Source: Pseudomonadota bacterium | Lineage (GTDB): Bacteria > Pseudomonadota > Gammaproteobacteria > Burkholderiales > JBFMAC01 | Assembly: GCA_040756015.1 (NCBI GenBank) | Contig: JBFMAC010000004.1 | Span: 132,278-196,277, forward strand | Reading direction: 5' to 3' | Length of the DNA: 64,000 nucleotides | Part shown: in pieces, positions 1-64,000 of the stretch | How positions within the stretch are numbered: position 1 is the first letter of the stretch | How the letters are laid out: each line of letters begins with the position of its first letter | Program-made: the position numbers and the translations under genes | Notes under the pieces: model-generated | What the model saw: the letters and a program-made list of their open reading frames with translations, nothing else | Database searches by the model: none | Told to the model about the DNA's origin: nothing

Positions 1-2
1 AA

Positions 3-1141
<1,139 letters not shown>

Positions 1142-1148
1142 TTTGCAG

Positions 1149-2306
1149 ATGCATTGGCGCGTCGTGGTGGGGTTGCTGTTTTTGTGCCTGACGCCGGTGG
1201 TGCATGCGGGGATGGTGGATGACTTCATAGAGGACTATCGCGAGGCCAACCGCAACAGCGACACGGCTTACCGCCTCGACCTGGAAAACGACCTCTTCTT
1301 CAAGACGGACAACAATTATACCGACGGCATCCGCTTCACGCGCAAGCTGATCAGCCGCAGCACTTACGTGCGTACCAAGGAGGGCAAGAGCTGGTTGCCC
1401 GGTTATGACCTGGAGCCTTATATCGGTTCGCCGCAGGCCGGCGAAACCTATTACAAGAAAACCTTTAATATCCATCTCGGCCAGAACATGTACACGCCGG
1501 ACAACATCTCGAAGCCGCCTGGCCCGCTCGGCCCCGCCGACCGTCCCTATGCGGCATGGCTGTACTTTGGCGTGTACCGCGAGGTATACAGTTCCGAGGA
1601 GAAATACTGGAAATACGGCGTCGACATCGGATGTCTCGGCCCGTGTGCGCAGGGCGAACGGACGCAGAAATTCATCCACCAGTACATCAGCAATTCACCG
1701 CAGCCGATGGGTTGGGACGGGCAGGTGCGCAACGAGTGGGGTGCGATCTTCCGCTTCGAGTACGTGGCGCACGTGCTGCACTACGGCGATACGCTGGATC
1801 TGATTCCGCGCGTGCGCGTGGCGTTCGGCAACATCGAGGATGCAGTCGGGCTGGAGGCGACGCTGCGCTGGGGGCGCTTCAACTCGTTGTACGACAGCCA
1901 CGGCGCCGATACCCAGACCATAGAATCAGTGGCGCAGGCGGCGGGAGAGGCGCGGAGCGACGTCGCTGCACCGCTGTGGGAAAACCCGGCGCAGCGCTCC
2001 GAGTTTTATTTCTTCGCGCGTGGCAAGGCCAACGCCGTGCTGTACAACGCCACCCTCCAGGGCGGCATGATCAACCACAGCAGTCCCTATACGGTGAACA
2101 ACCGTCCCGAAGTGTTCGAGGGCGAGCTGGGGGTGGTCTACAACGACCGCCGTGGCTGTCCGCTGTTCGACGCCTTTTTCCCGGGGATGAAATGCTCAGT
2201 CACCACCAGCTTTGTGCGGCGCAGTTCGGAAGTGCCGGGGCAGGCGCTGAGCCCGTACAAAGTGCATAAGTTTGGACGGCTGCAAATAGGCTTCGAATTT
2301 GATTAG
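1149..2306 (+). CDS. Outer-membrane LpxR-family (lipid A deacylase-like, DUF2219) protein
   Basis: Inner ATG of ORF 1077-2306. Signal peptide ending VVHA. LDLENDLFFKTDNNYTDGIRF motif typical of the LpxR family. Confidence 0.6.
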   Translation: MHWRVVVGLLFLCLTPVVHAGMVDDFIEDYREANRNSDTAYRLDLENDLFFKTDNNYTDGIRFTRKLISRSTYVRTKEGKSWLPGYDLEPYIGSPQAGETYYKKTFNIHLGQNMYTPDNISKPPGPLGPADRPYAAWLYFGVYREVYSSEEKYWKYGVDIGCLGPCAQGERTQKFIHQYISNSPQPMGWDGQVRNEWGAIFRFEYVAHVLHYGDTLDLIPRVRVAFGNIEDAVGLEATLRWGRFNSLYDSHGADTQTIESVAQAAGEARSDVAAPLWENPAQRSEFYFFARGKANAVLYNATLQGGMINHSSPYTVNNRPEVFEGELGVVYNDRRGCPLFDAFFPGMKCSVTTSFVRRSSEVPGQALSPYKVHKFGRLQIGFEFD

Positions 2307-2318
2307 CCGTCAATGCAG

Positions 2319-3980
2319 TCAATGCGTCTTGTCGAATTCGGCATTGCGATTGAAATAGGCGAAGCAGGCTTTCAGGCATTCCTGCTCGCTCGCCGATGGT
2401 TCGATGAACTGGATGCCATACAGGTATTCGTTGCGGTTCTGTTTGTAGTCGGACCAGGCGATGCGCCCCTTGAGGTGCAGCGGCTTCTGCTGCTTGAAGG
2501 TGTCCAGGTCGTCGGTGGGCAGGAAGATAGCGAGCGATACCGGCTGCGTGGCGTCGATCGCCTCCGACAGCCTGAGGCGCAGGCCGGTCAGGCTGAAGTC
2601 CTTGCTGATGCCTTCCAGTGTGGTGCTGCCTTGGGTGGCCTTGATCAGCAGGTTGTTCTGCGCGCGAGGATGGTGGCGCTTTTCGTGCTGTGCGGGTTCG
2701 ATGACCACCTGGTTCTCGAACTTGAAGCCGGCCATCAACTCGTTCAGCTTGCCGGTCACGCCGTAGAGATTCTCGCCGATCGCCGCGGTGGTCTCGACCT
2801 TGGTTGAGCTTTCGCTCAGCGTCATGAAAAGTTTGTCCAGCGTTTTCTGCAACAGGCGGAAATTTTCCAGTTGGTCTTTGCTGGCCTGGCAGATGCCGCG
2901 GTTGGCGATGGCGGTTTCCTCCACTTCAGTGACCATGCTTTTGATGGCATTCTCGGTTTCGCTTGCCACCGACTGGTTGGCGTGAACCTTGTTGACCACC
3001 GAGCTCATCGAACCGGTGACGAGTTGCATGCTTTGCGTGAGGTCGCCGATGATGGCGGAAACTTCGGTGGCGGATACAGTGGTGCGTTCGGCGAGCTTGC
3101 GCACTTCGTCGGCGACGACCGCGAAGCCGCGTCCCTGTTCTCCGGCGCGCGCCGCCTCGATCGCGGCGTTCAGCGCGAGCAGGTTGGTTTGTTCGGCGAT
3201 GGTCTTGATCACTGCGATGATGTCGTGGATTTTTTCGGCGGAGTGTTCGAGGTTGTTGATTTGCCCCGACGCGCGATTGACTTCCTGCACGGTCAATTCC
3301 ATTTCCGCGATGTTCCTCTGCACCGTTAGGATGCCCTGGCGCGCGCGTTCCTCGGTGCGCTTGGCGCGTTCCGTCGCCGATTCGGCATTCGACTGCACCG
3401 TTTCGGATATTTCCTGCAAGCGGTCGGTGGCGTTGCTGACCTCGTTGGAGCGGTTCTGCTCTGCCTTGCTGACTTCCGCGATTTCGTTGGAAATCTTGGC
3501 GATCTGGTAGGCCGATTGCCCCATGCGTTTGCCGCTGTCGTTGATCTCGCGCATGATGGTGTTAAGCTTGGCCAGCATGGCGTTGAAGCCTTTTTCCAGT
3601 TGTCCGATCTCGTCGTGGGAGGTGTTCTCCACCCCCTTGGTCAGGTCGCCATGCTCGACGGCGCGTAGCGCCTGGCATAGTGCCAGGATGGGTTTGACGA
3701 ACAGTGTCGCCAGGAAGCCGATGACGAAGAATTGCAGCACGAATTCGATGCCGGATTCCCAGAAGGAATTGAAGATGTAGGCGTTGTGGTTGGCTTCGAG
3801 CTGCTCGATGATTTGCGCGCTGGCGCCGCCAGTCTGGGCGATTTCCACCATTTTGGTCAGTTCGTGCGACGCCAGCATGCGGTTGTAAATGGTGGTGACC
3901 ATGGTGACCACCATGAAAGCGATCTGTAGTTTCCAGCGGATGCTCAATTCGTGAAAACGGCTGGCGATGGATGAAAACAT
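2319..3980 (-). CDS. Methyl-accepting chemotaxis protein with HAMP and C-terminal PilZ domain
   Basis: 553-aa ORF. Two N-terminal TM helices, HAMP, MCP hairpin signature [37 protein letters not shown]-terminal RHHPR...DFSLTG matches PilZ RxxxR/DxSxxG. Confidence 0.9.
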
Positions 3981-4048
3981 CGAACTGATCCCCCCAATGC
4001 CTTGTTGCGGAAAGGCGATTCCCGGTGAGCCCCCTGGCTACGTGAAAT

Positions 4049-4075
4049 ATTTCGGATACCGGCAAGGAAACTTTA
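4049..4075 (-). promoter_or_regulatory. Sigma-28 (FliA)-type promoter candidate for the MCP-PilZ gene
   Basis: Minus strand reads TAAAGTTT-N11-TCCGAAAT versus consensus TAAAGTTT-N11-GCCGATAA. Lies about 70 nt upstream of the ATG. Confidence 0.45.
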
Positions 4076-4244
4076 GGGTGGCAGAGGCGACGGATTTTGT
4101 GCTGTTTGTTAGCCGTAAGCATGGCCGGAAAATGTGCGGTGAGGGTGGCCGGGAAACATGCCTTGGCACATCATTCCCGGTGTGCGGATGTGCATGCGTG
4201 TTGACCGGCTGGGGACTAACCTTTAATATACGCACCTTCTCAAT

Positions 4245-4320
4245 TCCCCGATAGCTCAGTCGGTAGAGCGACGGACTGTTAATCCGCAGGTCCCTGGTTC
4301 GAGCCCAGGTCGGGGAGCCA
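4245..4320 (+). tRNA. tRNA-Asn (anticodon GTT), CCA encoded
   Basis: Cloverleaf read by eye: acceptor TCCCCGA/TCGGGGA, D arm GCTC..GAGC, anticodon loop CTGTTAA, T arm CCTGG-TTCGAGC-CCAGG. Confidence 0.95.
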
Positions 4321-4391
4321 GGATCATGAAGGGTTGGCGCGTCGCGCTAACCCTTTTGTTTTTGGCGGGGTGTCAATCTGGAATTCCACGA

Positions 4392-5771
4392 ATGAAGTGG
4401 CTGAAGCGGGTGCTGCTGGTTTTGCTGGCGCTGGTTGCGCTGTTGGCGGCGGTTCCCTATTTCCTGCCGCTCAGCACCTATATTCCCATCATCGAAGGGG
4501 CGCTTTCCCAGGAGTTCAAGCAGCCAGTGAAAATCGGCCGGCTCAAGGCCGCCGGCATGCCGTTGCCGCACCTGATCCTCGAAGAAGTCAGCGTCGGCGA
4601 GCCGGCCAAGGTGACGATCGCGGCCGTCAAGCTGGTACCGGAACTGCACTCCCTGCTCGACGACACCAAGGTATTGCGCCGCATCGAACTGGAGGGCGGG
4701 GCGGGTGACGAATGGGTGCTGGATGCTGTACCGCGCTGGCTGGCGGCGGGAACGTCACCAGCGGTGCGGGTGGAACGCATCAAGCTGGTCAATAGCGTGC
4801 TGAGAGTGAAAAAGTCCTTCATCGGCCCCTTCGATGCGGACGTGTTTTTGGATGCGGGAGGGGGTCTGAGCGGTGCCAGGGCGGATATGGCGGATGGCTC
4901 CCTGAGCCTCACCCTCAAGCCGGGCAAACAGGGCGGCTATCTTCTGGATGCCAGCGCCAACAATTGGAACCCGCCGTTGCAGCCCGCCCTGCACATCGAC
5001 GCCATGAAGTTGCAGGGCCGGCTCAATACCGGCGAACTGTTGGTGAACCGGCTCGATGCGCGCGTGTTCGGCGGCACTGCCGCCGGCAATGGCCGCCTTG
5101 CCTGGCGCAAGCAGTGGCAGCTTGCGGGCACGTTGAACGGCCAGGACATCGAAATCAGGCAGCTGGTCGCGCTGGTCCAGCCCAAGGTCGCGGTGAGCGG
5201 CAAGCTTAAGGTGCAGGCCCAATTCACCATGACCAGCAAGGAAGCGGCAAACCTGTTCGACAACCCCAGCGCGGACGCGGACTTCGAGGTGCGGCAGGGC
5301 GTGCTGCGCAACGTCGACATCGAAAAGGCGGCAAAGTCGGCGGGCAAGGGCGGGGTGCAGGGCGGTGAAACGCGTTTCGAGAATTTCACCGGCAAGCTGC
5401 ACGTGGAAAACCAGATGCACCAGTTGCGCGACCTGAACCTCGATTCCGGGATGCTCAACGCCAGCGGTGCGCTCAATATTGCGCCGGACAAGAAGCTGTC
5501 GGGCATGATACAGGTGCAGTTGAAGGGCAGCGCCAGCCTGGTGGGCATGCCGATGACGGTGGGCGGCACGCTGGATTCGCCAACGCTGCGCCCGACTACC
5601 GGCACCATGACCGGGGCTGCCGTCGGCACCTTGTTGCTCGGCCCGGGCATGGGTACTTCACTGGGTATGCGCGCCGGCCAGTGGATAGAGAAACTTTTTG
5701 GTACGAAGGACGTTAAGGACAACAAGGCTGCCGGGCAGGCGGCCCAACCCGGTGCCAAGCCGGCAAAATAG
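4392..5771 (+). CDS. AsmA-family outer-membrane biogenesis protein
   Basis: ORF 4326-5771. Start moved to MKWLKRVLLV because ATG 4326 is only 6 nt after the tRNA. N-terminal TM anchor plus an AsmA-like start (YIPIIEGALSQEFKQPVKIGRL). Confidence 0.7.
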   Translation: MKWLKRVLLVLLALVALLAAVPYFLPLSTYIPIIEGALSQEFKQPVKIGRLKAAGMPLPHLILEEVSVGEPAKVTIAAVKLVPELHSLLDDTKVLRRIELEGGAGDEWVLDAVPRWLAAGTSPAVRVERIKLVNSVLRVKKSFIGPFDADVFLDAGGGLSGARADMADGSLSLTLKPGKQGGYLLDASANNWNPPLQPALHIDAMKLQGRLNTGELLVNRLDARVFGGTAAGNGRLAWRKQWQLAGTLNGQDIEIRQLVALVQPKVAVSGKLKVQAQFTMTSKEAANLFDNPSADADFEVRQGVLRNVDIEKAAKSAGKGGVQGGETRFENFTGKLHVENQMHQLRDLNLDSGMLNASGALNIAPDKKLSGMIQVQLKGSASLVGMPMTVGGTLDSPTLRPTTGTMTGAAVGTLLLGPGMGTSLGMRAGQWIEKLFGTKDVKDNKAAGQAAQPGAKPAK

Positions 5772-5847
5772 TCAGTTTGTGGGTATTACGGGTATACGGG
5801 TACAATTCGCGCCGGGGGAGTTTGACTTGGATAATTCAGGAGCAATC

Positions 5848-6279
5848 ATGAGGAAAACGGTAATGGTGGGCGTGGCGCTGGTGGTACTGTCTGCGCCAGC
5901 GGTTTATGCAGGGCAGGTTGACACCAATGCGGTGGTCGGCGGTGCGATCGGCGGCGCAGTGGGCGCGGCAGTCGGTTCCGCCGTAGGTGGTAAGGACGGT
6001 GCCATCGTTGGCGCCGGGGTGGGCGGTGCTGCGGGTGCGGCGGTGGGTAGCTCCAAGAATCCCAAAGTCCAAGCGGCGGGCGCGGGTGTGGCTGCCGGCG
6101 CGGCAGTTGGTGTCATGGCCGGCCAAAGCGGTTCGGGTGGCGAGGTTGCGGCCAGCGATGACGAGGATTACAGCGAGCATCATGACCACGGCAAGCATCT
6201 GGGCCAGAAGAAGCACAAAAAAGACAAGCATGACGAAGGCCGCCGCAAGCATGGCCACGATCATGGGCATGACGACTGA
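5848..6279 (+). CDS. Secreted glycine-zipper protein with His/Lys/Asp-rich C-terminal tail
   Basis: Inner ATG preceded by cAGGAGcaatc. Signal peptide ...SAPAVYA. GxxxG-rich core. Tail is [33 protein letters not shown]. Confidence 0.6.
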
Positions 6280-6298
6280 GTCCTGAACGGCTCGGCGA

Positions 6299-6328
6299 AA
6301 AAGCCCGCAGCGCTGCGGGCTTTTTCGT
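6299..6328 (+). terminator. Rho-independent terminator
   Basis: AAAAGCCCGCAGCGCTGCGGGCTTTTTCGTTT: GC-rich hairpin plus T-run just after the stop at 6279. Confidence 0.8.
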
Positions 6329-6338
6329 TTGGCGAACC

Positions 6339-8504
6339 ATGATGCAGCCTACCCTACTCTTTTCCTACCGCCCCTATTGGGCCAAGCGCTTCGGCGTGGC
6401 GCCGGTACTGCCGATGTCGCGCGCCGAGATGGACGCGCTCGGGTGGGACGAATGCGATGTCATCCTGGTCACCGGCGACGCCTACATCGATCATCCCAGC
6501 TTCGGCATGGCGCTGGTCGGACGGCTGCTCGAAGCACAGGGTTTTCGCGTCGGCATCATCGCCCAGCCGGACTGGCGGTCGGCTGAGCCGTTCCGCGCAC
6601 TGGGCAAACCCAGACTGTTTTTCGGCGTGACCGCGGGCAACATGGATTCCATGGTCAACCGCTACACCGCCGACCGCAAGATACGCTCCGACGACGCTTA
6701 CACGCCCGGTGGCGAGGCGGGCAAACGCCCCGACCGTGCGCTGCTGGTTTATGCGGCGCGCTGCCGCGAAGCTTACCCCGATGTGGCATTGGTGGTGGGC
6801 GGCATCGAAGCCAGCCTGCGCCGCATCGCGCATTACGATTACTGGTCGGACAAAGTACGGCGTTCTGCGCTGGTGGACAGCAAGGCCGATCTGCTGCTGT
6901 ATGGCAACGCCGAGCGCGCCATCGTGGAGCTGGCGCACCGGCTGGGTAAGGGCGAGCGCATCGTTGATATCCGTGATTTGCGCGGCAGCGCCTTCCTGCG
7001 CGATGGATTGCCGGAAGGCTGGACAGAAATCGACTCGCGCAGCATGGACCGGCCCGGCAAAGTCGATGCCCATCCGCATCCTTATGCTATGACTTACCCC
7101 TCTCCCGCAAGCGGGAGAGGGGGAGAGGAAAAGGGTGGCAGTACGGCGATTCCGGCGCCGGCGGCTGTACTTAACTTCATCCGCCGCGTTGCTGCACATC
7201 CCGACCGTGCACACCAGGTGGTGCGCCTGCCCGCATACGAGGAAGTGTCTGCCGACCCAGTACTGTACGCGCACGCCTCGCGCGTGCTGCATCTCGAATC
7301 CAATCCCGGCAATGCGCGTGCCTTGGTGCAGCGCCACGGCCGCCACGACGTGTGGCTGAATCCGCCGCCGCTGCCGCTCACCACCAAGGAAATGGATTAC
7401 GTTTACGACCTGCCTTATGCGCGCCGCCCGCACCCGACTTATGGCGAGGCGCGCATCCCGGCGTGGGAAATGATCCGCTTCTCGGTCAACATCATGCGCG
7501 GCTGCTTCGGCGGTTGCACCTTCTGCTCGATCACCGAGCACGAAGGGCGCATCATCCAGAGCCGTTCGGAAGCCTCCATCCTGCATGAGGTCGAGGAAAT
7601 CCGCGACAAGGTGGCGGGCTTTACCGGCATCATTTCCGACCTGGGCGGGCCCACTGCCAACATGTACCGAATGGCATGCAAGTCGCGCGAGATCGAAGCC
7701 GCCTGCCGCAAGCTGTCCTGCGTGTATCCGGATATCTGCGACAACCTCATCACCGAGCACGCGCCGCTGATTGCGCTGTATCGCAAGGCGCGTGCGCTGC
7801 CGGGCATCAAGAAAATCCTGATCGGCTCGGGGCTGCGCTACGACCTGGCGGTGCGCTCGCCGGAATATGTGAAGGAGCTGGTGACACACCACGTCGGCGG
7901 CTATTTGAAAATCGCGCCCGAACACACCGAGGCCGGGCCGCTGTCGAAAATGATGAAGCCCGGCATGGGCAGCTATGAAAAATTCAAGGTGATGTTCGAG
8001 AAGTTTTCGCGCGAGGCGGGCAAGGAACAATACCTGATTCCATACTTCATTGCTGCGCATCCCGGCACTTCGGATGAAGACATGCTCAACCTGGCGTTGT
8101 GGCTGAAGAAGAACGGCTTCCGCCTCGACCAAGTGCAGACTTTCACGCCCACGCCGATGGCAATGGCGACTGCGATGTATCACAGCGGCAAGAACCCGTT
8201 GCGCAAGGTGACTGCCGACAGCGAAGCAGTGCGCGTGCCCAAGGGCGAACGCGTGCGGCGTTTGCACAAAGCGTTCCTGCGCTATCATGATCCCAACAAC
8301 TGGCCGATGCTGCGCGAGGCTTTGCAACACATGGGGCGTGCCGACCTGATCGGCAACGGCAGGCAGCACCTGATCCCCGCCTGGCAGCCGGCGGGCACTG
8401 GCGATGCCGGGGGCAGGCGGGGGGTGGAACGCAGCCCATCCAAAACGCGCACCCCGTTGCGGCGTGCGCAGTCTGCTCCGCGCAGGTCCGTCAGGCGACG
8501 CTGA
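6339..8504 (+). CDS. ygiQ: YgiQ-family radical SAM protein (UPF0313)
   Basis: 721-aa ORF. Conserved N-terminus ([16 protein letters not shown]). Radical-SAM cluster motif CFGGCTFC. Basic C-terminal tail. Confidence 0.9.
7097..7122. repeat. Perfect palindrome (12-bp stem, 2-nt centre) lying in frame inside ygiQ
   Basis: CCCCTCTCCCGC-AA-GCGGGAGAGGGG, encoding ...[11 protein letters not shown]... in a linker of YgiQ. Confidence 0.9.
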
Positions 8505-8558
8505 TTTTGTTTCTGACCTGTTGACAGCCACCCAGAATCGACCCATTTCAGGAGTAAT

Positions 8559-8672
8559 TTCCACCGTGCCTTCTGGCTGGTGGCCTATATGAGCCAAAGC
8601 CACGAAATGCTGCTCGATGCCCATGCCCGTGCCTTTGCCGCCTTGGGCGGTGTGCCGCGATGCGGCATCCTG
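8559..8672 (+). mobile_element. Short relic of an IS21-family transposase (IstA) gene
   Basis: Translation FWLVAYMSQSHEMLLDAHARAFAALGGVPRCGIL resembles the IstA core ...Q.L..LL..H..AFEALGGVPREILYD.... No start context, and the similarity is lost after about 35 codons. Confidence 0.4.
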
Positions 8673-8756
8673 CGCGGATTTTTGCGTCGGCCATCCGGAC
8701 TATCCTTACGCCAACAAGTCGGCTTGCAAGGACTGGTCCGCAGGTTGTGGCAAAAA

Positions 8757-8786
8757 GAAAAGGGGCGCATGAGTGCGCCCCTTTTG
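8757..8786 (-). terminator. Rho-independent terminator of the aminotransferase gene
   Basis: GGGGCGCA-TGAG-TGCGCCCC flanked by an A-run and a T-run. On the minus strand the hairpin is followed by TTTTCTTTTT, 20 nt after the stop. Confidence 0.8.
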
Positions 8787-8806
8787 CATGGGTGCAGCAG
8801 CCTGGG

Positions 8807-10000
8807 TCAGGCGATCGCCTTGTGCATGCGCTCCAGCGCGTTCTTCAGGTTATCCATCGAAGTGGCGAACGACAAGCGCGTGTAGCCGTCGGCGCCGAAC
8901 GCCGAGCCCGGCACCACGGCGACGCCGCCCTGTTCCAGCAGGTATTCGCTGAAGGCGATGTCATTGGCCTGCTGGATCTTGCCCTTGGCGGCCAGGTTCT
9001 TGATCGCCTCGCGGGTGTCGGGGAAGGCGTAGAACGCGCCGCCGGAAGGCACGCAGTGCACGCCAGGGATCTTGTTGAGTCCGGCCACTACGAATTCATG
9101 GCGCTCGCGGAACGCCTTGATCATCGGGGTGATGCAGCCTTGGTCGCCGTTCAGCGCCGCTTCCGCCGCCACCTGCGAAATCGAGGTCGGGTTGGAAGTG
9201 CTTTGCGACTGCACGTTCTCCATCGCGGTGATGATGTTCTCCGGCCCGGCGCAATAGCCGATGCGCCAGCCGGTCATCGAATAAGCTTTCGATACACCGT
9301 TCAGCACCATGGTGCGGGGGTACAGCTCCGGGCAGGCATCGAGGATGTTCACGAACTTGCTGTCGGTAAGCAGGATATGCTCGTACATGTCGTCGGTGGC
9401 GATGAGGATGTTGGGGTGCTTTTTCAGCACCGTGCCCAGCGCCTTGAGCTCGTCCAGCGTGTACACGCCGCCGGACGGGTTGCTCGGGCTGTTGATCACC
9501 ACCATCCGGGTTTTGGGAGTGATGGCTTTTTCCAGTTGCGCGGCGGTGATCTTGAAGCCCTGCTCGATGCCGGCATAGACGATCACCGGTTTGCCCTCGG
9601 CAATCAGCACGATGTCCGGGTAGGACACCCAGTACGGCGCCGGGATGATGACCTCGTCGCCGGGGTTGATGGTGGCCAGTGCCAAGTTGAAGAAGCTTTG
9701 CTTGCCGCCGCAGGAAACCAGTATCTGCTTGGCGGTGTAGTCCAGCTTGTTGTCGCGCTTGAACTTGGCGATCACGGCATTCTTCAATCCGGGCGTGCCG
9801 CCTACTGCGGTGTACTTGGTGAAGCCCTTGTTGATCGCGGCGATGGCCGCATCCTTGATGTGCTGCGGCGTGTCGAAATCCGGTTCGCCGGCGCCCAGGC
9901 CGATGATGTCCTTGCCTTCAGCTTTCAGTTTGGCGGCACGGGCGGTGACGGCGAGAGTGGGGGAGGGCTTGATCGCTTGCACGCGGTTGGAGAGAGTCAC
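8807..10000 (-). CDS. aspC: PLP-dependent aspartate/aromatic aminotransferase (class I)
   Basis: 397-aa ORF. GAGEPDFDTP motif. PLP-lysine motif NGVSKAYSMTGWRIGY. Confidence 0.9.
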   Translation of the reverse strand: MTLSNRVQAIKPSPTLAVTARAAKLKAEGKDIIGLGAGEPDFDTPQHIKDAAIAAINKGFTKYTAVGGTPGLKNAVIAKFKRDNKLDYTAKQILVSCGGKQSFFNLALATINPGDEVIIPAPYWVSYPDIVLIAEGKPVIVYAGIEQGFKITAAQLEKAITPKTRMVVINSPSNPSGGVYTLDELKALGTVLKKHPNILIATDDMYEHILLTDSKFVNILDACPELYPRTMVLNGVSKAYSMTGWRIGYCAGPENIITAMENVQSQSTSNPTSISQVAAEAALNGDQGCITPMIKAFRERHEFVVAGLNKIPGVHCVPSGGAFYAFPDTREAIKNLAAKGKIQQANDIAFSEYLLEQGGVAVVPGSAFGADGYTRLSFATSMDNLKNALERMHKAIA

Positions 10001-10045
10001 GGTTTTTCCTTTAGAACAAATGCGGCGCGGGAGGCGCTACGACGT

Positions 10046-10351
10046 TTACGGTTGGGGTTGAAAAAGCCGCCATTTTACCCGCGATTGCGGCAATTCCCAA
10101 TATCCCCGGCAGGGGTGCGCTTCCAGTTTTGGATAGGGTGGGGTAGGGGTATGTGGCCACTGCATTCGCGCCCGGATAGGATCGCCGACGAGCACGGCCG
10201 CCAGATACAACGCTTCTTCCTCCGTCTGCGCATGCAATGCCAATTGTTCGGTCAGCCGTCCATACTTCGTTGCATGCTCGGTATGAGCCGCAAGGCGGAG
10301 TTTTTCAACAGTCGCGCGAATGGCCTTGTGTTCCCCGATCATTCTGGGCAC
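10046..10351 (-). pseudogene. Hemerythrin-like (HHE cation-binding) domain fragment, probably N-terminally truncated
   Basis: MIGEHKAIRATVEKL...LALHAQTEEEALYLAAVL resembles the second half of hemerythrin-like proteins. The upstream frame has no ATG before a stop. The tail runs into the aspC promoter region. Confidence 0.3.
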
Positions 10352-10475
10352 TGCGATTTCGCGCCCCAGCCTAGGGCTTGAGGGTGTTTGGCGCTGGCGG
10401 TACCCACGTTTGCCTGTGTCTTCGTGCTTGGCTGTTTGGCAAACGCTACATTAGCCGTACAATGTCCGGCTTACC

Positions 10476-12506
10476 ATGAATGTCATCACCTTCCCCCATA
10501 GCCCGTTTCGTCTGCACCAGCCGTTCGATCCGGCGGGCGACCAACCCGAGGCGATCGCCAGGCTGGTCGAAGGCATCCACGACGGCTTGCAGTTCCAGAC
10601 ACTGCTCGGGGTGACTGGCTCGGGCAAGACTTACACCATGGCCAACGTGATCGCGCGGCTGGGGCGGCCGGCGATGGTGATGGCGCCTAACAAGACGCTG
10701 GCCGCGCAACTCTACGCCGAGTTCCGCGAATTCTTCCCGGAAAACGCGGTCGAGTATTTCGTTTCCTATTACGATTACTACCAACCGGAAGCCTACGTGC
10801 CGTCGCGCGATTTGTTCATCGAGAAGGATTCCTCGATCAACGAGCACATCGAGCAGATGCGTCTCTCCGCGACCAAGTCGCTGCTCGAGCGCGATGACAG
10901 CGTGATCGTCGCCACCGTGTCGGCGATCTACGGTATCGGCGATCCGGTGGATTATCACGGCATGATCCTGCACCTGCGCGCGGGCGAAAAAATGAGCCAG
11001 CGCGACGTGATCAAGCGCCTTACCGAAATGCAGTACGAGCGCAACGAAATCGAGTTCCGCCGCGGCACCTTCCGCGTGCGCGGCGACGTGCTCGACATCT
11101 TCCCGGCAGAAAGCGCGGAGACCGCTCTGCGCGTCTCCCTGTTCGACGACGAAGTGGAAAGCCTCACCCTGTTTGATCCACTCACCGGCCATATCCTGCA
11201 CAAGGTGCCGCGCTACACTGTATACCCGTCCAGTCACTACGTGACCCCGCGCTCCACCACGTTGCGCGCTATCGAGGCGATCAAGGCCGAACTACGAGAG
11301 CGCATTGAATTTTTTCAGCGCGAGAACAAATTGGTCGAATTGCAGCGCATCGAGCAGCGCACCCGCTTCGACCTGGAAATGCTCAACGAAATGGGTTTTT
11401 GCAAGGGCATCGAAAATTATTCGCGCCATCTGTCCGGGCGCAAGGCCGGCGAGCCTCCGCCGACCTTGATGGACTACCTGCCCAAGAATGCGCTCATGAT
11501 CATCGACGAATCGCACGTCACCATCCCGCAGATCGGCGGCATGTACAAGGGCGATCGCGCGCGCAAGGAGAACCTGGTCGATTACGGATTCCGCCTGCCT
11601 TCAGCACTGGACAACCGTCCGCTGCGCTTCGACGAATTCGAGAAAATCATGCCGCAGACCTTCTTCGTTTCTGCCACCCCGGCCGAATACGAGGCGCAGC
11701 ATGCCGGGCAGGTGGTGGAGCAGGTGGTGCGTCCCACCGGCCTGGTCGATCCGCACCTGGAAGTGCGCCCCGCATCATCCCAGGTGGATGACCTGCTTTC
11801 GGAAGTGAATGCGCGCGTGAAGCAGGGTGAGCGCGTTCTGGTGACCACGCTGACCAAACGCATGGCCGAAGATCTCACCGATTTCCTTGGCGAGCACGGC
11901 GTCAAGGTGCGCTACCTGCATTCCGACATCGACACCGTTGAGCGCGTCGAGATCATCCGAGATCTGCGTTTGGGGTTGTTCGACGTGCTGGTTGGCATCA
12001 ATCTGCTGCGCGAGGGGCTGGACATACCGGAAGTGTCGCTGGTGGCCATCCTCGATGCCGACAAGGAAGGTTTCTTGCGTTCGACGCGCTCGCTGATCCA
12101 GACCATAGGCCGAGCCGCGCGCCACTTGAATGGCGCTGCGATCCTTTATGCCGACGTGATGACAGACTCGATGAAGCGCGCCATCGAGGAAACAGAGCGT
12201 CGCCGTGCCAAGCAGGTCGCCTACAACCAGGCGCACGGCATCGCGCCGAGGAGCGTGAGCAAGCGTATCAAGGACATCATCGACGGCGTGTACGATGCCG
12301 AGGCGGCGCACGGCAAGCTCAAGGCGGCGCAGCAGGAGGCCGCTTACCGTGCGATGAACGAGAAGGAGCTAACGCGCGAAGTGAAGCGGGTGGAAAAGGA
12401 GATGCTGCGCGCTGCGCGGGATTTAGAGTTCGAACGTGCCGCGGAATTGCGCGACCAGCTCAAGGAATTGAAGAAGCGTTTGTTTGGAGTGGAGGAACAT
12501 GATTAA
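10476..12506 (+). CDS. uvrB: Excinuclease ABC subunit B
   Basis: 676-aa ORF. Walker A GVTGSGKT, helicase motifs, C-terminal UVR domain ([13 protein letters not shown]). Confidence 0.97.
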
Positions 12507-12978
12507 GGTGTTATTCGTGTGCATGGGGAATATCTGCCGCTCACCCACGGCCGAGGCGGTATTTCGTCACCAGGTCGAACTGGCCGGCCTGGACGGGCAT
12601 ATCCATATCGATTCCGCCGGTACCCACGATTACCACATCGGTGATCCGCCCGATGCGCGCGCGCAGCGCGCGGCGAAGAAACGCGGCTACGACATGAGCA
12701 GCCTGTGTGGGCGCCAGGTGGGGTGCGACGATTTCCAGCATTTCGACCTGATCCTGGCTATGGACCGACACAATCTGGATTTGCTGCAACGGCAATGCCC
12801 GCCCGAGTACGCCACCAAGCTGCGTTTATTCATGGAGTTCAGCGAAAACTACGATGAAATGGAAGTGCCGGACCCATACTATGGCGGTGGTGATGGTTTC
12901 GAGCGCGTGCTTGACTTGGTCGAGGATGCGGCACGCGGCCTGCTCGGCGAACTGGCCGCGCAGCGTGTTCAGAAATAA
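12499..12978 (+). CDS. Low-molecular-weight protein-tyrosine phosphatase
   Basis: [16 protein letters not shown] (CX5R-S P-loop) and DPYYG motif. ATG overlaps the uvrB stop. Confidence 0.9.
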
Positions 12979-13556
12979 AGGTAGGGTTTGAGCAAGTAAT
13001 TCAGCGTGACCGCCGTTTCGGGGTGGTCGGGCGAGTAGGCGGGCACCGAGATGGTCAGCTCATCGGGAGCAGACACGGTGTAGGTGGCGCTGGATGCGGG
13101 ATAAAACCCGGGCAGGCGCTTGACCGCCATGATGCCGGGCAGGAGGTCGCGCTCCTGTTGCACCGCGATGCCGCTGCTGTCGGCCAGGGCTATTCGATAC
13201 AGGCTGACCCGGTAGCCATGCGCCATCTGGATTTTGGCCACGACGGGCGTGTCTTCTGCGCCCAGGTTGTGGGCGATGCCATATCCCAGCATGGTGGTGT
13301 AGATGACGAATGGCAGGATCGTCAGGGTGAGGTATATCCTCGACATGACTTTTGCCTGCTGCAGCCAGAGCGGCACCAACGCCAGCCAGCCCAGGCCGAA
13401 GCCGAGCAGAGTGACAACGGCATTGGCGTCTTGCGAGTTGAAGCGCAACAGCGGGTGCAGCCAGTTGCTGGCGACGAGGAAATAGAGCGCCAGCAATATC
13501 GTGACCGTCGCCCTGCGCCGCCATAACGGCAGACGCGGGGCGTTGATGTCATTCAT
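12969..13556 (-). CDS. Hypothetical integral membrane protein
   Basis: 195-aa ORF with 3-4 predicted TM helices and no recognised motif. Its strand fits the neighbouring rne. Confidence 0.5.
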   Translation of the reverse strand: MNDINAPRLPLWRRRATVTILLALYFLVASNWLHPLLRFNSQDANAVVTLLGFGLGWLALVPLWLQQAKVMSRIYLTLTILPFVIYTTMLGYGIAHNLGAEDTPVVAKIQMAHGYRVSLYRIALADSSGIAVQQERDLLPGIMAVKRLPGFYPASSATYTVSAPDELTISVPAYSPDHPETAVTLNYLLKPYLYF

Positions 13557-13566
13557 CGTGCTTCAC

Positions 13567-16113
13567 TTACTTGTTAGTTTCAATCTGGACTAGCGGTTCG
13601 CTTTCTGCCGGCACAGGGGTTATTTTCGGACGTCGCGGGCGCGCTGGTGCCGGTGGGATTTCCATTTCGGCGCTGACTGCCTCTTTGATTTTGCTCGGGT
13701 CGGTTTCGACCTGGAACAGGTCCATCGGCATTTGCATGGGCATTTCCATAGGAGCCGGTCTGGGCATCGGTGGGGCGGCCTCGGCCACCGGCTTGACGGG
13801 AACCGGAGCCGGCTCGCTTGCCGGAGCGGGTGTCGGCGTTGGCGCGATGTCGGCGATGGGCGCGGACATGCTTTCTTCCGGCATCGAAGTCATCGCCATC
13901 TCAGGGGCTGATATGTCGGATGTGCCCGCTTCCAGCGTGGCTTCGGTCATGAAGCTTGCGCCGGATTGGTTGAATTCGTTGGCTTGCGCTTCCTGCCGGT
14001 GTTCGCCACGCTCCCCACGTTCGCTACGCTCGCCGTGACCACGCCCGCCGCGACGGCGACGGCGGCCACGCTGTTGTTCGCCTTCTTGGGGCGCAGTGGC
14101 CTGGTCGGCGCGCGCCAGTGCCGGGGTTTTTTCCTCCAGCACAGCTTCGATTTGCTTCGGTGCCTGTGCCTCGACCGGACGGCTTTCGGAGCGCGGACCG
14201 CGCGGGGGGCGCTGACGCGGTTCCTTGGGTTCCCTCGGTTCGCGTGCTTCCCGTGGTTCACGGGCCTCGCGCGGCGCTTTCGGTTCGCGCGGATCACGCT
14301 TTTCGGATGCACCGCGCCGTCCACGTTCCGCGCCACGCTCACGTCGTTCGCGCTGTTGCGAAGTTCCGTTGGCGGCGCGCTTGGCGACGGGCGTTGCTTC
14401 CACAGTTTCTTCTCCGCCGCCGGTCAGCCAGCCGAAGAAGCGCGCCATCAGGGAAGGCTTGGTGGCAGGCTGTGCCGGTTGGGATGCTTGCGGCACTGGT
14501 GCCGGCTGTTCCGGAGTGATGCCGCGTACCGCAGCCTGTGGCTTCGCCGCCTTGGCTTCGGCTGCTGCCTGCGGCGCGTACACTTCCTCAGGCGGCACTT
14601 CCATCATCTTGTAGCTCACCGGCAGCGGCTCGGCCTGGTTCAGTTCGTCGTGGCGCAGGCGTGCGATGGTGTAGTTGGGCGTTTCCAGGTGGATGTTGGG
14701 AATCAGCACCACGTTGACCTTGAAGCGCGTCTCGATGGCATGGATGTCGGTGCGCTTCTCGTTAAGCAGGAAGGTGGCGACATCGACCGGCACCTGCGCG
14801 TGCACGGCGGCACTGTTTTCCTTCATCGCTTCTTCCTGGATGATGCGCAGGATGTTGAGCGCGGAGGATTCGATGCCGCGGATGTGGCCGGTGCCGTGGC
14901 AGCGCGGGCAGGGGATGTGGCTGGTTTCGCCGAGCGAGGGGCGCAGGCGCTGGCGCGACAGTTCGAGCAGGCCGAAGCGGGAAATCTTGCTGGTCTGCAC
15001 ACGCGCACGGTCGTAATGCAGCGCGTCGCGCAGCCGGTTTTCTACTTCGCGCTGGTTGCGCGTGCTTTCCATGTCGATGAAGTCGATCACGATCAATCCG
15101 CCCAGGTCGCGCAGACGCAACTGGCGCGCGATTTCGTCGGCGGCTTCGAGATTGGTGCGGAACGCGGTTTCCTCGATGTCGGAGCCGCGCGTGGCACGCG
15201 CCGAGTTGACGTCGACCGCCACCAGTGCCTCGGTATGATCGATAACCACTGCGCCGCCGGAAGGCAGCGACACTTGGCGCGAATAGGCGGTTTCAATCTG
15301 GTGCTCGATCTGGAAGCGCGAGAACAGCGGCACGTCGTCCTTGTAGAGCTTCACGCGGCCCACGTTCTGCGGCATCACATGGCTCATGAACTGCTTGGCC
15401 TGTTCGTGGATTTCCTCCGTGTCGATCAGAATTTCGCCGATTTCCTGCTGGAAATAGTCGCGGATGGCACGGATCACCAGGCTGGATTCCTGGTAGATGA
15501 GGAAAGCGCCGCTCTGCTGCTGCGAGGCGCTTTCGATGGCGCGCCACAATTGCATCAGGTAATTCAGGTCCCATTGCAGCTCTTCCAGGGTGCGGCCGAT
15601 TCCGGCGGTGCGCGCGATCACACTCATGCCGCCCGGTACTTCGAGCTGGCCGATGAGGTCGCGCAGTTCGTCCCTGTCTTCTCCCTCGATACGGCGCGAC
15701 ACGCCGCCGCCGCGCGGGTTGTTGGGCATCAGCACCAGGTAACGGCCGGCCAGGCTGATGTAAGTGGTAAGCGCAGCGCCCTTGTTGCCGCGTTCGTCCT
15801 TTTCCACCTGGACGATGACTTCCTGGCCTTCGCGCATGGCATCCTGGATGCGCGCGCGCGACGGGTCTTCGCCGGATTTGAAATAGCTGCGGGAAATTTC
15901 CTTGAATGGCAGGAAACCGTGGCGATCGGCGCCGTAGTCGACGAATGCGGCTTCCAGGCTGGGTTCGATGCGGGTGATGACACCCTTGTAGATGTTGCCC
16001 TTGCGTTGCTCTTTGCTGGCCGATTCGATATCGAGGTCGATCAGTTTCTGACCATCCACGATTGCGACACGGAGTTCCTCGGCCTGTGTCGCATTGAATA
16101 ACATGCGTTTCAT
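13567..16113 (-). CDS. rne: Ribonuclease E
   Basis: [22 protein letters not shown]... S1/catalytic N-terminal half. CPRCHGTG zinc link. Arg/Pro/Glu-rich repetitive C-terminal scaffold. Confidence 0.95.
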
Positions 16114-16481
16114 TGTTTTCTCCCGCGCTCGGGTCACGGGAAAGGCAAACCGCGCGCCGCCGTCAGGGGCGCGGACACTTAATCAATCGAGCAATTTATT
16201 CATCGCGTTAAGTGACTGTACGTATTCCGGGTTTGCCTGTATCGCCCGCCCTGGGGGCAGTGCGTAAAAATCTACCGTGTGCTTTGAGCGCGTAAATCAA
16301 TTACCATCGCTGCTTTTGTTGGTGAGCGAGTTAACCATATTGCGGCTGGGGCGGTATGCCTGTGCAGATGCCCGGCTAGCCGGTCGCTTGTCTGAGCGCC
16401 CCGCAGTGATGGGGGCAATCCGCGAATTTCTCGGAAATTTCGCGGGCTCTGGTCGCAAGCGAAGCCGCAGTATAAGCAAAA
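16114..16481. promoter_or_regulatory. Divergent rne / rluC control region including the long rne 5-prime leader
   Basis: 368-bp non-coding gap between divergent rne and rluC. In E. coli the same arrangement carries a long autoregulatory rne leader, so the function here is an inference only. Confidence 0.3.
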
Positions 16482-17444
16482 ATGGCCGAGTTGAGTAAAA
16501 AATCTGTGTTGCACGAAGTGGTTGGCGAAGAACAGGCCGGACAGCGCATCGACAACTACCTGCTGAAAATCCTCAAAGGAGTGCCGAAAAGTCACGTCTA
16601 CCGCATCCTGCGCAGCGGCGAGGTGCGCGTCAACAGCAAGCGGGTGGAGGCAGATTACCGTTTGCAGGAAAATGACCAATTACGCATCCCGCCAGTGCGC
16701 ACTGCGCAGCCGGCCCCGACCGGGGTTGCGGCGGTCACGCCACGGCTGGCCGGGGCGGTGTTGTTCGAGGACGAATACCTCATCGCGCTGGCCAAGCCGG
16801 CCGGGATGGCGGTGCACGGTGGCAGCGGGGTGAGCTTCGGGGTGATCGAGCAGATGCGCCGCGAGCGGCCGCAGGCAAAATTCCTCGAACTGGTGCACCG
16901 CCTGGACCGGGAAACTTCCGGGGTGCTGCTGCTGGCTAAAAAGCGCAGCGCCCTCACTGCGTTGCATGGCCTGATCCGCTCCGGCAAGCTCGACAAGCGC
17001 TATTTGACCCTGGTGCGCGGCGAATGGCGCGAAAAGAAGCGCAGCGTGACCTTGTCGTTGCACAAATATGTCACCGCCGAAGGGGAGCGCCGCGTCAGCG
17101 TGGACGCGGAAGGTCAGGAGGCGCATACCATATTCCGCTTGCAGCAAAATTACCCTGGCTACAGCCTACTCGAAGCCGAACTGAAAACCGGGCGTACCCA
17201 CCAGATTCGTGTGCACTTGGCATATCTGGGCTATCCCATCGCCGGCGACGACAAGTACGGCGATTTCGCGCTCAATAAGGAGTTGGCCCGGCACGGCCTG
17301 AAGCGCATGTTCTTGCACGCCTGGAAGCTCGCCTTTCCGCATCCCGCCAGCGGCGAGACGCTGCGCCTGGAAGCGCCGTTGCCTGACGAATTGCAACGCT
17401 TCCTGCATGGTCTGAAAGACAGGGGGCGACATGAAACGCTATAA
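16482..17444 (+). CDS. rluC: 23S rRNA pseudouridine synthase, RluC/RluA family
   Basis: S4 domain at the N-terminus (HVYRILRSGEVRVN). Catalytic motif HRLDRETSGVLLLAK. Confidence 0.9.
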   Translation: MAELSKKSVLHEVVGEEQAGQRIDNYLLKILKGVPKSHVYRILRSGEVRVNSKRVEADYRLQENDQLRIPPVRTAQPAPTGVAAVTPRLAGAVLFEDEYLIALAKPAGMAVHGGSGVSFGVIEQMRRERPQAKFLELVHRLDRETSGVLLLAKKRSALTALHGLIRSGKLDKRYLTLVRGEWREKKRSVTLSLHKYVTAEGERRVSVDAEGQEAHTIFRLQQNYPGYSLLEAELKTGRTHQIRVHLAYLGYPIAGDDKYGDFALNKELARHGLKRMFLHAWKLAFPHPASGETLRLEAPLPDELQRFLHGLKDRGRHETL

Positions 17445-18084
17445 ATTGCTGGTGTTCGACTGGGACGGCACGCTTATGGATTCGGCTGCGGCCATCGTCG
17501 CATCGCTCAAGGCGGCGAGCCGCGACGTCGGCCTGCCCGAGCCGGACGACGCGCGCGCGCGCCATGTCATCGGCCTGGGCCTGGCCGAAGCGATGGCGGT
17601 GTTGCAGCCCGGCATAGACGCGCGCGGCGCCGATGCGCTGGTGGAGCGCTACCGCCGTCATTATCTTGCCTGCGACCATGAAATCGCGCTGTTTCCAGGA
17701 GCCGCCGAAACCGTGCGCGAATTGCACGCGCGCGGCCACATGCTGGGGGTAGCGACCGGCAAGAGCCGGCGTGGCTTGCAGAGGGTACTTGAAGCCACCG
17801 GCCTGGGCCCCTATTTTCATGCCACGCGCTGCGCCGACGAATGCTTTTCCAAGCCACACCCGGCGATGCTGGAAGAGCTGATGGATGAACTGGGCGCGGA
17901 TCGGGAGGAAACCCTGATGATAGGCGACACCACACATGACCTGCAGATGGCCAACAACGCCAGGGTGGCGGGGCTGGGCGCGGCCTACGGCGCGCACCCC
18001 AAGGCCGGGCTGCTCGAATGCCGGCCGCTTGCCTGCATCGATACTTTTGCGGAAATGCACTCATGGCTGATGCAAAACGCGTGA
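17431..18084 (+). CDS. HAD-superfamily hydrolase (phosphoglycolate phosphatase-like)
   Basis: LLVFDWDGTLMDS motif I, GVATGKSR motif, MIGDTTHD motif. Confidence 0.85.
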   Translation: MKRYKLLVFDWDGTLMDSAAAIVASLKAASRDVGLPEPDDARARHVIGLGLAEAMAVLQPGIDARGADALVERYRRHYLACDHEIALFPGAAETVRELHARGHMLGVATGKSRRGLQRVLEATGLGPYFHATRCADECFSKPHPAMLEELMDELGADREETLMIGDTTHDLQMANNARVAGLGAAYGAHPKAGLLECRPLACIDTFAEMHSWLMQNA

Positions 18085-18413
18085 TCTGCAGCAGCGCCGA
18101 CCTCGCCGAAAAGGGTAAGGGCGTGCGCTTTAGCGTGGAGCGCGATGGCAAAGCCGTGCCGGCTTTCGCGGTGCGCCACCACGGTAAGGCCTGTGCCTAC
18201 CTCAATCGCTGTGCGCATCTGGGGGTGGAACTGGACTGGGAGCCCGGTGAGTTTTTCGACAGTTTCGGGGTATACTTGATCTGCGCCACCCACGGCGCGG
18301 CTTATCGTCCCGATGACGGCTACTGCATCGGCGGGCCGTGCAAGGGCAAGAAGCTGGAAGCGCTCGCCATCGCCGAGAGCGACGGCGTCATCTATTTAAT
18401 GGAGTCTGTCTAA
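18063..18413 (+). CDS. Rieske [2Fe-2S] domain protein
   Basis: Inner ATG of ORF 18018-18413. CAHLG...CATHGAAY gives CxH...CxxH ligands. Confidence 0.8.
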   Translation: MADAKRVICSSADLAEKGKGVRFSVERDGKAVPAFAVRHHGKACAYLNRCAHLGVELDWEPGEFFDSFGVYLICATHGAAYRPDDGYCIGGPCKGKKLEALAIAESDGVIYLMESV

Positions 18414-18414
18414 C

Positions 18415-19356
18415 ATGGCCGATCAAGGCGGCGAAAACTGGGAACGCCAAGTGCTGGAAAAGCTCGCCAGCTCCGCTTTGCAGGAGCAGCGCCGCGCGCG
18501 CCACTGGGGGATTTTCTTCAAGTTGCTCGGCTTCACTTATTTGTTCTTGGTGTTGTTCATCCTGATGGGCTGGCTGGGTGGGAAAGAGACGCCGCTGCCC
18601 GGCAAGCACACCGCCCTGGTCGAGCTGCGCGGCGTGATCGCCGACGACAGCCCCGCCAGCGCCGAGCTGGTGATCCAGGGCCTGCAGGATGCCTTTTCCG
18701 ACAAGCACACGCAGGGTGTGGTGCTGCGCATCAACAGCCCGGGCGGTAGCCCGGTGCAGGCCGGGCAGATCAACGACGAAATCCGCCGGCAGCGTGTTCT
18801 TCATCCGGAAATCCCTCTGTATGCGGTGGTGGAGGACATCTGCGCGTCGGGCGGTTATTACGTGGCGGCGGCAGCGGACAAGATATATGTCGACAAGGCC
18901 AGCATCGTCGGTTCGATCGGCGTGCTGATGGACGGCTTCGGCTTCACAGGTGCAATGGAAAAACTGGGGGTGGAACGGCGCCTGCTCACTGCGGGCGAGA
19001 ACAAGGGCTTTCTCGACCCGTTCTCGCCGGAGGTACCGGAACAGAAGGCGCATGCGCAGAAGATGCTCGATGAAATTCACCACCAGTTCATCGACGTGGT
19101 GCGCAAGGGGCGCGGCAAGCGCCTCAAGGAAATCCCAGACATGTTCAGCGGCCTGGTGTGGAGCGGCTCGAAAAGCGTGGAACTCGGTCTGGCCGATTCG
19201 CTGGGCAGCGTGGAGTCGGTGGCGCGCGAAGTGGTCAAGGCGGAGGACATCGTCGATTTCACTCCGCGCGAAAATCTGGCCGAGCGTTTTGCGCGCAAGT
19301 TCGGCGCCGGCATGAGCGAGGCGATGCTGCATTTCGCCACCCCGGGCATGAAATAG
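18415..19356 (+). CDS. sppA: Signal peptide peptidase SppA, 36K type (S49 family)
   Basis: N-terminal TM helix. RINSPGGSPVQAG and ASGGYYVAAAADKIY motifs. Confidence 0.85.
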   Translation: MADQGGENWERQVLEKLASSALQEQRRARHWGIFFKLLGFTYLFLVLFILMGWLGGKETPLPGKHTALVELRGVIADDSPASAELVIQGLQDAFSDKHTQGVVLRINSPGGSPVQAGQINDEIRRQRVLHPEIPLYAVVEDICASGGYYVAAAADKIYVDKASIVGSIGVLMDGFGFTGAMEKLGVERRLLTAGENKGFLDPFSPEVPEQKAHAQKMLDEIHHQFIDVVRKGRGKRLKEIPDMFSGLVWSGSKSVELGLADSLGSVESVAREVVKAEDIVDFTPRENLAERFARKFGAGMSEAMLHFATPGMK

Positions 19357-19361
19357 GAGTG

Positions 19362-19766
19362 ATGCAGATGGAAATGCTGGCGCTTGCGATTCTTGCCGTG
19401 GCGGGCTGGTTCTGGTTCGACAGCATGCGCGCGCGCGAAGCTGCGGTGCGGCTGGGCAGGCAGACCTGTCAGCGCGAAGGCGTGCAGTTTCTCGATGACA
19501 CCGTTGCCCTGGCGAAATTTGCGCTCGGCCGCAACCGCAAAGGCCATGCCGCGCTGCAACGCACCTATCGCTTCGAATTCAGTCCGGCCGGCAACGAACG
19601 CCTGGCCGGCCAGGTGGTGCTGATCGGCGGCCAGGTGGAGGCCATCAATCTCGCGCCGCATCAAAAAGGCGCAGCCTATGCCGACCCGACCGGCAGCGTG
19701 AGTTGCTGCGGCGGCGGCTGTCACAGCAGTAGCGCGCCGGTGTGCGACGAACCGCGCTGCGGCTAA
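19362..19766 (+). CDS. DUF3301-like membrane-anchored protein with Cys-rich C-terminal tail
   Basis: Inner ATG after taGGAGtg. WFWFDSMRAREAAVRLGRQTCQREGVQFLDDTVAL pattern. Tail is SCCGGGCHSSSAPVCDEPRCG. Confidence 0.6.
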   Translation: MQMEMLALAILAVAGWFWFDSMRAREAAVRLGRQTCQREGVQFLDDTVALAKFALGRNRKGHAALQRTYRFEFSPAGNERLAGQVVLIGGQVEAINLAPHQKGAAYADPTGSVSCCGGGCHSSSAPVCDEPRCG

Positions 19767-19895
19767 AAACGACTGTGCTCGGCATTACTGTGTTGCGCAA
19801 GGACTCGGAATGCTCATTTACTGCTGTGTAAACTCCGCTTCCTCGCTCGCGCGCGTCTTGTGCTGCCATCGCTCGTTACGTTTTTCAATACCTTG

Positions 19896-20609
19896 CTAAC
19901 CCTTGAGTAGAAACAGCGTCGGCCGCTTGTGGATTTCCGGCAGCGCGCCGCGCCAGTCGGCGATACGCCGCGTGGCGATGGTTTCACTCCCCAGCGTGAG
20001 GTCGGTGGCGATGCCCAGCAGTGTGCCGGACTTGCAGCTCTTCAGCAGGCTTTCCAGCAATTGCTGGTTGCGGTAGGGTGCTTCGATGAAAATCTGCGTC
20101 ATGTCGCGCGCCTTCGATTCCTTTTCCAGTTCGGCGATCTTCTGCTCGCGCTCCTGCTGATTGGCCGGCAAGTAGCCGTGGAAGGCGAAGCGCTGGCCGT
20201 TGAGCCCCGAAGCCATCAGCGCGAGCAAAATCGACGACGGGCCGACCAGCGGCACCACGCGGATGTTATTTGCGTGGGCCAGCGCCACCAGGTTGGCGCC
20301 GGGATCGGCCACCGCCGGGCAGCCCGCTTCCGATAGCAAACCGACATCCTTGCCCGCCAGCAGCGGTTGCAGCAGTGCCGGCAGTGCGTTGGCCGGCGTG
20401 TGCTCGTTGAGCTCCTGCATCCCGATTTGCTGCAACGGCAGCGGATGTGCCAGCAGCTTCAGGAATTGCCGCGCGCTCTTGGCGTTTTCCACCACGAAGC
20501 GGTCTAGCCGATGTACCACGCTACGCGTCGCGTGCGGAATCAGCGCCGCATCCTCGCCGCCGAGCAGGGCGGGAATCAGGTAGAGCGTGCCGGAAGTGGT
20601 TTGCGTCAT
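19896..20609 (-). CDS. SAM-dependent methyltransferase, tetrapyrrole-methylase (RsmI-like) fold
   Basis: GTLYLIPALLG, LLSEAGCPAVADPG and PLVGPSSILLAL motifs. Start taken at MTQTTSG. Confidence 0.75.
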   Translation of the reverse strand: MTQTTSGTLYLIPALLGGEDAALIPHATRSVVHRLDRFVVENAKSARQFLKLLAHPLPLQQIGMQELNEHTPANALPALLQPLLAGKDVGLLSEAGCPAVADPGANLVALAHANNIRVVPLVGPSSILLALMASGLNGQRFAFHGYLPANQQEREQKIAELEKESKARDMTQIFIEAPYRNQQLLESLLKSCKSGTLLGIATDLTLGSETIATRRIADWRGALPEIHKRPTLFLLKG

Positions 20610-20788
20610 TGTGGAACCGGCAACTTGAGTATCTGGCTGAACATGCTGCATGATGCATTCACGACGGGCCTCCTTCGGTCGGGTACAGGTGGGTTTGGTG
20701 ATTCACCTATACCCTACACCTCCGGATGGCCCGTCGTCATAAGCTGTTTTGGACAAGAGTGATGAGACATCGAATTTGCTCCTTGGGG

Positions 20789-20831
20789 TTTCCTTTGCGT
20801 CCTCCGCGTCCTTTGCGGTGAAACGCTTTTT
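20789..20831. repeat. Intergenic repeat copy A (GCGTCCTTTGCGGTGAAACG + T-run family)
   Basis: TTTCCTTTGCGTCCTCCGCGTCCTTTGCGGTGAAACGCTTTTT immediately downstream of the maf stop. Related words occur at 24197-24292 and 25409-25435. Confidence 0.5.
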
Positions 20832-20832
20832 A

Positions 20833-21417
20833 CTAAACCACCGCGACGCCTTCATTCTGCAGCATGCCTACCAGCGCGATGAGCGGCAGGCCAATCAGCG
20901 CGTTGGGGTCGTCGCCCTGAATCGCCTCGATCAGCGCAATGCCCAGCCCTTCGCTTTTGGCGCTGCCGGCGCAGTGGTAGGGTTGTTCCTTGACCAGATA
21001 GTTCTCGATCTGCGTGTCGGAAAGTTGCCGGAAGCGCACCGTGGTCGGCACCACGGCCTGCTGGAGGTTGCCGCTGGCGCTGTTGTACAGACAAAGCGCG
21101 GTATGGAATATCACTGACCTGCCGCGCATCAGCTTGAGTTGCCTGACCGCGTTGTCGTGGGTGAGCGGCTTGCCGAGCTGCACGCCGTCCAGCACGGCGA
21201 CCTGGTCGGAGCCGATGATGAGGGCGTTCGGGTGGCTGGCGCCGACCTTGCGCGCCTTGGCTTCGGCCAGGCGCAGCGCGGTGGCTGGCGGCGTTTCGCC
21301 GGGCAGCGGGGTTTCATCGACGTCGGGGGCGGCGACGGCAAAGGGCAATTGCAGGCGGGCGAGCAGTTCGCGGCGGTAAACCGAGGTCGAGGCGAGCACC
21401 AGTTGCGGCGTTTTCAA
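20833..21417 (-). CDS. maf: Maf-like nucleoside triphosphate pyrophosphatase (YceF subfamily)
   Basis: [17 protein letters not shown] start. GSDQV and Y.CAGS motifs. Conserved position next to yceD-rpmF. Confidence 0.9.
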
Positions 21418-21478
21418 TGCGATCTTTCAATGAGTTATTTTTGACATCGGCGGCGGAAAATCATATCATGCGCGCCTT

Positions 21479-21970
21479 ATGTCGAGCCAGACGGTGATAG
21501 ATGGGCTGGAGTTTGCCCGCAATGGCGAGGCGCTACGCGGCAAAATCGCGGTCGCCGACATGGCCAGGCTGGGCGAAGCGCTGTTCGACGATGCGGGCGA
21601 GGTGGAATACAGGCTGGACGGCGAACTGAATGCGGACGGCAAGCCGCTGCTGCATTTGAGCGTGACTGGCGATTTGCACCTGGCCTGCCAGCGCTGCCTG
21701 GGCCTGCTGCCTTACCAGCTCGATATCGGCCACGACCTGATCCTGGCATCGAGCGAGGCCGAACTGGAAGAACTGTCCGACGACACCGATGAGGCCGATG
21801 CCATCCTGGGCAGCCGCGCAATGGATGTCGTAGCGCTGGTCGAGGATGAGATTATTTTGAGCCTTCCGCTTGCCGCCAAGCATGAGGAAGGAAAATGCGA
21901 CACACAGGGCAAGGGCGAAGCCGGCAAGGCATTGCCGTTTACCGCTCTGGCCGCGTTAAAAAAGCATTGA
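21479..21970 (+). CDS. yceD: YceD/DUF177 large-subunit ribosome-associated protein
   Basis: LACQRCLG...CxxC-type motif and acidic tail. Located directly upstream of rpmF. Confidence 0.85.
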   Translation: MSSQTVIDGLEFARNGEALRGKIAVADMARLGEALFDDAGEVEYRLDGELNADGKPLLHLSVTGDLHLACQRCLGLLPYQLDIGHDLILASSEAELEELSDDTDEADAILGSRAMDVVALVEDEIILSLPLAAKHEEGKCDTQGKGEAGKALPFTALAALKKH

Positions 21971-21982
21971 AAGGAGTGCAAC

Positions 21983-22162
21983 ATGGCAGTTCAGCAGAAC
22001 AAAAAATCCCCGTCGAAGCGTGGCATGCATCGCGCCCACGACTTTCTGACCAATCCGCCGCTGGCGGTGGAGCCGACCACGGGCGAGGCGCACCTGCGTC
22101 ATCACGTCAGCCCGAACGGTTACTATCGCGGCAAAAAGGTCGTCAAGACCAAAGGCGAGTAA
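21983..22162 (+). CDS. rpmF: 50S ribosomal protein L32
   Basis: 59-aa ORF not in the supplied track: [22 protein letters not shown]... preceded by AAGGAG. Confidence 0.95.
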
Positions 22163-22186
22163 TTCGCTGTTTCCCGTCCTTGCAAG

Positions 22187-22213
22187 CCCCGTGCATTTTC
22201 GGCGCGGGGTTTT
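22187..22213 (+). terminator. Hairpin plus T-run after rpmF (terminator/attenuator)
   Basis: CCCCGTGC-ATTTTCG-GCGCGGGG-TTTT between rpmF and plsX. Confidence 0.5.
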
Positions 22214-22219
22214 CACTGA

Positions 22220-23236
22220 ATGGATATAACTGTCGCCATTGACTGCATGGGGGGCGACCACGGCCCCCATGTCACGGTGCCGGCTGCGCTCAAGGTTTTG
22301 CGCAGCACTTCCGAAACCAATTTCGTGCTGGTCGGACTGCGCGATGCCATCGAGGCGGAGTTGCGCAAATGTAACGCCGAACCTGGCACCCGCCTGCGCG
22401 TGCACCACGCCAGCGAGGTGGTGGCGATGGACGAATCCCCCGCGCTGGCGCTGCGCAACAAGAAGGATTCCTCGATGCGGGTGGCGATCGACCTGGTGAA
22501 GAGCGGTGAGGCGCATGCCTGCGTTTCCGCCGGCAACACCGGCGCCCTGATGGCCACCGCACGTTTCGTGCTGAAGACCCTGCCCGGCATCGAGCGTCCG
22601 GCGATTGCTTCGGTGCTGCCGACCATGAAGGGGCGCACGCTGATGCTGGACCTCGGCGCCAACGTCGATTGCAGCGCCTTGCACCTGTTGCAGTTCGCCA
22701 TCATGGGCAGCGCGCTGGTGAGTTCCACCGAACACAAGGAGGCGCCGACGGTGGGACTGCTCAACATCGGCGAGGAAGAAATCAAGGGTAACGAGGTGGT
22801 GAAGGAGGCGGCGCACCTGCTGCGCGCCAGCAGCCTCAATTTCCACGGCAACGTCGAAGGCGACGACATCTACAGGGGTACCGTCGACGTGGTGGTGTGT
22901 GACGGCTTTGTCGGCAACGTCGCGCTGAAGACCACCGAGGGACTGGCGAAAATGCTGTCCACTTACCTGCGCGAGGAGTTTTCGCGCAACCCATTGCGCC
23001 GGTTGGCGGCGCTGATCGCGCGGCCGGCGCTCAAGGCGTTCAAGGATCGCGTCGATCCGCGCATATACAACGGTGCCACGCTGCTGGGCCTGCGCGGCAT
23101 CGTGATGAAGAGCCATGGTTCCGCCGACAGCTATTCTTTCGAACATGCCATCCAGCGTGCCATCGACGAGGTGGGTACTGGCGTGCTGCATCGCATCGGC
23201 GAACGCCTTACCCTGAATCAGGAGAGCGCAGCATGA
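22220..23236 (+). CDS. plsX: Phosphate acyltransferase PlsX
   Basis: [12 protein letters not shown] start and [10 protein letters not shown] motif. Confidence 0.95.
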
Positions 23237-24186
23237 CTTACTCCCGCGTCGCCGGCACCGGCAGCTATCTTCCCGAAAAAATCCTGACCAATGCCGACCT
23301 CGAGCGCATGGTGGAAACCTCGGACGAGTGGATCGTGGCGCGCACCGGTATCCGCGAGCGCCATATCGCCGCCGACGCTGAGGTGACCAGCGATCTCGCA
23401 ATGCATGCGTCGCGGCACGCCATCGAAGCGGCGGGGGTGAACGTCGCCGACGTTGATCTGATCATCGTTGCCACCACCACGCCGGACCTCATTTTCCCCA
23501 GTACCGCCTGCATTCTGCAGAACAAGCTGGGCATTGCCGGCTGTCCCGCCTTCGACGTGCAGGCGGTATGCAGCGGCTTCGTGTATGCACTGGCCACGGC
23601 CGACCAGTTCATCCGCGGCGGCAGCGCGCGCTGTGCCCTGGTAGTGGGAGCGGAAACCATTTCGCGCATCACCGATTGGAGCAACCGTACCAACTGTATC
23701 CTGTGGGGCGACGGCGCCGGTGCGGTGGTGCTGACGGCGAGCGATGCGCCGGGCATCATTTCCACCCATCTGCACGCCGATGGCAGCTATGCCGAATTGC
23801 TGAATGTGCCGTGCGGGGTATCGAAGAAGAATCATGATCCCTATATCCACATGGAAGGCAACGCGGTGTTCAAGGTCGCGGTGAACACGCTGGATGCCAT
23901 TGTCGACGAAACGCTGCAAGCCAACCGCATGCAGAAATCCGATATCGACTGGCTAGTGCCGCACCAAGCCAATACCCGCATTATCGAGGCGACGGCGAAG
24001 AAGCTCGGCATGGGCATGGAGCAGGTGGTGGTGACGATAGACCGCCACGGTAACACTTCGGCGGCGTCGATCCCGCTGGCGCTGGACGTGGCGGTACGTG
24101 ACGGCCGCATCAAGCGTGGCGAGGTGGTGCTGATGGAAGCATTCGGTGGCGGCTTTACCTGGGGCTCGGTGTTGTTGCGCTGGTGA
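23233..24186 (+). CDS. fabH: 3-oxoacyl-ACP synthase III
   Basis: Active-site context [17 protein letters not shown] and GGGFTWG motifs. Confidence 0.95.
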
Positions 24187-24196
24187 TTTGTTTGGC

Positions 24197-24292
24197 CGCG
24201 AAGGATGCAAAGGACGCGAAGGAATTCATGATGCTTGAGCCGCTTACGCGGAGTCGTTTTTACCTTGTGCCCTTGGCGGTGAAAGATTTTTT
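24197..24292. repeat. Intergenic repeat copy B with imperfect inverted arms
   Basis: Left arm CCGCGAAGGATGCAAAGGACGCGAAGGAA. Right arm CCTTGTGCCCTTGGCGGTGAAAGATTTTTT is partly its reverse complement. Lies between fabH and fabD. Confidence 0.5.
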
Positions 24293-24304
24293 GTCGGAAT
24301 GTAG

Positions 24305-25237
24305 ATGATGAAACTCGCATTCGTATTTCCCGGGCAGGGCTCGCAGTCGGTGGGCATGATGGCGGCTTACGCCGGCTTGTCGCAGATACGCGAAACCATG
24401 CAGGAAGCTTCGGAGGTGCTCGGCCAGGATTTGTGGCAGTTGATCGAGAACGGGCCGGCGGAAACGCTCAATCTCACCGCCAACACGCAGCCGGCGATGC
24501 TGGCCGTTGACATTGCGGTGTACCGCGCCTGGCTGGCGGCGGGCGGACGCAGGCCCGACGTGGTCGCCGGCCACAGCCTGGGTGAATACGCCGCATTGGT
24601 GGCGGCGGGGGCGATTGAGTTCAAGGAGGCGCTGCCGCTGGTGCGCTATCGCGCCGAGGTGATGCAGCAGGCGGTGCCGGAAGGCAGCGGTGGCATCGCC
24701 GCGATCCTCGGTCTCGACGATGACGCGGTGAAGGCGGTATGCGTGGAGGCCGCGCAGGGCGAGGTGGTGGAGGCGGTAAATTTCAATTCGCCAGGCCAGG
24801 TGGTGATCGCCGGGCATCGTAGCGCGGTCGAGCGCGGCATGGAACTGGCCAAGGCCAGGGGCGCGAAGCGCGCGCTCCTGCTGCCGATGAGCGTGCCGTC
24901 GCATTGCTCGCTGCTCAAGGACGCGGCGCAGAAGCTGGCGGCGCGACTTGCCGTCGTCACTGTGCGCAAACCCAATGTGCCGGTGCTGCACAATGCCGAC
25001 GTGGCAAGCCACGGCGAAGCGGGAGCGATCGGCGACGCGCTGGCGCGGCAGTTGCACAGCCCGGTGCGCTGGGTGGAAACAGTGCGGAAGTTCGCCGTTG
25101 ACGGTGTTACCCACGTGGTCGAGTGCGGCCCGGGCAAGGTGTTGATGGGGCTCGACAAGCGCATCGCCACGGATTTGCAGCACCTGACGCTGAGCGATGC
25201 CGAGGCCGTGAAGCAGGCGCTGGCGGCGTTGGCGTAA
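24305..25237 (+). CDS. fabD: Malonyl-CoA:ACP transacylase
   Basis: FVFPGQGSQ and GHSLGEY active-site motifs. Confidence 0.95.
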   Translation: MMKLAFVFPGQGSQSVGMMAAYAGLSQIRETMQEASEVLGQDLWQLIENGPAETLNLTANTQPAMLAVDIAVYRAWLAAGGRRPDVVAGHSLGEYAALVAAGAIEFKEALPLVRYRAEVMQQAVPEGSGGIAAILGLDDDAVKAVCVEAAQGEVVEAVNFNSPGQVVIAGHRSAVERGMELAKARGAKRALLLPMSVPSHCSLLKDAAQKLAARLAVVTVRKPNVPVLHNADVASHGEAGAIGDALARQLHSPVRWVETVRKFAVDGVTHVVECGPGKVLMGLDKRIATDLQHLTLSDAEAVKQALAALA

Positions 25238-25408
25238 AAGCTGTTGAACCGCGAGGGCCGAGAAGAGGTATCTTGGATCGTTGGCATCGCGTTGAATTTA
25301 TGAAGTTAACTGGCGTTGTTGCGTCCTGATTTTTGCCCCGGAGAGAGATGGGAAGCGAAGGCAGCGCTTGTACAAAATGAGACGGATTGCGCAAGGTTAA
25401 TCCTGTTT

Positions 25409-25435
25409 TTCTTGGCGTCCGGTGAACGCCATTTT
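25409..25435. repeat. Intergenic repeat copy C (short hairpin + T-run)
   Basis: TTCTTGGCGTCCGGTGAACGCCATTTT: GGCGT/ACGCC stem with the same GGTGAA core, upstream of fabG. Confidence 0.35.
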
Positions 25436-25451
25436 AGAATTGGGGAAAAAC

Positions 25452-26192
25452 ATGCTTACAGGAAAAATAGCATTGGTTACCGGTGCCAGCCGCGGCATCG
25501 GCCAGGCGATTGCGCTGGAACTGGCCAAGCAGGGTGCGACGGTGATCGGCACTGCGACCACCCAGCCCGGTGCCGATGCCATCGGCGCTTATCTGGCTGC
25601 GGCCGGCGTCAAAGGAGCCGGTATGGCGCTTAATGTGACCGACGCAGCGCAAGTGGAACAGGTTCTGGGCGAGGTGCAGAAACAGTTTGGCGACGTTGCC
25701 ATCCTGGTCAACAACGCCGGCATCACCCGCGACAACCTGCTGCTGCGCATGAAGGACGAGGAATGGGATGCGGTCATGGACACCAACCTGAAATCGGTAT
25801 TCCGTCTCTCCAAACTGGTGCTGCGCGGCATGATGAAGGCGCGTTTCGGCCGCATCGTCAACATCACTTCGGTGGTCGGTTTCATGGGCAATGCCGGTCA
25901 GGCCAACTATGCGGCGGCCAAGGCCGGCATCGTCGGTTTCAGCAAGTCGCTGGCGCGCGAGGTGGGGAGCCGCAACATCACGGTAAACTGCGTCGCGCCC
26001 GGCTTCATCGACACCGACATGACCCGTGCGCTGCCGGACGAACAGCGCCAGGCGCTGGTCGCACAGGTGCCGCTGGGACGGCTGGGCGAGGCGCAAGACA
26101 TCGCTGCGACGGTGGCGTTTCTGGCTTCACCGGGCGCCGGCTACATTACCGGCAGCACACTGCACGTCAACGGCGGCATGTTGATGGACTGA
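25452..26192 (+). CDS. fabG: 3-oxoacyl-ACP reductase
   Basis: TGASRGIG Rossmann motif, NNAG, YAAAKAG catalytic motif. Start taken at MLTGKIALV. Confidence 0.95.
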   Translation: MLTGKIALVTGASRGIGQAIALELAKQGATVIGTATTQPGADAIGAYLAAAGVKGAGMALNVTDAAQVEQVLGEVQKQFGDVAILVNNAGITRDNLLLRMKDEEWDAVMDTNLKSVFRLSKLVLRGMMKARFGRIVNITSVVGFMGNAGQANYAAAKAGIVGFSKSLAREVGSRNITVNCVAPGFIDTDMTRALPDEQRQALVAQVPLGRLGEAQDIAATVAFLASPGAGYITGSTLHVNGGMLMD

Positions 26193-26295
26193 TTTGCATC
26201 GAAAACCTCACGTTGCCCGCAGATTTTGGAATCGGGGCAAATTTGGTAAAATGCCGTTACTTTTTTGACCTTACAAATAAAGGAAGGGGAATCAG

Positions 26296-26532
26296 ATGGA
26301 AAATGTAGAAGCGCGCGTGAAGAAAATCGTTGCCGAGCAGTTGGGCGTCAACGAGGCGGACATCAAGAGCGATTCCTCTTTCGTCAACGACCTGGGCGCG
26401 GACTCCCTGGATACCGTCGAACTGGTGATGGCGCTGGAAGAGGAATTCGAGTGCGAAATCCCCGACGAGGAAGCGGAAAAGATCACCACGGTCAAGCAGG
26501 CGGTGGATTACATCAACGCCCATCTCGGCTAA
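26296..26532 (+). CDS. acpP: Acyl carrier protein
   Basis: 78 aa with [19 protein letters not shown] phosphopantetheine-attachment motif. Confidence 0.97.
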
Positions 26533-26550
26533 GTTGCCCGATCACAAAAA

Positions 26551-27783
26551 TTGTCCAAACGTAGAGTAGTCATCACCGGCCTGGGCAGCATCAGCCCGGT
26601 CGGCAATACCGTTGCCGAAACCTGGGAAGCCATCGTTGCCGGCAAGAGCGGCATTGGCACCATTACCCGTTTCGATGCCACGCTCCTCAAGTCGCAAATC
26701 GCCGGCGAGGTGAAAGGCTTCGACGTGGCCGCCTACCTGTCACCCAAGGAGGCGCGGCGCATGGATACCTTCATGCATTACGGGATGGCGGCCGGCATCC
26801 AGGCTTTCCGAGACTCCGGCTTGACAGTGACGCCGGAAAACGCCGAGCGTATCGGTGTCAACATCGGTTCCGGTATCGGCGGCCTGCAAATGATCGAGGA
26901 AACGCACGACGATTACCTCGGCGGCGGCCCGCGCAAGATTTCGCCCTTTTTCATTCCCGGCACCATCATCAACATGATCTCGGGCAATCTGTCGATCATG
27001 TTCGGCCTCAAGGGACCCAACCTTGCCGTGGTCACGGCCTGCACCACCGGTCTGCACGCCATTGGCACCAGCATGCGCATGATCCAGTACGGGGAGGCCG
27101 ATGCCATGGTGTGCGGCGGCGCCGAATCGGCGGTGACCCCGCTCGCGGTTGGTGGCTTTGCCTCGGCGCAGGCGCTGTCCACACGCAACGACGATCCGTC
27201 CACCGCCAGCCGTCCTTGGGACAAGGGGCGCGACGGCTTCGTGCTGGGCGAGGGCGCGGGCGTCATGGTGATCGAGGAATACGAGCACGCAAAGAAGCGC
27301 GGTGCCCGCATTTATGCGGAACTTGGCGGCTTCGGCATGAGCGGCGATGCTTACCACATGACCGCTCCGGATACCGACGGGCCGCGCCGCAGCATGGTCA
27401 ATGCGCTCAAGGATGCCGGCATCAATGCCGATGCCGTGCAGTATGTGAACGCGCATGGCACCTCGACTCCGCTCGGCGACAAGAACGAAACCGAGGCCAT
27501 TAAGCTCGCCTTCGGCGAAGCAGCGCGGAAGGTCGTGGTCAGCTCCACCAAGTCGATGACCGGACACCTGCTGGGTGGTGCCGGCGGCCTCGAATCTGTG
27601 CTGACGGCGCTCGCCATTCATCACCAGGTTGCGCCGCCGACCATCAATATCTTCGAGCAGGATCCTGAATGCGATCTAGACTACTGCGCCAACACGGCGC
27701 GGCAGATGAAAATCGACGTTGCGCTGAAGAACAATTTCGGTTTCGGTGGCACCAACGGCTCGCTGGTGTTCCGCAAGATCTGA
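26551..27783 (+). CDS. fabF: 3-oxoacyl-ACP synthase II
   Basis: TTG start, [11 protein letters not shown]. Active-site context [14 protein letters not shown] and GHLLGGAG motifs. Confidence 0.95.
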
Positions 27784-27813
27784 TCCCGGCCAACATCCCA
27801 CGCGAGCTTGCCG

Positions 27814-28605
27814 ATGATGCTCATCAACGGAATGGCAAGCAAATCCGTAGCGGCAAACGATCGCGGCCTGCAATATGGCGATGGCGTGTTCCGCACCCTG
27901 CTGGTGCGTGCTGGCACGCCGCTGCATTGGCAGCGCCACTATCGCAAGCTGGCCGCTGACTGTGCAGCATTGGGGTTGACCTGTCCAGATCAATCCATTC
28001 TTCATCGCGAACTACTGACACTCGCTGAACCACAGCCCGATGGTGTCGCCAAGATCATCGTCACGCGCGGCGTGAGCGGGCGTGGTTACGCTTACGCAAA
28101 TGTCCGGCCGACACGCATCGTCAGCCTGAGCAGCTTGCTGGAGTATCCACCAGAATACGCCAGCAGTGGGGTGAGGGTATGCGTGTGCGATCTGCGCCTG
28201 GGCGCGCAGCCGCGCCTGGCTGGGGTCAAGCACCTCAATCGCCTGGAGAACGTCCTGGCGCGCAGCGAGTGGAGCGACCCCCGCATCGCCGAAGGGCTGC
28301 TGCTCGACGCGGAAGGCAACGTCATCGAGGGCGTCATGAGCAATGTGTTTATCGTCGAGGACGGGACTTGGGCAACGCCGGAACTGAGTCGCTGCGGCGT
28401 CGCCGGCGTGCAGCGCGAGCGTTTGCTGGAGCGCGTGGCTTGTCGTGTCGAACCCATCCCGCTGGAACGCCTGTTGCGCGCCGATGAAGTGCTGCTGGTG
28501 AATAGCCTCATCGGTGTATGGCCGGTGCGCGAAATCGGTGAACGACACTGGCAGCCGGGACCGGCCAGCGTAGTGGCGCGGCGCTGGCTGGCAGAGGAGC
28601 AGTGA
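27814..28605 (+). CDS. pabC: Aminodeoxychorismate lyase (class IV aminotransferase fold)
   Basis: DRGLQYGDGVFRT motif. Conserved position between fabF and mltG. Start uncertain (27808, 27814 or 27817). Confidence 0.8.
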   Translation: MMLINGMASKSVAANDRGLQYGDGVFRTLLVRAGTPLHWQRHYRKLAADCAALGLTCPDQSILHRELLTLAEPQPDGVAKIIVTRGVSGRGYAYANVRPTRIVSLSSLLEYPPEYASSGVRVCVCDLRLGAQPRLAGVKHLNRLENVLARSEWSDPRIAEGLLLDAEGNVIEGVMSNVFIVEDGTWATPELSRCGVAGVQRERLLERVACRVEPIPLERLLRADEVLLVNSLIGVWPVREIGERHWQPGPASVVARRWLAEEQ

Positions 28606-29594
28606 TGCGCAAGCTGGTCAGCTTCCTGGTGGTGGCATTGCTCGTGGTGGCCGGCTTCTTTACCTATTACGCCAACAGCAGCCTGACGCTGCCCAGGGTG
28701 CCGCTGGCCTTCGACATCAAGCCGGGCAGCAGTTTGAAGAGCGCGGCGCGGCAGCTGGTCGAGTTGAAAGTGTTGCCGGATGCCTGGCGTTTCGTGTGGC
28801 TGGCGCGCTTGCTGGGCAAGGCAGGCAGCGTCAAGACTGGTAATTACGAGATTGAAGGCGATACTACCCCCTTCGAACTGATCACCATGATCACGCGCGG
28901 CAAGGTCAGCCAAGGTGAGATCGTGCTGATCGAGGGCTGGAATTTCCGCGAGGTGCGTGCCGCGCTCAATGCGCACCCCAATTTGCGCCATGACAGCGCG
29001 GCCCTGAGCGACGCGGAAATCCTGCAGCGCGTGGGCGCAGCCGAGAGCCATCCAGAGGGATTGTTTTTTCCCGACACCTATTACTTCGCCAAGGGCAGCA
29101 GCGACCTTGCCGTGCTGCGTCGCGCCTACCGCGTCATGCAAAACCGGCTATCGGATGCATGGGCGCAGCGCGCACCGGATGTGCCATTTGCGACGCCTTA
29201 TGAAGCGCTGATCATGGCCTCCATCGTGGAGAAGGAAACCGGCCAGGCGACCGAGCGGCCGATGATCGCGGCGGTGTTCGTCAACCGCCTCAGGCACGGC
29301 ATGCGGTTGCAAACCGACCCGACGGTGATATACGGGCTGAGCGAGAAATTCGATGGCAACTTGCGCCGCCGCGATCTGGAAACCGACACGCCTTACAATT
29401 CCTACACCCGCGCCGGGCTGCCGCCGACGCCGATCGCCATGCCGGGCATGGATGCGTTGCGCGCGACGCTGAATCCGGCGCAGAGCCGTGCGCTATATTT
29501 CGTCGCGCGCGGTGACGGCACTTCAAAATTTTCAGAATCGCTGGCCGAGCACAACCGCGCCGTGACCCAATACCAACTCAAGGGCGGCAAATGA
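28602..29594 (+). CDS. mltG: Endolytic murein transglycosylase MltG (YceG)
   Basis: N-terminal TM anchor. ASIVEKET catalytic Glu context. [14 protein letters not shown] motif. Confidence 0.9.
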
Positions 29595-30202
29595 TCGTGG
29601 GTAAATTCATTACACTCGAAGGCATAGACGGCGCCGGCAAGAGCACCCACCTCGCCTGGCTTGCCGAATATCTCCGGGGCAAGAGGCTGCCGGTGACGGT
29701 GACGCGCGAGCCGGGCGGCACCCCGCTCGGGGAGAAGCTGCGCGAATTGCTGCTGCACGAGGTGATGCATGCCGAGACCGAGGCGCTGCTGATGTTCGCC
29801 GCGCGCTGCGAGCACGTGCAGCAGGTGATCCGGCCCGCCTTGCAGCAGGGCGCCTGGGTGGTGTGCGATCGTTTCAGCGATGCCAGCTTCGCCTACCAGG
29901 GCGGCGGCAGGGGATTGCCCGCGGAGCGGCTGGAACTGCTGGAGCGCTGGGTGCACGCCGACCTGCAACCGCACCTGACCCTTTTGTTCGACGTGCCACT
30001 CGCGGTGAGCCAGGCGCGGCTCGCCAACAACACCAGCCTGGACCGTTTCGAGCAGGAGCGCGGCGCCTTCTTCGAGCGCGTGCGCGCTGCCTATCATGTG
30101 CGTGCGGCGCAGTTCCCACAGCGCTTCCGCGTAGTCGATTCGACACGCAGCATCGAGACCATTCGTGCCGAATTGCAAGCCATCGTGGATGCCTTGATAT
30201 GA
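29591..30202 (+). CDS. tmk: Thymidylate kinase
   Basis: [15 protein letters not shown]-loop, TREPGGT, DRF motifs. Confidence 0.93.
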
Positions 30203-31197
30203 GTCACCTGCCGTGGCATGAGGCTGCTTGGCGCGCGCTGCTGGCACAGAAGGGCACATTGCCGCATGCGCTGTTGTTCAAAGGCTCGAAGGGCATAGGC
30301 AAGCTCGTTTTTGCGCGCGCTTTTGCGCAGGCGTTGCTGTGCGAGACCCCGGACCCCGACGGTGACGCTTGCGACGGCTGCCCGTCCTGCCGCTGGTTCG
30401 CAACTGACAGTCATCCCGATTTCCGCTTGCTGGAGCCGCTCAAGGGTGAAGAGGGGGAAGATGAACTTGGCGAGTCCACCAAAAAGAAGGATGCCAAGGA
30501 AATCGTCATCAAGCAGATCCGTGCGCTGGAGGATTTCGTCGGCCTGTCGTCGCACCGTAACGGCGCCAAGGTGGTGCTGCTGTATCCAGCAGAAACGCTC
30601 AACACCAGCGCCGCCAATGCGCTGCTGAAAACGCTGGAGGAGCCGCCGCCGCGTACTTATTTCCTGCTGGTGTCGCACCGCTCGCGTCAGTTGTTGCCTA
30701 CCGTGTTGAGCCGCTGCCGCCAGGTGGCATTGCCGCCGCCGCGAGCGGAGCAGGCGCAGGACTGGCTCCGGCATCAGGGTATCGCCGATCCTCGACTGGG
30801 GCTGGCACAGGCCGGCTATGCGCCGTTGGCCGCGCTGGAACTGGAGCAGGGCGATTACTGGGAGGCGCGGCGCGTGCTGCTCGAACAATTGGCGCAGCAC
30901 CGCATTGACGCGCTAGCGCTGGCGGAGGGCAGCAAGGCGGAGGATCTGCCGCGCCTGCTGCTGTGGTTGCAGCAATGGACTTACGATTTGATTTTCTGCA
31001 AGTTTGCCGGGAAAATCCGTTACCATCTCGACTACGCCGAGGCGCTGGTTAGACTGGCGAAACGACTCGATGCCGTGATGCTGCTGCGCTTCCATCGCGA
31101 ACTGCTACGCCAACAGCGTATCGTGCAGCACCCGCTTAACCCGCGCCTGTTTGCCGAACAACTGTTGCTGTCTTATGTGAGACTGGTGGAAACATGA
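30199..31197 (+). CDS. holB: DNA polymerase III delta-prime subunit
   Basis: Inner ATG (ATGA overlap with the tmk stop). [13 protein letters not shown]. Zinc module [15 protein letters not shown] and SRC motifs. Confidence 0.85.
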
Positions 31198-31562
31198 GTG
31201 AAAATACAGGCGAAACTTCCGGTGTCAGGCATGGCGCCCTGTCGCTCAACATCAAGGAAAAGGCCACGCTCTATGCCGCCTATATGCCTTTCATCAAGGG
31301 TGGCGGGCTGTTCATTCCCACCACCAAGCGCTACCGCTTGGGTGATGAACTGTTCATGCTGCTGACGCTGATGGACGACCCCACGCGCCTGCCCGTGGCC
31401 GGCAAGGTGGTGTGGGTCACGCCCGACAGCATCCAGGGCGTCAAGCTGCAAGGCATAGGTGTGCAATTCTCCGACGACGAGGGCGGCAAAGCCGCGCGCG
31501 CCAAAATTGAAAACCTGCTGGGCGGAGTGAAGCAGTCGGCCAAGCCTACCCACACCATGTAG
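31194..31562 (+). CDS. pilZ: Type IV pilus assembly PilZ (non-canonical PilZ lacking RxxxR)
   Basis: LSLNIKEKATLYAAYMPFIKGGGLFIPT...LPVAGKVVWVTP...GIGVQF closely parallels Pseudomonas PilZ. Conserved position after holB. Confidence 0.85.
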   Translation: MSENTGETSGVRHGALSLNIKEKATLYAAYMPFIKGGGLFIPTTKRYRLGDELFMLLTLMDDPTRLPVAGKVVWVTPDSIQGVKLQGIGVQFSDDEGGKAARAKIENLLGGVKQSAKPTHTM

Positions 31563-31923
31563 TTTACCGGCGAGCATTCTTGCGTTTATTTCTTTGGCGG
31601 GCCGGCACCTTATGCGAGGGTCGTGCAGCACCGCCGCCGTGGCCGACAAGCGCGCCGATCCGCCCGCCAGCAGCAAGCCGCCATCACTGCTGAAGCGCCC
31701 CTGCAAATTCGCTTCAATAATGCGGCGTCCAAGTCACACAAACCCCATCTGTTCTGCGCTACGCTTTGGCATCGGCATACCTCCCTCTGAAATCTTCCCG
31801 CAAGCTGATTTTATGCGGGTCTCAAAGATATGCAGATGTCTTTCTTATGAAATATCCGGGTTGGCTTCCTGCGTATCGGCTTTCCCCGACTGTACACGCT
31901 TGTTACGGATTGGGTTTTGCCGG

Positions 31924-33021
31924 TTAATCCGGATGGTTTTCCCGGATGGCGAGGATCTGCGGCAGCATCTTGGAGAATATTGCGGTGATGGCGGGATCAA
32001 AATGCTGGCCGCTTTGTTCGTTGATGTAGTGGATGGCATCCTCGATCGGCCAGGCTTTCTTGTAGGGGCGCTCCGAGGTGAGGGCGTCGAACACGTCCGC
32101 CACCGTGACGATGCGCCCGACCAGGGGGATGGCTTCGCCCTGCAAGCCTGCCGGGTAGCCACTGCCATCCCATTTTTCGTGGTGACATAGCGCAATCAGG
32201 CGCGCCATTTCCATCAGTTCGGAAGCATGGCCAGAGAGGATTTCCGCGCCGATCTCGGCGTGGGTCTTCATCACTTCCCATTCTTCCGGGTCGAGCTTGC
32301 CCGGCTTGAGCAGGATACGGTCTGGGATGCCGATCTTGCCGATGTCGTGCATCGGGCTGGCGTTGAGCAGCAGCTCGCATTCATGCGCCGACATGCCTAT
32401 ACCTTCGCCGAGCAGGGCGGAGATCTTGCTCATCCTGATGATGTGCATGCCGGTTTCGTTGTCCCGATATTCGGCGGCGCGCCCCAGGCGGCGGATGATT
32501 TCCAAGCGTGTGTTGGACAGTTCTCTGGTGCGGTTGCGTACCCGCTCTTCGAGCAGGCGGTTTTGCTCGTGCACTTGGCTGTGCAGCATGCGCACTTCCA
32601 GCATGTTGCGAATGCGTGTCGTCATCTCCAGCAGGTCGAATGGCTTGTTGATGTAATCTTTGGCACCCGATCGGAGCGCACGCAGCCGCAGTGCATTGTC
32701 GTTGAGCGCCGTCACCACGATCACTGGCACGTAGCCCATCGGCTCGACGGCCTCCAGTCTGCGCATGACTTCGAAACCATCCACTTCGGGCATGTTGAGG
32801 TCGAGCAGGATCAGGTCGAAGCCCTGTGCGGCGTGCATCTCCGCCACCCGTTCCGGTCGATCGGTCGTGCTGATGCGGGAAAATCCTTCGCCGCGCAGGA
32901 TTTTCTCGAGCAGCATGATGTTGGCCGGCTGATCGTCGACGATCAGGATATGGGCCGAATGGATAAGTGGAGGTAAGGCCGTCAGGGCGTTCCAGGGCAA
33001 TGCTTGCGCGATGTTTTGCAT
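31924..33021 (-). CDS. Response regulator with HD-GYP c-di-GMP phosphodiesterase domain (RpfG-like)
   Basis: REC domain (ILIVDDQ...ILLDLNMPEVDG) followed by HDIGKIGIPD and HHEKWDGSGYP. Confidence 0.9.
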   Translation of the reverse strand: MQNIAQALPWNALTALPPLIHSAHILIVDDQPANIMLLEKILRGEGFSRISTTDRPERVAEMHAAQGFDLILLDLNMPEVDGFEVMRRLEAVEPMGYVPVIVVTALNDNALRLRALRSGAKDYINKPFDLLEMTTRIRNMLEVRMLHSQVHEQNRLLEERVRNRTRELSNTRLEIIRRLGRAAEYRDNETGMHIIRMSKISALLGEGIGMSAHECELLLNASPMHDIGKIGIPDRILLKPGKLDPEEWEVMKTHAEIGAEILSGHASELMEMARLIALCHHEKWDGSGYPAGLQGEAIPLVGRIVTVADVFDALTSERPYKKAWPIEDAIHYINEQSGQHFDPAITAIFSKMLPQILAIRENHPD

Positions 33022-33111
33022 ATGATGGTTGACGGTTTTGGGTGGACATTACAATTACGGCAGCTTCCACGACAGGTTTAGAGCCTCCATACAGGCAGTT
33101 CCTCCCTCGTC

Positions 33112-33138
33112 TAAAGTATGCTTGGCCGGCGTCGATAA
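33112..33138 (+). promoter_or_regulatory. Sigma-28 (FliA)-type promoter upstream of the STAS gene
   Basis: TAAAGTAT-N11-GTCGATAA versus consensus TAAAGTTT-N11-GCCGATAA (14 of 16 positions). Ends 37 nt before the ATG at 33175. Confidence 0.55.
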
Positions 33139-33174
33139 CCAGTAAACCTGTTTTTCCAACAATCGGAGCTTTTC

Positions 33175-33480
33175 ATGCAAATCAATGTCCAGACTATGAA
33201 TGACAAGGCGCGGATGAGCTTGCAGGGGCGTTTCGATTTCAACGCCCACCGCGAGTTCCGCCAATCCTACGAATCCTTGCTGGCGCCCACCGAGGTGAAG
33301 GAAATCGAGGTCGACCTGGGCGGGGTGGAGTACCTCGACAGCTCCGCACTGGGCATGTTGCTCATGCTGCGCGAGAAGGCCGGGGCCAGCCAGAAGCAAC
33401 TGGCATTGTCGAATTGCCACGGCACGGTGCGGCAGGTGCTGGACATCGCCAATTTCGACAAATTGTTCAGCATTCGCTGA
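33175..33480 (+). CDS. STAS-domain anti-sigma-factor antagonist (HsbA/SpoIIAA-like)
   Basis: 101 aa. VDLGGVEYLDSSALGMLLMLRE contains the conserved phosphorylatable Ser context (DSSALG). Confidence 0.85.
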   Translation: MQINVQTMNDKARMSLQGRFDFNAHREFRQSYESLLAPTEVKEIEVDLGGVEYLDSSALGMLLMLREKAGASQKQLALSNCHGTVRQVLDIANFDKLFSIR

Positions 33481-33493
33481 TCCTTACGCCACC

Positions 33494-35215
33494 ATGGTGC
33501 GCCCCCTGAAAATCCTGGTGGCCGACGACGTCGATCACGTGCGCCAGTTGGTGACCAAATTCCTCCAGCAGATCGGCCACAGCACGGTGTTTGCTGCGGA
33601 CGGCGTGCAGGCGGTGGAGATGTTTCGCCAGGAGCAGCCGGACATGGTCATCATGGATGTGATGATGCCCAATCTGGGCGGCTTCGAGGCGACCGAGCAT
33701 ATCCGCAGGTTGTGCGGCGACAAATGGGTGCCCATCATATTTCTCACCGCGCTGGACCAGACCGAATCGGTGGTGACGGGGCTGGAGGCCGGCGGCGACG
33801 ATTACCTGACCAAGCCGGTCAATTTGCAGGTACTTCGCGCCAAGATCGCCGCCATCCAGCGCAGCCTGGAATTCCAGCATCAGTCGCTGGAGCGCAAGGA
33901 TGAACTGGCAAGGTATTACGCTGCTTCCGAGGATGAGAAAAAACTGGCGCGGCACATCATGGAACGGCTGGTCAAGCGCGACAAGCTGCAAGACAAGATG
34001 CTGCACTACTGGGTGTTCCCGGCGCAGGATTTCAGCGGCGACGTGGTGGCGGCAGCGCGAACGCCGAGCGATATGTTGCACGTGCTGCTGGCCGACGGTG
34101 CCGGGCATGGTCTCAGCGCGGCGCTCAACGTGCTGCCGATCACCCAGCCGTTTTACGCCATGACCGAGAGCGGCTTCGGTATCGGCAGCATTGCCGCCGA
34201 ACTCAACAAGAAGGTGCGCCAGTTGCTGCCGGTGGACCGCTTTGTCGCGACCACGCTGGTGGCGGTCGATTTCAGCGAGCGCATCATCCAGGTGTGGAAC
34301 GGCGGCAACCCCGTTCCCTTGCTGCTGGATGAGGCTGGAAAGCTGCTCGATTTTCCGATCTCGCGCCACGTACCCCTGGGCATCCTGCCGCAAGCAGAAT
34401 TTGATGCCGCGGTGAACTCGCGCCCGTTCCAGGATGCCTGCCAGCTGGTGCTGTATTCGGATGGCGTGATCGAGGCCGAGAGTCGCGCCCGGGTACAGTT
34501 CGGCAAGGAGCGGTTGCTGGCCGCGCTCGCCGGCAATTCGCCAGCGCGGCGCGGCGAAGCGGTGGGGCATGCGTTGAGCGCGCACCTTGCCGGCGGCGCG
34601 ATTTCCGACGATACCACCCTGGTGCTGGTCGATTGCTTGCCGGACGTCGGCTGCACCATGTTTCCGGCACAGGCGCCGCCCCAGGTGGTGATCAACGACG
34701 GGAAGGCCGAATGGCAGTTCCGCGTCAAGCTGGGTGCCAACGAATTGGGTTATGTCGACGTGGTGCCGCAGCTGCTTAATTTTGTCGGTCAAATCGAAAT
34801 TGCCAAGCCGCACAACGCCAAGGTGTTCCTGATCCTGTCCGAGCTGTTCAACAATGCGCTCGATCACGGCATCCTGCGCCTCGATTCCGGGATCAAGCAG
34901 GAGCCGGACGGGTTTTCGCGTTACCTGGATATGCGCGCGCAACGCCTGGCCGAGCTGGGCGACGGGTACGTCATCATCGAACTGGAACAGGTGGTGGCGC
35001 AGGATGTGGCCCAGTTGCGCATCAGCGTCACCGACAGCGGCGCTGGTTTCGACTACCGCCGGTTCCAGGTGCAGGACTGGAATTCCGCCCATCCGCACGG
35101 GCGCGGCCTGGGCCTGATCAAGTCGCTGTGCTCCAACCTGGAGTTCCACGGCAACGGCAACCAGGTGGTTGCCTATTACGATTTGCGGCAGCCCGCGCAA
35201 GCGCTCGCCGCCTGA
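33494..35215 (+). CDS. Three-domain partner-switching regulator: REC + PP2C (SpoIIE) phosphatase + RsbW-type Ser kinase (HsbR-like)
   Basis: REC (ILVADDV...VIMDVMMPNLGG). PP2C (SGDVV...LLADGAGHG...LYSDGV). HATPase_c (ELFNNALDHG N-box, VTDSGAGFD G-box). Confidence 0.85.
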   Translation: MVRPLKILVADDVDHVRQLVTKFLQQIGHSTVFAADGVQAVEMFRQEQPDMVIMDVMMPNLGGFEATEHIRRLCGDKWVPIIFLTALDQTESVVTGLEAGGDDYLTKPVNLQVLRAKIAAIQRSLEFQHQSLERKDELARYYAASEDEKKLARHIMERLVKRDKLQDKMLHYWVFPAQDFSGDVVAAARTPSDMLHVLLADGAGHGLSAALNVLPITQPFYAMTESGFGIGSIAAELNKKVRQLLPVDRFVATTLVAVDFSERIIQVWNGGNPVPLLLDEAGKLLDFPISRHVPLGILPQAEFDAAVNSRPFQDACQLVLYSDGVIEAESRARVQFGKERLLAALAGNSPARRGEAVGHALSAHLAGGAISDDTTLVLVDCLPDVGCTMFPAQAPPQVVINDGKAEWQFRVKLGANELGYVDVVPQLLNFVGQIEIAKPHNAKVFLILSELFNNALDHGILRLDSGIKQEPDGFSRYLDMRAQRLAELGDGYVIIELEQVVAQDVAQLRISVTDSGAGFDYRRFQVQDWNSAHPHGRGLGLIKSLCSNLEFHGNGNQVVAYYDLRQPAQALAA

Positions 35216-35281
35216 ATTTGTTTGTACTGCCGGTGCAGGCCGGAAGTTTCTCCGGTCGATGCATGAGCGCATAATTGCTGC

Positions 35282-37462
35282 ATGAGCGACATCGCCACCC
35301 TTCCCGCAGCCAGCCAGATCCCGCCGCCCGAACGGTTGGCGGCGCTCGTCGCACGTTACGCACCCGGCGAGGCGGAAACGGTGCGCACCGCCTGGAGTCG
35401 TGCCGCAACCGTTTACGGGCAGCAGCGACTAGGCAGCGGCGAGCCGGCGCTGGCGCATGCCGTCGAGGTTGCCCTGCTGCTCGATGCGATGCGCATGGAT
35501 CACGAAACCGTGTCTGCCGCGCTGCTGGCGCACGTGCCCGATTTTGCGCCGGACAGCATGGAATGGCTGAGACTGCATTGCGGCGCGGCGGTCGCGCAAC
35601 TGGTCGAAGGGCTGGGGCGTATGGCGCAGATCCAGGCGCTGTCCGGCGCGCCGCGCGCGGCGGAAGACCAGCACGCGCAGCTGGAGGCGTTGCGCAAGAT
35701 GCTGCTCGCCATGGTGCAGGACATCCGCGTGGTGCTGATCAAGCTCGCCGACCAAGTGCAGACGCTGCGCTTCGTGGTGGGCGCGGCGGACGAGGTATTG
35801 CGCCGGCAGACGGCACGCGAAACGCTGGACCTGTTCGCACCGCTCGCCAACCGGCTCGGTGCCTGGCAGTTCAAGTGGGAGCTGGAGGATTTGTCGCTGC
35901 GCATCCTCGAGCCGGAAATCTACCAGCGCATCGCGCGCCTGCTCGACGAGAAGCGCGGCCAGCGCGAGCGCTACATCGGTGACGTGATCGCGCTGCTGCG
36001 CCGGGAAATGCAGCAAGCCGGCATCAATGCCGAAGTGAGCGGGCGTCCCAAACACATCTACAGCATCTATAAAAAAATGCGGCGCAAGGACGTCGACTTC
36101 ACCGAGCTGTACGACGTGCGCGCGGTGCGTGTGCTGGTCGGCGACGTGAAGGACTGCTACGCCGCGCTTGGCGTGGTGCACAACCTGTGGACGCCCATCC
36201 CCAGGGAATTCGACGACTATATCGCCAAGCCAAAGGCCAACAACTACCGTTCCCTGCACACCGCGGTGATCGGGCCGGAGGGTAAGGCGCTGGAAGTGCA
36301 GATCCGCACCCACGACATGCACCGCGAATCCGAATTGGGCGTGGCGGCGCACTGGCGCTACAAGGAAGGTGGCAGGGGCGATGCCCGGTTCGACGACCGC
36401 ATCGCCTGGCTGCGCCAGCTGCTGGCGTGGAAGGACGAGGTGCCGGATGCCGGCGAGCTGGCGCAGCGCTTCAAGACCGGGCTGTTCGAGGACACCATCT
36501 ATGTGTTGACGCCGCAGGGCCGCGTGGTGGCGCTGCCCAAGGATGCCACGCCGGTGGATTTCGCCTACCATGTGCACACCGACCTCGGCCACCGCTGCCG
36601 TGGCGCCAAGGTGGATGGTGTCATGGTGCCGCTCAATTCCGCCCTGCACAACGGCGAGCGCGTGGAAATCAGCGCGGCCAAGCAGGGCGGTCCGAGTCGC
36701 GACTGGCTCAACCCGGAGCTGGGCTACCTGAAAAGCCACCGCGCGCGCGCCAAGGTGCGGCAGTGGTTCAATAGCCAGCAACTAGAGGAGGCGCTGGCGC
36801 AGGGGCGCACCATCGTCGAGCGCGAATTGCAGCGCGCCGGCATGACCGCATTCGGCCTCGACAGGCTCGCCGCTCTACTGCATTTCGCCAAACCCGATGA
36901 ATTACTCGCCGCGGCGGGACGCGGCGAAATCACGCCGCGACAGATACAGGACGCACTGCGTGCCGAAAGCGTGCCGGCAGAGCGGCCGTCCGGCATGCCA
37001 TTGGTGCGCAAGGCTGGCGCTGCCCCCGCTTCCGGCGGCGTGCTGGTGGTGGGAGTGGACAAGCTGATGACGGTGCTGGCCAAGTGCTGCAAGCCGGCGC
37101 CGCCCGATTCCATCATCGGCTTCGTTACGCGTGGGCGCGGGGTGACGGTGCACCGGCGCAGTTGCTCCAACGTCGCGCACTTGCCGCAGGAGCGTCTGAT
37201 CTCCGCCGATTGGGGCACGGCTGCCGAGCGCAGGTTTTCGGTGGACATCGAAGTCGAGGCGCATGATCGCCAGGGCTTGCTGCGCGACATTTCCGAAGTG
37301 CTGTCGCGCGAGAAAATCAACGTCACTTCCGCCAACACGCAAAGCCGTGGTGACATCGCACGCATGTCGTTCACGCTGGAGGTGGGCGACGTGACGCAAT
37401 TGGGGCACGTGCTGACGCTGCTCGGGGAGGTGCAGGGAGTGCTGGGAGCGAGGCGCAAATAA
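35282..37462 (+). CDS. relA: GTP pyrophosphokinase, (p)ppGpp synthetase I
   Basis: RelA/SpoT synthetase motifs (GRPKHIYSIYKKM, YRSLHT). TGS and ACT domains. The hydrolase HD motif is degenerate (ALLAHV), which supports RelA over SpoT. Confidence 0.9.
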   Translation: MSDIATLPAASQIPPPERLAALVARYAPGEAETVRTAWSRAATVYGQQRLGSGEPALAHAVEVALLLDAMRMDHETVSAALLAHVPDFAPDSMEWLRLHCGAAVAQLVEGLGRMAQIQALSGAPRAAEDQHAQLEALRKMLLAMVQDIRVVLIKLADQVQTLRFVVGAADEVLRRQTARETLDLFAPLANRLGAWQFKWELEDLSLRILEPEIYQRIARLLDEKRGQRERYIGDVIALLRREMQQAGINAEVSGRPKHIYSIYKKMRRKDVDFTELYDVRAVRVLVGDVKDCYAALGVVHNLWTPIPREFDDYIAKPKANNYRSLHTAVIGPEGKALEVQIRTHDMHRESELGVAAHWRYKEGGRGDARFDDRIAWLRQLLAWKDEVPDAGELAQRFKTGLFEDTIYVLTPQGRVVALPKDATPVDFAYHVHTDLGHRCRGAKVDGVMVPLNSALHNGERVEISAAKQGGPSRDWLNPELGYLKSHRARAKVRQWFNSQQLEEALAQGRTIVERELQRAGMTAFGLDRLAALLHFAKPDELLAAAGRGEITPRQIQDALRAESVPAERPSGMPLVRKAGAAPASGGVLVVGVDKLMTVLAKCCKPAPPDSIIGFVTRGRGVTVHRRSCSNVAHLPQERLISADWGTAAERRFSVDIEVEAHDRQGLLRDISEVLSREKINVTSANTQSRGDIARMSFTLEVGDVTQLGHVLTLLGEVQGVLGARRK

Positions 37463-37487
37463 TCAAAAAATCAGCAACTTTTCGGGC

Positions 37488-37505
37488 AAATGTCGTAAAA
37501 TGTCG
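37488..37505 (+). promoter_or_regulatory. Tandem direct repeat AAATGTCG(N2)AAATGTCG in the operon leader
   Basis: AAATGTCGTAAAATGTCG, 10-bp phasing, 46 nt upstream of ATG 37551. Function unknown. Confidence 0.2.
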
Positions 37506-37550
37506 CAGCCTTAAGCGGTAACTCGCTAAAAAGAGGGGGGAAACTCAGGG

Positions 37551-40109
37551 ATGAAGCGGGGCGCATTCTGGAAGTCCGAGTGGCTCATCGGCTTGGGGCT
37601 GGCTTTGCTGATGCTGCTTGTGGCGGGTGGCGACCTGATGCAGAGCCTGGAGCGCAAGGCCTACGACCTCGGCGTGCTGGCCTCCAGCCGAACCCCCAGC
37701 GATCGCGTCGCCGTGATCGCCATCGACGACCAGAGTATCTCCAACATCGGCCGCTGGCCGTGGTCGCGCGAGGTACACGCCAAAATGATCGACCTCCTCG
37801 CGGGAGCGCAGGCCAAGGTGGTCGGCAACACCGTGTTTTTCTCCGAGCCTCAGTCCGACGCCGGACTCGCCTACATCAACAAACTCAACAAATTTTTCTC
37901 CGCGTCCCGGTTCAGGAACGCAATTGATCCGGCATTGCAGCAGGAGGCCGTGCAGCTTGCCGGTATGTTGCAGGAGGCCGAGCAAGACTTGAACGCCGAC
38001 CGCAAGCTGGCGCAAAGCATTGCCCAGGCCGGCAACGTGGTGCTGGCGATGGCGTTCCAGTTGGGCGAGCCGCGCGGCAATCCGGATCACCCCCTGCCCG
38101 ACTACCTGACGAAAAACGCGCTGCCCAATGTCGTCGATGCGGGGGGCGCGGCGGAGATGGGGCTGCTGCCGCTGTCCACGCTGTCGGCGGTGGTGCCGAT
38201 CGCTGAGCTTGGCATGCAGGCGGCTGCCATCGGCTACCTCAACCTGACTCCCGACCACGATGGCGGGGTGCGCTCCGAGCCCCTCGTGCTGCGCCATTAC
38301 GACCACTATTACCCGTCGCTGCCCTTGCTGCTGGCGGCGAAGAGCCTCAACCTGCAAGCTGCCGATGTCCAGGTGGTGCTGGGCGAGGGCGTAAGTCTGG
38401 GCAAGCTGCATATCGCCACCGATCCCGAATTGCGCATGAACACGTTTTTCTACAGGGACGCGGAGCGGCCGGCGTTCCAGGTGGATTCGTTTTACGACGT
38501 CTATAGCGGCAAAATTCCCGTGAGCAAATACGCCGGCAAGATTGTGCTGATCGGCGCCACCGCGCAGGGCGTGGGCGCGCCGCAGGTGACGCCAGTGTCA
38601 CCTGCGATGGCGCCGGTGCTGGTGCTGGCGCATTCGGTGTCGAGCATTCTGCAGGAGGACTTTTTCGTCGTGCCAGGCTGGGGTGTGTGGGCGGAGAAAG
38701 GCGTGTTCCTGCTTGTCGCGCTGTACCTGATGCTGGCGTTGCCGCGCCTCAAGGCAGGGCTGGCGGCGCTGTTTACCGCGCTGCTGTTCGTTGCCCTGCT
38801 GATCGCGCATTTCGCGCTGATGGTGGGGCAGTCGATGTGGCTGCAACTGATGACGCCGGCGGCGCTGTTGCTGATTGGCCATCTGCTGCTCACCACCAAG
38901 CGCTTCCTGGTGACCGAGCGCGGCAAGGAAAAATCCGAGGCAGAGTCGGCCGAGTCGAACCGCATGCTGGGCCTGGCGTTCCAGGGGCAGGGCCAGCTCG
39001 ATATGGCGTTCGACAAATTCCGCAAGCTGCCGATGGACGACGGTGTGATGGATCTTCTCTACAACCTGGCGCTCGATTTCGAGCGCAAGCGCCAGTTCAA
39101 CAAGGCCGAGGCGGTGTACCAGCACATGGCCGCCTACAACGCGAAATTCCGTGACCTCGAACAGAAGCTCAGCCGCGCCAAGGCGATGTCGGAAACCGTG
39201 ATCCTGGGCGGCGGCAGCGCCAGCGCGGCGATCAGTGGTACCGTGCTGATGGCGGGCGGTGGCGTGGAAAAGCCGATGCTGGGCCGCTACCAGGTGGAGA
39301 AGGAACTGGGTAAGGGCGCCATGGGTGTGGTCTACATGGGGCGCGACCCTAAGATCGGTCGCGTGGTGGCGATCAAGACAATGGCGTTGTCTCAGGAGTT
39401 CGAGGAAGACGAGTTGCAGGAGGTCAAGGAGCGTTTTTTCCGCGAGGCGGAAACGGCGGGACGGCTCAGCCATCCCAACATCGTCACCATCTATGATGCC
39501 GGCGAGGAGCACGACCTTGCCTATATCGCCATGGAACTGCTGAAAGGCAAGGACCTGGTACCCTATACCAAGCCAGATAACCTGTTGCCGCTGCCGAAAG
39601 TGCTGTCCGTCATCGCGCGCGTGGCCGATGCGCTGGGCTATGCGCATGCGCAGCATGTGGTGCATCGCGACATCAAGCCGGCTAATATTATGTATGAGCC
39701 GGAAGACGACATGGTAAAGGTGACCGATTTCGGCATCGCGCGCATCACCGATTCGAGCAAGACCAAGACCGGTATGGTGCTGGGCACGCCGTCGTACATG
39801 TCGCCGGAGCAGTTGGCGGGCAAGAAGATCGACGGGCATTCCGACCTCTTTTCGCTTGGGGTGACCTTGTACCAGTTGTGTTGCGGGCAACTGCCTTTTC
39901 AGGGTGACTCGATGGCGCAACTGATGTACAAGATCGCCAACGACCCGCCGCTGGATATCCGTACCCTGCGTCCCGATCTGCCGGTTGGCGTGGTGTTGGT
40001 GATCGCCAGGGCGATCGCCAAGCAGCCGGAGGCGCGTTACCAGACCGGCGAGGAAATGGCGCAGGCAATCCGCCAGTGTGCGGCGGCGATCAGCAACGAA
40101 GGAGCATGA
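37551..40109 (+). CDS. CHASE2-sensor transmembrane Ser/Thr protein kinase
   Basis: N-terminal CHASE2 (VAVIAIDDQSISNIGRWPWSR). TM cluster and TPR-like linker. Hanks kinase motifs GKGAMGVV, VAIK, HRDIKPAN, DFGIA, SPE. Confidence 0.9.
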   Translation: MKRGAFWKSEWLIGLGLALLMLLVAGGDLMQSLERKAYDLGVLASSRTPSDRVAVIAIDDQSISNIGRWPWSREVHAKMIDLLAGAQAKVVGNTVFFSEPQSDAGLAYINKLNKFFSASRFRNAIDPALQQEAVQLAGMLQEAEQDLNADRKLAQSIAQAGNVVLAMAFQLGEPRGNPDHPLPDYLTKNALPNVVDAGGAAEMGLLPLSTLSAVVPIAELGMQAAAIGYLNLTPDHDGGVRSEPLVLRHYDHYYPSLPLLLAAKSLNLQAADVQVVLGEGVSLGKLHIATDPELRMNTFFYRDAERPAFQVDSFYDVYSGKIPVSKYAGKIVLIGATAQGVGAPQVTPVSPAMAPVLVLAHSVSSILQEDFFVVPGWGVWAEKGVFLLVALYLMLALPRLKAGLAALFTALLFVALLIAHFALMVGQSMWLQLMTPAALLLIGHLLLTTKRFLVTERGKEKSEAESAESNRMLGLAFQGQGQLDMAFDKFRKLPMDDGVMDLLYNLALDFERKRQFNKAEAVYQHMAAYNAKFRDLEQKLSRAKAMSETVILGGGSASAAISGTVLMAGGGVEKPMLGRYQVEKELGKGAMGVVYMGRDPKIGRVVAIKTMALSQEFEEDELQEVKERFFREAETAGRLSHPNIVTIYDAGEEHDLAYIAMELLKGKDLVPYTKPDNLLPLPKVLSVIARVADALGYAHAQHVVHRDIKPANIMYEPEDDMVKVTDFGIARITDSSKTKTGMVLGTPSYMSPEQLAGKKIDGHSDLFSLGVTLYQLCCGQLPFQGDSMAQLMYKIANDPPLDIRTLRPDLPVGVVLVIARAIAKQPEARYQTGEEMAQAIRQCAAAISNEGA

Positions 40110-40933
40110 TGAGTTTGGTGAAGGTGTTGGAAATGGCAAGCGCGACCGATCCCGGCCTGGTGCGTTCGCATAACGAGGACAGCATTGCGGTCGATGCCGA
40201 CATCGGACTGGCGGTGCTGGCCGATGGCATGGGCGGTTACAACGCCGGCGAGGTGGCGAGTGGCATCGCGGTGTCGCTGATCATGAGCGAAATGCAACAG
40301 GCGCTGCCGTCGGTCGATCCGCACGCAGCGGGCGGCGTCAGCGGCGAGACCATCGGTGAGGTGCTGCTGCGTGACAAGATCGGGCGTGCCAATGCCTCGA
40401 TCTTCCAGGCTGCGATCAGCCAGCCGCAGTATGCCGGCATGGGCACCACGCTGGTGGCGGCGCTGTTTTACGATAACCGCGTCAGTGTCGGCCACATCGG
40501 CGATTCGCGCATGTACCGACTGCGCGCCGGGCAGTTCGAGCAGATCACGCGCGACCACTCGCTGTTACAGGAGCAGATCGACAGCGGCATGATCAGCAAG
40601 GAGATGGCGCGGCTGTCGCAGAACAAGAACCTGGTGACGCGCGCGGTGGGCATCGACCCCGACGTCGAGGCGGAAATCCATACGCATGCCGTGCAGGCGG
40701 GCGACATCTACCTGATTTGCTCCGACGGTCTCAACGACATGGTCGAGGACGAGGAGATCGGCGCCACGCTGGGCATGCTGGAAGCGAACCTGCCGCTGGC
40801 GGCGACACAGCTGGTGCAGATGGCCAACGACAACGGCGGGCGCGACAACATTTCAGTGATTCTGATAAAGGTGTTGAGCGAGTTTCCGGCGCAGGGTGGT
40901 TGGTTCGCAAAATTCCTATCGTGGTTTAAATAA
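40106..40933 (+). CDS. PP2C-family Ser/Thr phosphatase
   Basis: RSHNEDS, LADGMGG, GDSRMY and CSDGL motifs. ATGA overlap with the kinase stop. Confidence 0.9.
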   Translation: MMSLVKVLEMASATDPGLVRSHNEDSIAVDADIGLAVLADGMGGYNAGEVASGIAVSLIMSEMQQALPSVDPHAAGGVSGETIGEVLLRDKIGRANASIFQAAISQPQYAGMGTTLVAALFYDNRVSVGHIGDSRMYRLRAGQFEQITRDHSLLQEQIDSGMISKEMARLSQNKNLVTRAVGIDPDVEAEIHTHAVQAGDIYLICSDGLNDMVEDEEIGATLGMLEANLPLAATQLVQMANDNGGRDNISVILIKVLSEFPAQGGWFAKFLSWFK

Positions 40934-40945
40934 CGAGGTATTGCC

Positions 40946-41686
40946 ATGGCAAAGTTGATACTCAGTCTGGACGGTGCGGTGTTGCGCGAGATCGTGCTCA
41001 ACAAGGAGCGCACTACCATAGGCCGCAAGGAGCACAATGACGTCGTCATCGACAACCTGGCGGTGAGCGGCGATCACGCGCAGATCGTCAGCATCCTCAA
41101 CGACTCGTTCCTGGAAGACCTCGACAGCACCAACGGCACGCTGGTCAACGGCAACCCGATCAAGAAGCATTTCCTGCAGAACGGCGACGTTATCGAGATC
41201 GGCAAGTACAAGCTCAAGTATCTCAACGAAGGCGCGGCTGCCGGCCATGCGGCGGAAGAGTTCGAGAAGACCATGATCCTGCGGCCGTCCGCGCACACGC
41301 CTGCTGCGCCCGCGCCCAATCGTACCGGCGACGACACCCTGGTGAATACGCCGGCCTACTCGCCCGGGCGCGAAGAGGAAATGACCGCCAAGGTGGCGGC
41401 CATGCCGGCGGGCCATCTGCCGGTGGCCACGATCCAGTTGCTGAGCGGCCCGAATGCCGGCAGGGAACTGGAACTGGCCAAGACCCTGGTGACCATCGGA
41501 AAGCCGGGGGTGCAGGTGGCGGTGATCGCGCGCCGGCCGCACGGCTATTTCATCACCCATGTCGAAGGCGCTAATTTCCCGGTGCTGAACGGCAAGGTGC
41601 TTGATGCCCAGGCGCACCCGCTCAACGACCACGACGTGATCGAGCTGGCCGGCGTGAAAATGGAATTTTTCTTTAAAAGCGAGTAG
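40946..41686 (+). CDS. FHA-domain protein (canonical N-terminal FHA plus degenerate C-terminal FHA-like domain)
   Basis: TIGRKEHNDVVIDNLAVSGDHAQI...STNGTLVNG at the N-terminus. A Pro/Ala linker, then a second TIGKPG...VLNGKV module. Confidence 0.85.
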   Translation: MAKLILSLDGAVLREIVLNKERTTIGRKEHNDVVIDNLAVSGDHAQIVSILNDSFLEDLDSTNGTLVNGNPIKKHFLQNGDVIEIGKYKLKYLNEGAAAGHAAEEFEKTMILRPSAHTPAAPAPNRTGDDTLVNTPAYSPGREEEMTAKVAAMPAGHLPVATIQLLSGPNAGRELELAKTLVTIGKPGVQVAVIARRPHGYFITHVEGANFPVLNGKVLDAQAHPLNDHDVIELAGVKMEFFFKSE

Positions 41687-41726
41687 CGGCAAGGCAGCGG
41701 GACGCCCCATCCATTTACGGGACAGC

Positions 41727-43967
41727 ATGGAGAGACTCAAACAGAGTTGGGTGCGTATCGTTTTCGGGGTACTGCTCGTCCTGGTGTTTCTCGGCAACGC
41801 GATACACTTTTATTCCATCCCCTTCATCCAGCAGATCGAAGCGATCATTTACGATGCGCGCCTGCGCCTGACTATGTCGCGCAGCGTCGACGAGCGCATT
41901 GTCATCCTCGACATCGATGAGAAGAGCCTGGCCGCAGAGGGCCACTGGCCGTGGCCGCGCAACCGCATGGCCAGCCTGGTCGACAAGCTGTTCGACCGCT
42001 ACGGCATCGCCGTGCTCGGCTTTGACGTGGTGTGGGCGGAGAAGGACGAAAGCTCCGGCCTCAAGGTGCTAGACCAGCTTGCCGCGCGCGAACTGAAAGG
42101 CGATGGCGCCTACCAGGCGGTGTTGGCGCAGATACGTCCCAAGCTCGACTATGACGAATTGTTCGCCAGGTCGATCAAGGGCAGACGCGTGGTGCTGGGG
42201 TACTTCTTCTCCGGCGCGCTCGGCGACCAGGAGGCCACCACCACCGGCATGCTGCCCAAGCCGGCGCTGGTCGCCGGTACCTTCCAGGGCAGGAACATCC
42301 CCTTCATCGCCGCCACCGGCTACAGCGCCAACCTGCCGGTGTTGCAACAAAGCGCGGCGGGCGGGGGACATTTCACCCAGTTGCCGGACATCGATGGCGT
42401 GACCCGGCGCGTGCCGATGCTGATGGAGTACAAGGGCGCTTATTACGAAACCCTGTCGCTGGCGATGATGCGCGCCATGCTGGATTTCCCCGAGGTCGTT
42501 CCCGGCTATCCCGACGACGTATGGAGCAAAAGCTATCCGGGGCTGGAGTGGATCGAAGTGGGCGGCATGAAGATACCGGTGGACGAGAATGCACGTGCAT
42601 TGATTCCCTATCGCGGTCGCGCGGGCAGCTTCAAATACGTCTCCATCACCGATGTACTGCATGATCGCGTGCCGGCGGCGAGCCTCAAGGATAAGATCGT
42701 GATACTCGGCACCACCGCGCCGGGCCTGCTCGACTTGCGTTCCACGCCGGTGTCGCCGGTCTACCCCGGCGTCGAGGTGCACGCCAACCTGATTTCCGGC
42801 ATGCTCGACGGCGACATCAAGCAGAAACCTCCCTACGTGATGGGGGCAGAGTTCACCCTGCTGCTGGTTTCCGGCCTGCTGGTTGCGTTGCTGGTGCCGC
42901 TGCTCAGTCCGCTGCGCGCGACCCTGGTGACGCTGGCGGTGCTGGGCGCGGCGGTTGCGATCAACGTGGTGGTCTGGCATTACGGCAACCTGGTGCTGCC
43001 GTTGGCCTCCGGCTTGATGCTGATTTCGCTGATTTACGCGATGGACATGGCGTACGGCTTTTTTGTCGAGGCCCGCGCCAAGCGCCAGATCACCGGCCTG
43101 TTCGGGCAATACGTGCCGCCCGAACTGGTCGACGAGATGAGCAAGAACCCGGAGAACTTTTCGATGGCGGGTGAAAGCCGCGAAATGAGCGTGCTGTTCT
43201 CCGACGTGCGCGGTTTCACCAGCATCTCCGAGGGGCTGGACCCGAAGGAGCTGACGCAGTTGATGAACGAGTTCCTTACCCCTCTCACCAAGGTGATATA
43301 CAAGCACCGCGGTACCATCGACAAGTACATGGGCGATTGCATCATGGCGTTCTGGGGCGCCCCGCTCGACGATGCACAGCACGCGCGCCATGCCATCCTC
43401 GCCGGACTGGAGATGCAGAAGACGCTGCACGAATTGCAACCTTACTTCAAGCAGCGCGGCTGGCCGGCGATCGAGGTCGGCATAGGCGTCAACACCGGGC
43501 GCATGAGCGTGGGCAACATGGGTTCGGAGATCCGTCTGGCCTATACTGTGATGGGCGATGCGGTGAACCTCGCCTCGCGCCTGGAGGGCATCACCAAACA
43601 GTATGGCGTCGGCATGGTGGTGGGGGAGGCGACCAGGGAAAAGGTGCCGGATTTCGTGTTCCGCGAGCTGGATCGCGTGCGCGTGAAGGGCAAGGAGGCG
43701 CCGGTGGCGATCTATGAACCGCTTGGTCCTGCCGGGGAAGTTGCCCAAAGCGTGCTGGATGAGATTAAACTATTCCAGCAGGCGCTCAAATATTACCGCG
43801 CGCGGGATTGGGATCGCGCCGAGTTGCAGTTGCTCAACCTGCAAAAGACGGTGCCTGAAGGCTCGGAGTTCCATTTGTACCAGCTTTACCTTAAACGTAT
43901 TGCGCGTTACCGCGCCGAGCCGCCTGCCGGGGACTGGGACGGCGTGACGACATTCGAGACCAAGTGA
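41727..43967 (+). CDS. CHASE2-sensor class III adenylate/guanylate cyclase
   Basis: CHASE2 (IVILDIDEKSLAAEGHWPWPR) and TM cluster. Cyclase motifs VLFSDVRGFT, IDKYMGDCIMAFWG, MGDAVNLASRLE. Confidence 0.9.
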   Translation: MERLKQSWVRIVFGVLLVLVFLGNAIHFYSIPFIQQIEAIIYDARLRLTMSRSVDERIVILDIDEKSLAAEGHWPWPRNRMASLVDKLFDRYGIAVLGFDVVWAEKDESSGLKVLDQLAARELKGDGAYQAVLAQIRPKLDYDELFARSIKGRRVVLGYFFSGALGDQEATTTGMLPKPALVAGTFQGRNIPFIAATGYSANLPVLQQSAAGGGHFTQLPDIDGVTRRVPMLMEYKGAYYETLSLAMMRAMLDFPEVVPGYPDDVWSKSYPGLEWIEVGGMKIPVDENARALIPYRGRAGSFKYVSITDVLHDRVPAASLKDKIVILGTTAPGLLDLRSTPVSPVYPGVEVHANLISGMLDGDIKQKPPYVMGAEFTLLLVSGLLVALLVPLLSPLRATLVTLAVLGAAVAINVVVWHYGNLVLPLASGLMLISLIYAMDMAYGFFVEARAKRQITGLFGQYVPPELVDEMSKNPENFSMAGESREMSVLFSDVRGFTSISEGLDPKELTQLMNEFLTPLTKVIYKHRGTIDKYMGDCIMAFWGAPLDDAQHARHAILAGLEMQKTLHELQPYFKQRGWPAIEVGIGVNTGRMSVGNMGSEIRLAYTVMGDAVNLASRLEGITKQYGVGMVVGEATREKVPDFVFRELDRVRVKGKEAPVAIYEPLGPAGEVAQSVLDEIKLFQQALKYYRARDWDRAELQLLNLQKTVPEGSEFHLYQLYLKRIARYRAEPPAGDWDGVTTFETK

Positions 43968-44731
43968 TGAAACTGAGAGTGCTGGGATGCAGCGGGGGTA
44001 TAGGCGGGAAGTTGCGCACGACCTCGTTCCTGCTCGACAATGATGTGCTGATCGACGCTGGCAGTGGCGTCGGCGATTTGAGCATCGCCGAAATGGTGTT
44101 CATCGACCATATCTTCATCACCCATTCCCATCTTGACCATGTCGCCATGATTCCGCTGCTGGTGGATACCGTGGGCGGCATGCGCGACAGGCCGATCACG
44201 CTGCATGCCACGGAGGAGGTGCTGGATATCCTCAGGCAGCACATGTTCAACTGGAAGCTCTGGCCCGATTTCACCTGCATCCCCGATCCTGATCATCCAT
44301 TCCTGCGCTACCGCGCCATCGCCATGGGAGAGACAGTCACCTTGGATGGGCGCGCGATCACTGTGCTGCCCGCGGTGCACACCGTGCCGGCGGTGGGTTA
44401 CCAGATCGACAGCGGCAGCGCGAGTCTGGTGTTCACCGGCGACACCACAAGCCAGGAGGAGTTCTGGCGTATCGTCAACAGCATCGAGAACCTGCGTTAC
44501 CTGATCATCGAGACGGCCTTCTCCAACGCCGAGCGCGACCTGGCGATTGCTTCCAAGCATCTGTATCCGTTGTTGCTGGCGGAAGAGCTGGCCAAGTTCA
44601 AGCGCGAGGCGGAAATTTATATCACTCATTTGAAACCGGGCGAGATCGAACTGACGATGCAGGAAATCTACGATTGCGCGGCGCAATACCGACCGCATAT
44701 GCTTTACAACGGCAAGGTGTTCGATTTCTGA
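43964..44731 (+). CDS. Class-II 3',5'-cyclic-nucleotide phosphodiesterase (metallo-beta-lactamase fold)
   Basis: LRVLGCSGG start and THSHLDHVAMIPLL (HxHLDH signature). Start GTG 43964 or ATG 43967 overlaps the cyclase stop. Confidence 0.8.
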   Translation: MMKLRVLGCSGGIGGKLRTTSFLLDNDVLIDAGSGVGDLSIAEMVFIDHIFITHSHLDHVAMIPLLVDTVGGMRDRPITLHATEEVLDILRQHMFNWKLWPDFTCIPDPDHPFLRYRAIAMGETVTLDGRAITVLPAVHTVPAVGYQIDSGSASLVFTGDTTSQEEFWRIVNSIENLRYLIIETAFSNAERDLAIASKHLYPLLLAEELAKFKREAEIYITHLKPGEIELTMQEIYDCAAQYRPHMLYNGKVFDF

Positions 44732-44733
44732 TC

Positions 44734-45807
44734 ATGCCGCTGGATGCACAGACCTTGGCGCGGTTCGAGCCGTTTTCCTCCATGGCGGAAAAGACGGTGC
44801 GCCAGCTTGCCGCAGTGGGCGTGACGGTCAGGGCGCACCCAGGCGCCGATCCGTTTGCCGACAACGATTTCAGCCACCACTTGGTATACCTGATCCGGGG
44901 CGGGTTGCGCCTCGCTTACGGTGACAGCGAGGCCGAGGTGGTGGTGGCCGGCAGCGAGCAGGCACGCTATCCGCTGGGGCGCGACCGTCCCGGCCTGCTG
45001 GCGACACGCGCCATGGACGACGTCGAGCTCGCGCGCATGGACGAGGAGCTGGTCGAAACGGCGGTGGCGTGGGATCAGCTCACGCCGCCGGGGCAGGAAG
45101 CAGACGGCGAAGACCAGGCACGGCGCGCCGACCGCGTGGTCGACACCGGCATGTTCAGCGCGATGATGTTCAAATACGGTGTGCTGGCCATGTTGCCGCC
45201 GAAAAATGTCATCGACCTGATCGGCAAGATGCGCATGATGACGGTGCGGCGCGGCGATGTCGTCGTGCGCGAGGGAGACCCGGCCGATTGTTATTATATG
45301 ATCGAGAACGGCCAGGCACTGGTGACTCGTCAGGTTGGCGACCAGAATGTGGTGTTGGCCGAGCTGCGCAGCGGCGGGGCTTTCGGCGAGGACGCGCTGG
45401 TTTCCGGTGGTCAGCGCAACGCCACCGTGACGATGAAAAGCGACGGCATTTTGCTGACGCTGGAAAAAAGCGCCTTCCTGGATCTGATGCGCCGGCCGCT
45501 GCTCAACGAGCTGACCATGCCGGAAGCCGAGCAGCGGGTGGCAGCGGGGGCGGTGTGGCTTGACCTGCGTTACCCGCCGCAGTATCGGCGCGGCCGGCTG
45601 CCGGGGGCAGTCAACATCCCGCTCAGCGAATTGCGTACCGCGCTCAGTGTGCTCGACAAGAGCAAGGAATACGTGGTGTATTGCCATAACGGACGCAGCG
45701 GTGCCATTGCCGCTTTCGTCATGTCGGAGAACGGTTTCAAGGCTTATACCTTGAAGAACGGTTGGCAGCCGGAAGCGGCACCAATATCGCGCGAGGGATC
45801 GCTATGA
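44734..45807 (+). CDS. Tandem cyclic-nucleotide-binding domains fused to a rhodanese domain
   Basis: The second CNB has GDPADCYYMIENG...GGAFGEDALVSGGQRNATV (phosphate-binding-cassette-like). C-terminal rhodanese with VVYCHNGRSG. Start is 2 nt after the PDE stop. Confidence 0.8.
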   Translation: MPLDAQTLARFEPFSSMAEKTVRQLAAVGVTVRAHPGADPFADNDFSHHLVYLIRGGLRLAYGDSEAEVVVAGSEQARYPLGRDRPGLLATRAMDDVELARMDEELVETAVAWDQLTPPGQEADGEDQARRADRVVDTGMFSAMMFKYGVLAMLPPKNVIDLIGKMRMMTVRRGDVVVREGDPADCYYMIENGQALVTRQVGDQNVVLAELRSGGAFGEDALVSGGQRNATVTMKSDGILLTLEKSAFLDLMRRPLLNELTMPEAEQRVAAGAVWLDLRYPPQYRRGRLPGAVNIPLSELRTALSVLDKSKEYVVYCHNGRSGAIAAFVMSENGFKAYTLKNGWQPEAAPISREGSL

Positions 45808-48179
45808 ACACGATGTTCCAGAACAAGCCGGGCACGCAGGATAACCTGGCGGAGCGCCTGGGGTTTTCCAAGCAGTTGCAGGCGGTGACCAACAAGATCC
45901 ACTCCACCAGCAACATCGACGAGATCATGCTGGAAGTGAGCCAGGATATCTGCCAGTTGTTCAATGCCGACCGCCTGACCATCTATGCAGTGGCGGAGGA
46001 CAGATCGGCCATCGTTTCCAAGGTCAAGACCGGGCTCAATTCGTTCAAGGACCTGAAGCTGCCGATCAACGAGCAGAGCGTTGCCGGCTATGTCGCAGTG
46101 AACAAGGTGCCGGTCAACATCAAGGACGTTTACGACGATGTTGAGCTGCACTCGTTGAGTCCGCACCTGCATTTCCTGCAGGAAGTGGATCGCCGCACCG
46201 GTTACCGTACCAAGCAGATGCTGGTGGCGCCGGTGGTGGAATCGGCCAGCGGCGAACTGCTCGGCGTGGTGCAACTGATCAACAGCCGTACCGGGCAGCC
46301 GTTCCCGCAGATCGCGGAGGAGGGCGTGGGCACACTGGCCGAGACGCTGGCGATTGCCTTCAAGCAGCGGCAACGGATGAGCGGCACCTTGCGCGGCAAG
46401 TATGACGCGCTGGTGGCGAATGCGGTACTGTCGGCGGAGGAGCTGGAACTGGCCACGCGCTCGGCGCGGCGCAAGGGGATCAACATCGAGGACGTGCTGA
46501 TCGATGAATTCCAGGTCAAGGTCGGTGCCATCGGCGAGGCGCTGGCGGCCTTTTTCCAGGTGCCTTACGAGGGTTACCGCGCCGACCGCATCAAGCCGGT
46601 AGACCTGTTGAAGAACCTGAAGCGAGAATACGTGGAAAGCAGCGCTTGGTTGCCGGTGGACGACACCAAGGAGGGGCTGATCATCCTTACCACCGACCCG
46701 GAGCGGGTCAAGAGTTCGCGCATCGTCAACAACGTTTTCCCGAAAAGCAGGCTGGTCTACAAGGTCTGCACCCACCGGGAGTTCGTCAGCACGCTCGATT
46801 TGTTCTACGGTGGCGAGGCCACCATGGACGCCACTTCGATCGGCGATCTGCTGTCTACCATGAGCGATGAGGAATCCGAGGAGGCGATTGGTTCCAGCGA
46901 CGATATCTCCGCAGCCGCCGACAACGAACTGGTGAAGCTGGTCAACAAGATCATCGTCGATGCATATCACCAGGGTGCCTCGGACATCCATATCGAACCT
47001 TACCCGGGCAAATCCAAGACGGAAATCCGCTTCCGCAAGGACGGTACGCTGATGCCTTATATTTCCGTGCCGCCTTCCTATCGCAATGCGATTGCGGCGC
47101 GTATCAAGATCATGTGCGACCTGGACATCTCGGAAAAGCGCAAGCCGCAGGACGGCAAGATCAAGTTCAAGAAATTTGGCCCGCTCGACATCGAACTGCG
47201 TGTGGCGACCATACCATCGCAAGGCGGCGTCGAGGACATCGTGATGCGTATCCTCGCCGCCGGCGAGCCGATCCCGCTCGACAAGCTCGGCCTGAGCGAA
47301 TACAACCTGAAGACGGTGAAGGAAATCATCAGCAAGCCTTACGGCCTGTTTTTCGTGTGCGGCCCGACCGGTTCCGGCAAGACCACCACGCTGCACTCGG
47401 TGTTGGGGTATATCAATACACCGGAAACCAAGATATGGACAGCCGAAGACCCGGTTGAAATCACGCAGAAAGGCTTGCGCCAGGTGCAGATGAACCCCAA
47501 GGCGGGGCTGACCTTTGCGGTGGCAATGCGATCCTTTCTGCGTGCCGACCCGGACGTGATCATGGTGGGCGAGATGCGCGACAAGGAAACCACCGCAATC
47601 GGCATCGAAGCGTCGCTGACCGGCCACCTGGTGTTTGCCACCCTGCATACCAACAGCGCGCCGGAGTCCATCATCCGCCTGCTCGACATGGGTATGGACC
47701 CTTTCAACTTTGCTGACGCCATGCTGGGCATCCTGGCGCAGCGGCTGGCGAAGCGCCTGTGCGGCAAGTGCAAGCGGCCCTATCATCCCAGCGAGGATGA
47801 AATCCGTCTGCTGCTGGAGGAATATACCTTGGAGTTGCAGCACACCGCCAAGTGGAAAAAGGACCCGCAAGCGGCTTCCCAGGAAATTCTCGACGAATGG
47901 AAGAAGGGTTTCGGGGGGGGGGATGGGCAGTTCACGCTGTACCAGCCGGTGGGCTGCGAGGTGTGCAACAACACCGGCTACAAGGGGCGCGTCGGCCTGC
48001 ATGAATTACTGGTCGGCACCGATGCCGTCAAGAAGAACATCCAGGAACATGCGCGCGTGGCGGAGGTGCTGGCGACCGCGCTGGAAGACGGCATGCGGAC
48101 CCTGAAGCAGGATGGCATCGAAAAGGTGCTGTCGGGGATCACCGACATGAAGCAAGTGCGCGCAGTGTGCATCAAATAA
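45804..48179 (+). CDS. GAF + T2SSE_N + GspE/PilB-type hexameric secretion ATPase (orphan)
   Basis: 791 aa. N-terminal GAF (aa ~25-185), T2SSE_N-like region. Walker A GPTGSGKTT, Asp box EDPVE, Walker B VIMVGEMRD, His box GHLVFATLHTN. Tetracysteine CGKC...CEVC. ATGA overlap with the upstream gene. Confidence 0.9.
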   Translation: MNTMFQNKPGTQDNLAERLGFSKQLQAVTNKIHSTSNIDEIMLEVSQDICQLFNADRLTIYAVAEDRSAIVSKVKTGLNSFKDLKLPINEQSVAGYVAVNKVPVNIKDVYDDVELHSLSPHLHFLQEVDRRTGYRTKQMLVAPVVESASGELLGVVQLINSRTGQPFPQIAEEGVGTLAETLAIAFKQRQRMSGTLRGKYDALVANAVLSAEELELATRSARRKGINIEDVLIDEFQVKVGAIGEALAAFFQVPYEGYRADRIKPVDLLKNLKREYVESSAWLPVDDTKEGLIILTTDPERVKSSRIVNNVFPKSRLVYKVCTHREFVSTLDLFYGGEATMDATSIGDLLSTMSDEESEEAIGSSDDISAAADNELVKLVNKIIVDAYHQGASDIHIEPYPGKSKTEIRFRKDGTLMPYISVPPSYRNAIAARIKIMCDLDISEKRKPQDGKIKFKKFGPLDIELRVATIPSQGGVEDIVMRILAAGEPIPLDKLGLSEYNLKTVKEIISKPYGLFFVCGPTGSGKTTTLHSVLGYINTPETKIWTAEDPVEITQKGLRQVQMNPKAGLTFAVAMRSFLRADPDVIMVGEMRDKETTAIGIEASLTGHLVFATLHTNSAPESIIRLLDMGMDPFNFADAMLGILAQRLAKRLCGKCKRPYHPSEDEIRLLLEEYTLELQHTAKWKKDPQAASQEILDEWKKGFGGGDGQFTLYQPVGCEVCNNTGYKGRVGLHELLVGTDAVKKNIQEHARVAEVLATALEDGMRTLKQDGIEKVLSGITDMKQVRAVCIK
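47913..47922 (+). repeat. G10 homopolymer inside the GAF-GspE ATPase CDS
   Basis: GGGGGGGGGG encoding GGG(D). It is the longest mononucleotide run I noticed in the window. Confidence 0.9.
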
Positions 48180-48199
48180 TGCCGGCGGGGAGGTAAGCA

Positions 48200-49807
48200 A
48201 TGACCTTGCCCAATGCCGCTGATCTGCTGCGGCGGCTGGAGGAACTGAACCGTATCGGGGTGTCACTCTCCAAGGAGAAGGACATCGACCGTCTGCTGGA
48301 AGCCATCCTGCTCGCCGCCAAGACCATAGCTGGCGCGGATGGCGGCACGCTCTACCGCGTCCAAGACGGCAAGCTGCATTTTAAGATACTGCGCAACGAT
48401 ACCCTCAACATCGCCATGGGTGGTACCACCGGGGTGCCGATTCCCTTCGAACCGTTATCCATGTATGACGAGCAGGGCAGGCCGAACAATTCTATGGTGG
48501 TGGCCCATGCCGTGCTGCACGACGTCACCGTGAACATACCGGATGCGTATAGCGCGGAAGGCTTCGATTTTTCCGGCACGCGCCAGTTCGACAAGAAGAC
48601 CGGTTACCGCTCACAGTCGTTCCTGACCGTGCCGATGAAGGATCACGAGGAACAGATCATCGGCGTGCTGCAACTGATCAATGCCAAGCACCCCGTGAGC
48701 GGGGAAATCGTGCCGTTTGCCGAGGCAGACCAGCGCCTTGCCGAATCGCTGGCGTCGCAGGCCGCCATTGCGCTGACCAACCGCATGCTGATCAACCAGC
48801 TGGAAGTCCTGTTCGAATCTTTCATCAATTTGATCAACGCCGCGATCGACGACAAGTCGCCCTATACCGGCGGGCACTGCGCACGCGTGCCGGTGCTGAC
48901 CATGATGCTGGCCGAGGCGGTGAATAAAACTTCCGTCGGCCCGCTCAGGGATTTCCGCATGAGCGCGGCGGACTTTTATGAACTGAAGATCGCCGGCCTG
49001 TTGCACGATTGCGGCAAAGTGACCACGCCGGTGCATGTGGTGGACAAGGCGACCAAGCTGCAAACCATCTACGACCGCATCCACCTGATCGACACCCGCT
49101 TCGAGGTGGTCAAGCGCGACGCCGAGATAGCCATGCTGCGCAACGAGGCGGCCGATGGCGAAGGATCGCGTCGGCGCTGCCGTGAGGTGATGGAGCAGAT
49201 CAGCAGCGACCGCGAGTTCCTGCGCGCTTGCAACATAGGCAGTGAAAAAATGGACGAGGATGAGGTGCAGCGCGTCCACACTATTGCTGGGCGCTACCGT
49301 TGGCGCAATGAACGCGGCGAAGAAGTGCCTTTCCTCAGCGAAGACGAGGTGAAGAACCTAACCATTCGCAGCGGCACGCTCACGCCCGAGGAACGGCAGA
49401 TCATCAACCATCACATCGATGTGACCATCCAGATGCTGGAGGCGCTGCCCTGGCCAAAGCACCTGAAGAACGTGCCGGAATATGCCGGCGGTCATCACGA
49501 GCGCATGGACGGCAAAGGCTATCCGCGCGGGCTCACGCGCGAGCAGATGTCGGTGCAGGCGCGCATCATGGGTATCGCCGATATTTTTGAGGCGCTGACC
49601 GCACGTGACCGCCCATACAAGAAGGGCAAGACCCTCACCGAGGCGCTGCACATCCTCGGTAAATTCAAGCTGAACGGCCATATCGACCCCGACCTCTTCG
49701 ATGTACTCATCCGCGAAAAAGTCTACTTGAACTATGGCCACCACTTCCTGGAAGCGGAACAGGTGGATGAGGTCGACGAGCGCGCGATCCCCGGTTATGT
49801 GCCGTGA
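48200..49807 (+). CDS. GAF-domain HD-GYP phosphohydrolase (putative c-di-GMP phosphodiesterase)
   Basis: N-terminal GAF (TGYRSQSFLTVPM...IGVLQLINA). HD (LLHDCGK) and GGHHERMDGKGYP motifs. Confidence 0.9.
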   Translation: MTLPNAADLLRRLEELNRIGVSLSKEKDIDRLLEAILLAAKTIAGADGGTLYRVQDGKLHFKILRNDTLNIAMGGTTGVPIPFEPLSMYDEQGRPNNSMVVAHAVLHDVTVNIPDAYSAEGFDFSGTRQFDKKTGYRSQSFLTVPMKDHEEQIIGVLQLINAKHPVSGEIVPFAEADQRLAESLASQAAIALTNRMLINQLEVLFESFINLINAAIDDKSPYTGGHCARVPVLTMMLAEAVNKTSVGPLRDFRMSAADFYELKIAGLLHDCGKVTTPVHVVDKATKLQTIYDRIHLIDTRFEVVKRDAEIAMLRNEAADGEGSRRRCREVMEQISSDREFLRACNIGSEKMDEDEVQRVHTIAGRYRWRNERGEEVPFLSEDEVKNLTIRSGTLTPEERQIINHHIDVTIQMLEALPWPKHLKNVPEYAGGHHERMDGKGYPRGLTREQMSVQARIMGIADIFEALTARDRPYKKGKTLTEALHILGKFKLNGHIDPDLFDVLIREKVYLNYGHHFLEAEQVDEVDERAIPGYVP

Positions 49808-49819
49808 TCCCGGCTGTGC

Positions 49820-50146
49820 TTAATGCGCCAATGCCCACTCCACCAGGGTGTGGATGTCGGCTTCGTTGACGCGGCCCTTGTGCGGCGGCATGGCGACCTT
49901 GCCCCAGTTGCCGGAGCCGCCTTCCGTTACTTTCTTGGCCAGCGCTGCCGGCGCATCCTGGTTGCCCTTGTATTTTTGTGCGATCTCCTGGAACGAGGGT
50001 CCGAGGATTTTTTTGCTTTCGTCGTGGCAGTTCAGGCAGCCGCTTTTCCGCGCCAGCTTGAGGCCGGCTTCCATGTCTACCGCCGCGTGAACCTGGCTTG
50101 CAAACAGCAGGGCTGCGAAGGCAGCCGTCATCATCGAAGTTTTCAT
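49820..50146 (-). CDS. Periplasmic class I c-type cytochrome (c551/c552-like)
   Basis: Signal peptide MKTSMMTAAFAALLFASQVHA. Haem motif CLNCH. Distal Met in GKVAMPPH. Confidence 0.85.
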   Translation of the reverse strand: MKTSMMTAAFAALLFASQVHAAVDMEAGLKLARKSGCLNCHDESKKILGPSFQEIAQKYKGNQDAPAALAKKVTEGGSGNWGKVAMPPHKGRVNEADIHTLVEWALAH

Positions 50147-50237
50147 GTCGTCCTCCTTATTGTTGATTGGATAGTCCGTCATTATTTCCTACACCAGGGT
50201 AGGTGCAAGTAAAATGCACCAAATGCTCGTTGTGCGT

Positions 50238-50253
50238 TTTGATTTAAATCAAA
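50238..50253. promoter_or_regulatory. FNR/CRP-family operator (perfect TTGAT-N4-ATCAA)
   Basis: 16-bp perfect palindrome TTTGATTTAAATCAAA in the divergent cytochrome c / cysG-like intergenic region. Its centre is about 100 nt upstream of the cytochrome c ATG. Confidence 0.5.
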
Positions 50254-50275
50254 CGGCATGAGATCAGGAGCGGTG

Positions 50276-51247
50276 ATGGATTATCTTCCGATTTTCATGG
50301 ATGTGCGCGGCCGGTGCTGCGTGGTGGTGGGTGGAGGCGAGGTGGCGGCGCGCAAGGTGGCCATGCTGTTGCGCGCGGGCGCGCGCGTGACGGTGGTTTC
50401 GCCGCAACTGGTCGACGAATTGGAGCAGCGCAAACGTGGTGGTGAACTGGCCCACATCGATGCGACTTTTTCTCCCGCTTGCTTGGACGACGCAGTGCTG
50501 GTGATTGCCGCCACCGATGACAATGCCGCCAATCGGGCCGTCCATCAGGCTGCGCTGCAACGCCGCCTCCCGGTCAACGTCGTGGATGCACTGGAACTGT
50601 GTAGTTTCATCATGCCCTCGGTGCTGGATCGGTCACCGTTGTTGGTGGCGTTTTCCAGCGGCGGGCGCTTCCCCATGCTGACGCGCTGGCTGCGCGCCCG
50701 TCTCGAGACGCTGATTCCATCGGGTTATGGCAAGTTGGCACAGGTTGCCGGCGAATTGCGTGACGAGGTGCGCCGCCGCTTGCCGCAGCCGGAAAGCAGG
50801 CGGGCCTTCTGGCGCGAGGTACTGGAAGGCACCATCCCCGAGCGGGCGTCGTCCGACGATGCCGGGTCGGTAAGGTTGGCCATGCTCGACACACTGGAAA
50901 AAGCCGGCGGGGGGCAAAACACGGGCGAAGTCTGCTGGGTGGGGGTCGCTTCGCCGGAGCCGGATTTGCTGACTTTCCGCGCTTTGCGACTGATGCAGCG
51001 TGCTGACGTGGTTTTTTACGATCGCGCAGTAGGGAAGGGCGTGCTTGACTTGGTACGGCGCGATGCCGAGCAGCGTCCTGTTGCGGGGGGGGCGGTGGAT
51101 GATGTTATCGAGGCCATGCTTGCGCTGGCATGCGAGGGCAGGCATGTGTTGCGCCTGGCGGACGCCGAGGAGGGGGCGGAAAGGTTGCGCGAGCGCTGTA
51201 TCGCTGTAGGCATTCCTTGCCTAGTGTCGGGCATGCCCAAAAAATAA
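50276..51247 (+). CDS. Siroheme-synthase-like protein: precorrin-2 dehydrogenase/ferrochelatase domain plus truncated, degenerate methylase remnant
   Basis: MDYLPIFMDVRGRCCVVVGGGEVAARK (CysG N-terminal Rossmann). The C-terminal ~110 aa align to the start of the SUMT domain, but GAGPGD is replaced by GVASPEPD and the domain ends early. Confidence 0.75.
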   Translation: MDYLPIFMDVRGRCCVVVGGGEVAARKVAMLLRAGARVTVVSPQLVDELEQRKRGGELAHIDATFSPACLDDAVLVIAATDDNAANRAVHQAALQRRLPVNVVDALELCSFIMPSVLDRSPLLVAFSSGGRFPMLTRWLRARLETLIPSGYGKLAQVAGELRDEVRRRLPQPESRRAFWREVLEGTIPERASSDDAGSVRLAMLDTLEKAGGGQNTGEVCWVGVASPEPDLLTFRALRLMQRADVVFYDRAVGKGVLDLVRRDAEQRPVAGGAVDDVIEAMLALACEGRHVLRLADAEEGAERLRERCIAVGIPCLVSGMPKK

Positions 51248-51272
51248 GAGCGGCTCCGAAGAGCCGCTCTTA
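51238..51272 (-). terminator. Rho-independent terminator read on the minus strand
   Basis: TAAGAGCGGCTC-CGAA-GAGCCGCTCTTA, a 12-bp stem. On the minus strand it is followed by TTTTTT. It lies 58 nt downstream of the small ORF stop and directly after the cysG-like stop. Confidence 0.65.
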
Positions 51273-51329
51273 CCATGTCGAAGATGCAGAATAAGTTGCT
51301 AAGGCTGGGGGAGGCAGACCTTGAACGTC

Positions 51330-51464
51330 CTAGACGTGCATCTTCATCATGTAAGCACCCACGATAAACACATAAGTCGACACGACGCTGACCAAGGCAA
51401 CAAGCAGGGTCATCCCGGCGCCGGGGGTGCTTTTCTTGGGCCGCGAATTTCCAGTGTTTTTCAT
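51330..51464 (-). CDS. Small hydrophobic peptide (44 aa), unannotated in the ORF track
   Basis: GGAGAaacttgATG. MKNTGNSRPKKSTPGAGMTLLVALVSVVSTYVFIVGAYMMKMHV: a basic N-terminus plus one TM helix. Bracketed by a sigma-54 promoter match and a terminator. Confidence 0.4.
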   Translation of the reverse strand: MKNTGNSRPKKSTPGAGMTLLVALVSVVSTYVFIVGAYMMKMHV

Positions 51465-51527
51465 CAAGTTTCTCCTTGTCATTACTCGTACCAATCAACC
51501 TATGAGGTTGTGTCCGCACCTCTATAA

Positions 51528-51542
51528 GCAATGTATGTGCCA
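51528..51542 (-). promoter_or_regulatory. Sigma-54 (-24/-12) promoter candidate
   Basis: Minus strand reads CTGGCACATACATTGCTT, i.e. TGGCAC-N5-TTGC. It lies about 65 nt upstream of the small-ORF ATG. Confidence 0.55.
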
Positions 51543-51682
51543 GGATATAAATATCAATAAAAACAATGGATAAATCCGTGCCTAGGGAATGTTGAGGCGG
51601 TTGTACAAGACTATATCGTTGCCATTCGACGACAAACAAAGTCAGGCAAACTTTAACAAGCTGTATTTATTGGTTATTTTTG

Positions 51683-51700
51683 TGTCGTTATTTTGCGACA
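51683..51700. promoter_or_regulatory. Inverted repeat TGTCG-N8-CGACA, possible enhancer-binding-protein site
   Basis: TGTCGTTATTTTGCGACA about 150 bp upstream of the sigma-54 element in an AT-rich tract. The spacing does not match the NifA TGT-N10-ACA site. Confidence 0.25.
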
Positions 51701-51722
51701 GATTCACGCTGGTCGCGTTTGG

Positions 51723-52270
51723 TCACGCCTGCCGGACGGACGGAGGCTCTATCGTGTCGATGTGGAAAGGGTATCTGCCGGTTTTGCGGTCAACGTAATA
51801 GCGCCTGAGCGCCTGCCGTATACAGTTAAACGCGAGCTCATTCCAAGGAATGTCGACCTCCGCAAACAGTTTTACTTCCAGCGACTCCGTGCCGGGGCCG
51901 AAGTCCAGGTCAAGCAGCCTGCTGCGGAACAACATATACACTTGGTCGATATGGGGCAGGTTGTATAAGGCATACAAGTCCCCGATCTCGACGCGCGCGT
52001 GGGCTTCTTCCAGTGTTTCCCGCAGCGCGCCCTGGGTCACGGTTTCGCTGTTTTCCATGAAACCGGCCGGCACCGTCCATAAACCGTAGCGCGGTTCGAT
52101 GGCGCGCCGGCACAGGAGTATCTTGTCCTGCCATTCCGGGATGCAGCCGACGACGATCTTGGGGTTTTGGTAATGGATGGTGTGGCAGTATCGCAGACGT
52201 AACGCGGCAGAGAATCCCCTTCGGGTATTTTCAGCGTTACCGGGGCGCGGCAATGGCTGCAAAAATTCAT
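51723..52270 (-). pseudogene. Zinc-ribbon Nudix hydrolase interrupted by a 1-nt frameshift
   Basis: [28 protein letters not shown] (frame of ORF 52037-52282) continues as [15 protein letters not shown]...[21 protein letters not shown] (ORF 51723-52262). The shift falls near 52186-52192, inside the second CxxC pair. Confidence 0.7.
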
Positions 52271-52406
52271 GGGCAATTCCAAATTTGTACAGCCCTAATC
52301 ATAGTGGAACGGGAGCAATCAAAAAAGTGGTGATGATGTGGCAGGGTGCCTTGAGAAAAATTGCCGTCCACATTATGGTTACGCTTCTTGATGCAAAAGG
52401 AGCGGC

Positions 52407-52615
52407 ATGGAAGAACAACGCGTACATCCACGATTCCGGTTTCATGGCGGGCCGTGATCCAGCTGGCGCAAGGGGTGGCGGCGACACGGATCAGCGGGAT
52501 GATCAAGGTGTTTCCCTGGGCGGGGTCTGCTTCCTGTGACCTGTCCCCCATTTTCAGTACCAGTCTGAAGTCAGTAAAGTCCGCTTTTTGCGTGCACGGC
52601 GGAAATCTCTGAAAC
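52407..52615 (+). pseudogene. Possible decayed PilZ-domain gene (multiple frameshifts)
   Basis: AAGGAGcggcATG, then MEEQRVHPRFRFHGGP* (RxxxR). Neighbouring frames read AVIQLAQGVAATRISGMIK and then VSLGGVCFL (DxSxxG-like). Needs at least 3 single-base corrections, so this is speculative. Confidence 0.25.
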
Positions 52616-52821
52616 AATTCGGACGGGGACGTTGCGGCTGCCCGCTAACCTGGTGGGGCACGGGTCGGCAATGCTAACAGTGGTGCAAGTGATCCTTGTG
52701 GACGCGAAATCGCTGGCCAGGTATGCGAAGGCGTGGAAAATGGCGATGTCCCCATTACCGTTAAATTTCGATCCCGTTCGATGCGGTTATCATTGCAGCC
52801 ATTCCTTGTGAGGGGCTTGTC

Positions 52822-53589
52822 GTGCCTGTAGTCTTGCGCGGGTTCGTTGTCGCGGCGCTGGCCTGTTTTGGCCTGATTGGTTCTCCGTCATCCTGGGGGG
52901 GCGAGGTGCGCGCGGCGGTGGCGTCGAATTTCGCCGCTCCGGCGCGGCAGATCGCCGTGCTGTTCCATCAAGAAACCGGGCATACGGTAGAACTCAGCTT
53001 CGGTTCTAGCGGCAAGTTCTATGCGCAGATCAAGTCTGGCGCGCCGTTTGATGTGTTGCTCGCGGCAGATGAGAAGTATGCGATGCTGCTGGAGCAGGAG
53101 GGACTGGCGGTTGCCGGTTCGCGTTTGACCTATGCCGTGGGCAGGCTGGTGTTATGGAGCGCACGGAGAGGGGTCGTGGATGGCAAAGGCGAGGTATTGC
53201 GCAGTGGCGCTTATCGCAGGCTGGCCATTGCCGACCCCAGACTCGCGCCTTACGGCGTGGCCGCTCAAGAGGTGCTGGAACAGATGGGGTTGTGGAGTTC
53301 GGTGCGTGACAGGTTGGTGATGGGCGAAAATATCACGCAGGTCTACCAGTTTTCCGCGACTGGCAATGTCGAACTGGCTTTTGTCGCGCTGTCGCAGATC
53401 ACCAGGGGTGGCAAGATGACGGCAGGATCGGGATGGATCGTGCCCGCGCAGATGTATCATCCGATCAAACAAAGCGCAGTGCAGTTGACCGACGCAAAAG
53501 ACAAGGTGGCTGCGCAGGCATTCCTCGCTTTCTTGAAGAGCGCCAGTGCCGTCGCGATCATTCGCAATTTCGGATACGAATTGCCCTGA
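52822..53589 (+). CDS. modA: Molybdate ABC transporter periplasmic binding protein
   Basis: GTG start and signal peptide. FGSSGKFYAQIKSGAPFDVLLAAD motif. Confidence 0.9.
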   Translation: MPVVLRGFVVAALACFGLIGSPSSWGGEVRAAVASNFAAPARQIAVLFHQETGHTVELSFGSSGKFYAQIKSGAPFDVLLAADEKYAMLLEQEGLAVAGSRLTYAVGRLVLWSARRGVVDGKGEVLRSGAYRRLAIADPRLAPYGVAAQEVLEQMGLWSSVRDRLVMGENITQVYQFSATGNVELAFVALSQITRGGKMTAGSGWIVPAQMYHPIKQSAVQLTDAKDKVAAQAFLAFLKSASAVAIIRNFGYELP

Positions 53590-53595
53590 GCACGC

Positions 53596-54288
53596 ATGAA
53601 CGCACTTGACCCATCCGACCTGCAAGCCGTGTGGTTGACGCTCAAACTGGCGAGCGTGACCACGCTGCTGTTGTTACTGATCGCCACGCCGCTGGCGTGG
53701 TGGCTGGCGCACAGCAGTCGCTGGTACAGGCACATCATCGCGGCACTGGTCGCTTTGCCGCTGGTGTTACCGCCCACGGTACTGGGCTTCTATCTACTGC
53801 TGCTGCTCGGGCCACAAGGCATAGTAGGCGGGATTACCCAAGCCTTGAACCTCGGCACTTTGCCATTCACTTTTGCCGGTCTGTTGGTTGGTTCGGTGCT
53901 GTTTTCGTTGCCGTTCGCGGTGCAGCCTATCCAGAACGCATTCGAGGCGATGGGTAAACGTCCGCTGGAGGTTGCGGCGACCTTGCGCGCGAATGCTTGG
54001 GATCGTTTCGTCAGCGTGGCCTTGCCGCTGGCGCGGCCGGGCTTCCTTGCCGCGACTATCCTCGCTTTTGCGCACACGGTCGGCGAATTCGGCGTGGTGC
54101 TGATGCTGGGCGGCAACATTCCCGGCGAGACACGGGTGCTCTCGGTTGCCATTTACGGCCATGTCGAGGCGCTGGAATACGGCCCAGCACACTGGCTTGC
54201 GGGTGGCATGGTGCTGTTTTCCTTTCTCGTGCTGCTGGCGCTCTATCTTGCGGGGGGCAAACGGATGGTAAAGCCCCCGGGTTCATGA
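53596..54288 (+). CDS. modB: Molybdate ABC transporter permease
   Basis: Five or more TM helices. EAA-loop-like region ([25 protein letters not shown]). Confidence 0.92.
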
Positions 54289-54289
54289 A

Positions 54290-55360
54290 ATGAGCGGAAT
54301 CAGCGCACGCTTTTCCCTGCAACGCGAAGGCTTCTTGCTGGAAGCCACGTTTGCTGCGCCAGCCGCGGGCATCACCGCGCTGTTTGGTCCTTCCGGTTCC
54401 GGCAAGACCATGCTGCTGCGCTGCATTGCCGGGCTGGAGTGCGCGCATGGATCATTGCAGGTGAACGGTGAAACATGGCAGGACGACACGGTTTTCTTGC
54501 CTACGCATAAACGCCCCCTGGGCTATGTGTTCCAGGAGGCCAGCCTGTTCCCGCACCTTTCGGTGCGGGCCAATCTGGAATATGGTTACAAGCGTATCGC
54601 GGTATCCGAGCGCAAGGTCGAGTTGGAACAGGTGGTGGAGTGGCTGGGGTTGGCGCGCCTCATCGAGCGCGGTGACCCGATGCAGCTCTCCGGCGGAGAA
54701 CGCCAGCGTGTCGCCATCGGCCGCGCGTTGCTCGTCAGTCCGAAACTCCTGCTGATGGACGAACCGCTTTCCGCGCTCGATACCAGGAGTAAGCAGGACA
54801 TCCTGCCGTACCTGGAGCATCTGCATCGCGAGTTGAGCATTCCCGTGCTCTACGTCAGCCATGCGCTCGACGAAGTGGCGCGGCTGGCCGACCATCTGGT
54901 ATTGCTGGAGCAGGGCAAGGTCATTGTCAGCGGCGCCCTCGGCGAGACGCTGGCGCGGCTCGATCTGCCCACTGCGCACGTCGACGACGCCGGCGCAGTG
55001 GTCGAGGCGACGGTGGCGCAGCACGACGAAGCCTATCACCTTACGCGCGTGGATTTTTCCGGCGGCAGCCTGTGGGTGGGTAAAGTGGATCAGCCGTTCG
55101 GTACGCGCGTACGTGCCCGTGTGCTGGCGCGTGACGTGAGCATAGCCACGCAGGCGCCGCAGGGCAGCAGTATCAGCAATATTCTGAATGCGCGTATCGA
55201 AGAAATACGCGACGAGGGGCCGGACAAGGTGATCGTGCGCGTGCAGGTGGGCGATGCGCAGACGCTGTTGTCGCGTATCACGCGCCGCTCGCGCGATCAT
55301 CTTGGACTGACGGCAGGGATGCATGTATGTGCGCAGGTCAAGAGCGTGGCACTGATGTAG
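54290..55360 (+). CDS. modC: Molybdate ABC transporter ATPase with C-terminal TOBE domain
   Basis: GPSGSGKT, LSGGERQRVAIGRAL, LLLMDEP. C-terminal TOBE-like region (NILNARIEEI...VCAQVKSVAL). Confidence 0.92.
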   Translation: MSGISARFSLQREGFLLEATFAAPAAGITALFGPSGSGKTMLLRCIAGLECAHGSLQVNGETWQDDTVFLPTHKRPLGYVFQEASLFPHLSVRANLEYGYKRIAVSERKVELEQVVEWLGLARLIERGDPMQLSGGERQRVAIGRALLVSPKLLLMDEPLSALDTRSKQDILPYLEHLHRELSIPVLYVSHALDEVARLADHLVLLEQGKVIVSGALGETLARLDLPTAHVDDAGAVVEATVAQHDEAYHLTRVDFSGGSLWVGKVDQPFGTRVRARVLARDVSIATQAPQGSSISNILNARIEEIRDEGPDKVIVRVQVGDAQTLLSRITRRSRDHLGLTAGMHVCAQVKSVALM

Positions 55361-55569
55361 GTGTGCCGAGCACACGCCCCCGTCGTGGAAACGAGCACAA
55401 TGAAATTCCACGCTTGCGGCCAGGCCCGAGGATGGCTGCTCGATGGGGTGGTCAACATACCCAAGGACTATCGGCTTTTATGGGATTTGCAGGGTATGAT
55501 CGTGAGTATCACAATCATCATATTTTTGTGCGGCAGACTCTGAGTTTCTGGCAGGGACTGGTGAATTTC

Positions 55570-55644
55570 TGGCGTCCCGGACAGGAATCGAACCTGTAAC
55601 TGGGCCTTAGGAGGGCCCCGTTATATCCATTTAACTACCGGGAC
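55570..55644 (-). tRNA. tRNA-Arg (anticodon CCT), CCA encoded
   Basis: Reverse complement folds as acceptor GTCCCGG/CCGGGAC, anticodon stem GGGCC/GGCCC with loop CTCCTAA, T arm ACAGG-TTCGATT-CCTGT. Confidence 0.92.
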
Positions 55645-55710
55645 GGCGGGTGTTATTTTACCGTAAGCGTCGTGGCTGCGCGCGGCACGCGCAAAGTATT
55701 GAGGAGAACG

Positions 55711-56250
55711 ATGATGAAATGGGCGATACTTGCAACGGCATTGTGTGCCGTCGGCTTCATGGTGTGGAGCTACCGCGCTGGCGCGGGCGAGGTACCGGCG
55801 TCGGGTAGCGTTGCCCCGGATTTTTCGCTGCCGGACCAGAGTGGGCAGACTCATGCGCTGAGCGATTATCGTGGCAAGTGGCTGGTGCTGTATTTCTATC
55901 CCAAAGACGATACGCCGGGTTGCACGCAGGAAGCCTGCGCTTTTCGTGATGACTTACACAAGATCACCGCGCTGGGCGCGCAGGTGGTGGGCATCAGTGT
56001 GGACGACACCAACTCGCACGCCGAATTCGCCAGGAAGTACCACCTGCCGTTTCCCTTGCTGGCCGACCGCAGCACCGAGGTGGCTAAACAATACGGTGCG
56101 CTGATGAACCTTGGCTTCATCAAGGTGGCAAAGCGTTACACCTTCCTGATCGACCCGCAGGGGCGCATCGCCAAGGTCTACCTGAAAGTCGAGACTTCGC
56201 GCCATTCGCAGGAAATCATCGACGATCTGCAACAATTGACAGTGAAGTAG
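55711..56250 (+). CDS. bcp: Thiol peroxidase / peroxiredoxin (Bcp, AhpC/TSA family) with signal-anchor
   Basis: APDFSLPDQSG...LVLYFYPKDDTPGCTQEAC peroxidatic Cys motif. Confidence 0.88.
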   Translation: MMKWAILATALCAVGFMVWSYRAGAGEVPASGSVAPDFSLPDQSGQTHALSDYRGKWLVLYFYPKDDTPGCTQEACAFRDDLHKITALGAQVVGISVDDTNSHAEFARKYHLPFPLLADRSTEVAKQYGALMNLGFIKVAKRYTFLIDPQGRIAKVYLKVETSRHSQEIIDDLQQLTVK

Positions 56251-56252
56251 CC

Positions 56253-58166
56253 ATGCCGCTGTTGCAACTGGACCAGATTTCGCTCGCTTTTGGCCATGTT
56301 CCCCTGCTCGACCATGCCGATCTGGTGATCCAGGAAAATGAGCGCATCGGCCTGATCGGGCGCAACGGCACCGGCAAATCCAGCCTGCTCAAGATCATCG
56401 CCGGTAGCGTATACGCTGACGACGGTAAAGTGTGGCGCGCGCCGGAATTGCGCCTGGGATATGTGCCGCAGGAACCCGAGTTCGATCCCGGGCATACCGT
56501 GTTCGAGGCTGTAGCCGCCGGGCTGGGCCAGGTAACGGAATTCCTGCTTGACTACCACGCGGTGGCGCAGCAATTGGGTCATGCCGACGCCGACCACGAC
56601 ATGCTGTTGCGGCGTTTGCATGAGTTACAGGCGGCACTGGAAGTGCGCGACGGCTGGCGCCTCAATGACAAGGTCGAAGCGGTGATCCAGCGTCTGGGAC
56701 TGCCCGAAGATGCGAAGATTGGTAGTCTGTCCGGCGGGATGAAGAAGCGCGTTGCCCTGGCGCGTGCATTGGCGGCGGAGCCGCAACTGCTGTTGCTCGA
56801 TGAACCTACCAACCATCTCGACGTTGCCGGCATTGAGTGGCTGGAGCAATGGTTGAACGGTTTTTCCGGCAGCGTGCTGTTCATTACCCATGATCGCCGC
56901 TTTCTCGACAACGTTGCCACCCGTATCATCGAGCTCGACCGCGGCAGGCTGGCGAGTTTCCCCGGTAATTTTTCCGACTACCAGCGCGTGAAAGAAGAAA
57001 TGCTGCGCATGGAAGCGGTGGAGCAGCGTAAGTTCGACAAATTCCTGGCGCAGGAAGAGGTGTGGATACGCAAAGGTATCGAAGCGCGCCGCACCCGCAA
57101 CGAGGGCCGCGTGCGCCGCCTGGAAGCGCTGCGCCGCGAGCGTGCTGCGCGGCGCGAGCGCATAGGCAGCGTGCAACTCGCGGTGGGCGAGGGCGAGCGT
57201 TCCGGCAAGCTGGTTGCCGAGTTGCAGCATGTGCACAAAGCGTTTGGCAAGCACGTGGTGATCCGCGATTTTTCCTGCGTGGTGCAGCGCGGCGACAAAA
57301 TCGGCCTGATCGGTCCCAACGGCGTGGGCAAAAGCACGCTGCTCAAGCTCATCCTCGGCGAGCTGGAACCCGACAGCGGCACGGTGCGGCGCGGCACCAA
57401 GCTGGCGGTGGCTTATTTCGACCAGTTCCGCACCCAGCTTGACGAGGAAAGAGCTGTTGCCGACACCATCAGCCCGGGCTCGGATTATGTCGAGATTAAC
57501 GGCGAACGCAAGCACGTGATGAGCTACCTTGGTGACTTCCTGTTCGCGCCCGAACGTGCGCGTTCGCCAGTGAAGTCTTTGAGCGGTGGCGAGCGCAACC
57601 GCTTGCTGCTGGCGCGGCTGTTCGCGCGACCGGCCAACGTGATGGTGCTGGATGAACCCACCAACGATCTCGACATCGAAACCCTGGAGCTGCTGGAAGA
57701 ATTGTTGCAGGAATACAGTGGCACCGTGCTGCTGGCCAGCCACGACCGGGCTTTCCTCGACAACGTGGTGACGCAGGTGATCGCCTTCGAAGGCGACGGC
57801 AAGCTGGTGGAAAACGCCGGTGGCTACGCCGAATGGCAGCGCGTGAAATCATCCCATGCCGCGCCAGTGCTATCGGTTGCTGCGGCGCCCTCACCGTGCT
57901 CCACCGAGAAAACAGTACGCAGCGCGCGTCCGGCCAAGCTCAGCTACAAGGAAACGCGCGAACTGGAAACGCTGCCTGAAAAAATCAGTGCGCTGGAGCA
58001 GGAGCAGGCCGCCATCGCGCGGCAACTGGAAGATGCGACTCTGTACCGTGACAATCCGGAGCAGGTGAAGACCTTGCAGCAACGCTACGCCATGATCGAA
58101 GACGAAGTGCTGGCGCAGATGATGCGCTGGGAGGAGTTGGAAGAAAAGAGCAAGGTGGCCGGTTAA
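56253..58166 (+). CDS. uup: ABC-F family ATPase (Uup-like)
   Basis: Two ABC cassettes (GRNGTGKSS and GPNGVGKST, each with LSGG and LLLDEPTN/VMVLDEPTND). No TM domain. C-terminal coiled coil. Confidence 0.9.
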   Translation: MPLLQLDQISLAFGHVPLLDHADLVIQENERIGLIGRNGTGKSSLLKIIAGSVYADDGKVWRAPELRLGYVPQEPEFDPGHTVFEAVAAGLGQVTEFLLDYHAVAQQLGHADADHDMLLRRLHELQAALEVRDGWRLNDKVEAVIQRLGLPEDAKIGSLSGGMKKRVALARALAAEPQLLLLDEPTNHLDVAGIEWLEQWLNGFSGSVLFITHDRRFLDNVATRIIELDRGRLASFPGNFSDYQRVKEEMLRMEAVEQRKFDKFLAQEEVWIRKGIEARRTRNEGRVRRLEALRRERAARRERIGSVQLAVGEGERSGKLVAELQHVHKAFGKHVVIRDFSCVVQRGDKIGLIGPNGVGKSTLLKLILGELEPDSGTVRRGTKLAVAYFDQFRTQLDEERAVADTISPGSDYVEINGERKHVMSYLGDFLFAPERARSPVKSLSGGERNRLLLARLFARPANVMVLDEPTNDLDIETLELLEELLQEYSGTVLLASHDRAFLDNVVTQVIAFEGDGKLVENAGGYAEWQRVKSSHAAPVLSVAAAPSPCSTEKTVRSARPAKLSYKETRELETLPEKISALEQEQAAIARQLEDATLYRDNPEQVKTLQQRYAMIEDEVLAQMMRWEELEEKSKVAG

Positions 58167-58169
58167 GCG

Positions 58170-59435
58170 TTATACCAGCCCCTCCATCATCTGTACCTCG
58201 ACCATTTCGCTTGCCGCGACCTTCCCCTGTTCGGTGGGTAGGATGATGAAGCAGTCGGCTTGCGACATGGAACTCAAGATGCCGGAGCCTTGGTCGCCGG
58301 TGGCGCGCACGCTCCATTCGCCTTTTTCATTCTGCTCCAGGATGCCGCGCTGGAATTCGGTACGTCCCGGCGCTTTTTTCAGCGGCGTGGTGCAGGGCAC
58401 GCGGAAAGTCGGCAGCGGCAGCACCGGGTCTAGTCCCATCAATTTGAGCAGCGCCTCGCGCACGAACTGATAGAAGGTAGTCATCACTGCTACCGGGTTG
58501 CCGGGCAGGCCGAAGAAATGCGCATTGGCGATCTTGCCATAGGCGAGCGGACGGCCTGGCTTCATCGCAATTTTCCAGAACACCACGGTGCCGAGGCGGT
58601 TGAGCAGTTCCTTCACGTAATCTGCTTCGCCCACCGAGACGCCGCCGCTGCTGATTACCACATCGGCCTGCGCAGCGGCAGTCAGCAGCGTGCGCTCGAT
58701 CTGCGCCGGATCATCTGGTACCACGCCAAGGTCGATCGCTTCGACGTTGAGGCGTGTCAGCATGCCGTGCAGGGTATAGCGGTTGCTGTCGTAGATCTGC
58801 CCAGCTTCAAGTTCGCTGCCGATAGAACGTAGTTCGTCGCCGGTGGAAAAGAACGCCACGCGCAGCTTGCGATACACGCTGACTTGGCCGATGCCGAGCG
58901 AGGCGATCAGGCCGAGTTCGGCGGGGCGCAGGCGCTTGCCGCGCGCCAGCGCGACTGCACCCTGACGCAAATCTTCACCGGCGCGACGCAGGTTCTGCCC
59001 CGGGCGATGGCCTGGACCGATGCGCACGATGTTTCCGTTGACAGTGGCATGCTCCTGCATCACCACGGTGTCGGCACCGTCGGGGATCACCGCGCCGGTC
59101 ATGATGCGCACGCACTGGCCGGCGGCGACTGTGCCGGCAAACGGCTGGCCGGCGAAACTTGCGCCGATCAGCCTGAGCGCGCTTTCGTCCGTCTCCAGAT
59201 CGGCGTGGCGCAGCGCGTAGCCGTCCATCGCAGAATTATCGTGCGCCGGCACGTTGAGCGGCGAAACGATGTCCTGCGCCAGCACGCGTCCCAGCGCGTC
59301 CTTCAGCGTCAGTGTTTCGGTTGCAGCCAAGGGCTGCAAATAAGTGGCGATCAGCGCGCGCGCCTTGTCCACCGGCAGCGAATTGGGATCGTAGTCGTCG
59401 GCGCAGCTCAGGGCAGAGATATCCGGGTTGTTCAC
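58170..59435 (-). CDS. moeA: Molybdopterin molybdotransferase
   Basis: SPLNVPAHDNSAMDGYA, STGDEL, SGGVSVGEADY and PGNPVA motifs. Confidence 0.9.
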   Translation of the reverse strand: MNNPDISALSCADDYDPNSLPVDKARALIATYLQPLAATETLTLKDALGRVLAQDIVSPLNVPAHDNSAMDGYALRHADLETDESALRLIGASFAGQPFAGTVAAGQCVRIMTGAVIPDGADTVVMQEHATVNGNIVRIGPGHRPGQNLRRAGEDLRQGAVALARGKRLRPAELGLIASLGIGQVSVYRKLRVAFFSTGDELRSIGSELEAGQIYDSNRYTLHGMLTRLNVEAIDLGVVPDDPAQIERTLLTAAAQADVVISSGGVSVGEADYVKELLNRLGTVVFWKIAMKPGRPLAYGKIANAHFFGLPGNPVAVMTTFYQFVREALLKLMGLDPVLPLPTFRVPCTTPLKKAPGRTEFQRGILEQNEKGEWSVRATGDQGSGILSSMSQADCFIILPTEQGKVAASEMVEVQMMEGLV

Positions 59436-59542
59436 GGCAAAGGGCGCATAAAAAAACGAGGGGAACGGTTAACTCGATTCAATCGACTTCAATGTAGAAA
59501 TCATACTATATTGCACTGCCCGCTATGATGCGACTGGAGAGC

Positions 59543-60064
59543 ATGAAAGTTTTTGGTATCGCCGGCTATTCCGGCAACGGTAAGACCACGCTGATCGAGC
59601 GGCTGATCCCGGCCTTGAGCGCACATGGCTACACGGTGTCGCTGGTGAAGCATGCCCATCACGATTTCGACGTGGATTTGCCCGGCAAGGATTCACATCG
59701 CTACCGCCAGGCCGGCGCCAGCGAAGTGCTGGTGAGTTCGGCCAGGCGCTGGGCGCTGATGCACGAATTGCGCGGTGCGGCCGAGCTCGACCTGGACGCG
59801 GCACTGGCACGGCTGTCACCCTGCGACATCGTGCTGGTGGAAGGTTACAAGGTGGCGCCGATTCCCAAGCTGGAAGTGTACCGACCGGCGGCGGGCAAGC
59901 CGCGCCTGCCGGCGGACGCGCATATCGTTGCCGTGGCCAGCGATGAGGCCATCGACATCACGTTGCCGCTGCTGGATTTGAACGATGCGGAGGCGGTGGC
60001 GCGCTTCATCCTGAGTTATCTGCGCCTGGCGAATGTTGAGCGGACGGAGGAGAAAAGAGCATGA
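59543..60064 (+). CDS. mobB: Molybdopterin-guanine dinucleotide biosynthesis adapter protein
   Basis: MKVFGIAGYSGNGKTTL P-loop, VKHAHH and VLVEGYK motifs. Confidence 0.85.
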   Translation: MKVFGIAGYSGNGKTTLIERLIPALSAHGYTVSLVKHAHHDFDVDLPGKDSHRYRQAGASEVLVSSARRWALMHELRGAAELDLDAALARLSPCDIVLVEGYKVAPIPKLEVYRPAAGKPRLPADAHIVAVASDEAIDITLPLLDLNDAEAVARFILSYLRLANVERTEEKRA

Positions 60065-60315
60065 TCCGAGTGTTGTATTTCGCTGCATTGCGCGAAGCCG
60101 TGGGACGGGGCGAGGAGGCGCTAAAACTGCCGGAAGGTGTGGCCAATGTGGCCGCATTGCGCGCCTGGCTGCGCGCGCGCGGGGAGCCATGGAGCGCGGC
60201 GCTGGCCGAGGAGAGGCCGGTGCGCGCCGCGGTGAACCAGGATATGGCCGGTGCGGAGAGTGTAGTGCGCGATGGCGATGAAGTGGCGTTTTTTCCGCCG
60301 GTGACCGGAGGCTAG
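60061..60315 (+). CDS. moaD: Molybdopterin synthase sulfur-carrier subunit
   Basis: 84 aa with a ubiquitin-like pattern, ending in PPVTGG. Confidence 0.85.
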   Translation: MIRVLYFAALREAVGRGEEALKLPEGVANVAALRAWLRARGEPWSAALAEERPVRAAVNQDMAGAESVVRDGDEVAFFPPVTGG

Positions 60316-60316
60316 C

Positions 60317-60775
60317 ATGGGCGTGCGCGTGCAAAGCGAGGATTTCGATGTCGGGCAGGAGTTGGATCGGCTGCGCGCCGGTAATCCTAATGTTGGGGCG
60401 CTGGCGAGCTTCATCGGCCTGATGCGCGACATCAACGATGGCGAGGTGGTCAGCGCGATGACGCTGGAGCATTATCCCGGCATGACCGAGCGTGCGCTAG
60501 AAAAAATCGTCGCGCAAGCGCGGCAGCGCTGGGATGTGATTGATATTCTGGTGGTACATCGTGTCGGCCCGCTGCGCCCGCAGGACAGGATCGTGCTGGT
60601 GGCGGCGGCGGCAGTGCACCGCGAACCGGCTTTTCGGGCGTGTGAATTCGTTATCGATTACCTGAAGACGCAGGCGCCGTTCTGGAAAAAAGAGCAGACA
60701 CGAGACGGCGGCCGCTGGGTGGAAGCGCGCGACAGCGATGCGCAGGCGGCGGGGCGCTGGGCCGGTGACGACTAA
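60317..60775 (+). CDS. moaE: Molybdopterin synthase catalytic subunit
   Basis: GALASFIGLMRD, LEHYPGM and APFWKKE motifs. Confidence 0.9.
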   Translation: MGVRVQSEDFDVGQELDRLRAGNPNVGALASFIGLMRDINDGEVVSAMTLEHYPGMTERALEKIVAQARQRWDVIDILVVHRVGPLRPQDRIVLVAAAAVHREPAFRACEFVIDYLKTQAPFWKKEQTRDGGRWVEARDSDAQAAGRWAGDD

Positions 60776-60861
60776 GCTCTCCTTGTTAATTTCTCTTTTT
60801 TAATAGATAGATACAAGCGGCTTTACGGGGCAGACCCAACTCAAGCATACTATGCGGCGAC

Positions 60862-61656
60862 ATGAACGATATCGCCGTCCCGCCGCCCATCGCCAAGCTT
60901 TATGGCGAGCCTGTCCTGGAATTGCCGCAGGATCTCTACATTCCGCCCGACGCGCTGGAAGTGATCCTCGAAAATTTTGAAGGGCCGCTCGACCTGCTGC
61001 TGTATCTGATCCGTAAGCACAACATCGACGTACTCGACATTCCCATGGCCAGGCTGACCAAGCAATACCTTGATTATGTCGAGGCGATGCGTGCCAGCCA
61101 GCTGGAACTGGTTGCCGAATACCTGCTGATGGCGGCGATGCTGATCGAGATCAAGTCGCGCATGCTGTTGCCGCGCCCGGTCGAGGTCAGCGGCGAAGAG
61201 GCGGAAGACCCGCGCGCCGAGCTGGTGCGACGCCTGCTCGAATATGAGCAGATGAAGCTGGCCGCGAGCAAGCTGGACGAGTTGCCACAGGCGGGGCGCG
61301 ATTTCGGCTGGGTGCAGGTGTGGGTGGAGCAGTCCGCGGTGCAGCGCCTGCCCGAGGTTGATGCCAACGACCTGCTCGAAGCCTGGCGCGGCTTGCTGGC
61401 GCGTGCGCGCATGAATCGGCATCACAAGGTAACGCGCGAGGAACTGTCGGTGCGCGAGCACATGAGCCGCATTCTGCGCAGCTTGCAGGAAACGCAGTTT
61501 TCCGAATTTGCCTCCCTGTTCAACCCGCTGGCCGGCGTCGCCGAACTGGTGGTGACTTTCCTCGCCCTGCTCGAACTGGCTCGCGAGAGTCTGGTCGAGA
61601 TCAACCAGCAGGGCGTTTTTTCGACCATTTACGTGAAGCTCAAACATGCTGCCTGA
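60862..61656 (+). CDS. scpA: Segregation and condensation protein A
   Basis: [25 protein letters not shown] motif at the N-terminus. Confidence 0.88.
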
Positions 61657-62305
61657 ACTGGATCACATGAAACGGGTGCTGGAAGCCGCATTGCTCTCCA
61701 GCAGCGAGCCGCTGCCGGTCGCCGAACTGAAAAAACTGTTTGGAGAAGAGGTTGGCACCGACGTGTTGCGCAAGCTGCTCGACGAGATCGGCGCGGAGTG
61801 GGAGGGCAAGGGTGTCGAGCTCGTCAACCTGGCGAGCGGCTGGCGTTTCCGCACCAAGCCGGAGATTCAGATGTACCTGGATCGGCTCAGCCCGCAGAAG
61901 CCGTCCAAGTATTCGCGCGCGGTGCTGGAAACGCTTGCCATCATCGCCTACCGCCAGCCGGTGACGCGCGGCGACATCGAGGAAATCCGCGGTGTCACCG
62001 TGTCGAGCAACGTGTTGAAGGCGCTGGAAGGGCGCGGCTGGATCGACGTGATCGGCCATCGTGAAGTGCCCGGGCGGCCCGCGTTGTACGCCACCACCAA
62101 GACTTTCCTCAACGACCTCGGCTTGCGTTCGTTGCAGGAACTGCCGCCGCTGGAGGAAGTCGGCGCGCTGCTGGAGAGCGAAGCCCTCTTGCCGCCGGTT
62201 GCAACCGAAGAGCTGCCATTTGCCGAGTCGCCAGCTGAAGGTTTTGGCGAATCTGCCGCTCCTGTGGAGCAAGTTGTCGTTGAAGCGGCGGAGACGGTGG
62301 CATGA
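61646..62305 (+). CDS. scpB: Segregation and condensation protein B
   Basis: [36 protein letters not shown] and GRPALYATT motifs. Confidence 0.88.
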
Positions 62306-62925
62306 AAGCATTGCTGGTCGCCAACCCCAAGGGCGGGGCCGGCAAGACCACGATCTCCACCAACCTCGCTGCATTCCTTGCCGGCCAGAACGAAAGCACC
62401 CTGTTGTGGGATCTGGATCGGCAAAAATCCTCGCTCGAATGGCTGTCGTTGCGCCCGCCCGAATTGCCGCGCATCATCCGGCTCGACGATCAGGACGACG
62501 GCTACAAACATCACGACAAATCCTGGCTGGTGATCGACTCGCCGGCCGGCCTGCACGGCAAGAATCTGGGGCATGCGCTGAAGCCGGCGCACAAGGTGCT
62601 GGTGCCGGTGCAGCCTTCCCTGTTCGACATGGCGGCGACGCGCGATTTCCTGCACGTCCTCAACGAAGAAAAGGCGGTGCGCAAGCACAAGGCCTTCATC
62701 GGCATCGTCGGCATGCGCGTCGATGCGCGCACCAAGGCCGCAGCGACGCTGGAAGCCTTCCTGGCGCAATTCGACTTGCCGGTGCTGACTTATCTGCGTG
62801 ACACCCAGCTTTATCCCAACGCTGCGTTCACCGGGCGCAGCATCTTCGACCTGCCGCGCTACCAGAGCGAACGCGATGTGGAGTTGTGGCAGCCCATCCT
62901 CGAATGGGTATTGCAGGACGCCTGA
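62302..62925 (+). CDS. Small ParA/MinD-family ATPase
   Basis: Deviant Walker [11 protein letters not shown] and Walker B-like [13 protein letters not shown] overlap with the scpB stop. Confidence 0.8.
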
Positions 62926-62928
62926 TGC

Positions 62929-64000
62929 TTACTTCCCGCTTCCCCACACGGTGGCTGGCCTGTAAAGGGGCACGACACCGGTTTTGTTCCCGGGCGACGG
63001 TGCATTCCCTTTTTGCAGCCAGCCAGGCGCCGCAGGTTTGTTGTCAGCGGCAGGAAGCGGGGTTTGCGGCGATTCTGCGGCTAGTTTGCTGGGTGGTTGT
63101 GCCTGCGGTGTGAGTGTGGGGGCGGGTGCGGCGGGTTCCAATTCCTTGATGGGCGCCGCAACCTGCTTCACTTCGGTCGTCGCGGGAGCTTTCACGGCGG
63201 GCGGCGGGATGGACTCGGCGGGCATGCTGGAGAGCAGGTCCTCGTGGCGGGCGAGCAGCATGTCGGCGACTTCCTTGCGCCCCAGGCTGGCCGCCCAGCT
63301 CAGCGGCGTGTTGCCAAAATTGTCCGTGGCATGGATATTTCCACCCTTGGCCAGCAGCAGTTCCACCACATCGCGCTGGTTCAGACTGACCGCCAAATGC
63401 AGCGGTGTTCTGCCGTCCTTGTTTTGGGCGTTGACGTCTGCGCCGTGGGCGAGCAGCAATTCGACCATGTCGGACTGGCCGCGCGATGCCGCCCAGTGCA
63501 GCGGTGTCGTGCCGGCATTGCTAGTGGCGCGGACATCAGCACCCTTGGCCAGCAGCAATTCCGCTACTTCCTTGTTGCCCTTGGTCGCGGCCCAATTCAG
63601 CGGCGTGTTGCCATAATCATCCTTGGTCTGGATGTCGGCGCCCTGGGCCAGCAGCAGCGCCGTGACTTCCGGGTTGCCCCACGACGCCGCCTGGTGCAAC
63701 GGCGTGCCGCCGTAATTGTCGCGCGCCTGGATGCTGGCGCCTCTGGCCAGCAGCATCTTCGCAATTTCCTTGTAGCCCTTGGACGCTGCCTGATGGAGGG
63801 GCGTGAATCCAAAATTGTCCCTGGCCTGGACGTTGGCACCGCGCGAGAGCAGCAGTTCGGCGATCTCCAGGCTGCCTTGCGAAACCGCCCAGTGCAGCGG
63901 GGTGGCGCCTTCCCTGTTTTGGGCATGGACGTCGGCGCCTTTGCTCAACAGCGTTTCGACCGCTTCGCGGTTACCCGCGCCGACTGCCGCAAACAGATCA
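62929..64000 (-). CDS. Ankyrin-repeat protein with Pro/Ala-rich C-terminal tail (5-prime end beyond the window)
   Basis: At least 7 consecutive 33-aa repeats (G.TPLH.A...G..E...LLL..GA). The reading frame is still open at position 64000. The C-terminal ~100 aa are Pro/Ala-rich. Confidence 0.85.
   Translation of the reverse strand, partial: DLFAAVGAGNREAVETLLSKGADVHAQNREGATPLHWAVSQGSLEIAELLLSRGANVQARDNFGFTPLHQAASKGYKEIAKMLLARGASIQARDNYGGTPLHQAASWGNPEVTALLLAQGADIQTKDDYGNTPLNWAATKGNKEVAELLLAKGADVRATSNAGTTPLHWAASRGQSDMVELLLAHGADVNAQNKDGRTPLHLAVSLNQRDVVELLLAKGGNIHATDNFGNTPLSWAASLGRKEVADMLLARHEDLLSSMPAESIPPPAVKAPATTEVKQVAAPIKELEPAAPAPTLTPQAQPPSKLAAESPQTPLPAADNKPAAPGWLQKGNAPSPGNKTGVVPLYRPATVWGSGK

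Follow-up and report, generated by a model that had tools for sequence, protein, structure and literature searches.

The question raised by this locus is whether a two-gene partner switch that lies outside any chemotaxis or flagellar cluster could be under the control of the flagellar sigma factor FliA (sigma-28), and on what target such a switch would act. In the window (i.e., the whole 64-kb stretch of DNA that was analyzed), the gene for a STAS anti-sigma-factor antagonist is followed by that for a three-domain response regulator, and a sigma-28-type promoter match precedes both (Table 1). We consider it probable that the two genes form a stand-alone bicistronic operon for a partner switch of the CrsA/CrsR-HsbA/HsbR family, placed behind a sigma-28-type promoter.

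Table 1. Features of the window that bear on the partner-switching module (positions are those of the window).
Feature	Position	Strand	Details
HAMP-MCP-PilZ chemoreceptor gene	2319-3980	-	553 aa; MCPsignal 1.6e-42, PilZ 1.6e-13, HAMP
Second-best FliA-like site of the window	4049-4075	-	TAAAGTTT-N11-TCCGAAAT; 68 nt upstream of the MCP-PilZ gene
pilZ	31194-31562		Flanking gene
Divergent REC-HD-GYP response regulator gene (putative c-di-GMP phosphodiesterase)	31924-33021	-	365 aa; Response_reg, HD_5, HD
Divergent intergenic region	33022-33174		153 nt; holds the sigma-28-type promoter
Sigma-28 (FliA)-type promoter	33112-33138	+	-35 TAAAGTAT (33112-33119), 11-nt spacer, -10 GTCGATAA (33131-33138)
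GGAG Shine-Dalgarno/ribosome-binding site	33165-33168	+	Read from sequence; 6 nt 5' of the STAS start codon
STAS anti-sigma-factor antagonist gene (HsbA/CrsA-like)	33175-33480	+	101 aa; PF13466 3.5e-19, PF01740
Three-domain response regulator gene (HsbR/CrsR-like)	33494-35215	+	573 aa; Pfam domains
Fusion REC domain (Response_reg)	33512-33847	+	aa 7-118; Asp55
Fusion SpoIIE/PP2C phosphatase domain	34070-34633	+	aa 193-380
Fusion GHKL kinase/anti-sigma domain (HATPase_c_2)	34781-35173	+	aa 430-560
RelA/SpoT-family (p)ppGpp synthetase gene (relA)	35282-37462	+	Identified by domains; 66 nt downstream of the fusion gene

Pfam domains confirmed the two products that an earlier, sequence-only reading had proposed, i.e., a REC-PP2C-RsbW-kinase fusion and a STAS antagonist; the two genes are adjacent as that reading had stated, with a gap of 13 nt instead of its 14 nt. 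The STAS protein scored 61 bits against TIGR00377, which is over the cut-off, and its predicted phospho-acceptor Ser56 lies within the motif DYLDSSALGMLL and, in an alignment with SpoIIAA, falls opposite the first Ser of the DSS motif there. All STAS relatives (12/12) are 101 aa long, with an invariant D-S-S. For the fusion protein, the conservation of catalytic residues was assessed over 20 homologues, among which D11, D12, D55, and K107 of the REC domain, D183, D201, G204-H205-G206, D323, G324, D372, and D373 of the PP2C domain, and E450, N454, D514, G516, G518, G536, and G538 of the GHKL domain were invariant. Judged from these residues, the acidic pocket and Asp55 of the receiver, the PP2C phosphatase and the RsbW-like GHKL kinase are all predicted to be intact.

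By its architecture, gene order and Ser56 phospho-site, the pair is a predicted member of the HsbR/HsbA-CrsR/CrsA family, of which PA3346/PA3347 of Pseudomonas and SO_2119/SO_2118 of Shewanella are the reference proteins. NCBIfam holds no specific model for this pair. Homologues with the identical three Pfam domains (REC, PP2C, and GHKL) number in the hundreds; the closest relative is 52% identical, and nothing above 52% was found in any collection searched. Two homologues with 45% identity (P0066 and P0116) carry the JGI name "HptB-dependent secretion and biofilm response regulator" and the KEGG name of HsbR. Like HsbA/HsbR of the Pseudomonas HptB pathway (PA3347/PA3346; PP_4364/PP_4363), the module combines a REC-PP2C-GHKL regulator of ~571-573 aa with an adjacent STAS antagonist that has Ser56; the STAS gene comes first and the regulator gene second, as in hsbAR-hptB of P. 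putida, and the family is likewise tied to flagellar and chemotaxis genes. In contrast to the Pseudomonas loci, the window has neither a downstream hptB nor a surrounding flagellar cluster, and the module has the REC-HD-GYP gene and relA as neighbors where those loci have hsbD, cheR, or fliK. A three-domain regulator with a STAS antagonist is also what CrsA/CrsR of Shewanella oneidensis, an anti-sigma-S system, consists of, and its genes are contained in the che1 locus (PMC9855816). RsbU/RsbV/RsbW and SpoIIE/SpoIIAA/SpoIIAB of Firmicutes and SypE/SypA of Vibrio fischeri share the chemistry of the module, in which one serine of a STAS protein is the substrate of both a GHKL serine kinase and a PP2C phosphatase. 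Unlike in the fusion of the window, the kinase and phosphatase of the Firmicutes switches are separate proteins and the domain order of SypE is kinase-REC-phosphatase; the targets of these systems are sigma-B, sigma-F, or biofilm functions.

The order of STAS gene and fusion gene was kept in all related loci with readable upstream DNA, except that of Methylogaea (L113), where the STAS gene was not called. Most relatives are found at the end of MCP-CheR-CheD-CheB operons, after cheB, or within flagellar clusters or between che and fli genes. Linkage to MCP-CheR-CheD-CheB was found in L083, L085, L114, L115, L118, L092, L095, and L003, the last of which is a che locus of the gammaproteobacterium Marinospirillum that encodes a CrsR-like protein of 565 aa (31% identity over residues 76-555), while the module of Chitinimonas lacunae is located at a flagellar gene cluster. 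The module of Sulfuricella sp. T08 (L114) converges on surE-pcm-nlpD-rpoS, and this adjacency of rpoS is the only genomic-context hint toward the sigma-S binding predicted below. The window copy lies outside any che operon, unlike crsA/crsR of che1 and most of its own relatives: within the window, it is neither inside nor beside a flagellar gene cluster, no F7-type chemosensory cluster (MCP-CheR-CheD-CheB) surrounds it, and no CheA or histidine-kinase gene is near it. It is thus detached from the che and flagellar genes to which most relatives are linked. The earlier assignment to the HsbR/HsbA type is borne out by the architecture, gene order and Ser56. The context of the nearest relatives is mostly che1 (CrsA/CrsR)-like. 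Because these relatives mostly follow cheB, which is the arrangement of Shewanella che1 rather than that of HptB, "Hsb/Crs family" is the safer label.

The host is so far represented by a MAG only. In the window, the module is surrounded by fab genes, a housekeeping mltG-tmk-holB-pilZ block, relA, and a Ser/Thr-kinase/cNMP signaling island. That pilZ and relA flank the region and that a REC-HD-GYP gene is divergent from the module had been claimed before and holds, the latter by its Response_reg and HD_5/HD domains and by the motifs PMHDIGK and HHEKWDGSGYP read in the translation. The earlier statement that no Hpt gene is adjacent holds as well: neither the genes called in the 10 kb to each side of the module nor the further window ORFs that were scanned include one with an Hpt domain. 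The REC-HD-GYP protein scored 166 bits against NF053512, under the 400-bit cut-off, and is therefore not a member of that specific subfamily. A full-length orthologue of it is beside the module in no related locus, and the adjacency of the HD-GYP gene, pilZ, and relA to the module is kept in no relative. We regard the REC-HD-GYP gene as a neighbor that does not belong to the conserved module.

The case for control by FliA begins with the promoter match, which agrees with the FliA consensus TAAAGTTT-N11-GCCGATAA at 14 of the 16 positions, exactly as first reported; the two mismatches are T for C at the second position of the -10 element and A for T at the seventh position of the -35 element. 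It is the best site for this consensus in the 64-kb window and the sole one with ≤2 mismatches, against an expectation from base composition of 0.0076 such sites per 64 kb on both strands. In shuffled versions of the window, the mean number of sites with ≤3 mismatches was 0.16, and the two of the real window were reached in 0 of 100 shuffles. The match is correctly oriented, and the distance from the end of its -10 element to the STAS ATG is 36 nt, so that the short gap noted earlier stands while its figure of 37 nt does not. In its spacing, the C ahead of TAAAG and the short distance to the start codon, the match is like the Class III/IV FliA promoters, and transcription of the operon is predicted to start near 33145-33147. 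Neither strand of the divergent intergenic region showed a sigma-70-like site, and the region matched no Rfam family.

It is unlikely, in our judgment, that the match is fortuitous or non-functional, with the operon read from an unrecognized sigma-70 or sigma-S promoter in a host that may be non-flagellated. About 0.4 sites of such quality would be expected by chance somewhere in a 3.5-Mb genome if position and orientation were unrestricted; this falls to ~0.02 genome-wide once the correct orientation and a position ≤~120 nt 5' of a start codon (~5% of positions) are required. The lack of a sigma-70-like site in the intergenic region also argues against this explanation, and so does the next-best site of the window, which is ahead of the MCP-PilZ gene. 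Chemoreceptor (MCP) genes are a class that is typically FliA-dependent, and this second site is indirect evidence for a sigma-28 regulon in the host. Similarly, a TCAAGTAT-N11-GCCGTTAA site is found ahead of a YcgR-like flagellar-brake gene on the contig of the closest relative. A further argument comes from a related, che-linked lineage (L092, L094, and L095), in which TCAAG/TCAGG...GCCGTWA lies 36-37 nt upstream of the STAS ATG within diverged flanks; the -10 element of the window is in register with this GCCGTWA, at equal distance from the STAS start. In related loci and window, 220 kb together, the relaxed TCAAG/TCAGG...GCCGTWA pattern had 5 independent matches, 4 of them ahead of STAS or YcgR-like genes. 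On the other side, a sigma-28-like element is absent upstream of the STAS gene in eight other related loci, i.e., in most relatives, and neither the 64-kb window nor the ~10 kb past its right-hand end contains a fliA, flgM, rpoS, or flagellar gene. The activity of PhsbA of P. putida, which shows the behavior of a FliA-responsive Class III promoter (bioRxiv 10.1101/2021.08.29.457346), is moreover mostly RpoS-dependent: the main hsbA promoter depends on RpoS and ppGpp, and the effect of FliA is modest (bioRxiv 10.1101/2024.11.25.625174).

If the sigma-28-type promoter is functional, the operon would behave as a late flagellar/chemotaxis-class gene transcribed by FliA-carrying RNA polymerase, so that cells that are motile would be well stocked with the switch. 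The dedicated promoter would, in this lineage, take the place of the physical link between module and che or flagellar operons seen in relatives. By analogy with characterized family members, phosphorylation of the receiver may shift the fusion protein from kinase to phosphatase, and the kinase/phosphatase balance would set the phosphorylation state of Ser56 in the STAS protein. Depending on that state, the STAS protein would either bind the GHKL domain, so that whatever is sequestered there is freed, or turn to other partners.

As to what is sequestered, RpoS is bound by both CrsR and HsbR (PMC6482189), and the single most likely output, which we put forward tentatively, would be that the GHKL domain sequesters sigma-S, as it does in CrsR. 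With the relatives mostly arranged as in che1 and not as in the HptB loci, sigma-S is no less likely than FlgM to be the target. The outputs of the Hsb/Crs family are evidently species-specific. HsbA of P. putida altered the activity of neither FliA nor RpoS (bioRxiv 10.1101/2024.11.25.625174).

An antagonism of FlgM like that ascribed to HsbA/HsbR of P. aeruginosa appears improbable to us. The unphosphorylated STAS protein would then bind FlgM and free FliA, and FliA would in turn transcribe the operon, giving a positive feedback. The architecture, gene order and Ser56 shared with HsbA/HsbR, the sigma-28-type promoter ahead of the operon and the link of the relatives to flagellar and che clusters all agree with such a loop, as does the binding of FlgM by P. 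aeruginosa HsbA (as cited in PMC6482189 and PMC5085249). However, neither an hptB nor a flgM gene is nearby, and the context of the nearest relatives is che1/CrsR-like instead of Hpt-linked. In P. putida, moreover, deletion or overproduction of HsbA left FliA-dependent PcheA expression and swimming unchanged, and co-immunoprecipitation did not recover FlgM (bioRxiv 10.1101/2024.11.25.625174). Given that HsbA had no effect on FliA activity there, the feedback loop is pure inference.

Still more doubtful is an output through c-di-GMP, in which the STAS protein, in one of its phosphorylation states, would bind and control the divergently encoded REC-HD-GYP phosphodiesterase. The HD-GYP gene uses the same 153-nt control region as the operon, and the binding of c-di-GMP enzymes by HsbA has precedents, one of them with a response regulator: in P. 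aeruginosa, the cyclase HsbD is activated by HsbA-P, and in P. putida, HsbA inhibits CfcR, a REC-GGDEF protein (PMC5085249; bioRxiv 10.1101/2024.11.25.625174). Among related loci, a REC-GGDEF gene is directly beside the module in L118, and GGDEF genes are a few genes off in L115 and L116. Against this output are the lack of conservation of the HD-GYP neighbor and the finding that a c-di-GMP enzyme gene is immediately adjacent in only 2 of ~10 independent loci, an adjacency that may be due to chance, given how many such genes these genomes carry. Least of all do we expect a sigma-28-driven hub, in which the STAS protein would control the REC-HD-GYP phosphodiesterase while read-through from the FliA promoter into relA would place a (p)ppGpp synthetase in the flagellar regulon, the opposite of the situation in P. 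putida, in which hsbAR is induced by (p)ppGpp; read-through from the fusion gene is possible, though unproven, as no terminator was detected in the 66-nt gap (fold z-score -0.27).

Returning to the stand-alone, sigma-28-driven partner switch, its promoter, if real, would be an unambiguous example of a CrsA/CrsR-HsbA/HsbR partner switch that FliA controls directly. In Pseudomonas and Shewanella, the choice between motile and sessile/stress programs is made by switches of this family. The advance is incremental and does not constitute a new principle, since the link to motility genes and the effect of FliA on hsbA, i.e., the FliA responsiveness of the P. putida hsbA promoter, were already published (bioRxiv 10.1101/2021.08.29.457346, 10.1101/2024.11.25.625174). 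With two genes, one promoter and no Hpt or che partners, the locus could be a simple test system. Taken with the sigma-28-like elements that precede the STAS gene within che operons of a different lineage, the promoter, if real, would suggest that members of this family are recurrently coupled to the flagellar regulon, some through their place in an operon and others through a promoter of their own.

The STAS and fusion genes are 13 nt apart, an operon-like spacing one nucleotide shorter than a sequence-only reading of this DNA had given (14 nt). Pfam bore out the architecture described in that reading, which is a STAS antagonist followed by a fusion of a receiver, a PP2C phosphatase and an RsbW-like kinase (see table). 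In an alignment of 20 homologues of the fusion protein, the receiver residues D11, D12, D55 and K107, the PP2C metal-binding motifs (i.e., D183, D201-x-x-GHG, D323-G324 and D372-D373) and the GHKL N and G boxes (i.e., E450, N454, D514-x-G-x-G and G536-x-G) were all invariant. Ser56 of the STAS protein aligned with the first serine of the SpoIIAA DSS motif and shares its residue number with the phosphorylation site published for HsbA, and 12/12 related STAS proteins were 101 aa long with an invariant DYLDSSALGMLL. Given these invariant catalytic residues and Ser56, the fusion protein should be competent both as kinase and as phosphatase of the STAS protein.

Features of the partner-switching locus and of the sigma-28-like sites compared with it
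Feature	Coordinates	Strand	Basis or remark
PilZ protein	31194-31562		Pfam
REC-HD-GYP protein, 365 aa, divergent	31924-33021	-	Pfam; HD and HHEKWDGSGYP motifs readable
Sigma-28-type promoter, TAAAGTAT (33112-33119), N11, GTCGATAA (33131-33138)	33112-33138	+	Sequence match
GGAG ribosome-binding site	33165-33168	+	Before STAS ATG
STAS protein, 101 aa	33175-33480	+	Pfam
REC-SpoIIE/PP2C-HATPase_c_2 fusion protein, 573 aa	33494-35215	+	Pfam
RelA/SpoT-family protein	35282-37462		Pfam
Second-best FliA-like site, TAAAGTTT-N11-TCCGAAAT	4075-4049	-	68 nt upstream of chemoreceptor gene
HAMP-MCPsignal-PilZ chemoreceptor, 553 aa, PilZ C-terminal	2319-3980	-	Domain content
FliA-like site of closest relative (L082), TCAAGTAT-N11-GCCGTTAA	L082 4981-5007	+	30 nt before YcgR-like gene; relative of 52% identity
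YcgR-like (PilZNR) flagellar-brake gene	L082 5037-5699	+	Follows FliA-like site
Sigma-28-like element (TCAAG/TCAGG...GCCGTWA)	L092 3600-3625	+	Before STAS gene
Sigma-28-like element (same form)	L094 1389-1415	+	Before STAS gene
Sigma-28-like element (same form)	L095 3600-3625	+	Before STAS gene

Protein searches revealed hundreds of homologues with the same three-domain architecture, the best of which was only 52% identical, and no closer relative was found in a scan of metagenome contigs. A profile search of genome contigs with the 20-sequence alignment returned mostly generic receiver domains, and only three loci (L001-L003) were relevant. Two homologues with 45% identity were named "HptB-dependent secretion and biofilm response regulator" by JGI, which is the KEGG name of HsbR. 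The order of STAS gene and fusion gene was kept in all related loci with readable upstream DNA, except that of Methylogaea (L113), which has no called STAS gene and whose module is convergent on cheB-cheD-cheR-MCP. In Sulfuricella sp. T08 (L114), Leeia oryzae (L115) and the related loci L083, L085, L092, L095 and L118, an MCP-CheR-CheD-CheB cluster closes with the pair, which is placed after cheB. The pair of Chitinimonas lacunae lies between cheV-cheV-cheY-cheZ and a gene for an NtrC/FleR-type sigma-54 activator, which is followed by fliE-fliF-fliG, while the gammaproteobacterium Marinospirillum (L003) has a 565-aa, CrsR-sized version after CheD-CheB-MCP-STAS. Such a che-linked context is described for the che1 locus of Shewanella oneidensis, which holds crsA and crsR (PMC9855816), and parallels the location of Pseudomonas hsbA-hsbR-hptB in a flagellar cluster (PMC5085249; bioRxiv 10.1101/2021.08.29.457346). 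In L118, the fusion gene directly meets a convergent gene (6664-8328, -) whose REC-GGDEF product gave a faint Hpt match. Next to this gene come one for a single-domain REC protein and one for a 1188-aa protein, a layout that recalls P. putida HsbA and its partners CfcR/CfcA.

The surroundings of the window copy are different. Its flanks are pilZ and relA, as the sequence-only reading had them, and the predicted divergent REC-HD-GYP neighbor was also found. That pilZ is a functional partner was rejected, as it is the last gene of a fabHDG-acpP-fabF-pabC-mltG-tmk-holB-pilZ housekeeping block, in which mltG-tmk-holB-pilZ is conserved; likewise, no related locus has a full-length HD-GYP or relA neighbor, and the adjacency of fusion gene and relA is unique to this contig. 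The reported lack of an adjacent Hpt gene held for the called genes up to 10 kb to each side and for the other window ORFs scanned. Thus, the window copy is an orphan of the same module, relocated away from che/flagellar genes. Its architecture agrees in every feature compared with the HsbR/HsbA-CrsR/CrsA family, whereas its context, with no hptB and no che or flagellar cluster, matches neither subtype. The locus is a new, divergent orphan member of this family, an assignment made on architecture.

The FliA-like motif lies exactly where the sequence-only reading had placed it, with two mismatches to TAAAGTTT-N11-GCCGATAA, the consensus of enterobacterial FliA. The end of its -10 element is 36 nt from the STAS ATG, one fewer than previously given (37 nt). 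It is the sole match in the window with no more than two mismatches. As computed from base composition (61% G+C, both strands), 0.0076 such sites are expected by chance per 64 kb and ~0.4 per 3.5-Mb genome; the latter falls to ~0.02 if the correct orientation and a distance of at most ~120 nt from a start codon (~5% of positions) are required. No sigma-70-like site was found in the 153-nt intergenic region, and an RNA element there was rejected with zero Rfam matches.

Four lines beyond these match statistics support the sigma-28-type promoter as believable. First, the second-best site in the window precedes a chemoreceptor gene, a class typically under FliA control, and shares CTAAAGT with the promoter. 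A divergent tRNA-Asn gene (4245-4320, +) is also found upstream of this chemoreceptor gene. Second, because the site found in L082, the closest relative, precedes a YcgR-like flagellar-brake gene, its sequence suggests that TCAAG...GCCGTTAA is a local sigma-28 promoter form in that clade. Third, the elements of L092, L094 and L095 are of exactly this form and lie 36-37 nt before the STAS start, although the STAS gene directly follows cheB there, and their -10 elements are in register with that of the window when aligned, with unconserved flanks. The relaxed sigma-28 pattern had 7 matches in 220 kb, 5 of them independent (three before STAS genes and one before the YcgR-like gene). As these three loci are mutually related, they are counted as one lineage; their elements suggest that the partner-switch genes have their own internal promoter within a chemosensory operon. 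Against the promoter, no sigma-28-like element was found upstream of the STAS gene in eight other related loci inspected. Fourth, the hsbA promoter of P. putida was FliA-responsive (bioRxiv 10.1101/2021.08.29.457346) and was later found to depend mainly on RpoS and (p)ppGpp, with a residual FliA component (bioRxiv 10.1101/2024.11.25.625174). Also against the promoter, no fliA or flagellar gene was found in the window or in the ~10 kb read past its right edge, where molybdopterin genes, ScpAB and a type I restriction-modification system are located.

Downstream of the fusion gene, no intrinsic terminator was found in the 66-nt gap before relA (35216-35281; fold z-score -0.27), so transcripts from the sigma-28-type promoter could read through into relA. 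Beside this possibility it is curious that P. putida hsbAR is induced by (p)ppGpp (bioRxiv 10.1101/2024.11.25.625174). Directly after relA is a dense signaling island (37551-49807, +) encoding a CHASE2-Ser/Thr kinase, a PP2C phosphatase, an FHA protein, a CHASE2-adenylate/guanylate cyclase, a class II cNMP phosphodiesterase, a cNMP-binding-rhodanese protein, a GAF-MshEN-T2SSE ATPase and a second HD-GYP protein, of GAF-HD-GYP type (48200-49807, +). Near the window end, a gene for an ankyrin protein with at least six repeats (62929-63948, -; 339 aa as window ORF, 387 aa as called in the record) adjoins scpA-scpB and a ParA-like gene, and the type I restriction-modification locus, which includes a RhuM-like gene, lies just past the end (L117 12263-20624). 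Two long ORFs without Pfam matches, 8660-10381 (+, 573 aa) and 6354-8624 (-, 756 aa), were rejected as genes; they are antisense to an aminotransferase gene (8807-10000, -) and a radical-SAM gene (6339-8504, +), respectively, and are high-GC shadow ORFs.

By analogy with the family, phosphorylation of the receiver would turn the fusion protein from a kinase of the STAS protein into its phosphatase, and binding partners would then be redistributed according to the state of Ser56. The promoter would make the operon part of the late flagellar/chemotaxis regulon; thus, a dedicated promoter would provide what the relatives get by operon membership. Among possible outputs, we rank sequestration of sigma-S by the GHKL domain first, because the context of the relatives is CrsR-like, one relative is adjacent to rpoS and both characterized homologues, CrsR and HsbR, bind sigma-S (PMC6482189). 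That relative is Sulfuricella sp. T08, whose pair (L114 6823-10044, -; DF967524.1) is convergent on surE-pcm-nlpD-rpoS, which fits the published binding and hints at a link of the partner-switch family to sigma-S. FlgM antagonism, by which the sequence-only reading had proposed a feedback loop, would come second; it was demonstrated in P. aeruginosa, but work in P. putida explicitly did not find it. In third place is the control of a c-di-GMP enzyme, for which HsbD and CfcR are precedents; the candidate here would be the product of the divergent REC-HD-GYP gene, whose adjacency is not conserved.

Together, these results confirm the HsbA/HsbR-type module with a sigma-28-type promoter as an observation and support its interpretation, with qualifications on context and output. 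FliA input to an hsbA promoter has been published before, as has the tie of the family to motility genes. What this locus adds is modest: a detached copy with a near-consensus sigma-28 promoter and, further, similar sigma-28-like elements inside the che operons of another lineage.

Follow-up and report, generated by a model that had tools for sequence, protein, structure and literature searches.

Eight genes encoded on the same strand of the 64,000-nt stretch of DNA analysed here (the window) form an operon that is conserved across many Betaproteobacteria. We propose that this is a sensory operon with a cyclic-nucleotide-gated motor of the PilB family as its output, most likely modulating type IVa pilus extension, a reading of the sequence to which we give about an even chance. 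The first-pass annotation of this DNA had described eight same-strand genes at 37551-49807, and the positions and junctions it reported were re-derived exactly. All eight ORFs are intact and lie on the + strand, and the successive junctions are -4 (ATGA), +12, +40, -1 (TGATG), +2, -4 (ATGA) and +20 nt. The features are listed below with coordinates given as positions within the window and the operon genes numbered g1-g8 from 5' to 3'.

31194..31562, +, PilZ orthologue, context outside the operon (match to Xanthomonas XAC1133 PilZ)
37551..40109, +, g1, 852-aa Hanks-type Ser/Thr kinase with CHASE2 sensor, transmembrane segments and a TPR-like linker (Pfam)
40106..40933, +, g2, PP2C Ser/Thr phosphatase, 275 aa, start overlapping the g1 stop (ATGA)
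40946..41686, +, g3, canonical FHA, Pro/Thr-rich linker and degenerate FHA-like domain (Pfam, hhalign)
41727..43967, +, g4, CHASE2, transmembrane segments and class III nucleotide cyclase, 746 aa (Pfam)
43967..44731, +, g5, metallo-beta-lactamase (MBL)-fold phosphodiesterase, putative cNMP phosphodiesterase, 254 aa, 1-nt overlap with the g4 stop
44734..45807, +, g6, degenerate CNB-like domain, canonical cNMP-binding domain and rhodanese, 357 aa, accessory (Pfam, AlphaFold2)
45804..48179, +, g7, hexameric motor ATPase of the PilB family fused to a GAF, 791 aa (Pfam, NCBIfam, structure matches)
47796..47924, +, ~43-aa insertion particular to the g7 family (aa 665-707), between the two CxxC zinc-binding motifs (gap relative to PilB/PilF)
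48200..49807, +, g8, GAF and HD-GYP phosphodiesterase, 535 aa, HD-GYP domain split by an insertion of ~100 aa (structure matches)

Conservation of the operon

Synteny was assessed in those related betaproteobacterial loci whose flanking sequence sufficed, 53 in all (fully flanked). All eight genes are present in 13 of these, and a further 19 have g1-g5, g7 and g8 in unchanged order, so that homologues are not scattered and 32/53 loci are co-linear. The tightest gene pairs are g5-g7, found together in 45/53 loci, and g7-g8, found in 47/53, while the median junctions across the relatives' loci are 11-88 nt. Orthologues of g1 at the equivalent position share 59-70% identity, and the operon as a whole is a stable chromosomal locus that is vertically conserved at 60-75% identity across families. 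Partial versions also occur, the minimal ones (L030) retaining the phosphodiesterase, the GAF-ATPase, the HD-GYP enzyme and pilA. Each of the domain families is common and promiscuous, and with partial clusters in existence the eight signalling genes might be independent neighbours brought together by chance. This explanation is effectively refuted by synteny, as dozens of species-level genomes show this gene order on one strand between differing flanks, far beyond chance, the junctions are very short or overlapping, and both of the g6 homologues that were looked up lie inside this same operon type. The earlier view of one functional unit is supported by the shared order. Inside the operon 2 promoter-like sites were found against 3.6 expected from shuffled sequence and 13 terminator-like sites against 13.2, so neither type is commoner than in shuffled sequence.

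The extent of the unit needed revision. The genes flanking the operon vary by lineage, being relA here, TctABC in L082 and sucD-TerC-Usp in Gallionellaceae, and these differences set the boundaries of the unit. The 88-nt distance to relA upstream and the convergent cytochrome c gene downstream are as first described, but neither gene is kept beside the operon in relatives and both are incidental neighbours. The CNB-rhodanese gene g6 is an optional accessory, missing from more than half of the related operons; in the ~40-45% that have it, its identity is ~40%. The conserved core is therefore seven genes (g1-g5, g7 and g8), rather than the eight originally described.

Signalling modules

The original domain assignments are nearly all supported by Pfam, the second FHA of g3 and the first CNB of g6 being upheld only in part. 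Genes g1-g3 had been described as a writer, eraser and reader for protein phosphorylation, and such a set for phosphothreonine is consistent with the catalytic motifs. The g1 product matches Pfam CHASE2 (8e-52) and Pkinase (8e-54), with GxGxxG, VAIK, HRD and DFG motifs in its translation and weak TPR matches at aa 455-575. The g2 product scores 245 bits against the NCBIfam Stp1/IreP PP2C model, over the 230-bit cut-off, and is also matched by Pfam PP2C_2. In g3 a canonical FHA domain is found at aa 15-95 (Pfam FHA 1e-21). The second FHA is only a degenerate FHA-like domain; aa ~160-246 align with the N-terminal FHA (hhalign probability 89%, E 2e-6) and give a weak Yop-YscD_cpl match, but the GR...SxxH phosphothreonine-binding residues are absent.

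A similar set proposed for a cyclic mononucleotide in g4-g6 is likewise consistent with the catalytic motifs. The g4 product matches CHASE2 (4e-58) and Guanylate_cyc (1e-21), and the closest adenylate cyclase to its catalytic domain is Pseudomonas aeruginosa CyaB (3r5g, E 6e-37). Specificity residues are as in CyaB, with Lys in TIDKYMGD and Thr in AYTVMGD, and the metal-binding Asp together with the Asn and Arg residues is retained. These residues indicate adenylate-type specificity, that is cAMP over cCMP or cUMP. The g5 product, previously called a class II cNMP phosphodiesterase, has the MBL fold (Lactamase_B_2 1e-15; best solved structure the MBL hydrolase 6kns, E 2e-8; yeast PDE1, 4ojv, 8e-5) and the HxHxDH motif. 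Its PDEase_II match (1e-10) is partial, the likeness to class II phosphodiesterases being confined to the HxHxDH region, which makes the substrate uncertain. In g6 the canonical cNMP-binding domain (4e-19) and a rhodanese (5e-14) with its catalytic Cys are clear. The first CNB has no sequence-level match, but the AlphaFold2 model (pLDDT 86) finds tandem-CNB PKA-R/PKG proteins as its best Foldseek matches over 250-290 columns, which supports a degenerate CNB-like domain at the N-terminus.

Cyclic nucleotides combined with a kinase/phosphatase switch could also suggest Pycsar-like anti-phage defence, which we regard as very remote. The g4 cyclase domain matches PADLOC PycC models (best 4e-32), the g1 kinase matches PD-T4-6 kinases, and precomputed matches to the Anti-Pycsar Apyc1 family are found in g5, where they are weak, and in its L084 orthologue. 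However, the PycC and PD-T4-6 matches are generic, domain-level similarities to class III cyclases and Hanks kinases, and no PADLOC model matches g5, g6, g7 or g8. Furthermore, the operon contains no TIR, transmembrane or nuclease effector, it is a stable vertical locus and not a variable island, and the g4 specificity residues point to cAMP.

The final gene, g8, encodes GAF and HD-GYP (HD_5) domains by Pfam and aligns with the PmGH GAF-HD-GYP structure (4mcw, E 1e-29) over two separate segments, aa 110-287 and 389-505. It keeps the HD and HHExxDGxGYP motifs plus the remaining metal ligands. The protein also matches V-cGAP3 (5z7c, 9e-21), and HD-GYP enzymes can hydrolyse cGAMP too. The g8 GAF matches the PDE5 GAF-A (1e-14) and the CyaB2 GAF, and the g7 GAF matches the cAMP-binding GAF of Anabaena CyaB2 (1ykd, E 9e-25). 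The two GAFs share 31% identity and are paralogous. Both resemble cNMP-binding GAFs; NKFDE-type residues are only partly retained and ligand specificity is not readable from the sequence.

The GAF-fused motor and type IV pili

By Pfam g7 contains GAF, MshEN and T2SSE domains, arranged as a GAF (aa 23-190), a degenerate MshEN-like N1 (aa ~198-340) and an N2 with catalytic domain (aa 373-791). Both Arg and both Gln needed for c-di-GMP binding are absent from the MshEN region, so of the c-di-GMP module suggested earlier the HD-GYP enzyme g8 is the only link. Walker A, Walker B, the His box and the four zinc-binding Cys are invariant across 66 family members. The ~43-aa insertion is unaligned against PilB and PilF, is poorly conserved within the family (mean column identity 0.58), and has ~20 aa fewer in the homologue from Nitrospirota.

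The initial description of g7 as a GspE-type secretion ATPase did not hold. From aa 201 the protein aligns end to end with Myxococcus xanthus PilB (3jc8, E 3e-109), and likewise with Thermus thermophilus PilF and Geobacter PilB, whereas the alignment with EpsE/GspE (E 4e-95) begins only at aa ~360. We place g7 in a distinct GAF-fused clade closer to PilB than to GspE. That g7 powers type II secretion or another pseudopilus system is highly unlikely. Pfam T2SSE spans both families, and the NCBIfam GspE score (453 bits, cut-off 630) is close under that for PilB (492 bits, cut-off 676). Against this, the N-terminal region fits the N1 of PilB, PilF and MshE and not the GspL-binding N1E of EpsE, no gsp genes were found in any of 87 loci, and the neighbouring genes encode type IVa major pilins (PF00114) and not pseudopilins.

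Pilin genes, called by Pfam Pilin (PF00114) and N_methyl, were surveyed in 66 related loci. At least one type IVa major pilin gene lies within 1.5 kb downstream on the same strand in 34/66 loci, and 41/66 have a prepilin gene when both strands are counted out to 4.5 kb; none lies upstream of the operon in the 66 loci. The pilin genes trail the operon in Gallionellaceae, Nitrosomonadaceae, Rhodocyclaceae and Chitinimonas lineages, and are often followed by Wzy_C, GT41-TPR or GT2 genes that resemble a pilin glycosylation island. Carriers that can be cultured include Chitinimonas viridis CECT 7703 and Parachitinimonas caeni DQS-5. As a pilin gene is directly downstream in about half of the relatives, the operon probably controls pilus extension. 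The description of g7 as an orphan is true of the window, where no pilin or other pilus-machine genes are beside the operon, but not of those 34 loci. A PilZ orthologue lies 14 kb upstream of g7 in the gene order fabF-pabC-mltG-tmk-holB-pilZ, and matches XAC1133 PilZ (3cnr, 4f48, 7lkm) over its full length with an E of 1e-42. PilZ is a type IV pilus assembly protein and a binding partner of PilB.

It is possible, though we consider it distinctly less probable, that the operon is sensory as proposed and that g7 is not an extension motor, serving another machine or signalling instead, with pilin adjacency being inherited synteny. The GAF-ATPase family also has members in Nitrospirota and Thermodesulfobacteriota (44% identity end to end), where the gene stands alone with no signalling genes nearby and no pil genes within 10 kb, and the family therefore needs neither the operon nor pilA adjacency. 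The absence of a nearby pilin gene from the window and from 25/66 relatives (~38%), the insertion in the zinc-binding module, and scores under the PilB, GspE and TfpB equivalog cut-offs are in line with this, as is the documented signalling role of M. xanthus PilB in exopolysaccharide regulation (PMC5544727). However, g7 retains N1, N2, the catalytic domain and the zinc motif, the complete architecture of PilB, with invariant catalytic motifs, and pilins trail the operon across many separate lineages, even in loci that lack an HD-GYP gene (L051, L083). A stand-alone position is weak evidence, since genes for extension ATPases often lie away from those for the remaining pilus machine.

Proposed mechanism and related systems

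In the pilus-extension mechanism that we infer, two paralogous CHASE2 membrane sensors would detect an extracytoplasmic cue. The g4 sensor would synthesise cAMP and the MBL-fold g5 phosphodiesterase would reset its level. Binding of cAMP to the related GAFs of g7 and g8, and in some lineages to the g6 CNB-rhodanese, would switch the hexameric motor on or off and activate hydrolysis of c-di-GMP or a related dinucleotide by g8, the two responses together moving the cell between pilus-active and sessile states. The g1 sensor kinase, with the g2 phosphatase and g3 FHA adaptor, would add a phosphothreonine layer, the FHA probably docking on phosphorylated kinase, cyclase or ATPase, as for Fha1 in type VI secretion. 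The g7 motor may serve the type IVa pilus machine as an extra extension ATPase beside canonical PilB. If correct, control of pilus extension by this operon would be a mode not yet described. In agreement with the first-pass annotation, we found no characterised system or description with this composition in the literature.

Parts of the operon do resemble known systems. Hanks kinase, PP2C and FHA proteins are encoded together, as in g1-g3, in PpkA/PppA/Fha1 of type VI secretion and FhaA/FhaB-PstP-PknA/B of actinobacteria, where they act post-translationally on a large ATPase-driven envelope machine. Unlike these sets, g1-g3 have a CHASE2 sensor, a presumed type IV pilus machine as target and one operon with a cAMP module. 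The P. aeruginosa Pil-Chp/CyaB/CpdA/Vfr circuit also links a class IIIb adenylate cyclase and a dedicated phosphodiesterase to type IV pili. There cAMP acts via the transcription factor Vfr, the cyclase is under chemosensory control and the phosphodiesterase is of the CpdA type, whereas here the GAF readers are on the motor and the HD-GYP enzyme, the cyclase carries CHASE2 and the phosphodiesterase has an MBL fold. Tlr0485 of Thermosynechococcus and PmGH of Persephonella share the GAF-HD-GYP architecture and all metal ligands with g8, and in Tlr0485 cAMP on the GAF activates c-di-GMP hydrolysis, the cross-talk proposed for g8. Unlike these, g8 has the ~100-aa HD-GYP insertion and an operon with a presumed cyclase, a phosphodiesterase and a GAF-gated motor.

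M. xanthus PilB, Vibrio cholerae MshE and the Xanthomonas PilB-PilZ-FimX complex share with g7 an N1 of MshEN fold, N2, the catalytic domain and a tetracysteine zinc module, and, as proposed for g7, a nucleotide second messenger acts directly on the motor via an N-terminal receptor domain. A further likeness is that many genomes have a major pilin gene beside g7. In contrast to PilB and MshE, g7 has an additional N-terminal GAF of the cNMP-binding type, an MshEN without the four binding residues, the zinc-module insertion and a score below the PilB cut-off, and its gene is in a kinase/phosphatase/FHA/cyclase/phosphodiesterase operon rather than with pilC and pilD. A 2024 review of PilB regulation mentions neither GAF nor FHA, and has cAMP acting solely through Vfr-dependent transcription (PMC11656802). 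The same review provides in TfpB of Acinetobacter baylyi a case of one pilus machine with a second extension motor (PMC11656802). TfpB is similar to g7 in being a phylogenetically distinct, extra PilB-like motor on one type IVa pilus system, but it lacks both a GAF domain and a signalling operon, and g7 scores 388 bits against the TfpB NCBIfam model, which has a cut-off of 850.

Layout and conservation of the operon

The eight genes studied here (g1-g8) lie on the + strand at 37551-49807 of the window as intact open reading frames, and their junctions from g1 to g8 measure -4 (ATGA), +12, +40, -1 (TGATG), +2, -4 (ATGA) and +20 nt. This is exactly the arrangement described in the first-pass annotation, junction sequences included, and the two neighbours that it named are both present, with relA ending 88 nt upstream of g1 and a convergent cytochrome c gene lying downstream of the unit.

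Genes of the operon, with domain assignments from Pfam/NCBIfam
g1, + strand: CHASE2 and Hanks kinase
g2, + strand: PP2C, over the Stp1 equivalog cut-off
g3, + strand: FHA
g4, + strand: CHASE2 and class III cyclase
g5, + strand: metallo-beta-lactamase (MBL) fold, with a partial class II phosphodiesterase match
g6, + strand: cNMP-binding domain (CNB) and rhodanese
g7, + strand: GAF, MshEN and T2SSE
g8, + strand: GAF and HD-GYP

A scan for promoter-like and terminator-like sites within g1-g8 gave no excess over shuffled sequence, and in the same promoter scan no obvious promoter was seen upstream of g1. As internal sites are not in excess, the scan gives no evidence against a single transcript for what had been called an operon. 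Rfam, run on the whole window, returned only the two tRNAs below, with no structured RNA or riboswitch at or near the operon.

4245-4320, + strand: tRNA-Asn (Rfam)
55570-55644, - strand: tRNA-Arg(CCT) (Rfam)

Using g7 as the query against one genome per species, we found relatives in at least 593 genomes. The best 80 of these are all from Betaproteobacteria, with 67-75% identity to g7, and include Gallionella, Sideroxydans, Sulfuricella, Nitrosomonadaceae, Rhodocyclaceae, Propionivibrio, Methyloversatilis and Noviherbaspirillum, as well as the cultured Chitinimonas viridis and Parachitinimonas caeni. Related loci, which hold only about 10 kb on each side, were then searched by tblastn with all eight proteins, and 53 loci with enough flank were used for counting. 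In 19 of the 53 the genes g1-g5, g7 and g8 occur in the same order, 13 contain all eight genes, four contain PP2C, FHA, phosphodiesterase, CNB, ATPase and HD-GYP, and the remaining loci contain smaller subsets. The pairing of g5 with g7 is found in 45/53 loci and that of g7 with g8 in 47/53, the kinase, PP2C and FHA genes are adjacent in at least 40 loci, and median junction lengths range from 11 to 88 nt.

This synteny excludes a chance neighbourhood and bears out the proposal that the genes form one unit. The full set of eight genes occurs in the 13 of 53 loci counted above, and g6 is an accessory gene, present in approximately 40-45% of operons at approximately 40% identity; both of the two g6 homologues that were looked up lie within the same operon type. 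The flanking genes depend on lineage, being relA in the window, TctABC in locus L082 and sucD-TerC-Usp in Gallionellaceae and Nitrosomonadaceae, so the conserved block runs from g1 through g8, and relA and cytochrome c are incidental neighbours. Noviherbaspirillum and a relative (L042, L064, L070) carry a rearranged cluster of lower identity (41-59%), in which the cyclase, HD-GYP and phosphodiesterase genes are on the opposite strand, upstream of the GAF-ATPase.

The GAF-ATPase and its family

The label of a GspE secretion-type ATPase, under which g7 was first described, does not fit the alignments. Full-length type IVa pilus extension ATPases match residues 201-791 of g7 from end to end (PilB of M. 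xanthus, 3jc8, E 3e-109; PilF of T. thermophilus, 4e-106; PilB of Geobacter, 1e-101), whereas the alignment with V. cholerae EpsE/GspE is weaker (4e-95) and begins only near residue 360. A role in type II secretion is unlikely, because none of the 87 related loci contains gsp genes and g7 has a PilB-like N1 domain. The N1 (MshEN-fold), N2 and catalytic domains are all present, and so are the Walker A, Asp box, Walker B and His box motifs. Walker A, Walker B and the His box are invariant across 66 members of the g7 family (the invariant stretches read GPTGSGKTTTL, DPDVIMVGEMRD and GHLVFATLHTNSA), and the four cysteines of the zinc tetracysteine (CGKC, aa 653-656; CEVC, aa 718-721) are invariant across the same members. 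Between the two CxxC motifs is an insertion of approximately 43 residues (aa 665-707; window 47796-47924) that is unusual, variable and family-specific, and approximately 20 residues shorter in a Nitrospirota homologue. The protein scores below the NCBIfam equivalog cut-offs for PilB (TIGR02538, 492 against 675.65 bits), GspE (453 against 630.25 bits) and TfpB (388 against 850 bits). On the basis of these scores and the insertion, g7 is assigned by sequence to a distinct clade within the PilB/GspE superfamily.

The 64-kb window has no second ATPase paralogue, and none of the 87 related loci contains a further T2SSE-family ATPase within 10 kb. In L060, from a Methylophilaceae MAG (3316-5630 and 9830-12340), the GAF-ATPase gene stands alone, 5.6 kb downstream of a putative pilD-coaE-zapD group read from N-terminal sequences. 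The open reading frames next to the presumed pilD include no member of the ATPase family by clustering and none that looks like pilC, which hints that the GAF-ATPase might be the sole PilB-type motor there.

The GAF domain that precedes N1 in g7 (aa 23-173) matches the cAMP-binding GAF of Anabaena CyaB2 (1ykd, E 9e-25). The GAF of g8 is 31% identical to it and matches PDE5 GAF-A (1e-14), as well as CyaB2, PDE2A and PDE10A. Judged by these matches, both domains belong to the GAF family, with closest relatives that bind cyclic mononucleotides. In Tlr0485, a GAF-HD-GYP protein of Thermosynechococcus, c-di-GMP hydrolysis depends on cAMP at the GAF (10.1101/2021.11.05.467447), which is a direct precedent for the cAMP control proposed here for g8. 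Together with the operon context of a cyclase and a phosphodiesterase, this precedent suggests that the ligand of the GAF domains may be cAMP.

The c-di-GMP motifs of MshEN domains have the consensus RLG...Q, of which the Arg and Gln are essential (PMC12943098). In g7 the MshEN fold is kept (Pfam MshEN, 1e-6), and in the register given by the PilB alignment GKY...A stands at motif 1 (aa 198-221) and NIE...F at motif 2 (aa 227-250). The two Arg, the two Gln and most of the Gly are absent, and K199 and D201 are conserved in the g7 family in place of the c-di-GMP motif residues. Since the essential residues are missing, the MshEN region of g7 is by the published criterion (PMC12943098) unlikely to bind c-di-GMP, and we rejected it as a candidate c-di-GMP site.

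A search without a profile, in which the GAF and N1 region of g7 was compared with 1.8 billion representative proteins, gave 259 clusters at E <= 1e-30, some with extra N-terminal domains. Nitrospirota (Ca. Nitrobium, Magnetobacterium, Magnetoovum) have full-length members, as do Thermodesulfobacteriota and Desulfobacterales, and the Nitrobium protein is 44% identical to g7 over its whole length. Membership in these phyla indicates that the GAF-PilB-like motor is, as judged from sequence, an old and widespread family. In three Nitrospirota/Thermodesulfobacteriota genomes the gene is stand-alone, with no signalling operon or pil genes within 10 kb, and no conserved partner genes were found around the distant members of these phyla, so the operon context is lineage-restricted. 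Among the sampled genomes, the signalling operon and the pilin linkage described below occur only in Betaproteobacteria.

Second-messenger and phosphorylation components

The cyclase g4 keeps both metal-binding Asp residues and the transition-state Asn/Arg pair (FSDVRGFT, YMGDCIM, NLASR). Its substrate-specifying residues are Lys in TIDKYMGD and Thr in AYTVMGD, as in P. aeruginosa CyaB (3r5g, E 6e-37). Among structures, Synechocystis Cya2 is closest to the g4 cyclase and has Glu at the first specifying position; 2w01 reads tidEfmgd, and 6fht, a bacteriophytochrome-adenylate cyclase fusion, reads tidKfmgd with Lys as in g4. The residues that define a class III adenylate cyclase (IIIb) are present in g4, and given the Lys and Thr at the specifying positions its predicted product is likely to be cAMP. 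The CHASE2 sensors g4 and g1 are 27% identical to each other.

The phosphodiesterase g5 carries an HSHLDH motif. Its Pfam PDEase_II match is limited to aa 46-103, the region also matched by yeast PDE1 (8e-5), and the best structure is 6kns, an uncharacterised MBL hydrolase. In precomputed Pfam data g5 resembles Apyc1, a family of cyclic-nucleotide phosphodiesterases with the MBL fold, and it reaches 32 bits against a cut-off of 400 for the NCBIfam model "cyclic nucleotide-degrading phosphodiesterase". We infer a cyclic nucleotide as its substrate mainly from its near-obligate pairing with the GAF-ATPase. The HD-GYP protein g8 contains LLHDCGKV and GGHHERMDGKGYP, and its His/Asp metal ligands align with those of the GAF-HD-GYP protein PmGH (4mcw), giving a full ligand set. 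The match to PmGH falls into two pieces, and an insertion of approximately 100 residues (aa 288-388 of g8, the gene at 48200-49807) splits the HD-GYP domain. As g8 also resembles V-cGAP3, a cGAMP phosphodiesterase, we describe it as a putative HD-GYP phosphodiesterase of c-di-GMP or cGAMP. The insertion may correspond to the GAF-associated HD-GYP insertion of Leptospira LIC_11189 (PMC12943098).

The tandem CNB-CNB architecture first proposed for g6 is supported by Pfam for the second domain. The N-terminal third has no sequence-level match (hhalign against CNB is weak, E 3.5e-3, probability 9%), but the AlphaFold2 model (pLDDT 86) shows a CNB-like beta-barrel there and the best Foldseek matches are the tandem-CNB regulatory subunits of PKA/PKG, over 250-290 columns, so the first domain can be called CNB-like by structure prediction only. 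In a betaproteobacterial MAG (L084, GCA_022705135.1) the CNB-rhodanese gene is tandemly duplicated inside the operon, at 8902-11050.

A similar qualification applies to the FHA-FHA reading of g3, in which the N-terminal FHA is canonical (GR...SGDH...NG) but the C-terminal half is FHA-like and degenerate (probability 89%, E 2e-6 by hhalign with the N-terminal domain), without the phosphothreonine-binding residues. The kinase motifs of g1 are intact and g2 scores above the Stp1 equivalog cut-off; from their motifs and profiles, g1-g2-g3 are assigned as a kinase/PP2C/FHA threonine-phosphorylation module.

Anti-phage defence of the Pycsar or cyclic-nucleotide kind was also considered. The PADLOC matches are generic, to the cyclase domain (PycC) and the kinase; nothing in PADLOC corresponds to g5-g8, and the operon lacks a transmembrane or TIR effector. 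With generic matches only and no cNMP-activated toxic effector, Pycsar-type defence was rejected and a defence role for the operon is unlikely.

Pilin linkage and proposed control of the pilus motor

All open reading frames of the related loci were clustered, and prepilin genes were counted by motif scan in the 66 loci with room for them. The clustering revealed a recurrent neighbour, a protein of approximately 150 aa whose gene follows the HD-GYP gene on the same strand after 130-700 nt, in some loci as two or three copies. Pfam identifies this protein as Pilin (PF00114) with N_methyl, that is, a type IVa major pilin. On the same strand and no more than 1.5 kb downstream, 34/66 loci have a prepilin gene; 41/66 have one within 4.5 kb on either strand, and none of the 66 has one upstream. 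The linkage is present in both cultured strains (L038, L048), it is kept without the HD-GYP gene in L051 and L083, and a minimal version in L030 (Nitrosomonadaceae) consists of phosphodiesterase, GAF-ATPase, HD-GYP and pilA. The pilin gene is frequently followed by Wzy_C (O-antigen ligase family), a GT41-TPR or GT2 glycosyltransferase or a membrane-TPR protein, a set reminiscent of a pilin glycosylation island. Neither pilC nor pilM was identified in the loci examined.

The ATPase had also been called an orphan. This is accurate for the window, one of the minority of loci lacking a pilin, where there is no pilin gene in the whole 64 kb and no other pilus gene was found adjoining the operon, but not for the 34 of 66 relatives with a pilin within 1.5 kb. 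The window does contain a clear PilZ orthologue at 31194-31562 on the + strand (E 1e-42 against Xanthomonas XAC1133 PilZ; 3cnr, 4f48 and 7lkm), so that the organism probably has a type IVa pilus system. PilZ is a PilB-binding partner in Xanthomonas. The gene lies 14 kb upstream of the GAF-ATPase in the order fabF-pabC-mltG-tmk-holB-pilZ (upstream genes at 26551-31197), which we take to be the P. aeruginosa arrangement. Just downstream of pilZ on the opposite strand (31924-33021, -) is a second HD-GYP protein, REC-HD-GYP of the RpfG type.

The sequences themselves show the synteny, the identity of the domains, the catalytic and specificity residues, the lost MshEN motif and the linkage to pilins. 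The mechanism that we propose goes further, and in it we infer which ligand acts, in which direction it regulates, what the kinase targets are and that the motor engages the pilus machine. In this mechanism the two CHASE2 sensors g1 and g4 would read an envelope signal. cAMP made by g4 and removed by g5 would bind the paralogous GAF domains of the PilB-like motor g7 and the HD-GYP protein g8, and also the CNB-rhodanese g6 where present, and this binding would gate motor activity and lower c-di-GMP. On the model of PpkA/PppA/Fha1, which controls type VI secretion, the kinase, PP2C and FHA trio would add a phosphothreonine switch. Most likely the motor would be an extra, conditionally active extension ATPase acting on the type IVa pilus machine, for which TfpB of A. 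baylyi is a precedent (PMC11656802). We put forward only tentatively, as a possibility short of an even chance, that a cyclic mononucleotide (cAMP or other) directly gates a pilus motor through a GAF that functionally replaces the MshEN c-di-GMP site, with the CHASE2 kinase, PP2C and FHA placing the motor or the cyclase under phosphothreonine control. That g7 instead serves another machine or acts as a signalling protein is a reading in whose favour stand the stand-alone genes of other phyla, the scores under the family cut-offs and the lack of a pilin in the window; we consider it the less likely reading, though well ahead of the type II secretion and defence readings.

Accounts of extension control at the level of the motor centre on c-di-GMP (MshEN; FimX, PilZ) and on cofactor or inhibitor proteins. 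All parts of the operon are of known kinds and, read as control of a pilus motor, it is a variant form of second-messenger control over a type IV pilus motor. In the literature searched we found no description of a GAF-PilB or of the g1-g8 operon. GAF and FHA are both absent from a 2024 review of PilB regulation, in which cAMP acts only through Vfr, that is, through transcription (PMC11656802). The GAF-PilB clade with its own cyclase, phosphodiesterase, c-di-GMP hydrolase and kinase/phosphatase/FHA set would offer a case in which direct control of a pilus motor by a cyclic mononucleotide can be tested and, if gated as proposed, would be a natural example of an MshEN input site replaced by a GAF. 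It would represent a post-translational control point for pilus dynamics with three messengers (phosphothreonine, cAMP and c-di-GMP), widespread in environmental Betaproteobacteria. It would also give a genetic handle on the CHASE2 sensor domain, which to our knowledge is still without a ligand. The carriers are ecologically important and mostly uncultured, comprising iron oxidisers (Gallionella, Sideroxydans), ammonia oxidisers (Nitrosomonadaceae) and wastewater Rhodocyclaceae, for which surface attachment, aggregation and DNA uptake matter. The operon is widespread and the hypothesis specific, and the system is testable in at least two cultured strains of the Chitinimonas group.

The surroundings of the operon hold some further genes. 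The region around relA is rich in signalling genes, and directly upstream of relA (33494-35215, +) is a response-regulator fusion of REC, SpoIIE-type PP2C and HATPase_c_2 (anti-sigma-kinase-like); a 601-aa antisense open reading frame at 33467-35272, for which Pfam gives no match, is probably spurious. Downstream of the operon, 50258-56000 encodes a CysG-like siroheme synthase, a modABC-like molybdate ABC transporter, an AhpC/TSA peroxiredoxin, an ABC-F protein and MoeA. In some of the related loci (L001, L002, L015, L016, L018) an M48 peptidase/TPR gene and a further Ser/Thr-kinase-like gene recur several kb downstream of the pilins.

What the first reader, a model, noticed from the sequence alone, without database searches (positions are those of the whole stretch)
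41727..45807. Self-contained cyclic-nucleotide circuit: CHASE2 cyclase, class-II phosphodiesterase and a CNB-CNB-rhodanese reader
The cyclase has both metal Asp residues (FSDVRGF, GDCIMAF) and a Lys in IDKYMGD. By analogy to class III cyclases this favours ATP as substrate, which is inference. Its stop overlaps the start of an MBL-fold class-II PDE (HSHLDH signature), a PDE class that I believe is uncommon in bacteria. Two nucleotides later starts a protein with one degenerate and one canonical cNMP-binding domain (FGEDAL...RNATV) fused to a rhodanese module with a Cys loop (CHNGRSG). A cNMP receptor whose output is a sulfurtransferase or phosphatase-like rhodanese domain is, as far as I know, uncharacterised.
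Basis: partly seen in the sequence, partly recalled or inferred. Interest (0 to 1): 0.6.

Follow-up and report, generated by a model that had tools for sequence, protein, structure and literature searches.

The report
cAMP module with rhodanese-tipped receptor
Three adjacent genes for a membrane sensor that makes cAMP, an enzyme that probably destroys it, and an uncharacterised cAMP-binding protein ending in a sulfur-transfer domain are real and conserved, but they sit inside an eight-gene signalling operon that in many related bacteria lies next to type IV pilus genes.

Summary
Window 41727-45807 encodes three tightly packed genes. The first is a CHASE2 class IIIb adenylyl cyclase with both metal Asp, a Lys/Thr substrate pair, and Asn and Arg. 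The second is a 254-aa metallo-beta-lactamase-fold phosphodiesterase with HSHLDH. The third is a 357-aa protein with a degenerate CNB domain, a canonical CNB domain and a rhodanese domain.

The interpretation needs two corrections. First, the triad is not self-contained here. It is the middle of a + strand operon: CHASE2-Ser/Thr kinase, PP2C, FHA, cyclase, PDE, CNB-rhodanese, GAF-PilB/GspE-like ATPase, GAF-HD-GYP. This order is conserved across betaproteobacterial families, often followed by a type IV pilin gene. Both downstream proteins carry cNMP-type GAF domains, so they are candidate additional cAMP readers. Second, this PDE family is common, not rare.

A distant lineage does carry the bare triad, so it is a genuine evolutionary module. 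I found no characterisation of any CNB-rhodanese protein; the architecture is only catalogued. I rate it a new variant of a known kind, of moderate to good interest.

The parts
37551..40109 (+). CHASE2-Ser/Thr protein kinase (852 aa): TM1, periplasmic CHASE2, 3 TM, cytoplasmic kinase
   Evidence: Pfam CHASE2 177 bits and Pkinase 183 bits. Topology. Present in 50 of 62 loci with enough upstream flank.
40106..40933 (+). PP2C-type Ser/Thr phosphatase; its ATG overlaps the kinase stop (ATGA)
   Evidence: NCBIfam Stp1_PP2C_phos 245 bits, above the cut-off of 230. Junction read. Present in 62 of 62 loci.
40946..41686 (+). FHA-domain protein (246 aa)
   Evidence: Pfam FHA 77 bits at residues 23-86. 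Present in 58 of 62 loci.
41727..43967 (+). CHASE2 class IIIb adenylyl cyclase (746 aa)
   Evidence: Pfam. PDB alignments to Cya2/6fht, CyaB 3r5g and CyaC 1wc0, with metal Asp x2, Lys, Thr, Asn and Arg in place. K/T conserved in orthologues. Topology.
43967..44731 (+). MBL-fold phosphodiesterase (254 aa), candidate cAMP phosphodiesterase
   Evidence: Pfam Lactamase_B_2 and PDEase_II. AlphaFold pLDDT 86. Foldseek matches YhfI, RNase Z, yeast PDE1 (TMq 0.80) and Apyc1. Present in 61 of 62 loci.
44734..45807 (+). Degenerate CNB, canonical CNB and rhodanese protein (357 aa); PBC FGEDAL..RNATV; Cys317 loop CHNGRSG
45804..48179 (+). GAF, MshEN-like and PilB/GspE-type ATPase (791 aa); its ATG overlaps the CNB-rhodanese stop (ATGA)
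   Evidence: Pfam T2SSE 387 bits, GAF and MshEN. The GAF best matches the cAMP-binding GAFs of CyaB2 (1ykd, E 1.6e-26). Walker A/B, His box and 2x CxxC are intact, and there is no c-di-GMP MshEN motif. Junction read. Present in 60 of 61 loci.
48200..49807 (+). GAF-HD-GYP phosphodiesterase (535 aa), probable c-di-GMP hydrolase
   Evidence: Pfam HD_5 148 bits and GAF. PDB matches PmGH 4mcw, PDE5 GAF-A and CyaB2. HD, HHE and GYP motifs are intact. Present in 60 of 61 loci.

Best explanation
The three genes form a genuine cAMP signalling module. In this genome it works as part of a larger, vertically conserved eight-gene operon, which in many relatives lies next to type IV pilin genes.

Shown by sequence and homology:
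- A membrane protein with a periplasmic CHASE2 sensor carries a catalytically complete class IIIb adenylyl cyclase.
- An MBL-fold phosphodiesterase follows. It belongs to the RNase Z / PDE1 / Apyc1 structural group.
- A soluble protein then follows with a ligand-dead CNB domain, a CNB domain that keeps every cNMP-contacting residue of the phosphate-binding cassette, and a PspE-like single rhodanese domain. Its active-site Cys is invariant.
- The next two genes encode a PilB/GspE-type ATPase and an HD-GYP enzyme. Each is headed by a GAF domain of the cNMP-binding kind.

Inferred:
- An unknown extracytoplasmic signal, sensed by the two paralogous CHASE2 proteins, drives cAMP synthesis and Thr phosphorylation in parallel.
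- The PDE resets cAMP.
- cAMP is read by up to three receptors: the CNB-rhodanese protein, the GAF-ATPase and the GAF-HD-GYP. This would couple the signal to pilus-type ATPase activity and to a fall in c-di-GMP.

Within the CNB-rhodanese protein the rhodanese domain starts about eight residues after the CNB-B C-terminal helix. cAMP-induced lid movement most likely changes access to, or positioning of, the Cys317 loop. In that way it would gate sulfur transfer (a persulfide) or partner binding.
For: - Anatomy, domains and junctions.
- Cyclase residues and the precedent for Lys giving ATP specificity.
- PDE fold. The family is named as a cNMP PDE by NCBI.
- CNB-rhodanese: tandem CNB fold. The PBC (FGE..L..RNA[TS]) and the Cys are kept in 80 of 80 loci and 31 of 31 aligned homologues. 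The rhodanese domain is closest to PspE and to the rhodanese domains of CoA-persulfide reductases.
- Operon conservation in 80 species of Gallionellaceae, Rhodocyclaceae, Sideroxydans, Azospira, Sulfuritalea and others.
- The GAF domains are closest to cAMP/cGMP-binding GAFs.
- A cAMP-activated GAF-HD-GYP, Tlr0485, is documented.
- Pilin genes follow the cluster in 35 of 57 loci, and they follow the ATPase directly in another lineage.
- The triad stands alone in a distant lineage.
Against: - No biochemical data exist for any of these proteins.
- The PDE is placed in class II only through the HxHxDH region. Its nearest solved relatives by sequence are YhfI and RNase Z-type enzymes.
- The residue after the PBC Arg is an invariant Asn, which is not the PKA (Ala) or PKG (Thr) type, so cAMP rather than cGMP is inferred from the cyclase alone.
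- About 13% of loci lack the cyclase and 2 of 74 lack the PDE, yet they keep an intact CNB-rhodanese gene. The receptor therefore does not depend on the adjacent enzymes.
- The window has no prepilin motif anywhere in its 64 kb.
- The window's CNB-rhodanese is an unusually divergent copy: 42% identity to orthologues against a family median of 52%. Its loop reads CHNGRSG instead of CQSGRRS.
- GAF ligand specificity was judged only from overall similarity.
Confidence: 0.6

Rival explanations
1. One reading: a self-contained cAMP circuit (cyclase, PDE, receptor) whose only output is a cAMP-regulated thiosulfate-type sulfurtransferase. On this view the flanking genes are unrelated neighbours.
For: The bare triad exists as a three-gene unit in a distant lineage (L084, L085). 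The Cys is invariant and the loop has the six-residue sulfurtransferase form CxxGxR. The nearest solved rhodaneses are sulfur-handling ones.
Against: In the window and in 80 species the triad is embedded in a fixed eight-gene order. The stop and start codons of the receptor and the ATPase overlap. Neighbours are retained in 98-100% of loci for PP2C, the PDE, the ATPase and the HD-GYP, against 87% for the cyclase. The same CNB-CNB-rhodanese module also heads long coiled-coil receptor-like proteins, which points to a signalling role rather than a metabolic one.
Confidence: 0.2
2. The rhodanese domain is not an enzyme output but a sensor or docking surface. Its Cys would report sulfane-sulfur or redox state, or the domain would simply bind a partner. 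The protein would then be a two-input adaptor (cAMP plus thiol state) that regulates the PilB-like ATPase or another partner.
For: The receptor is the fastest-evolving protein of the operon, with 52% median identity among orthologues against 58-70% for its neighbours. That is typical of adaptor surfaces. Its gene is translationally coupled to the ATPase gene. The module sits at the cytoplasmic tip of long coiled-coil, single-TM, FGE-sulfatase-domain proteins. A few long relatives have Ser in place of Cys. Non-catalytic rhodanese docking domains are known in MAP-kinase phosphatases (from my own knowledge).
Against: Cys conservation is near-universal, and the loop keeps the catalytic consensus with two Arg. 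A pure docking domain would not need these.
Confidence: 0.25
3. The cluster is a Pycsar-like anti-phage system: a cyclase makes a cyclic nucleotide alarm signal, a CNB-domain effector responds, and an Apyc1-like MBL enzyme acts as an internal off-switch.
For: PADLOC PycC models hit the cyclase domain at 110 bits, and PycTIR models hit the CNB domain weakly. Precomputed Pfam lists weak Anti-Pycsar_Apyc1 hits for the PDE family. Foldseek finds Apyc1 (7u2r, TMq 0.69).
Against: The PADLOC hits are at the level of generic domains. The cyclase has the purine (ATP) Lys/Thr pair and a periplasmic CHASE2 sensor. The effector has no TM, TIR or other killing domain. The operon is syntenic across families at 55-70% protein identity within housekeeping surroundings, which indicates vertical inheritance and not a defence island.
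Confidence: 0.02
4. The MBL protein is not a cyclic-nucleotide phosphodiesterase. It would be an RNase Z/YhfI-type nuclease or a general diesterase, and cAMP would be cleared by another enzyme.
For: The best sequence and fold matches are YhfI, ElaC/RNase Z and beta-CASP nucleases. NCBIfam's best hit is RNase Z, far below its cut-off. The PDEase_II match covers only 58 residues.
Against: The gene sits between a cyclase and a cNMP receptor in 62 of 74 loci, and also in the bare triad. Yeast PDE1 gives the highest query TM-score, 0.80. The PDEase_II score exceeds Pfam's gathering cut-off.
Confidence: 0.1

Closest known systems
Pseudomonas aeruginosa cAMP system (CyaB cyclase, CpdA phosphodiesterase, Vfr and CbpA receptors), which controls type IV pili
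   Same: The cyclase catalytic domain is 130 bits to CyaB (3r5g), with the same Lys/Thr pair. Both have a cyclase, PDE and receptor logic and an association with type IV pilus genes. From my own knowledge, CbpA also pairs a degenerate with a canonical CNB domain.
   Different: The sensor here is CHASE2, not MASE2. The PDE is MBL-fold, not the class III metallophosphoesterase CpdA. The receptor carries a rhodanese domain rather than a DNA-binding domain. All the genes lie in one operon together with a kinase, phosphatase and FHA set.
Synechocystis Cya2 (CHASE2 nucleotide cyclase; PDB 2w01 / 6fht)
   Same: It has the same CHASE2-TM-cyclase architecture and is the best solved match (141 bits).
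   Different: Cya2 has Glu/Gly and makes cGMP. The window enzyme has Lys, the residue that converts Cya2 to an adenylyl cyclase, together with Thr.
CNB domains fused to bacterial enzymes: mycobacterial cAMP-regulated acetyltransferase Pat (4ava, 4onu) and Bdellovibrio Bd1971 (CNB-EAL; 6hq2)
   Same: A canonical CNB domain sits directly upstream of a catalytic domain. The sequence matches these CNB domains. cAMP-dependent activation of Bd1971 is documented.
   Different: The output domain is a rhodanese, for which no cNMP regulation has been described. There is also an extra degenerate CNB domain at the N-terminus.
Single-domain rhodanese sulfurtransferases PspE/GlpE and the C-terminal rhodanese domains of CoA-persulfide / NADH-polysulfide reductases (2jtq, 8a56, 3nta)
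   Same: The fold matches, the Cys heads a six-residue loop (family consensus CQSGRR), and these are the best PDB sequence matches for residues 263-345.
   Different: The domain is cytoplasmic and fused to a tandem CNB module. The window copy has CHNGRSG, with only one Arg in the loop.
cAMP-activated GAF-HD-GYP Tlr0485 (Thermosynechococcus) and the cAMP-binding GAF domains of Anabaena CyaB2 (1ykd)
   Same: The last gene of the operon has the GAF-HD-GYP architecture with intact HD/HHE/GYP motifs. The GAF domains of both downstream proteins are closest to cNMP-binding GAFs. The precedent appears.
   Different: Ligand binding was not tested. The HD-GYP domain carries an insertion of about 100 residues relative to PmGH. 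A GAF domain on a PilB/GspE-type ATPase has no characterised precedent that I found.
Class II cyclic-nucleotide phosphodiesterases (yeast PDE1, Vibrio fischeri CpdP) and the phage/host Apyc1 MBL enzymes
   Same: MBL fold, the HSHLDH motif, a PDEase_II score above the Pfam cut-off, and fold similarity to 4ojv and 7u2r.
   Different: It is about 100 residues shorter than PDE1. The profile match is limited to the metal-binding motif, and no NCBIfam equivalog applies.

Membership tests
Class III nucleotidyl cyclase, subclass IIIb adenylyl cyclase | Two metal-binding Asp residues | tested here: met
   FSDVRGF and GDCIMAF align with the metal Asp residues of CyaB, CyaC and Cya2.
Class III nucleotidyl cyclase, subclass IIIb adenylyl cyclase | Adenine-specifying Lys, with Thr (not Asp) at the second specificity position | tested here: met
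   The Lys in IDKYMGD aligns with Lys488 of the Cya2 E488K adenylyl cyclase variant. The Thr in AYTVMGD aligns with the Thr of CyaB and CyaC. The pair is conserved in orthologues.
Class III nucleotidyl cyclase, subclass IIIb adenylyl cyclase | Transition-state Asn and Arg | tested here: met
   AVNLASR aligns with the Asn/Arg motif of CyaB and CyaC.
Class III nucleotidyl cyclase, subclass IIIb adenylyl cyclase | cAMP synthesis, possibly stimulated by bicarbonate | not testable with these tools
   Needs an enzyme assay.
Class II (PDEase_II, PF02112) cyclic-nucleotide phosphodiesterase | MBL fold with an HxHLDH metal motif | tested here: met
   HSHLDH is present. The AlphaFold model has pLDDT 86 and matches MBL enzymes, including PDE1 4ojv at TMq 0.80.
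Class II (PDEase_II, PF02112) cyclic-nucleotide phosphodiesterase | Full-length match to the family profile | tested here: inconclusive
   The score of 41.7 bits is above the cut-off of 23.7, but only profile positions 83-142 of 340 align. A PDB profile search gives PDE1 E 3.7e-7 over the same 59 residues.
Class II (PDEase_II, PF02112) cyclic-nucleotide phosphodiesterase | Hydrolysis of 3',5'-cAMP or cGMP | not testable with these tools
   Supported only by context: the gene lies between a cyclase and a CNB protein in 62 of 74 loci.
Cyclic-nucleotide-binding (CNB/CAP) domain receptor | Eight-stranded beta-barrel with a phosphate-binding cassette: Gly-Glu for the ribose, Arg for the phosphate, then Ala-Thr | tested here: met
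   Met for the second domain. FGEDAL..RNATV is present, with G218, R228 and A230 invariant, E219 and T231 nearly invariant, and N229 nearly invariant. The cassette is kept in 80 of 80 loci. Pfam gives 69 bits.
Cyclic-nucleotide-binding (CNB/CAP) domain receptor | The same cassette in the N-terminal domain | tested here: not met
   There is no Pfam hit at E 0.1. The barrel fold is retained, but the PBC positions read A..PL without Gly-Glu or Arg. It is a degenerate domain that presumably does not bind ligand.
Cyclic-nucleotide-binding (CNB/CAP) domain receptor | Measured binding of cAMP or cGMP | not testable with these tools
   Needs ITC, DSF or equilibrium dialysis.
Rhodanese sulfurtransferase (single-domain PspE/GlpE type) | Rhodanese alpha/beta fold | tested here: met
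   Pfam Rhodanese gives 53 bits. PDB matches include PspE, CoA-persulfide reductase RHD and other rhodaneses. Model pLDDT is about 83-96 over residues 260-340.
Rhodanese sulfurtransferase (single-domain PspE/GlpE type) | Catalytic Cys at the head of a six-residue loop (CxxGx[R/T/S]), not the seven-residue CX5R loop of Cdc25/Acr2 phosphatases | tested here: met
   The window has CHNGRS and the family consensus is CQSGRR. There is no Arg at +6. The Cys is kept in 31 of 31 homologues and 80 of 80 loci. Loop length was judged from sequence, not from a solved structure.
Rhodanese sulfurtransferase (single-domain PspE/GlpE type) | Persulfide formation and sulfur-transfer activity | not testable with these tools
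   Needs a thiosulfate:cyanide or protein-persulfide assay.
Pycsar anti-phage system | A pyrimidine-specific cyclase plus a CNB effector with a TM or TIR killing domain, located in a mobile defence island | tested here: not met
   The cyclase has the purine-type Lys/Thr pair. The effector has a rhodanese and no TM. PADLOC gives only generic domain hits. Synteny across 80 species is vertical.
MshEN c-di-GMP receptor domain (in the downstream ATPase) | Two 24-residue motifs, RLGxxhhxxGhhxxxxLxxxLxxQ | tested here: not met
   Pfam MshEN gives 28-32 bits. Neither the strict motif nor the published relaxed motif (PMC5013675) occurs anywhere in the protein.

The most novel reading that the evidence does not exclude
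The CNB-CNB-rhodanese protein is a new class of cyclic-nucleotide effector. cAMP binding would gate a reactive rhodanese cysteine, so the second messenger is converted into protein persulfidation or sulfur transfer. Conversely, the sulfane-sulfur or redox state of the Cys could set cAMP responsiveness. Either way, this would link sulfur/redox status to a PilB-type pilus ATPase and to c-di-GMP turnover in iron- and sulfur-cycling Betaproteobacteria. The same head module on long coiled-coil, single-TM, FGE-sulfatase-domain proteins would then be a widespread, unrecognised receptor output.
Probability: 0.2. Interest if true: 0.8.

Novelty: new variant of a known kind. Interest (0 to 1): 0.55.

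Why it matters
Bacterial cAMP signalling is understood mainly through CRP-type transcription factors. Only a few enzyme-linked CNB receptors are known, such as the acetyltransferase Pat and the EAL protein Bd1971.

Here a CNB receptor with an invariant catalytic-type rhodanese cysteine is genetically tied to several partners: its own cyclase and PDE, a Ser/Thr kinase, phosphatase and FHA set, a GAF-regulated PilB-like ATPase, and a GAF-HD-GYP enzyme. The arrangement holds across at least 80 species of environmentally important Betaproteobacteria, including Gallionellaceae, Sideroxydans and Rhodocyclaceae.

If the rhodanese is a regulated output, it would add sulfur transfer to the repertoire of second-messenger outputs. 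The operon as a whole would be a compact, testable example of cAMP, c-di-GMP and Thr-phosphorylation acting together, probably on pilus-dependent behaviour such as attachment, aggregation or twitching.

Cultivated carriers exist (Azospira sp. I13, Sideroxydans, and the enrichment organism Ca. Ferrigenium), so the predictions can be tested directly.

Tried and rejected
- Promoter and terminator scan of 35000-51000: no more sites than in shuffles, and nothing inside the cluster.
- Rfam at gathering threshold on 30000-52000: no RNA family.
- PADLOC: only generic kinase, cyclase and CNB domain hits, so the defence reading is rejected.
- NCBIfam: no equivalog passes its cut-off for the cyclase, PDE, CNB-rhodanese, ATPase (PilB 492 bits against 676; GspE 453 against 630) or HD-GYP. 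Only the PP2C passes.
- PDB profile search with a 26-sequence PDE alignment: it does not lift PDE1 above the beta-CASP/RNase Z matches.
- The c-di-GMP motif of MshEN: absent from the ATPase.
- Cdc25-like phosphatase reading of the rhodanese: rejected, because there is no CX5R.
- Flanking genes (SpoT upstream, CysG downstream): not syntenic in any other locus, which sets the cluster boundaries at the kinase and the HD-GYP or pilin.
- Literature searches gave no description of the operon or of a characterised CNB-rhodanese protein. The terms combined CHASE2, FHA, HD-GYP, GspE, rhodanese, cNMP, PilB, GAF and persulfide. The library does not hold most subscription journals, so this is not proof of absence.
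- Model coordinates could not be read, so the distance between Cys317 and the CNB lid could not be measured.

Full report
**1. Observation**

- The cyclase gene runs 41727-43967. Its TGA (43965-43967) shares one base with the ATG of the next gene (43967-44731).
- That gene's TGA ends at 44731, and the third gene starts at ATG 44734 and ends at 45807.

Pfam assigns the following:
- First protein: CHASE2 (197 bits) and Guanylate_cyc (78 bits).
- Second protein: Lactamase_B_2 (58 bits) and PDEase_II (41.7 bits, cut-off 23.7, but only the HxHxDH region).
- Third protein: cNMP_binding (residues 170-254) and Rhodanese (residues 263-345).

All quoted motifs are present. The window comes from a metagenome-assembled genome, GCA_049320865.1, whose annotators called the same gene boundaries.

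**2. The cyclase**

A hydrophobicity scan gives TM1, a periplasmic CHASE2 domain, three further TM segments and a cytoplasmic catalytic domain.

The catalytic domain's best solved relatives are:
- the CHASE2-regulated cyclase Cya2 of Synechocystis (2w01) and its engineered adenylyl cyclase form (6fht);
- P. aeruginosa CyaB (3r5g, 130 bits);
- Spirulina CyaC.

In those alignments the window protein has both metal Asp residues, the Asn and the Arg. It has Lys where wild-type Cya2 has Glu. The single E488K exchange is what turns Cya2 from a guanylyl into an adenylyl cyclase (PMC5995499). The second specificity position is Thr, as in CyaB and CyaC. This is the class IIIb signature.

Every orthologue in which the motifs could be read has Lys and Thr: 63 loci with both, and none with another residue.

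**3. The phosphodiesterase**

By sequence, the nearest solved protein is B. subtilis YhfI (6kns). Next come beta-CASP and RNase Z enzymes, and yeast PDE1 (4ojv) matches only over the metal motif.

An AlphaFold model (pLDDT 86) matches YhfI, ElaC/RNase Z, yeast PDE1 and the cyclic-mononucleotide-degrading Apyc1 (7u2r). PDE1 gives the highest query TM-score, 0.80.

Membership of class II is therefore plausible but not established. Context is the stronger argument.

The family is not rare.

**4. The CNB-rhodanese protein**

The search of 5.8 billion proteins returned 86 hits. About 66 of them are full-length relatives at 31-47% identity, and almost all come from betaproteobacterial metagenomes.

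In a 31-sequence alignment the following are invariant or nearly invariant:
- the phosphate-binding cassette: F217, G218, A221, L222, R228 and A230 are invariant, and E219, N229 and T231 are nearly invariant;
- the rhodanese Cys317 and Gly320.

The loop consensus is CQSGRRS. This is the six-residue sulfurtransferase form, close to that of PspE, and it lacks the CX5R of Cdc25-type phosphatases. The rhodanese part best matches PspE and the rhodanese domains of CoA-persulfide and polysulfide reductases.

Across 80 species loci, the cassette and the Cys are present in all 80.

The N-terminal 116 residues give no Pfam hit. Two results nevertheless identify them as a CNB domain:
- They align profile-to-profile with the second CNB domain (probability 69%, E 4e-5).
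- In the AlphaFold model (pLDDT 83.5, pTM 0.70), together with the second domain they superpose on the tandem CNB-A/B of PKG and PKA regulatory subunits over about 260-290 columns.

The cassette positions of this first domain are not conserved as a cassette, so it is a degenerate CNB domain.

**5. The triad is not alone**

On the same strand, with short or overlapping junctions, lie eight genes:

| Gene | Coordinates |
|---|---|
| CHASE2-Ser/Thr kinase | 37551-40109 |
| PP2C | 40106-40933 |
| FHA protein | 40946-41686 |
| Cyclase | 41727-43967 |
| PDE | 43967-44731 |
| CNB-rhodanese | 44734-45807 |
| GAF-MshEN-like PilB/GspE-type ATPase | 45804-48179 |
| GAF-HD-GYP | 48200-49807 |

The junctions are as follows:
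- ATGA overlaps join the kinase to PP2C and the CNB-rhodanese gene to the ATPase gene.
- The cyclase stop shares one base with the PDE start.
- The PDE and CNB-rhodanese genes are 2 nt apart.
- The other gaps are 12, 40 and 20 nt.

No promoter- or terminator-like site stands out inside the cluster.

I fetched 80 species loci around relatives of the CNB-rhodanese protein (582 candidate stretches were confirmed, and the best 80 were kept). A tblastn search of the window proteins against them shows the same eight genes in the same order in most loci. The taxa include Gallionellaceae, Sideroxydans, Rhodocyclaceae, Azospira, Azonexus, Propionivibrio, Sulfuritalea, Methyloversatilis, Ca. Ferrigenium and Ca. 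Desulfobacillus.

Among loci with enough flank, the genes are present as follows:

| Gene | Loci with gene / loci assessed |
|---|---|
| PP2C | 62/62 |
| PDE | 61/62 |
| FHA | 58/62 |
| Cyclase | 54/62 |
| Kinase | 50/62 |
| ATPase | 60/61 |
| HD-GYP | 60/61 |

SpoT upstream and CysG downstream are not syntenic elsewhere, so they mark the boundaries of the cluster.

Ten loci lack the cyclase, and some of them keep a cyclase fragment (L031, L033). Two loci lack the PDE (L038, L049). One lacks the ATPase (L007).

**6. Additional candidate readers**

The ATPase's GAF domain has the cAMP-binding tandem GAFs of Anabaena CyaB2 as its best solved match (1ykd, E 1.6e-26). The cGMP/cAMP GAFs of PDE5, PDE2, PDE10 and PDE6 follow.

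The HD-GYP protein's GAF matches PmGH, PDE5 GAF-A and CyaB2.

A GAF-HD-GYP enzyme activated by cAMP, Tlr0485, is on record.

The ATPase keeps Walker A, the Asp box, the His box and the two CxxC pairs typical of assembly ATPases. Its MshEN-like segment has neither the strict nor the relaxed c-di-GMP motif. The HD-GYP keeps its HD, HHE and GYP motifs.

It is an inference, not a result, that these GAF domains bind the cAMP made by the cyclase in the operon.

**7. Link to type IV pili**

- In 35 of 57 loci with sequence beyond the HD-GYP gene, a type IVa pilin ORF (M..[21 protein letters not shown]...) lies on the same strand within 5 kb. In 22 of them it lies within 400 nt.
- In a second lineage (L082, L083, L086) the cluster ends with the GAF-ATPase, which is followed directly by two pilin genes, and there is no HD-GYP.
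- In a third, more distant lineage the triad stands alone next to a prepilin-type gene (L084, L085). In L081 the CNB-rhodanese gene is alone, next to Wzy_C and prepilin-type genes.
- The window itself contains no prepilin motif.

The other forms show that this module is usually wired into something larger.

**8. Evolutionary rate**

The window's CNB-rhodanese protein is 42% identical (median) to its orthologues. Its seven neighbours are 58-70% identical to theirs.

Among the other orthologues the CNB-rhodanese median is 52%. The family therefore evolves fastest in the operon, and the window copy is a further outlier. Its loop reads CHNGRSG, where more than 90% of relatives have Arg-Ser at the last two positions.

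Divergence is concentrated in the degenerate CNB domain (32%) and the linker (20%). The canonical CNB and rhodanese domains are about 48% identical.

**9. Wider family**

An exhaustive HMMER search of 1.84 billion representatives finds 1028 proteins at E <= 1e-30.

Many of them carry the whole CNB-CNB-rhodanese unit as the first roughly 345 residues of proteins 500-1900 residues long. Several of these end in an FGE-sulfatase domain.

In five of the twelve long examples scanned (three confirmed by Pfam to end in an FGE-sulfatase domain), the scan finds a single TM segment shortly before the C-terminal region. In the one read in full (P0268), the order is a long Glu/Ala/Arg-rich stretch that looks like coiled coil, one TM segment, a Pro-rich linker and the FGE-sulfatase domain. 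The Cys is kept in nearly all of them (CCDTGRRS or YCDTGRRS), with a few Ser exceptions.

This suggests the tri-domain unit is a reusable cytoplasmic signalling head rather than a housekeeping sulfurtransferase.

**10. Mechanism proposed**

- Shown: the domain composition, the catalytic and ligand-binding residues, gene order and conservation.
- Inferred: an extracytoplasmic cue acts on two paralogous CHASE2 proteins, giving cAMP synthesis and Thr phosphorylation. The PDE resets cAMP. cAMP is read by the canonical CNB domain and probably by the two GAF domains. The outputs are the activity of a pilus-type ATPase, c-di-GMP hydrolysis, and whatever the rhodanese Cys does.

The rhodanese domain begins about eight residues after the CNB-B C-terminal helix, and P255 and L256 in that linker are conserved. 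Ligand-driven lid movement is therefore the likeliest way to control the Cys loop, as in other CNB-enzyme fusions. Whether the Cys transfers sulfur or senses it cannot be decided here.

**11. Comparison and novelty**

The parts are all of known kinds: a CyaB/Cya2-like cyclase, an MBL phosphodiesterase, PKA-like tandem CNB domains, a PspE-like rhodanese, a PilB-like ATPase and a Tlr0485-like GAF-HD-GYP.

The CNB-rhodanese combination was listed in a 2007 census under 'Other_bacterial' (PMC2246266), and public pipelines annotate it. I found no study of its function and no description of the eight-gene operon in the searchable library.

I therefore class it as a new variant of a known kind. I score interest at 0.55. 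A specialist would not be astonished by the domains, but a conserved cAMP receptor with a catalytic-type rhodanese output, wired to pilus and c-di-GMP components, is a concrete and testable lead.

Noticed in passing
Proteins P0236, P0241, P0268 and others: The whole degenerate-CNB, CNB and rhodanese unit also forms the N-terminal roughly 345 residues of proteins 500-1900 residues long. Several end in an FGE-sulfatase domain. Five of twelve scanned have one TM segment shortly before the C-terminal region. In P0268 a 350+ residue Glu/Ala/Arg-rich stretch (probably coiled coil) and a Pro-rich linker flank that TM segment. The rhodanese Cys is kept in nearly all, with a few Ser exceptions. These receptor-like proteins appear uncharacterised.
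   Followed up: partly
L001-L080 downstream of the HD-GYP gene; L082, L083, L086; L081, L085: Type IVa pilin genes follow the cluster on the same strand in 35 of 57 loci, within 400 nt in 22 of them. In another lineage two pilin genes follow the GAF-ATPase directly. The bare triad and a lone CNB-rhodanese gene sit beside prepilin-type and Wzy_C genes. The window itself has no prepilin motif in its 64 kb.
   Followed up: yes
window 44734-45807: The window's CNB-rhodanese protein is an outlier in its own family: 42% identity to orthologues against 52% among the others, while neighbouring genes are not outliers. It deviates at two positions of the active-site loop that are more than 90% conserved (CHNGRSG against CQSGRRS). 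This could reflect altered or relaxed function in this genome.
   Followed up: partly
L031 8848-9150; L033 8849-9145; L003 7095-7388; L038 and L049: Some species loci have lost the cyclase, leaving cyclase fragments, or the kinase, leaving a C-terminal fragment. Two lack the PDE cleanly. All keep an intact CNB-rhodanese gene with its cassette and Cys. These are MAG contigs, so assembly artefacts are not excluded.
   Followed up: partly
window 31194-37462: The region just upstream of the cluster is dense in other signalling genes. It holds a PilZ protein after holB (31194-31562), a REC-HD-GYP response regulator (31924-33021, minus strand), a STAS protein (33175-33480), a REC-SpoIIE-HATPase_c partner-switching protein (33494-35215) and SpoT/RelA (35282-37462). 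SpoT, the only one of these searched for, was found in none of the other loci; the rest were not checked.
   Followed up: partly
window 48200-49807 (protein residues about 288-388): The HD-GYP domain is split by an insertion of about 100 residues relative to PmGH (4mcw). The HD motif lies before the insertion, and the HHE and GYP motifs lie after it.
   Followed up: no
window 45804-48179 (protein residues about 200-340): The ATPase has an MshEN-like domain by Pfam but lacks both the strict and the relaxed c-di-GMP-binding motif. A cNMP-type GAF domain sits in front of it. This may mark a switch of regulatory ligand from c-di-GMP to cAMP in this PilB/GspE paralogue.
   Followed up: partly
window 52822-55360 and 58170-59435; L082, L083, L086 (MoaC): Molybdate ABC transporter genes and moeA lie a few kb downstream in the window, and moaC lies near the cluster in another lineage. 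Rhodanese domains supply sulfur in molybdenum-cofactor synthesis, and NCBIfam gives weak MoeB rhodanese-domain hits. This is probably coincidence, but I did not test it.
   Followed up: no
window 2319-3980 (minus strand): A methyl-accepting chemotaxis protein with HAMP and MCPsignal domains is fused to a C-terminal PilZ domain.
   Followed up: no
window 40946-41686 (protein residues about 150-246): The C-terminal half of the FHA protein gives only a marginal Yop-YscD_cpl/FHA-like hit (E 7e-4). It may be a second, divergent FHA domain.
   Followed up: no
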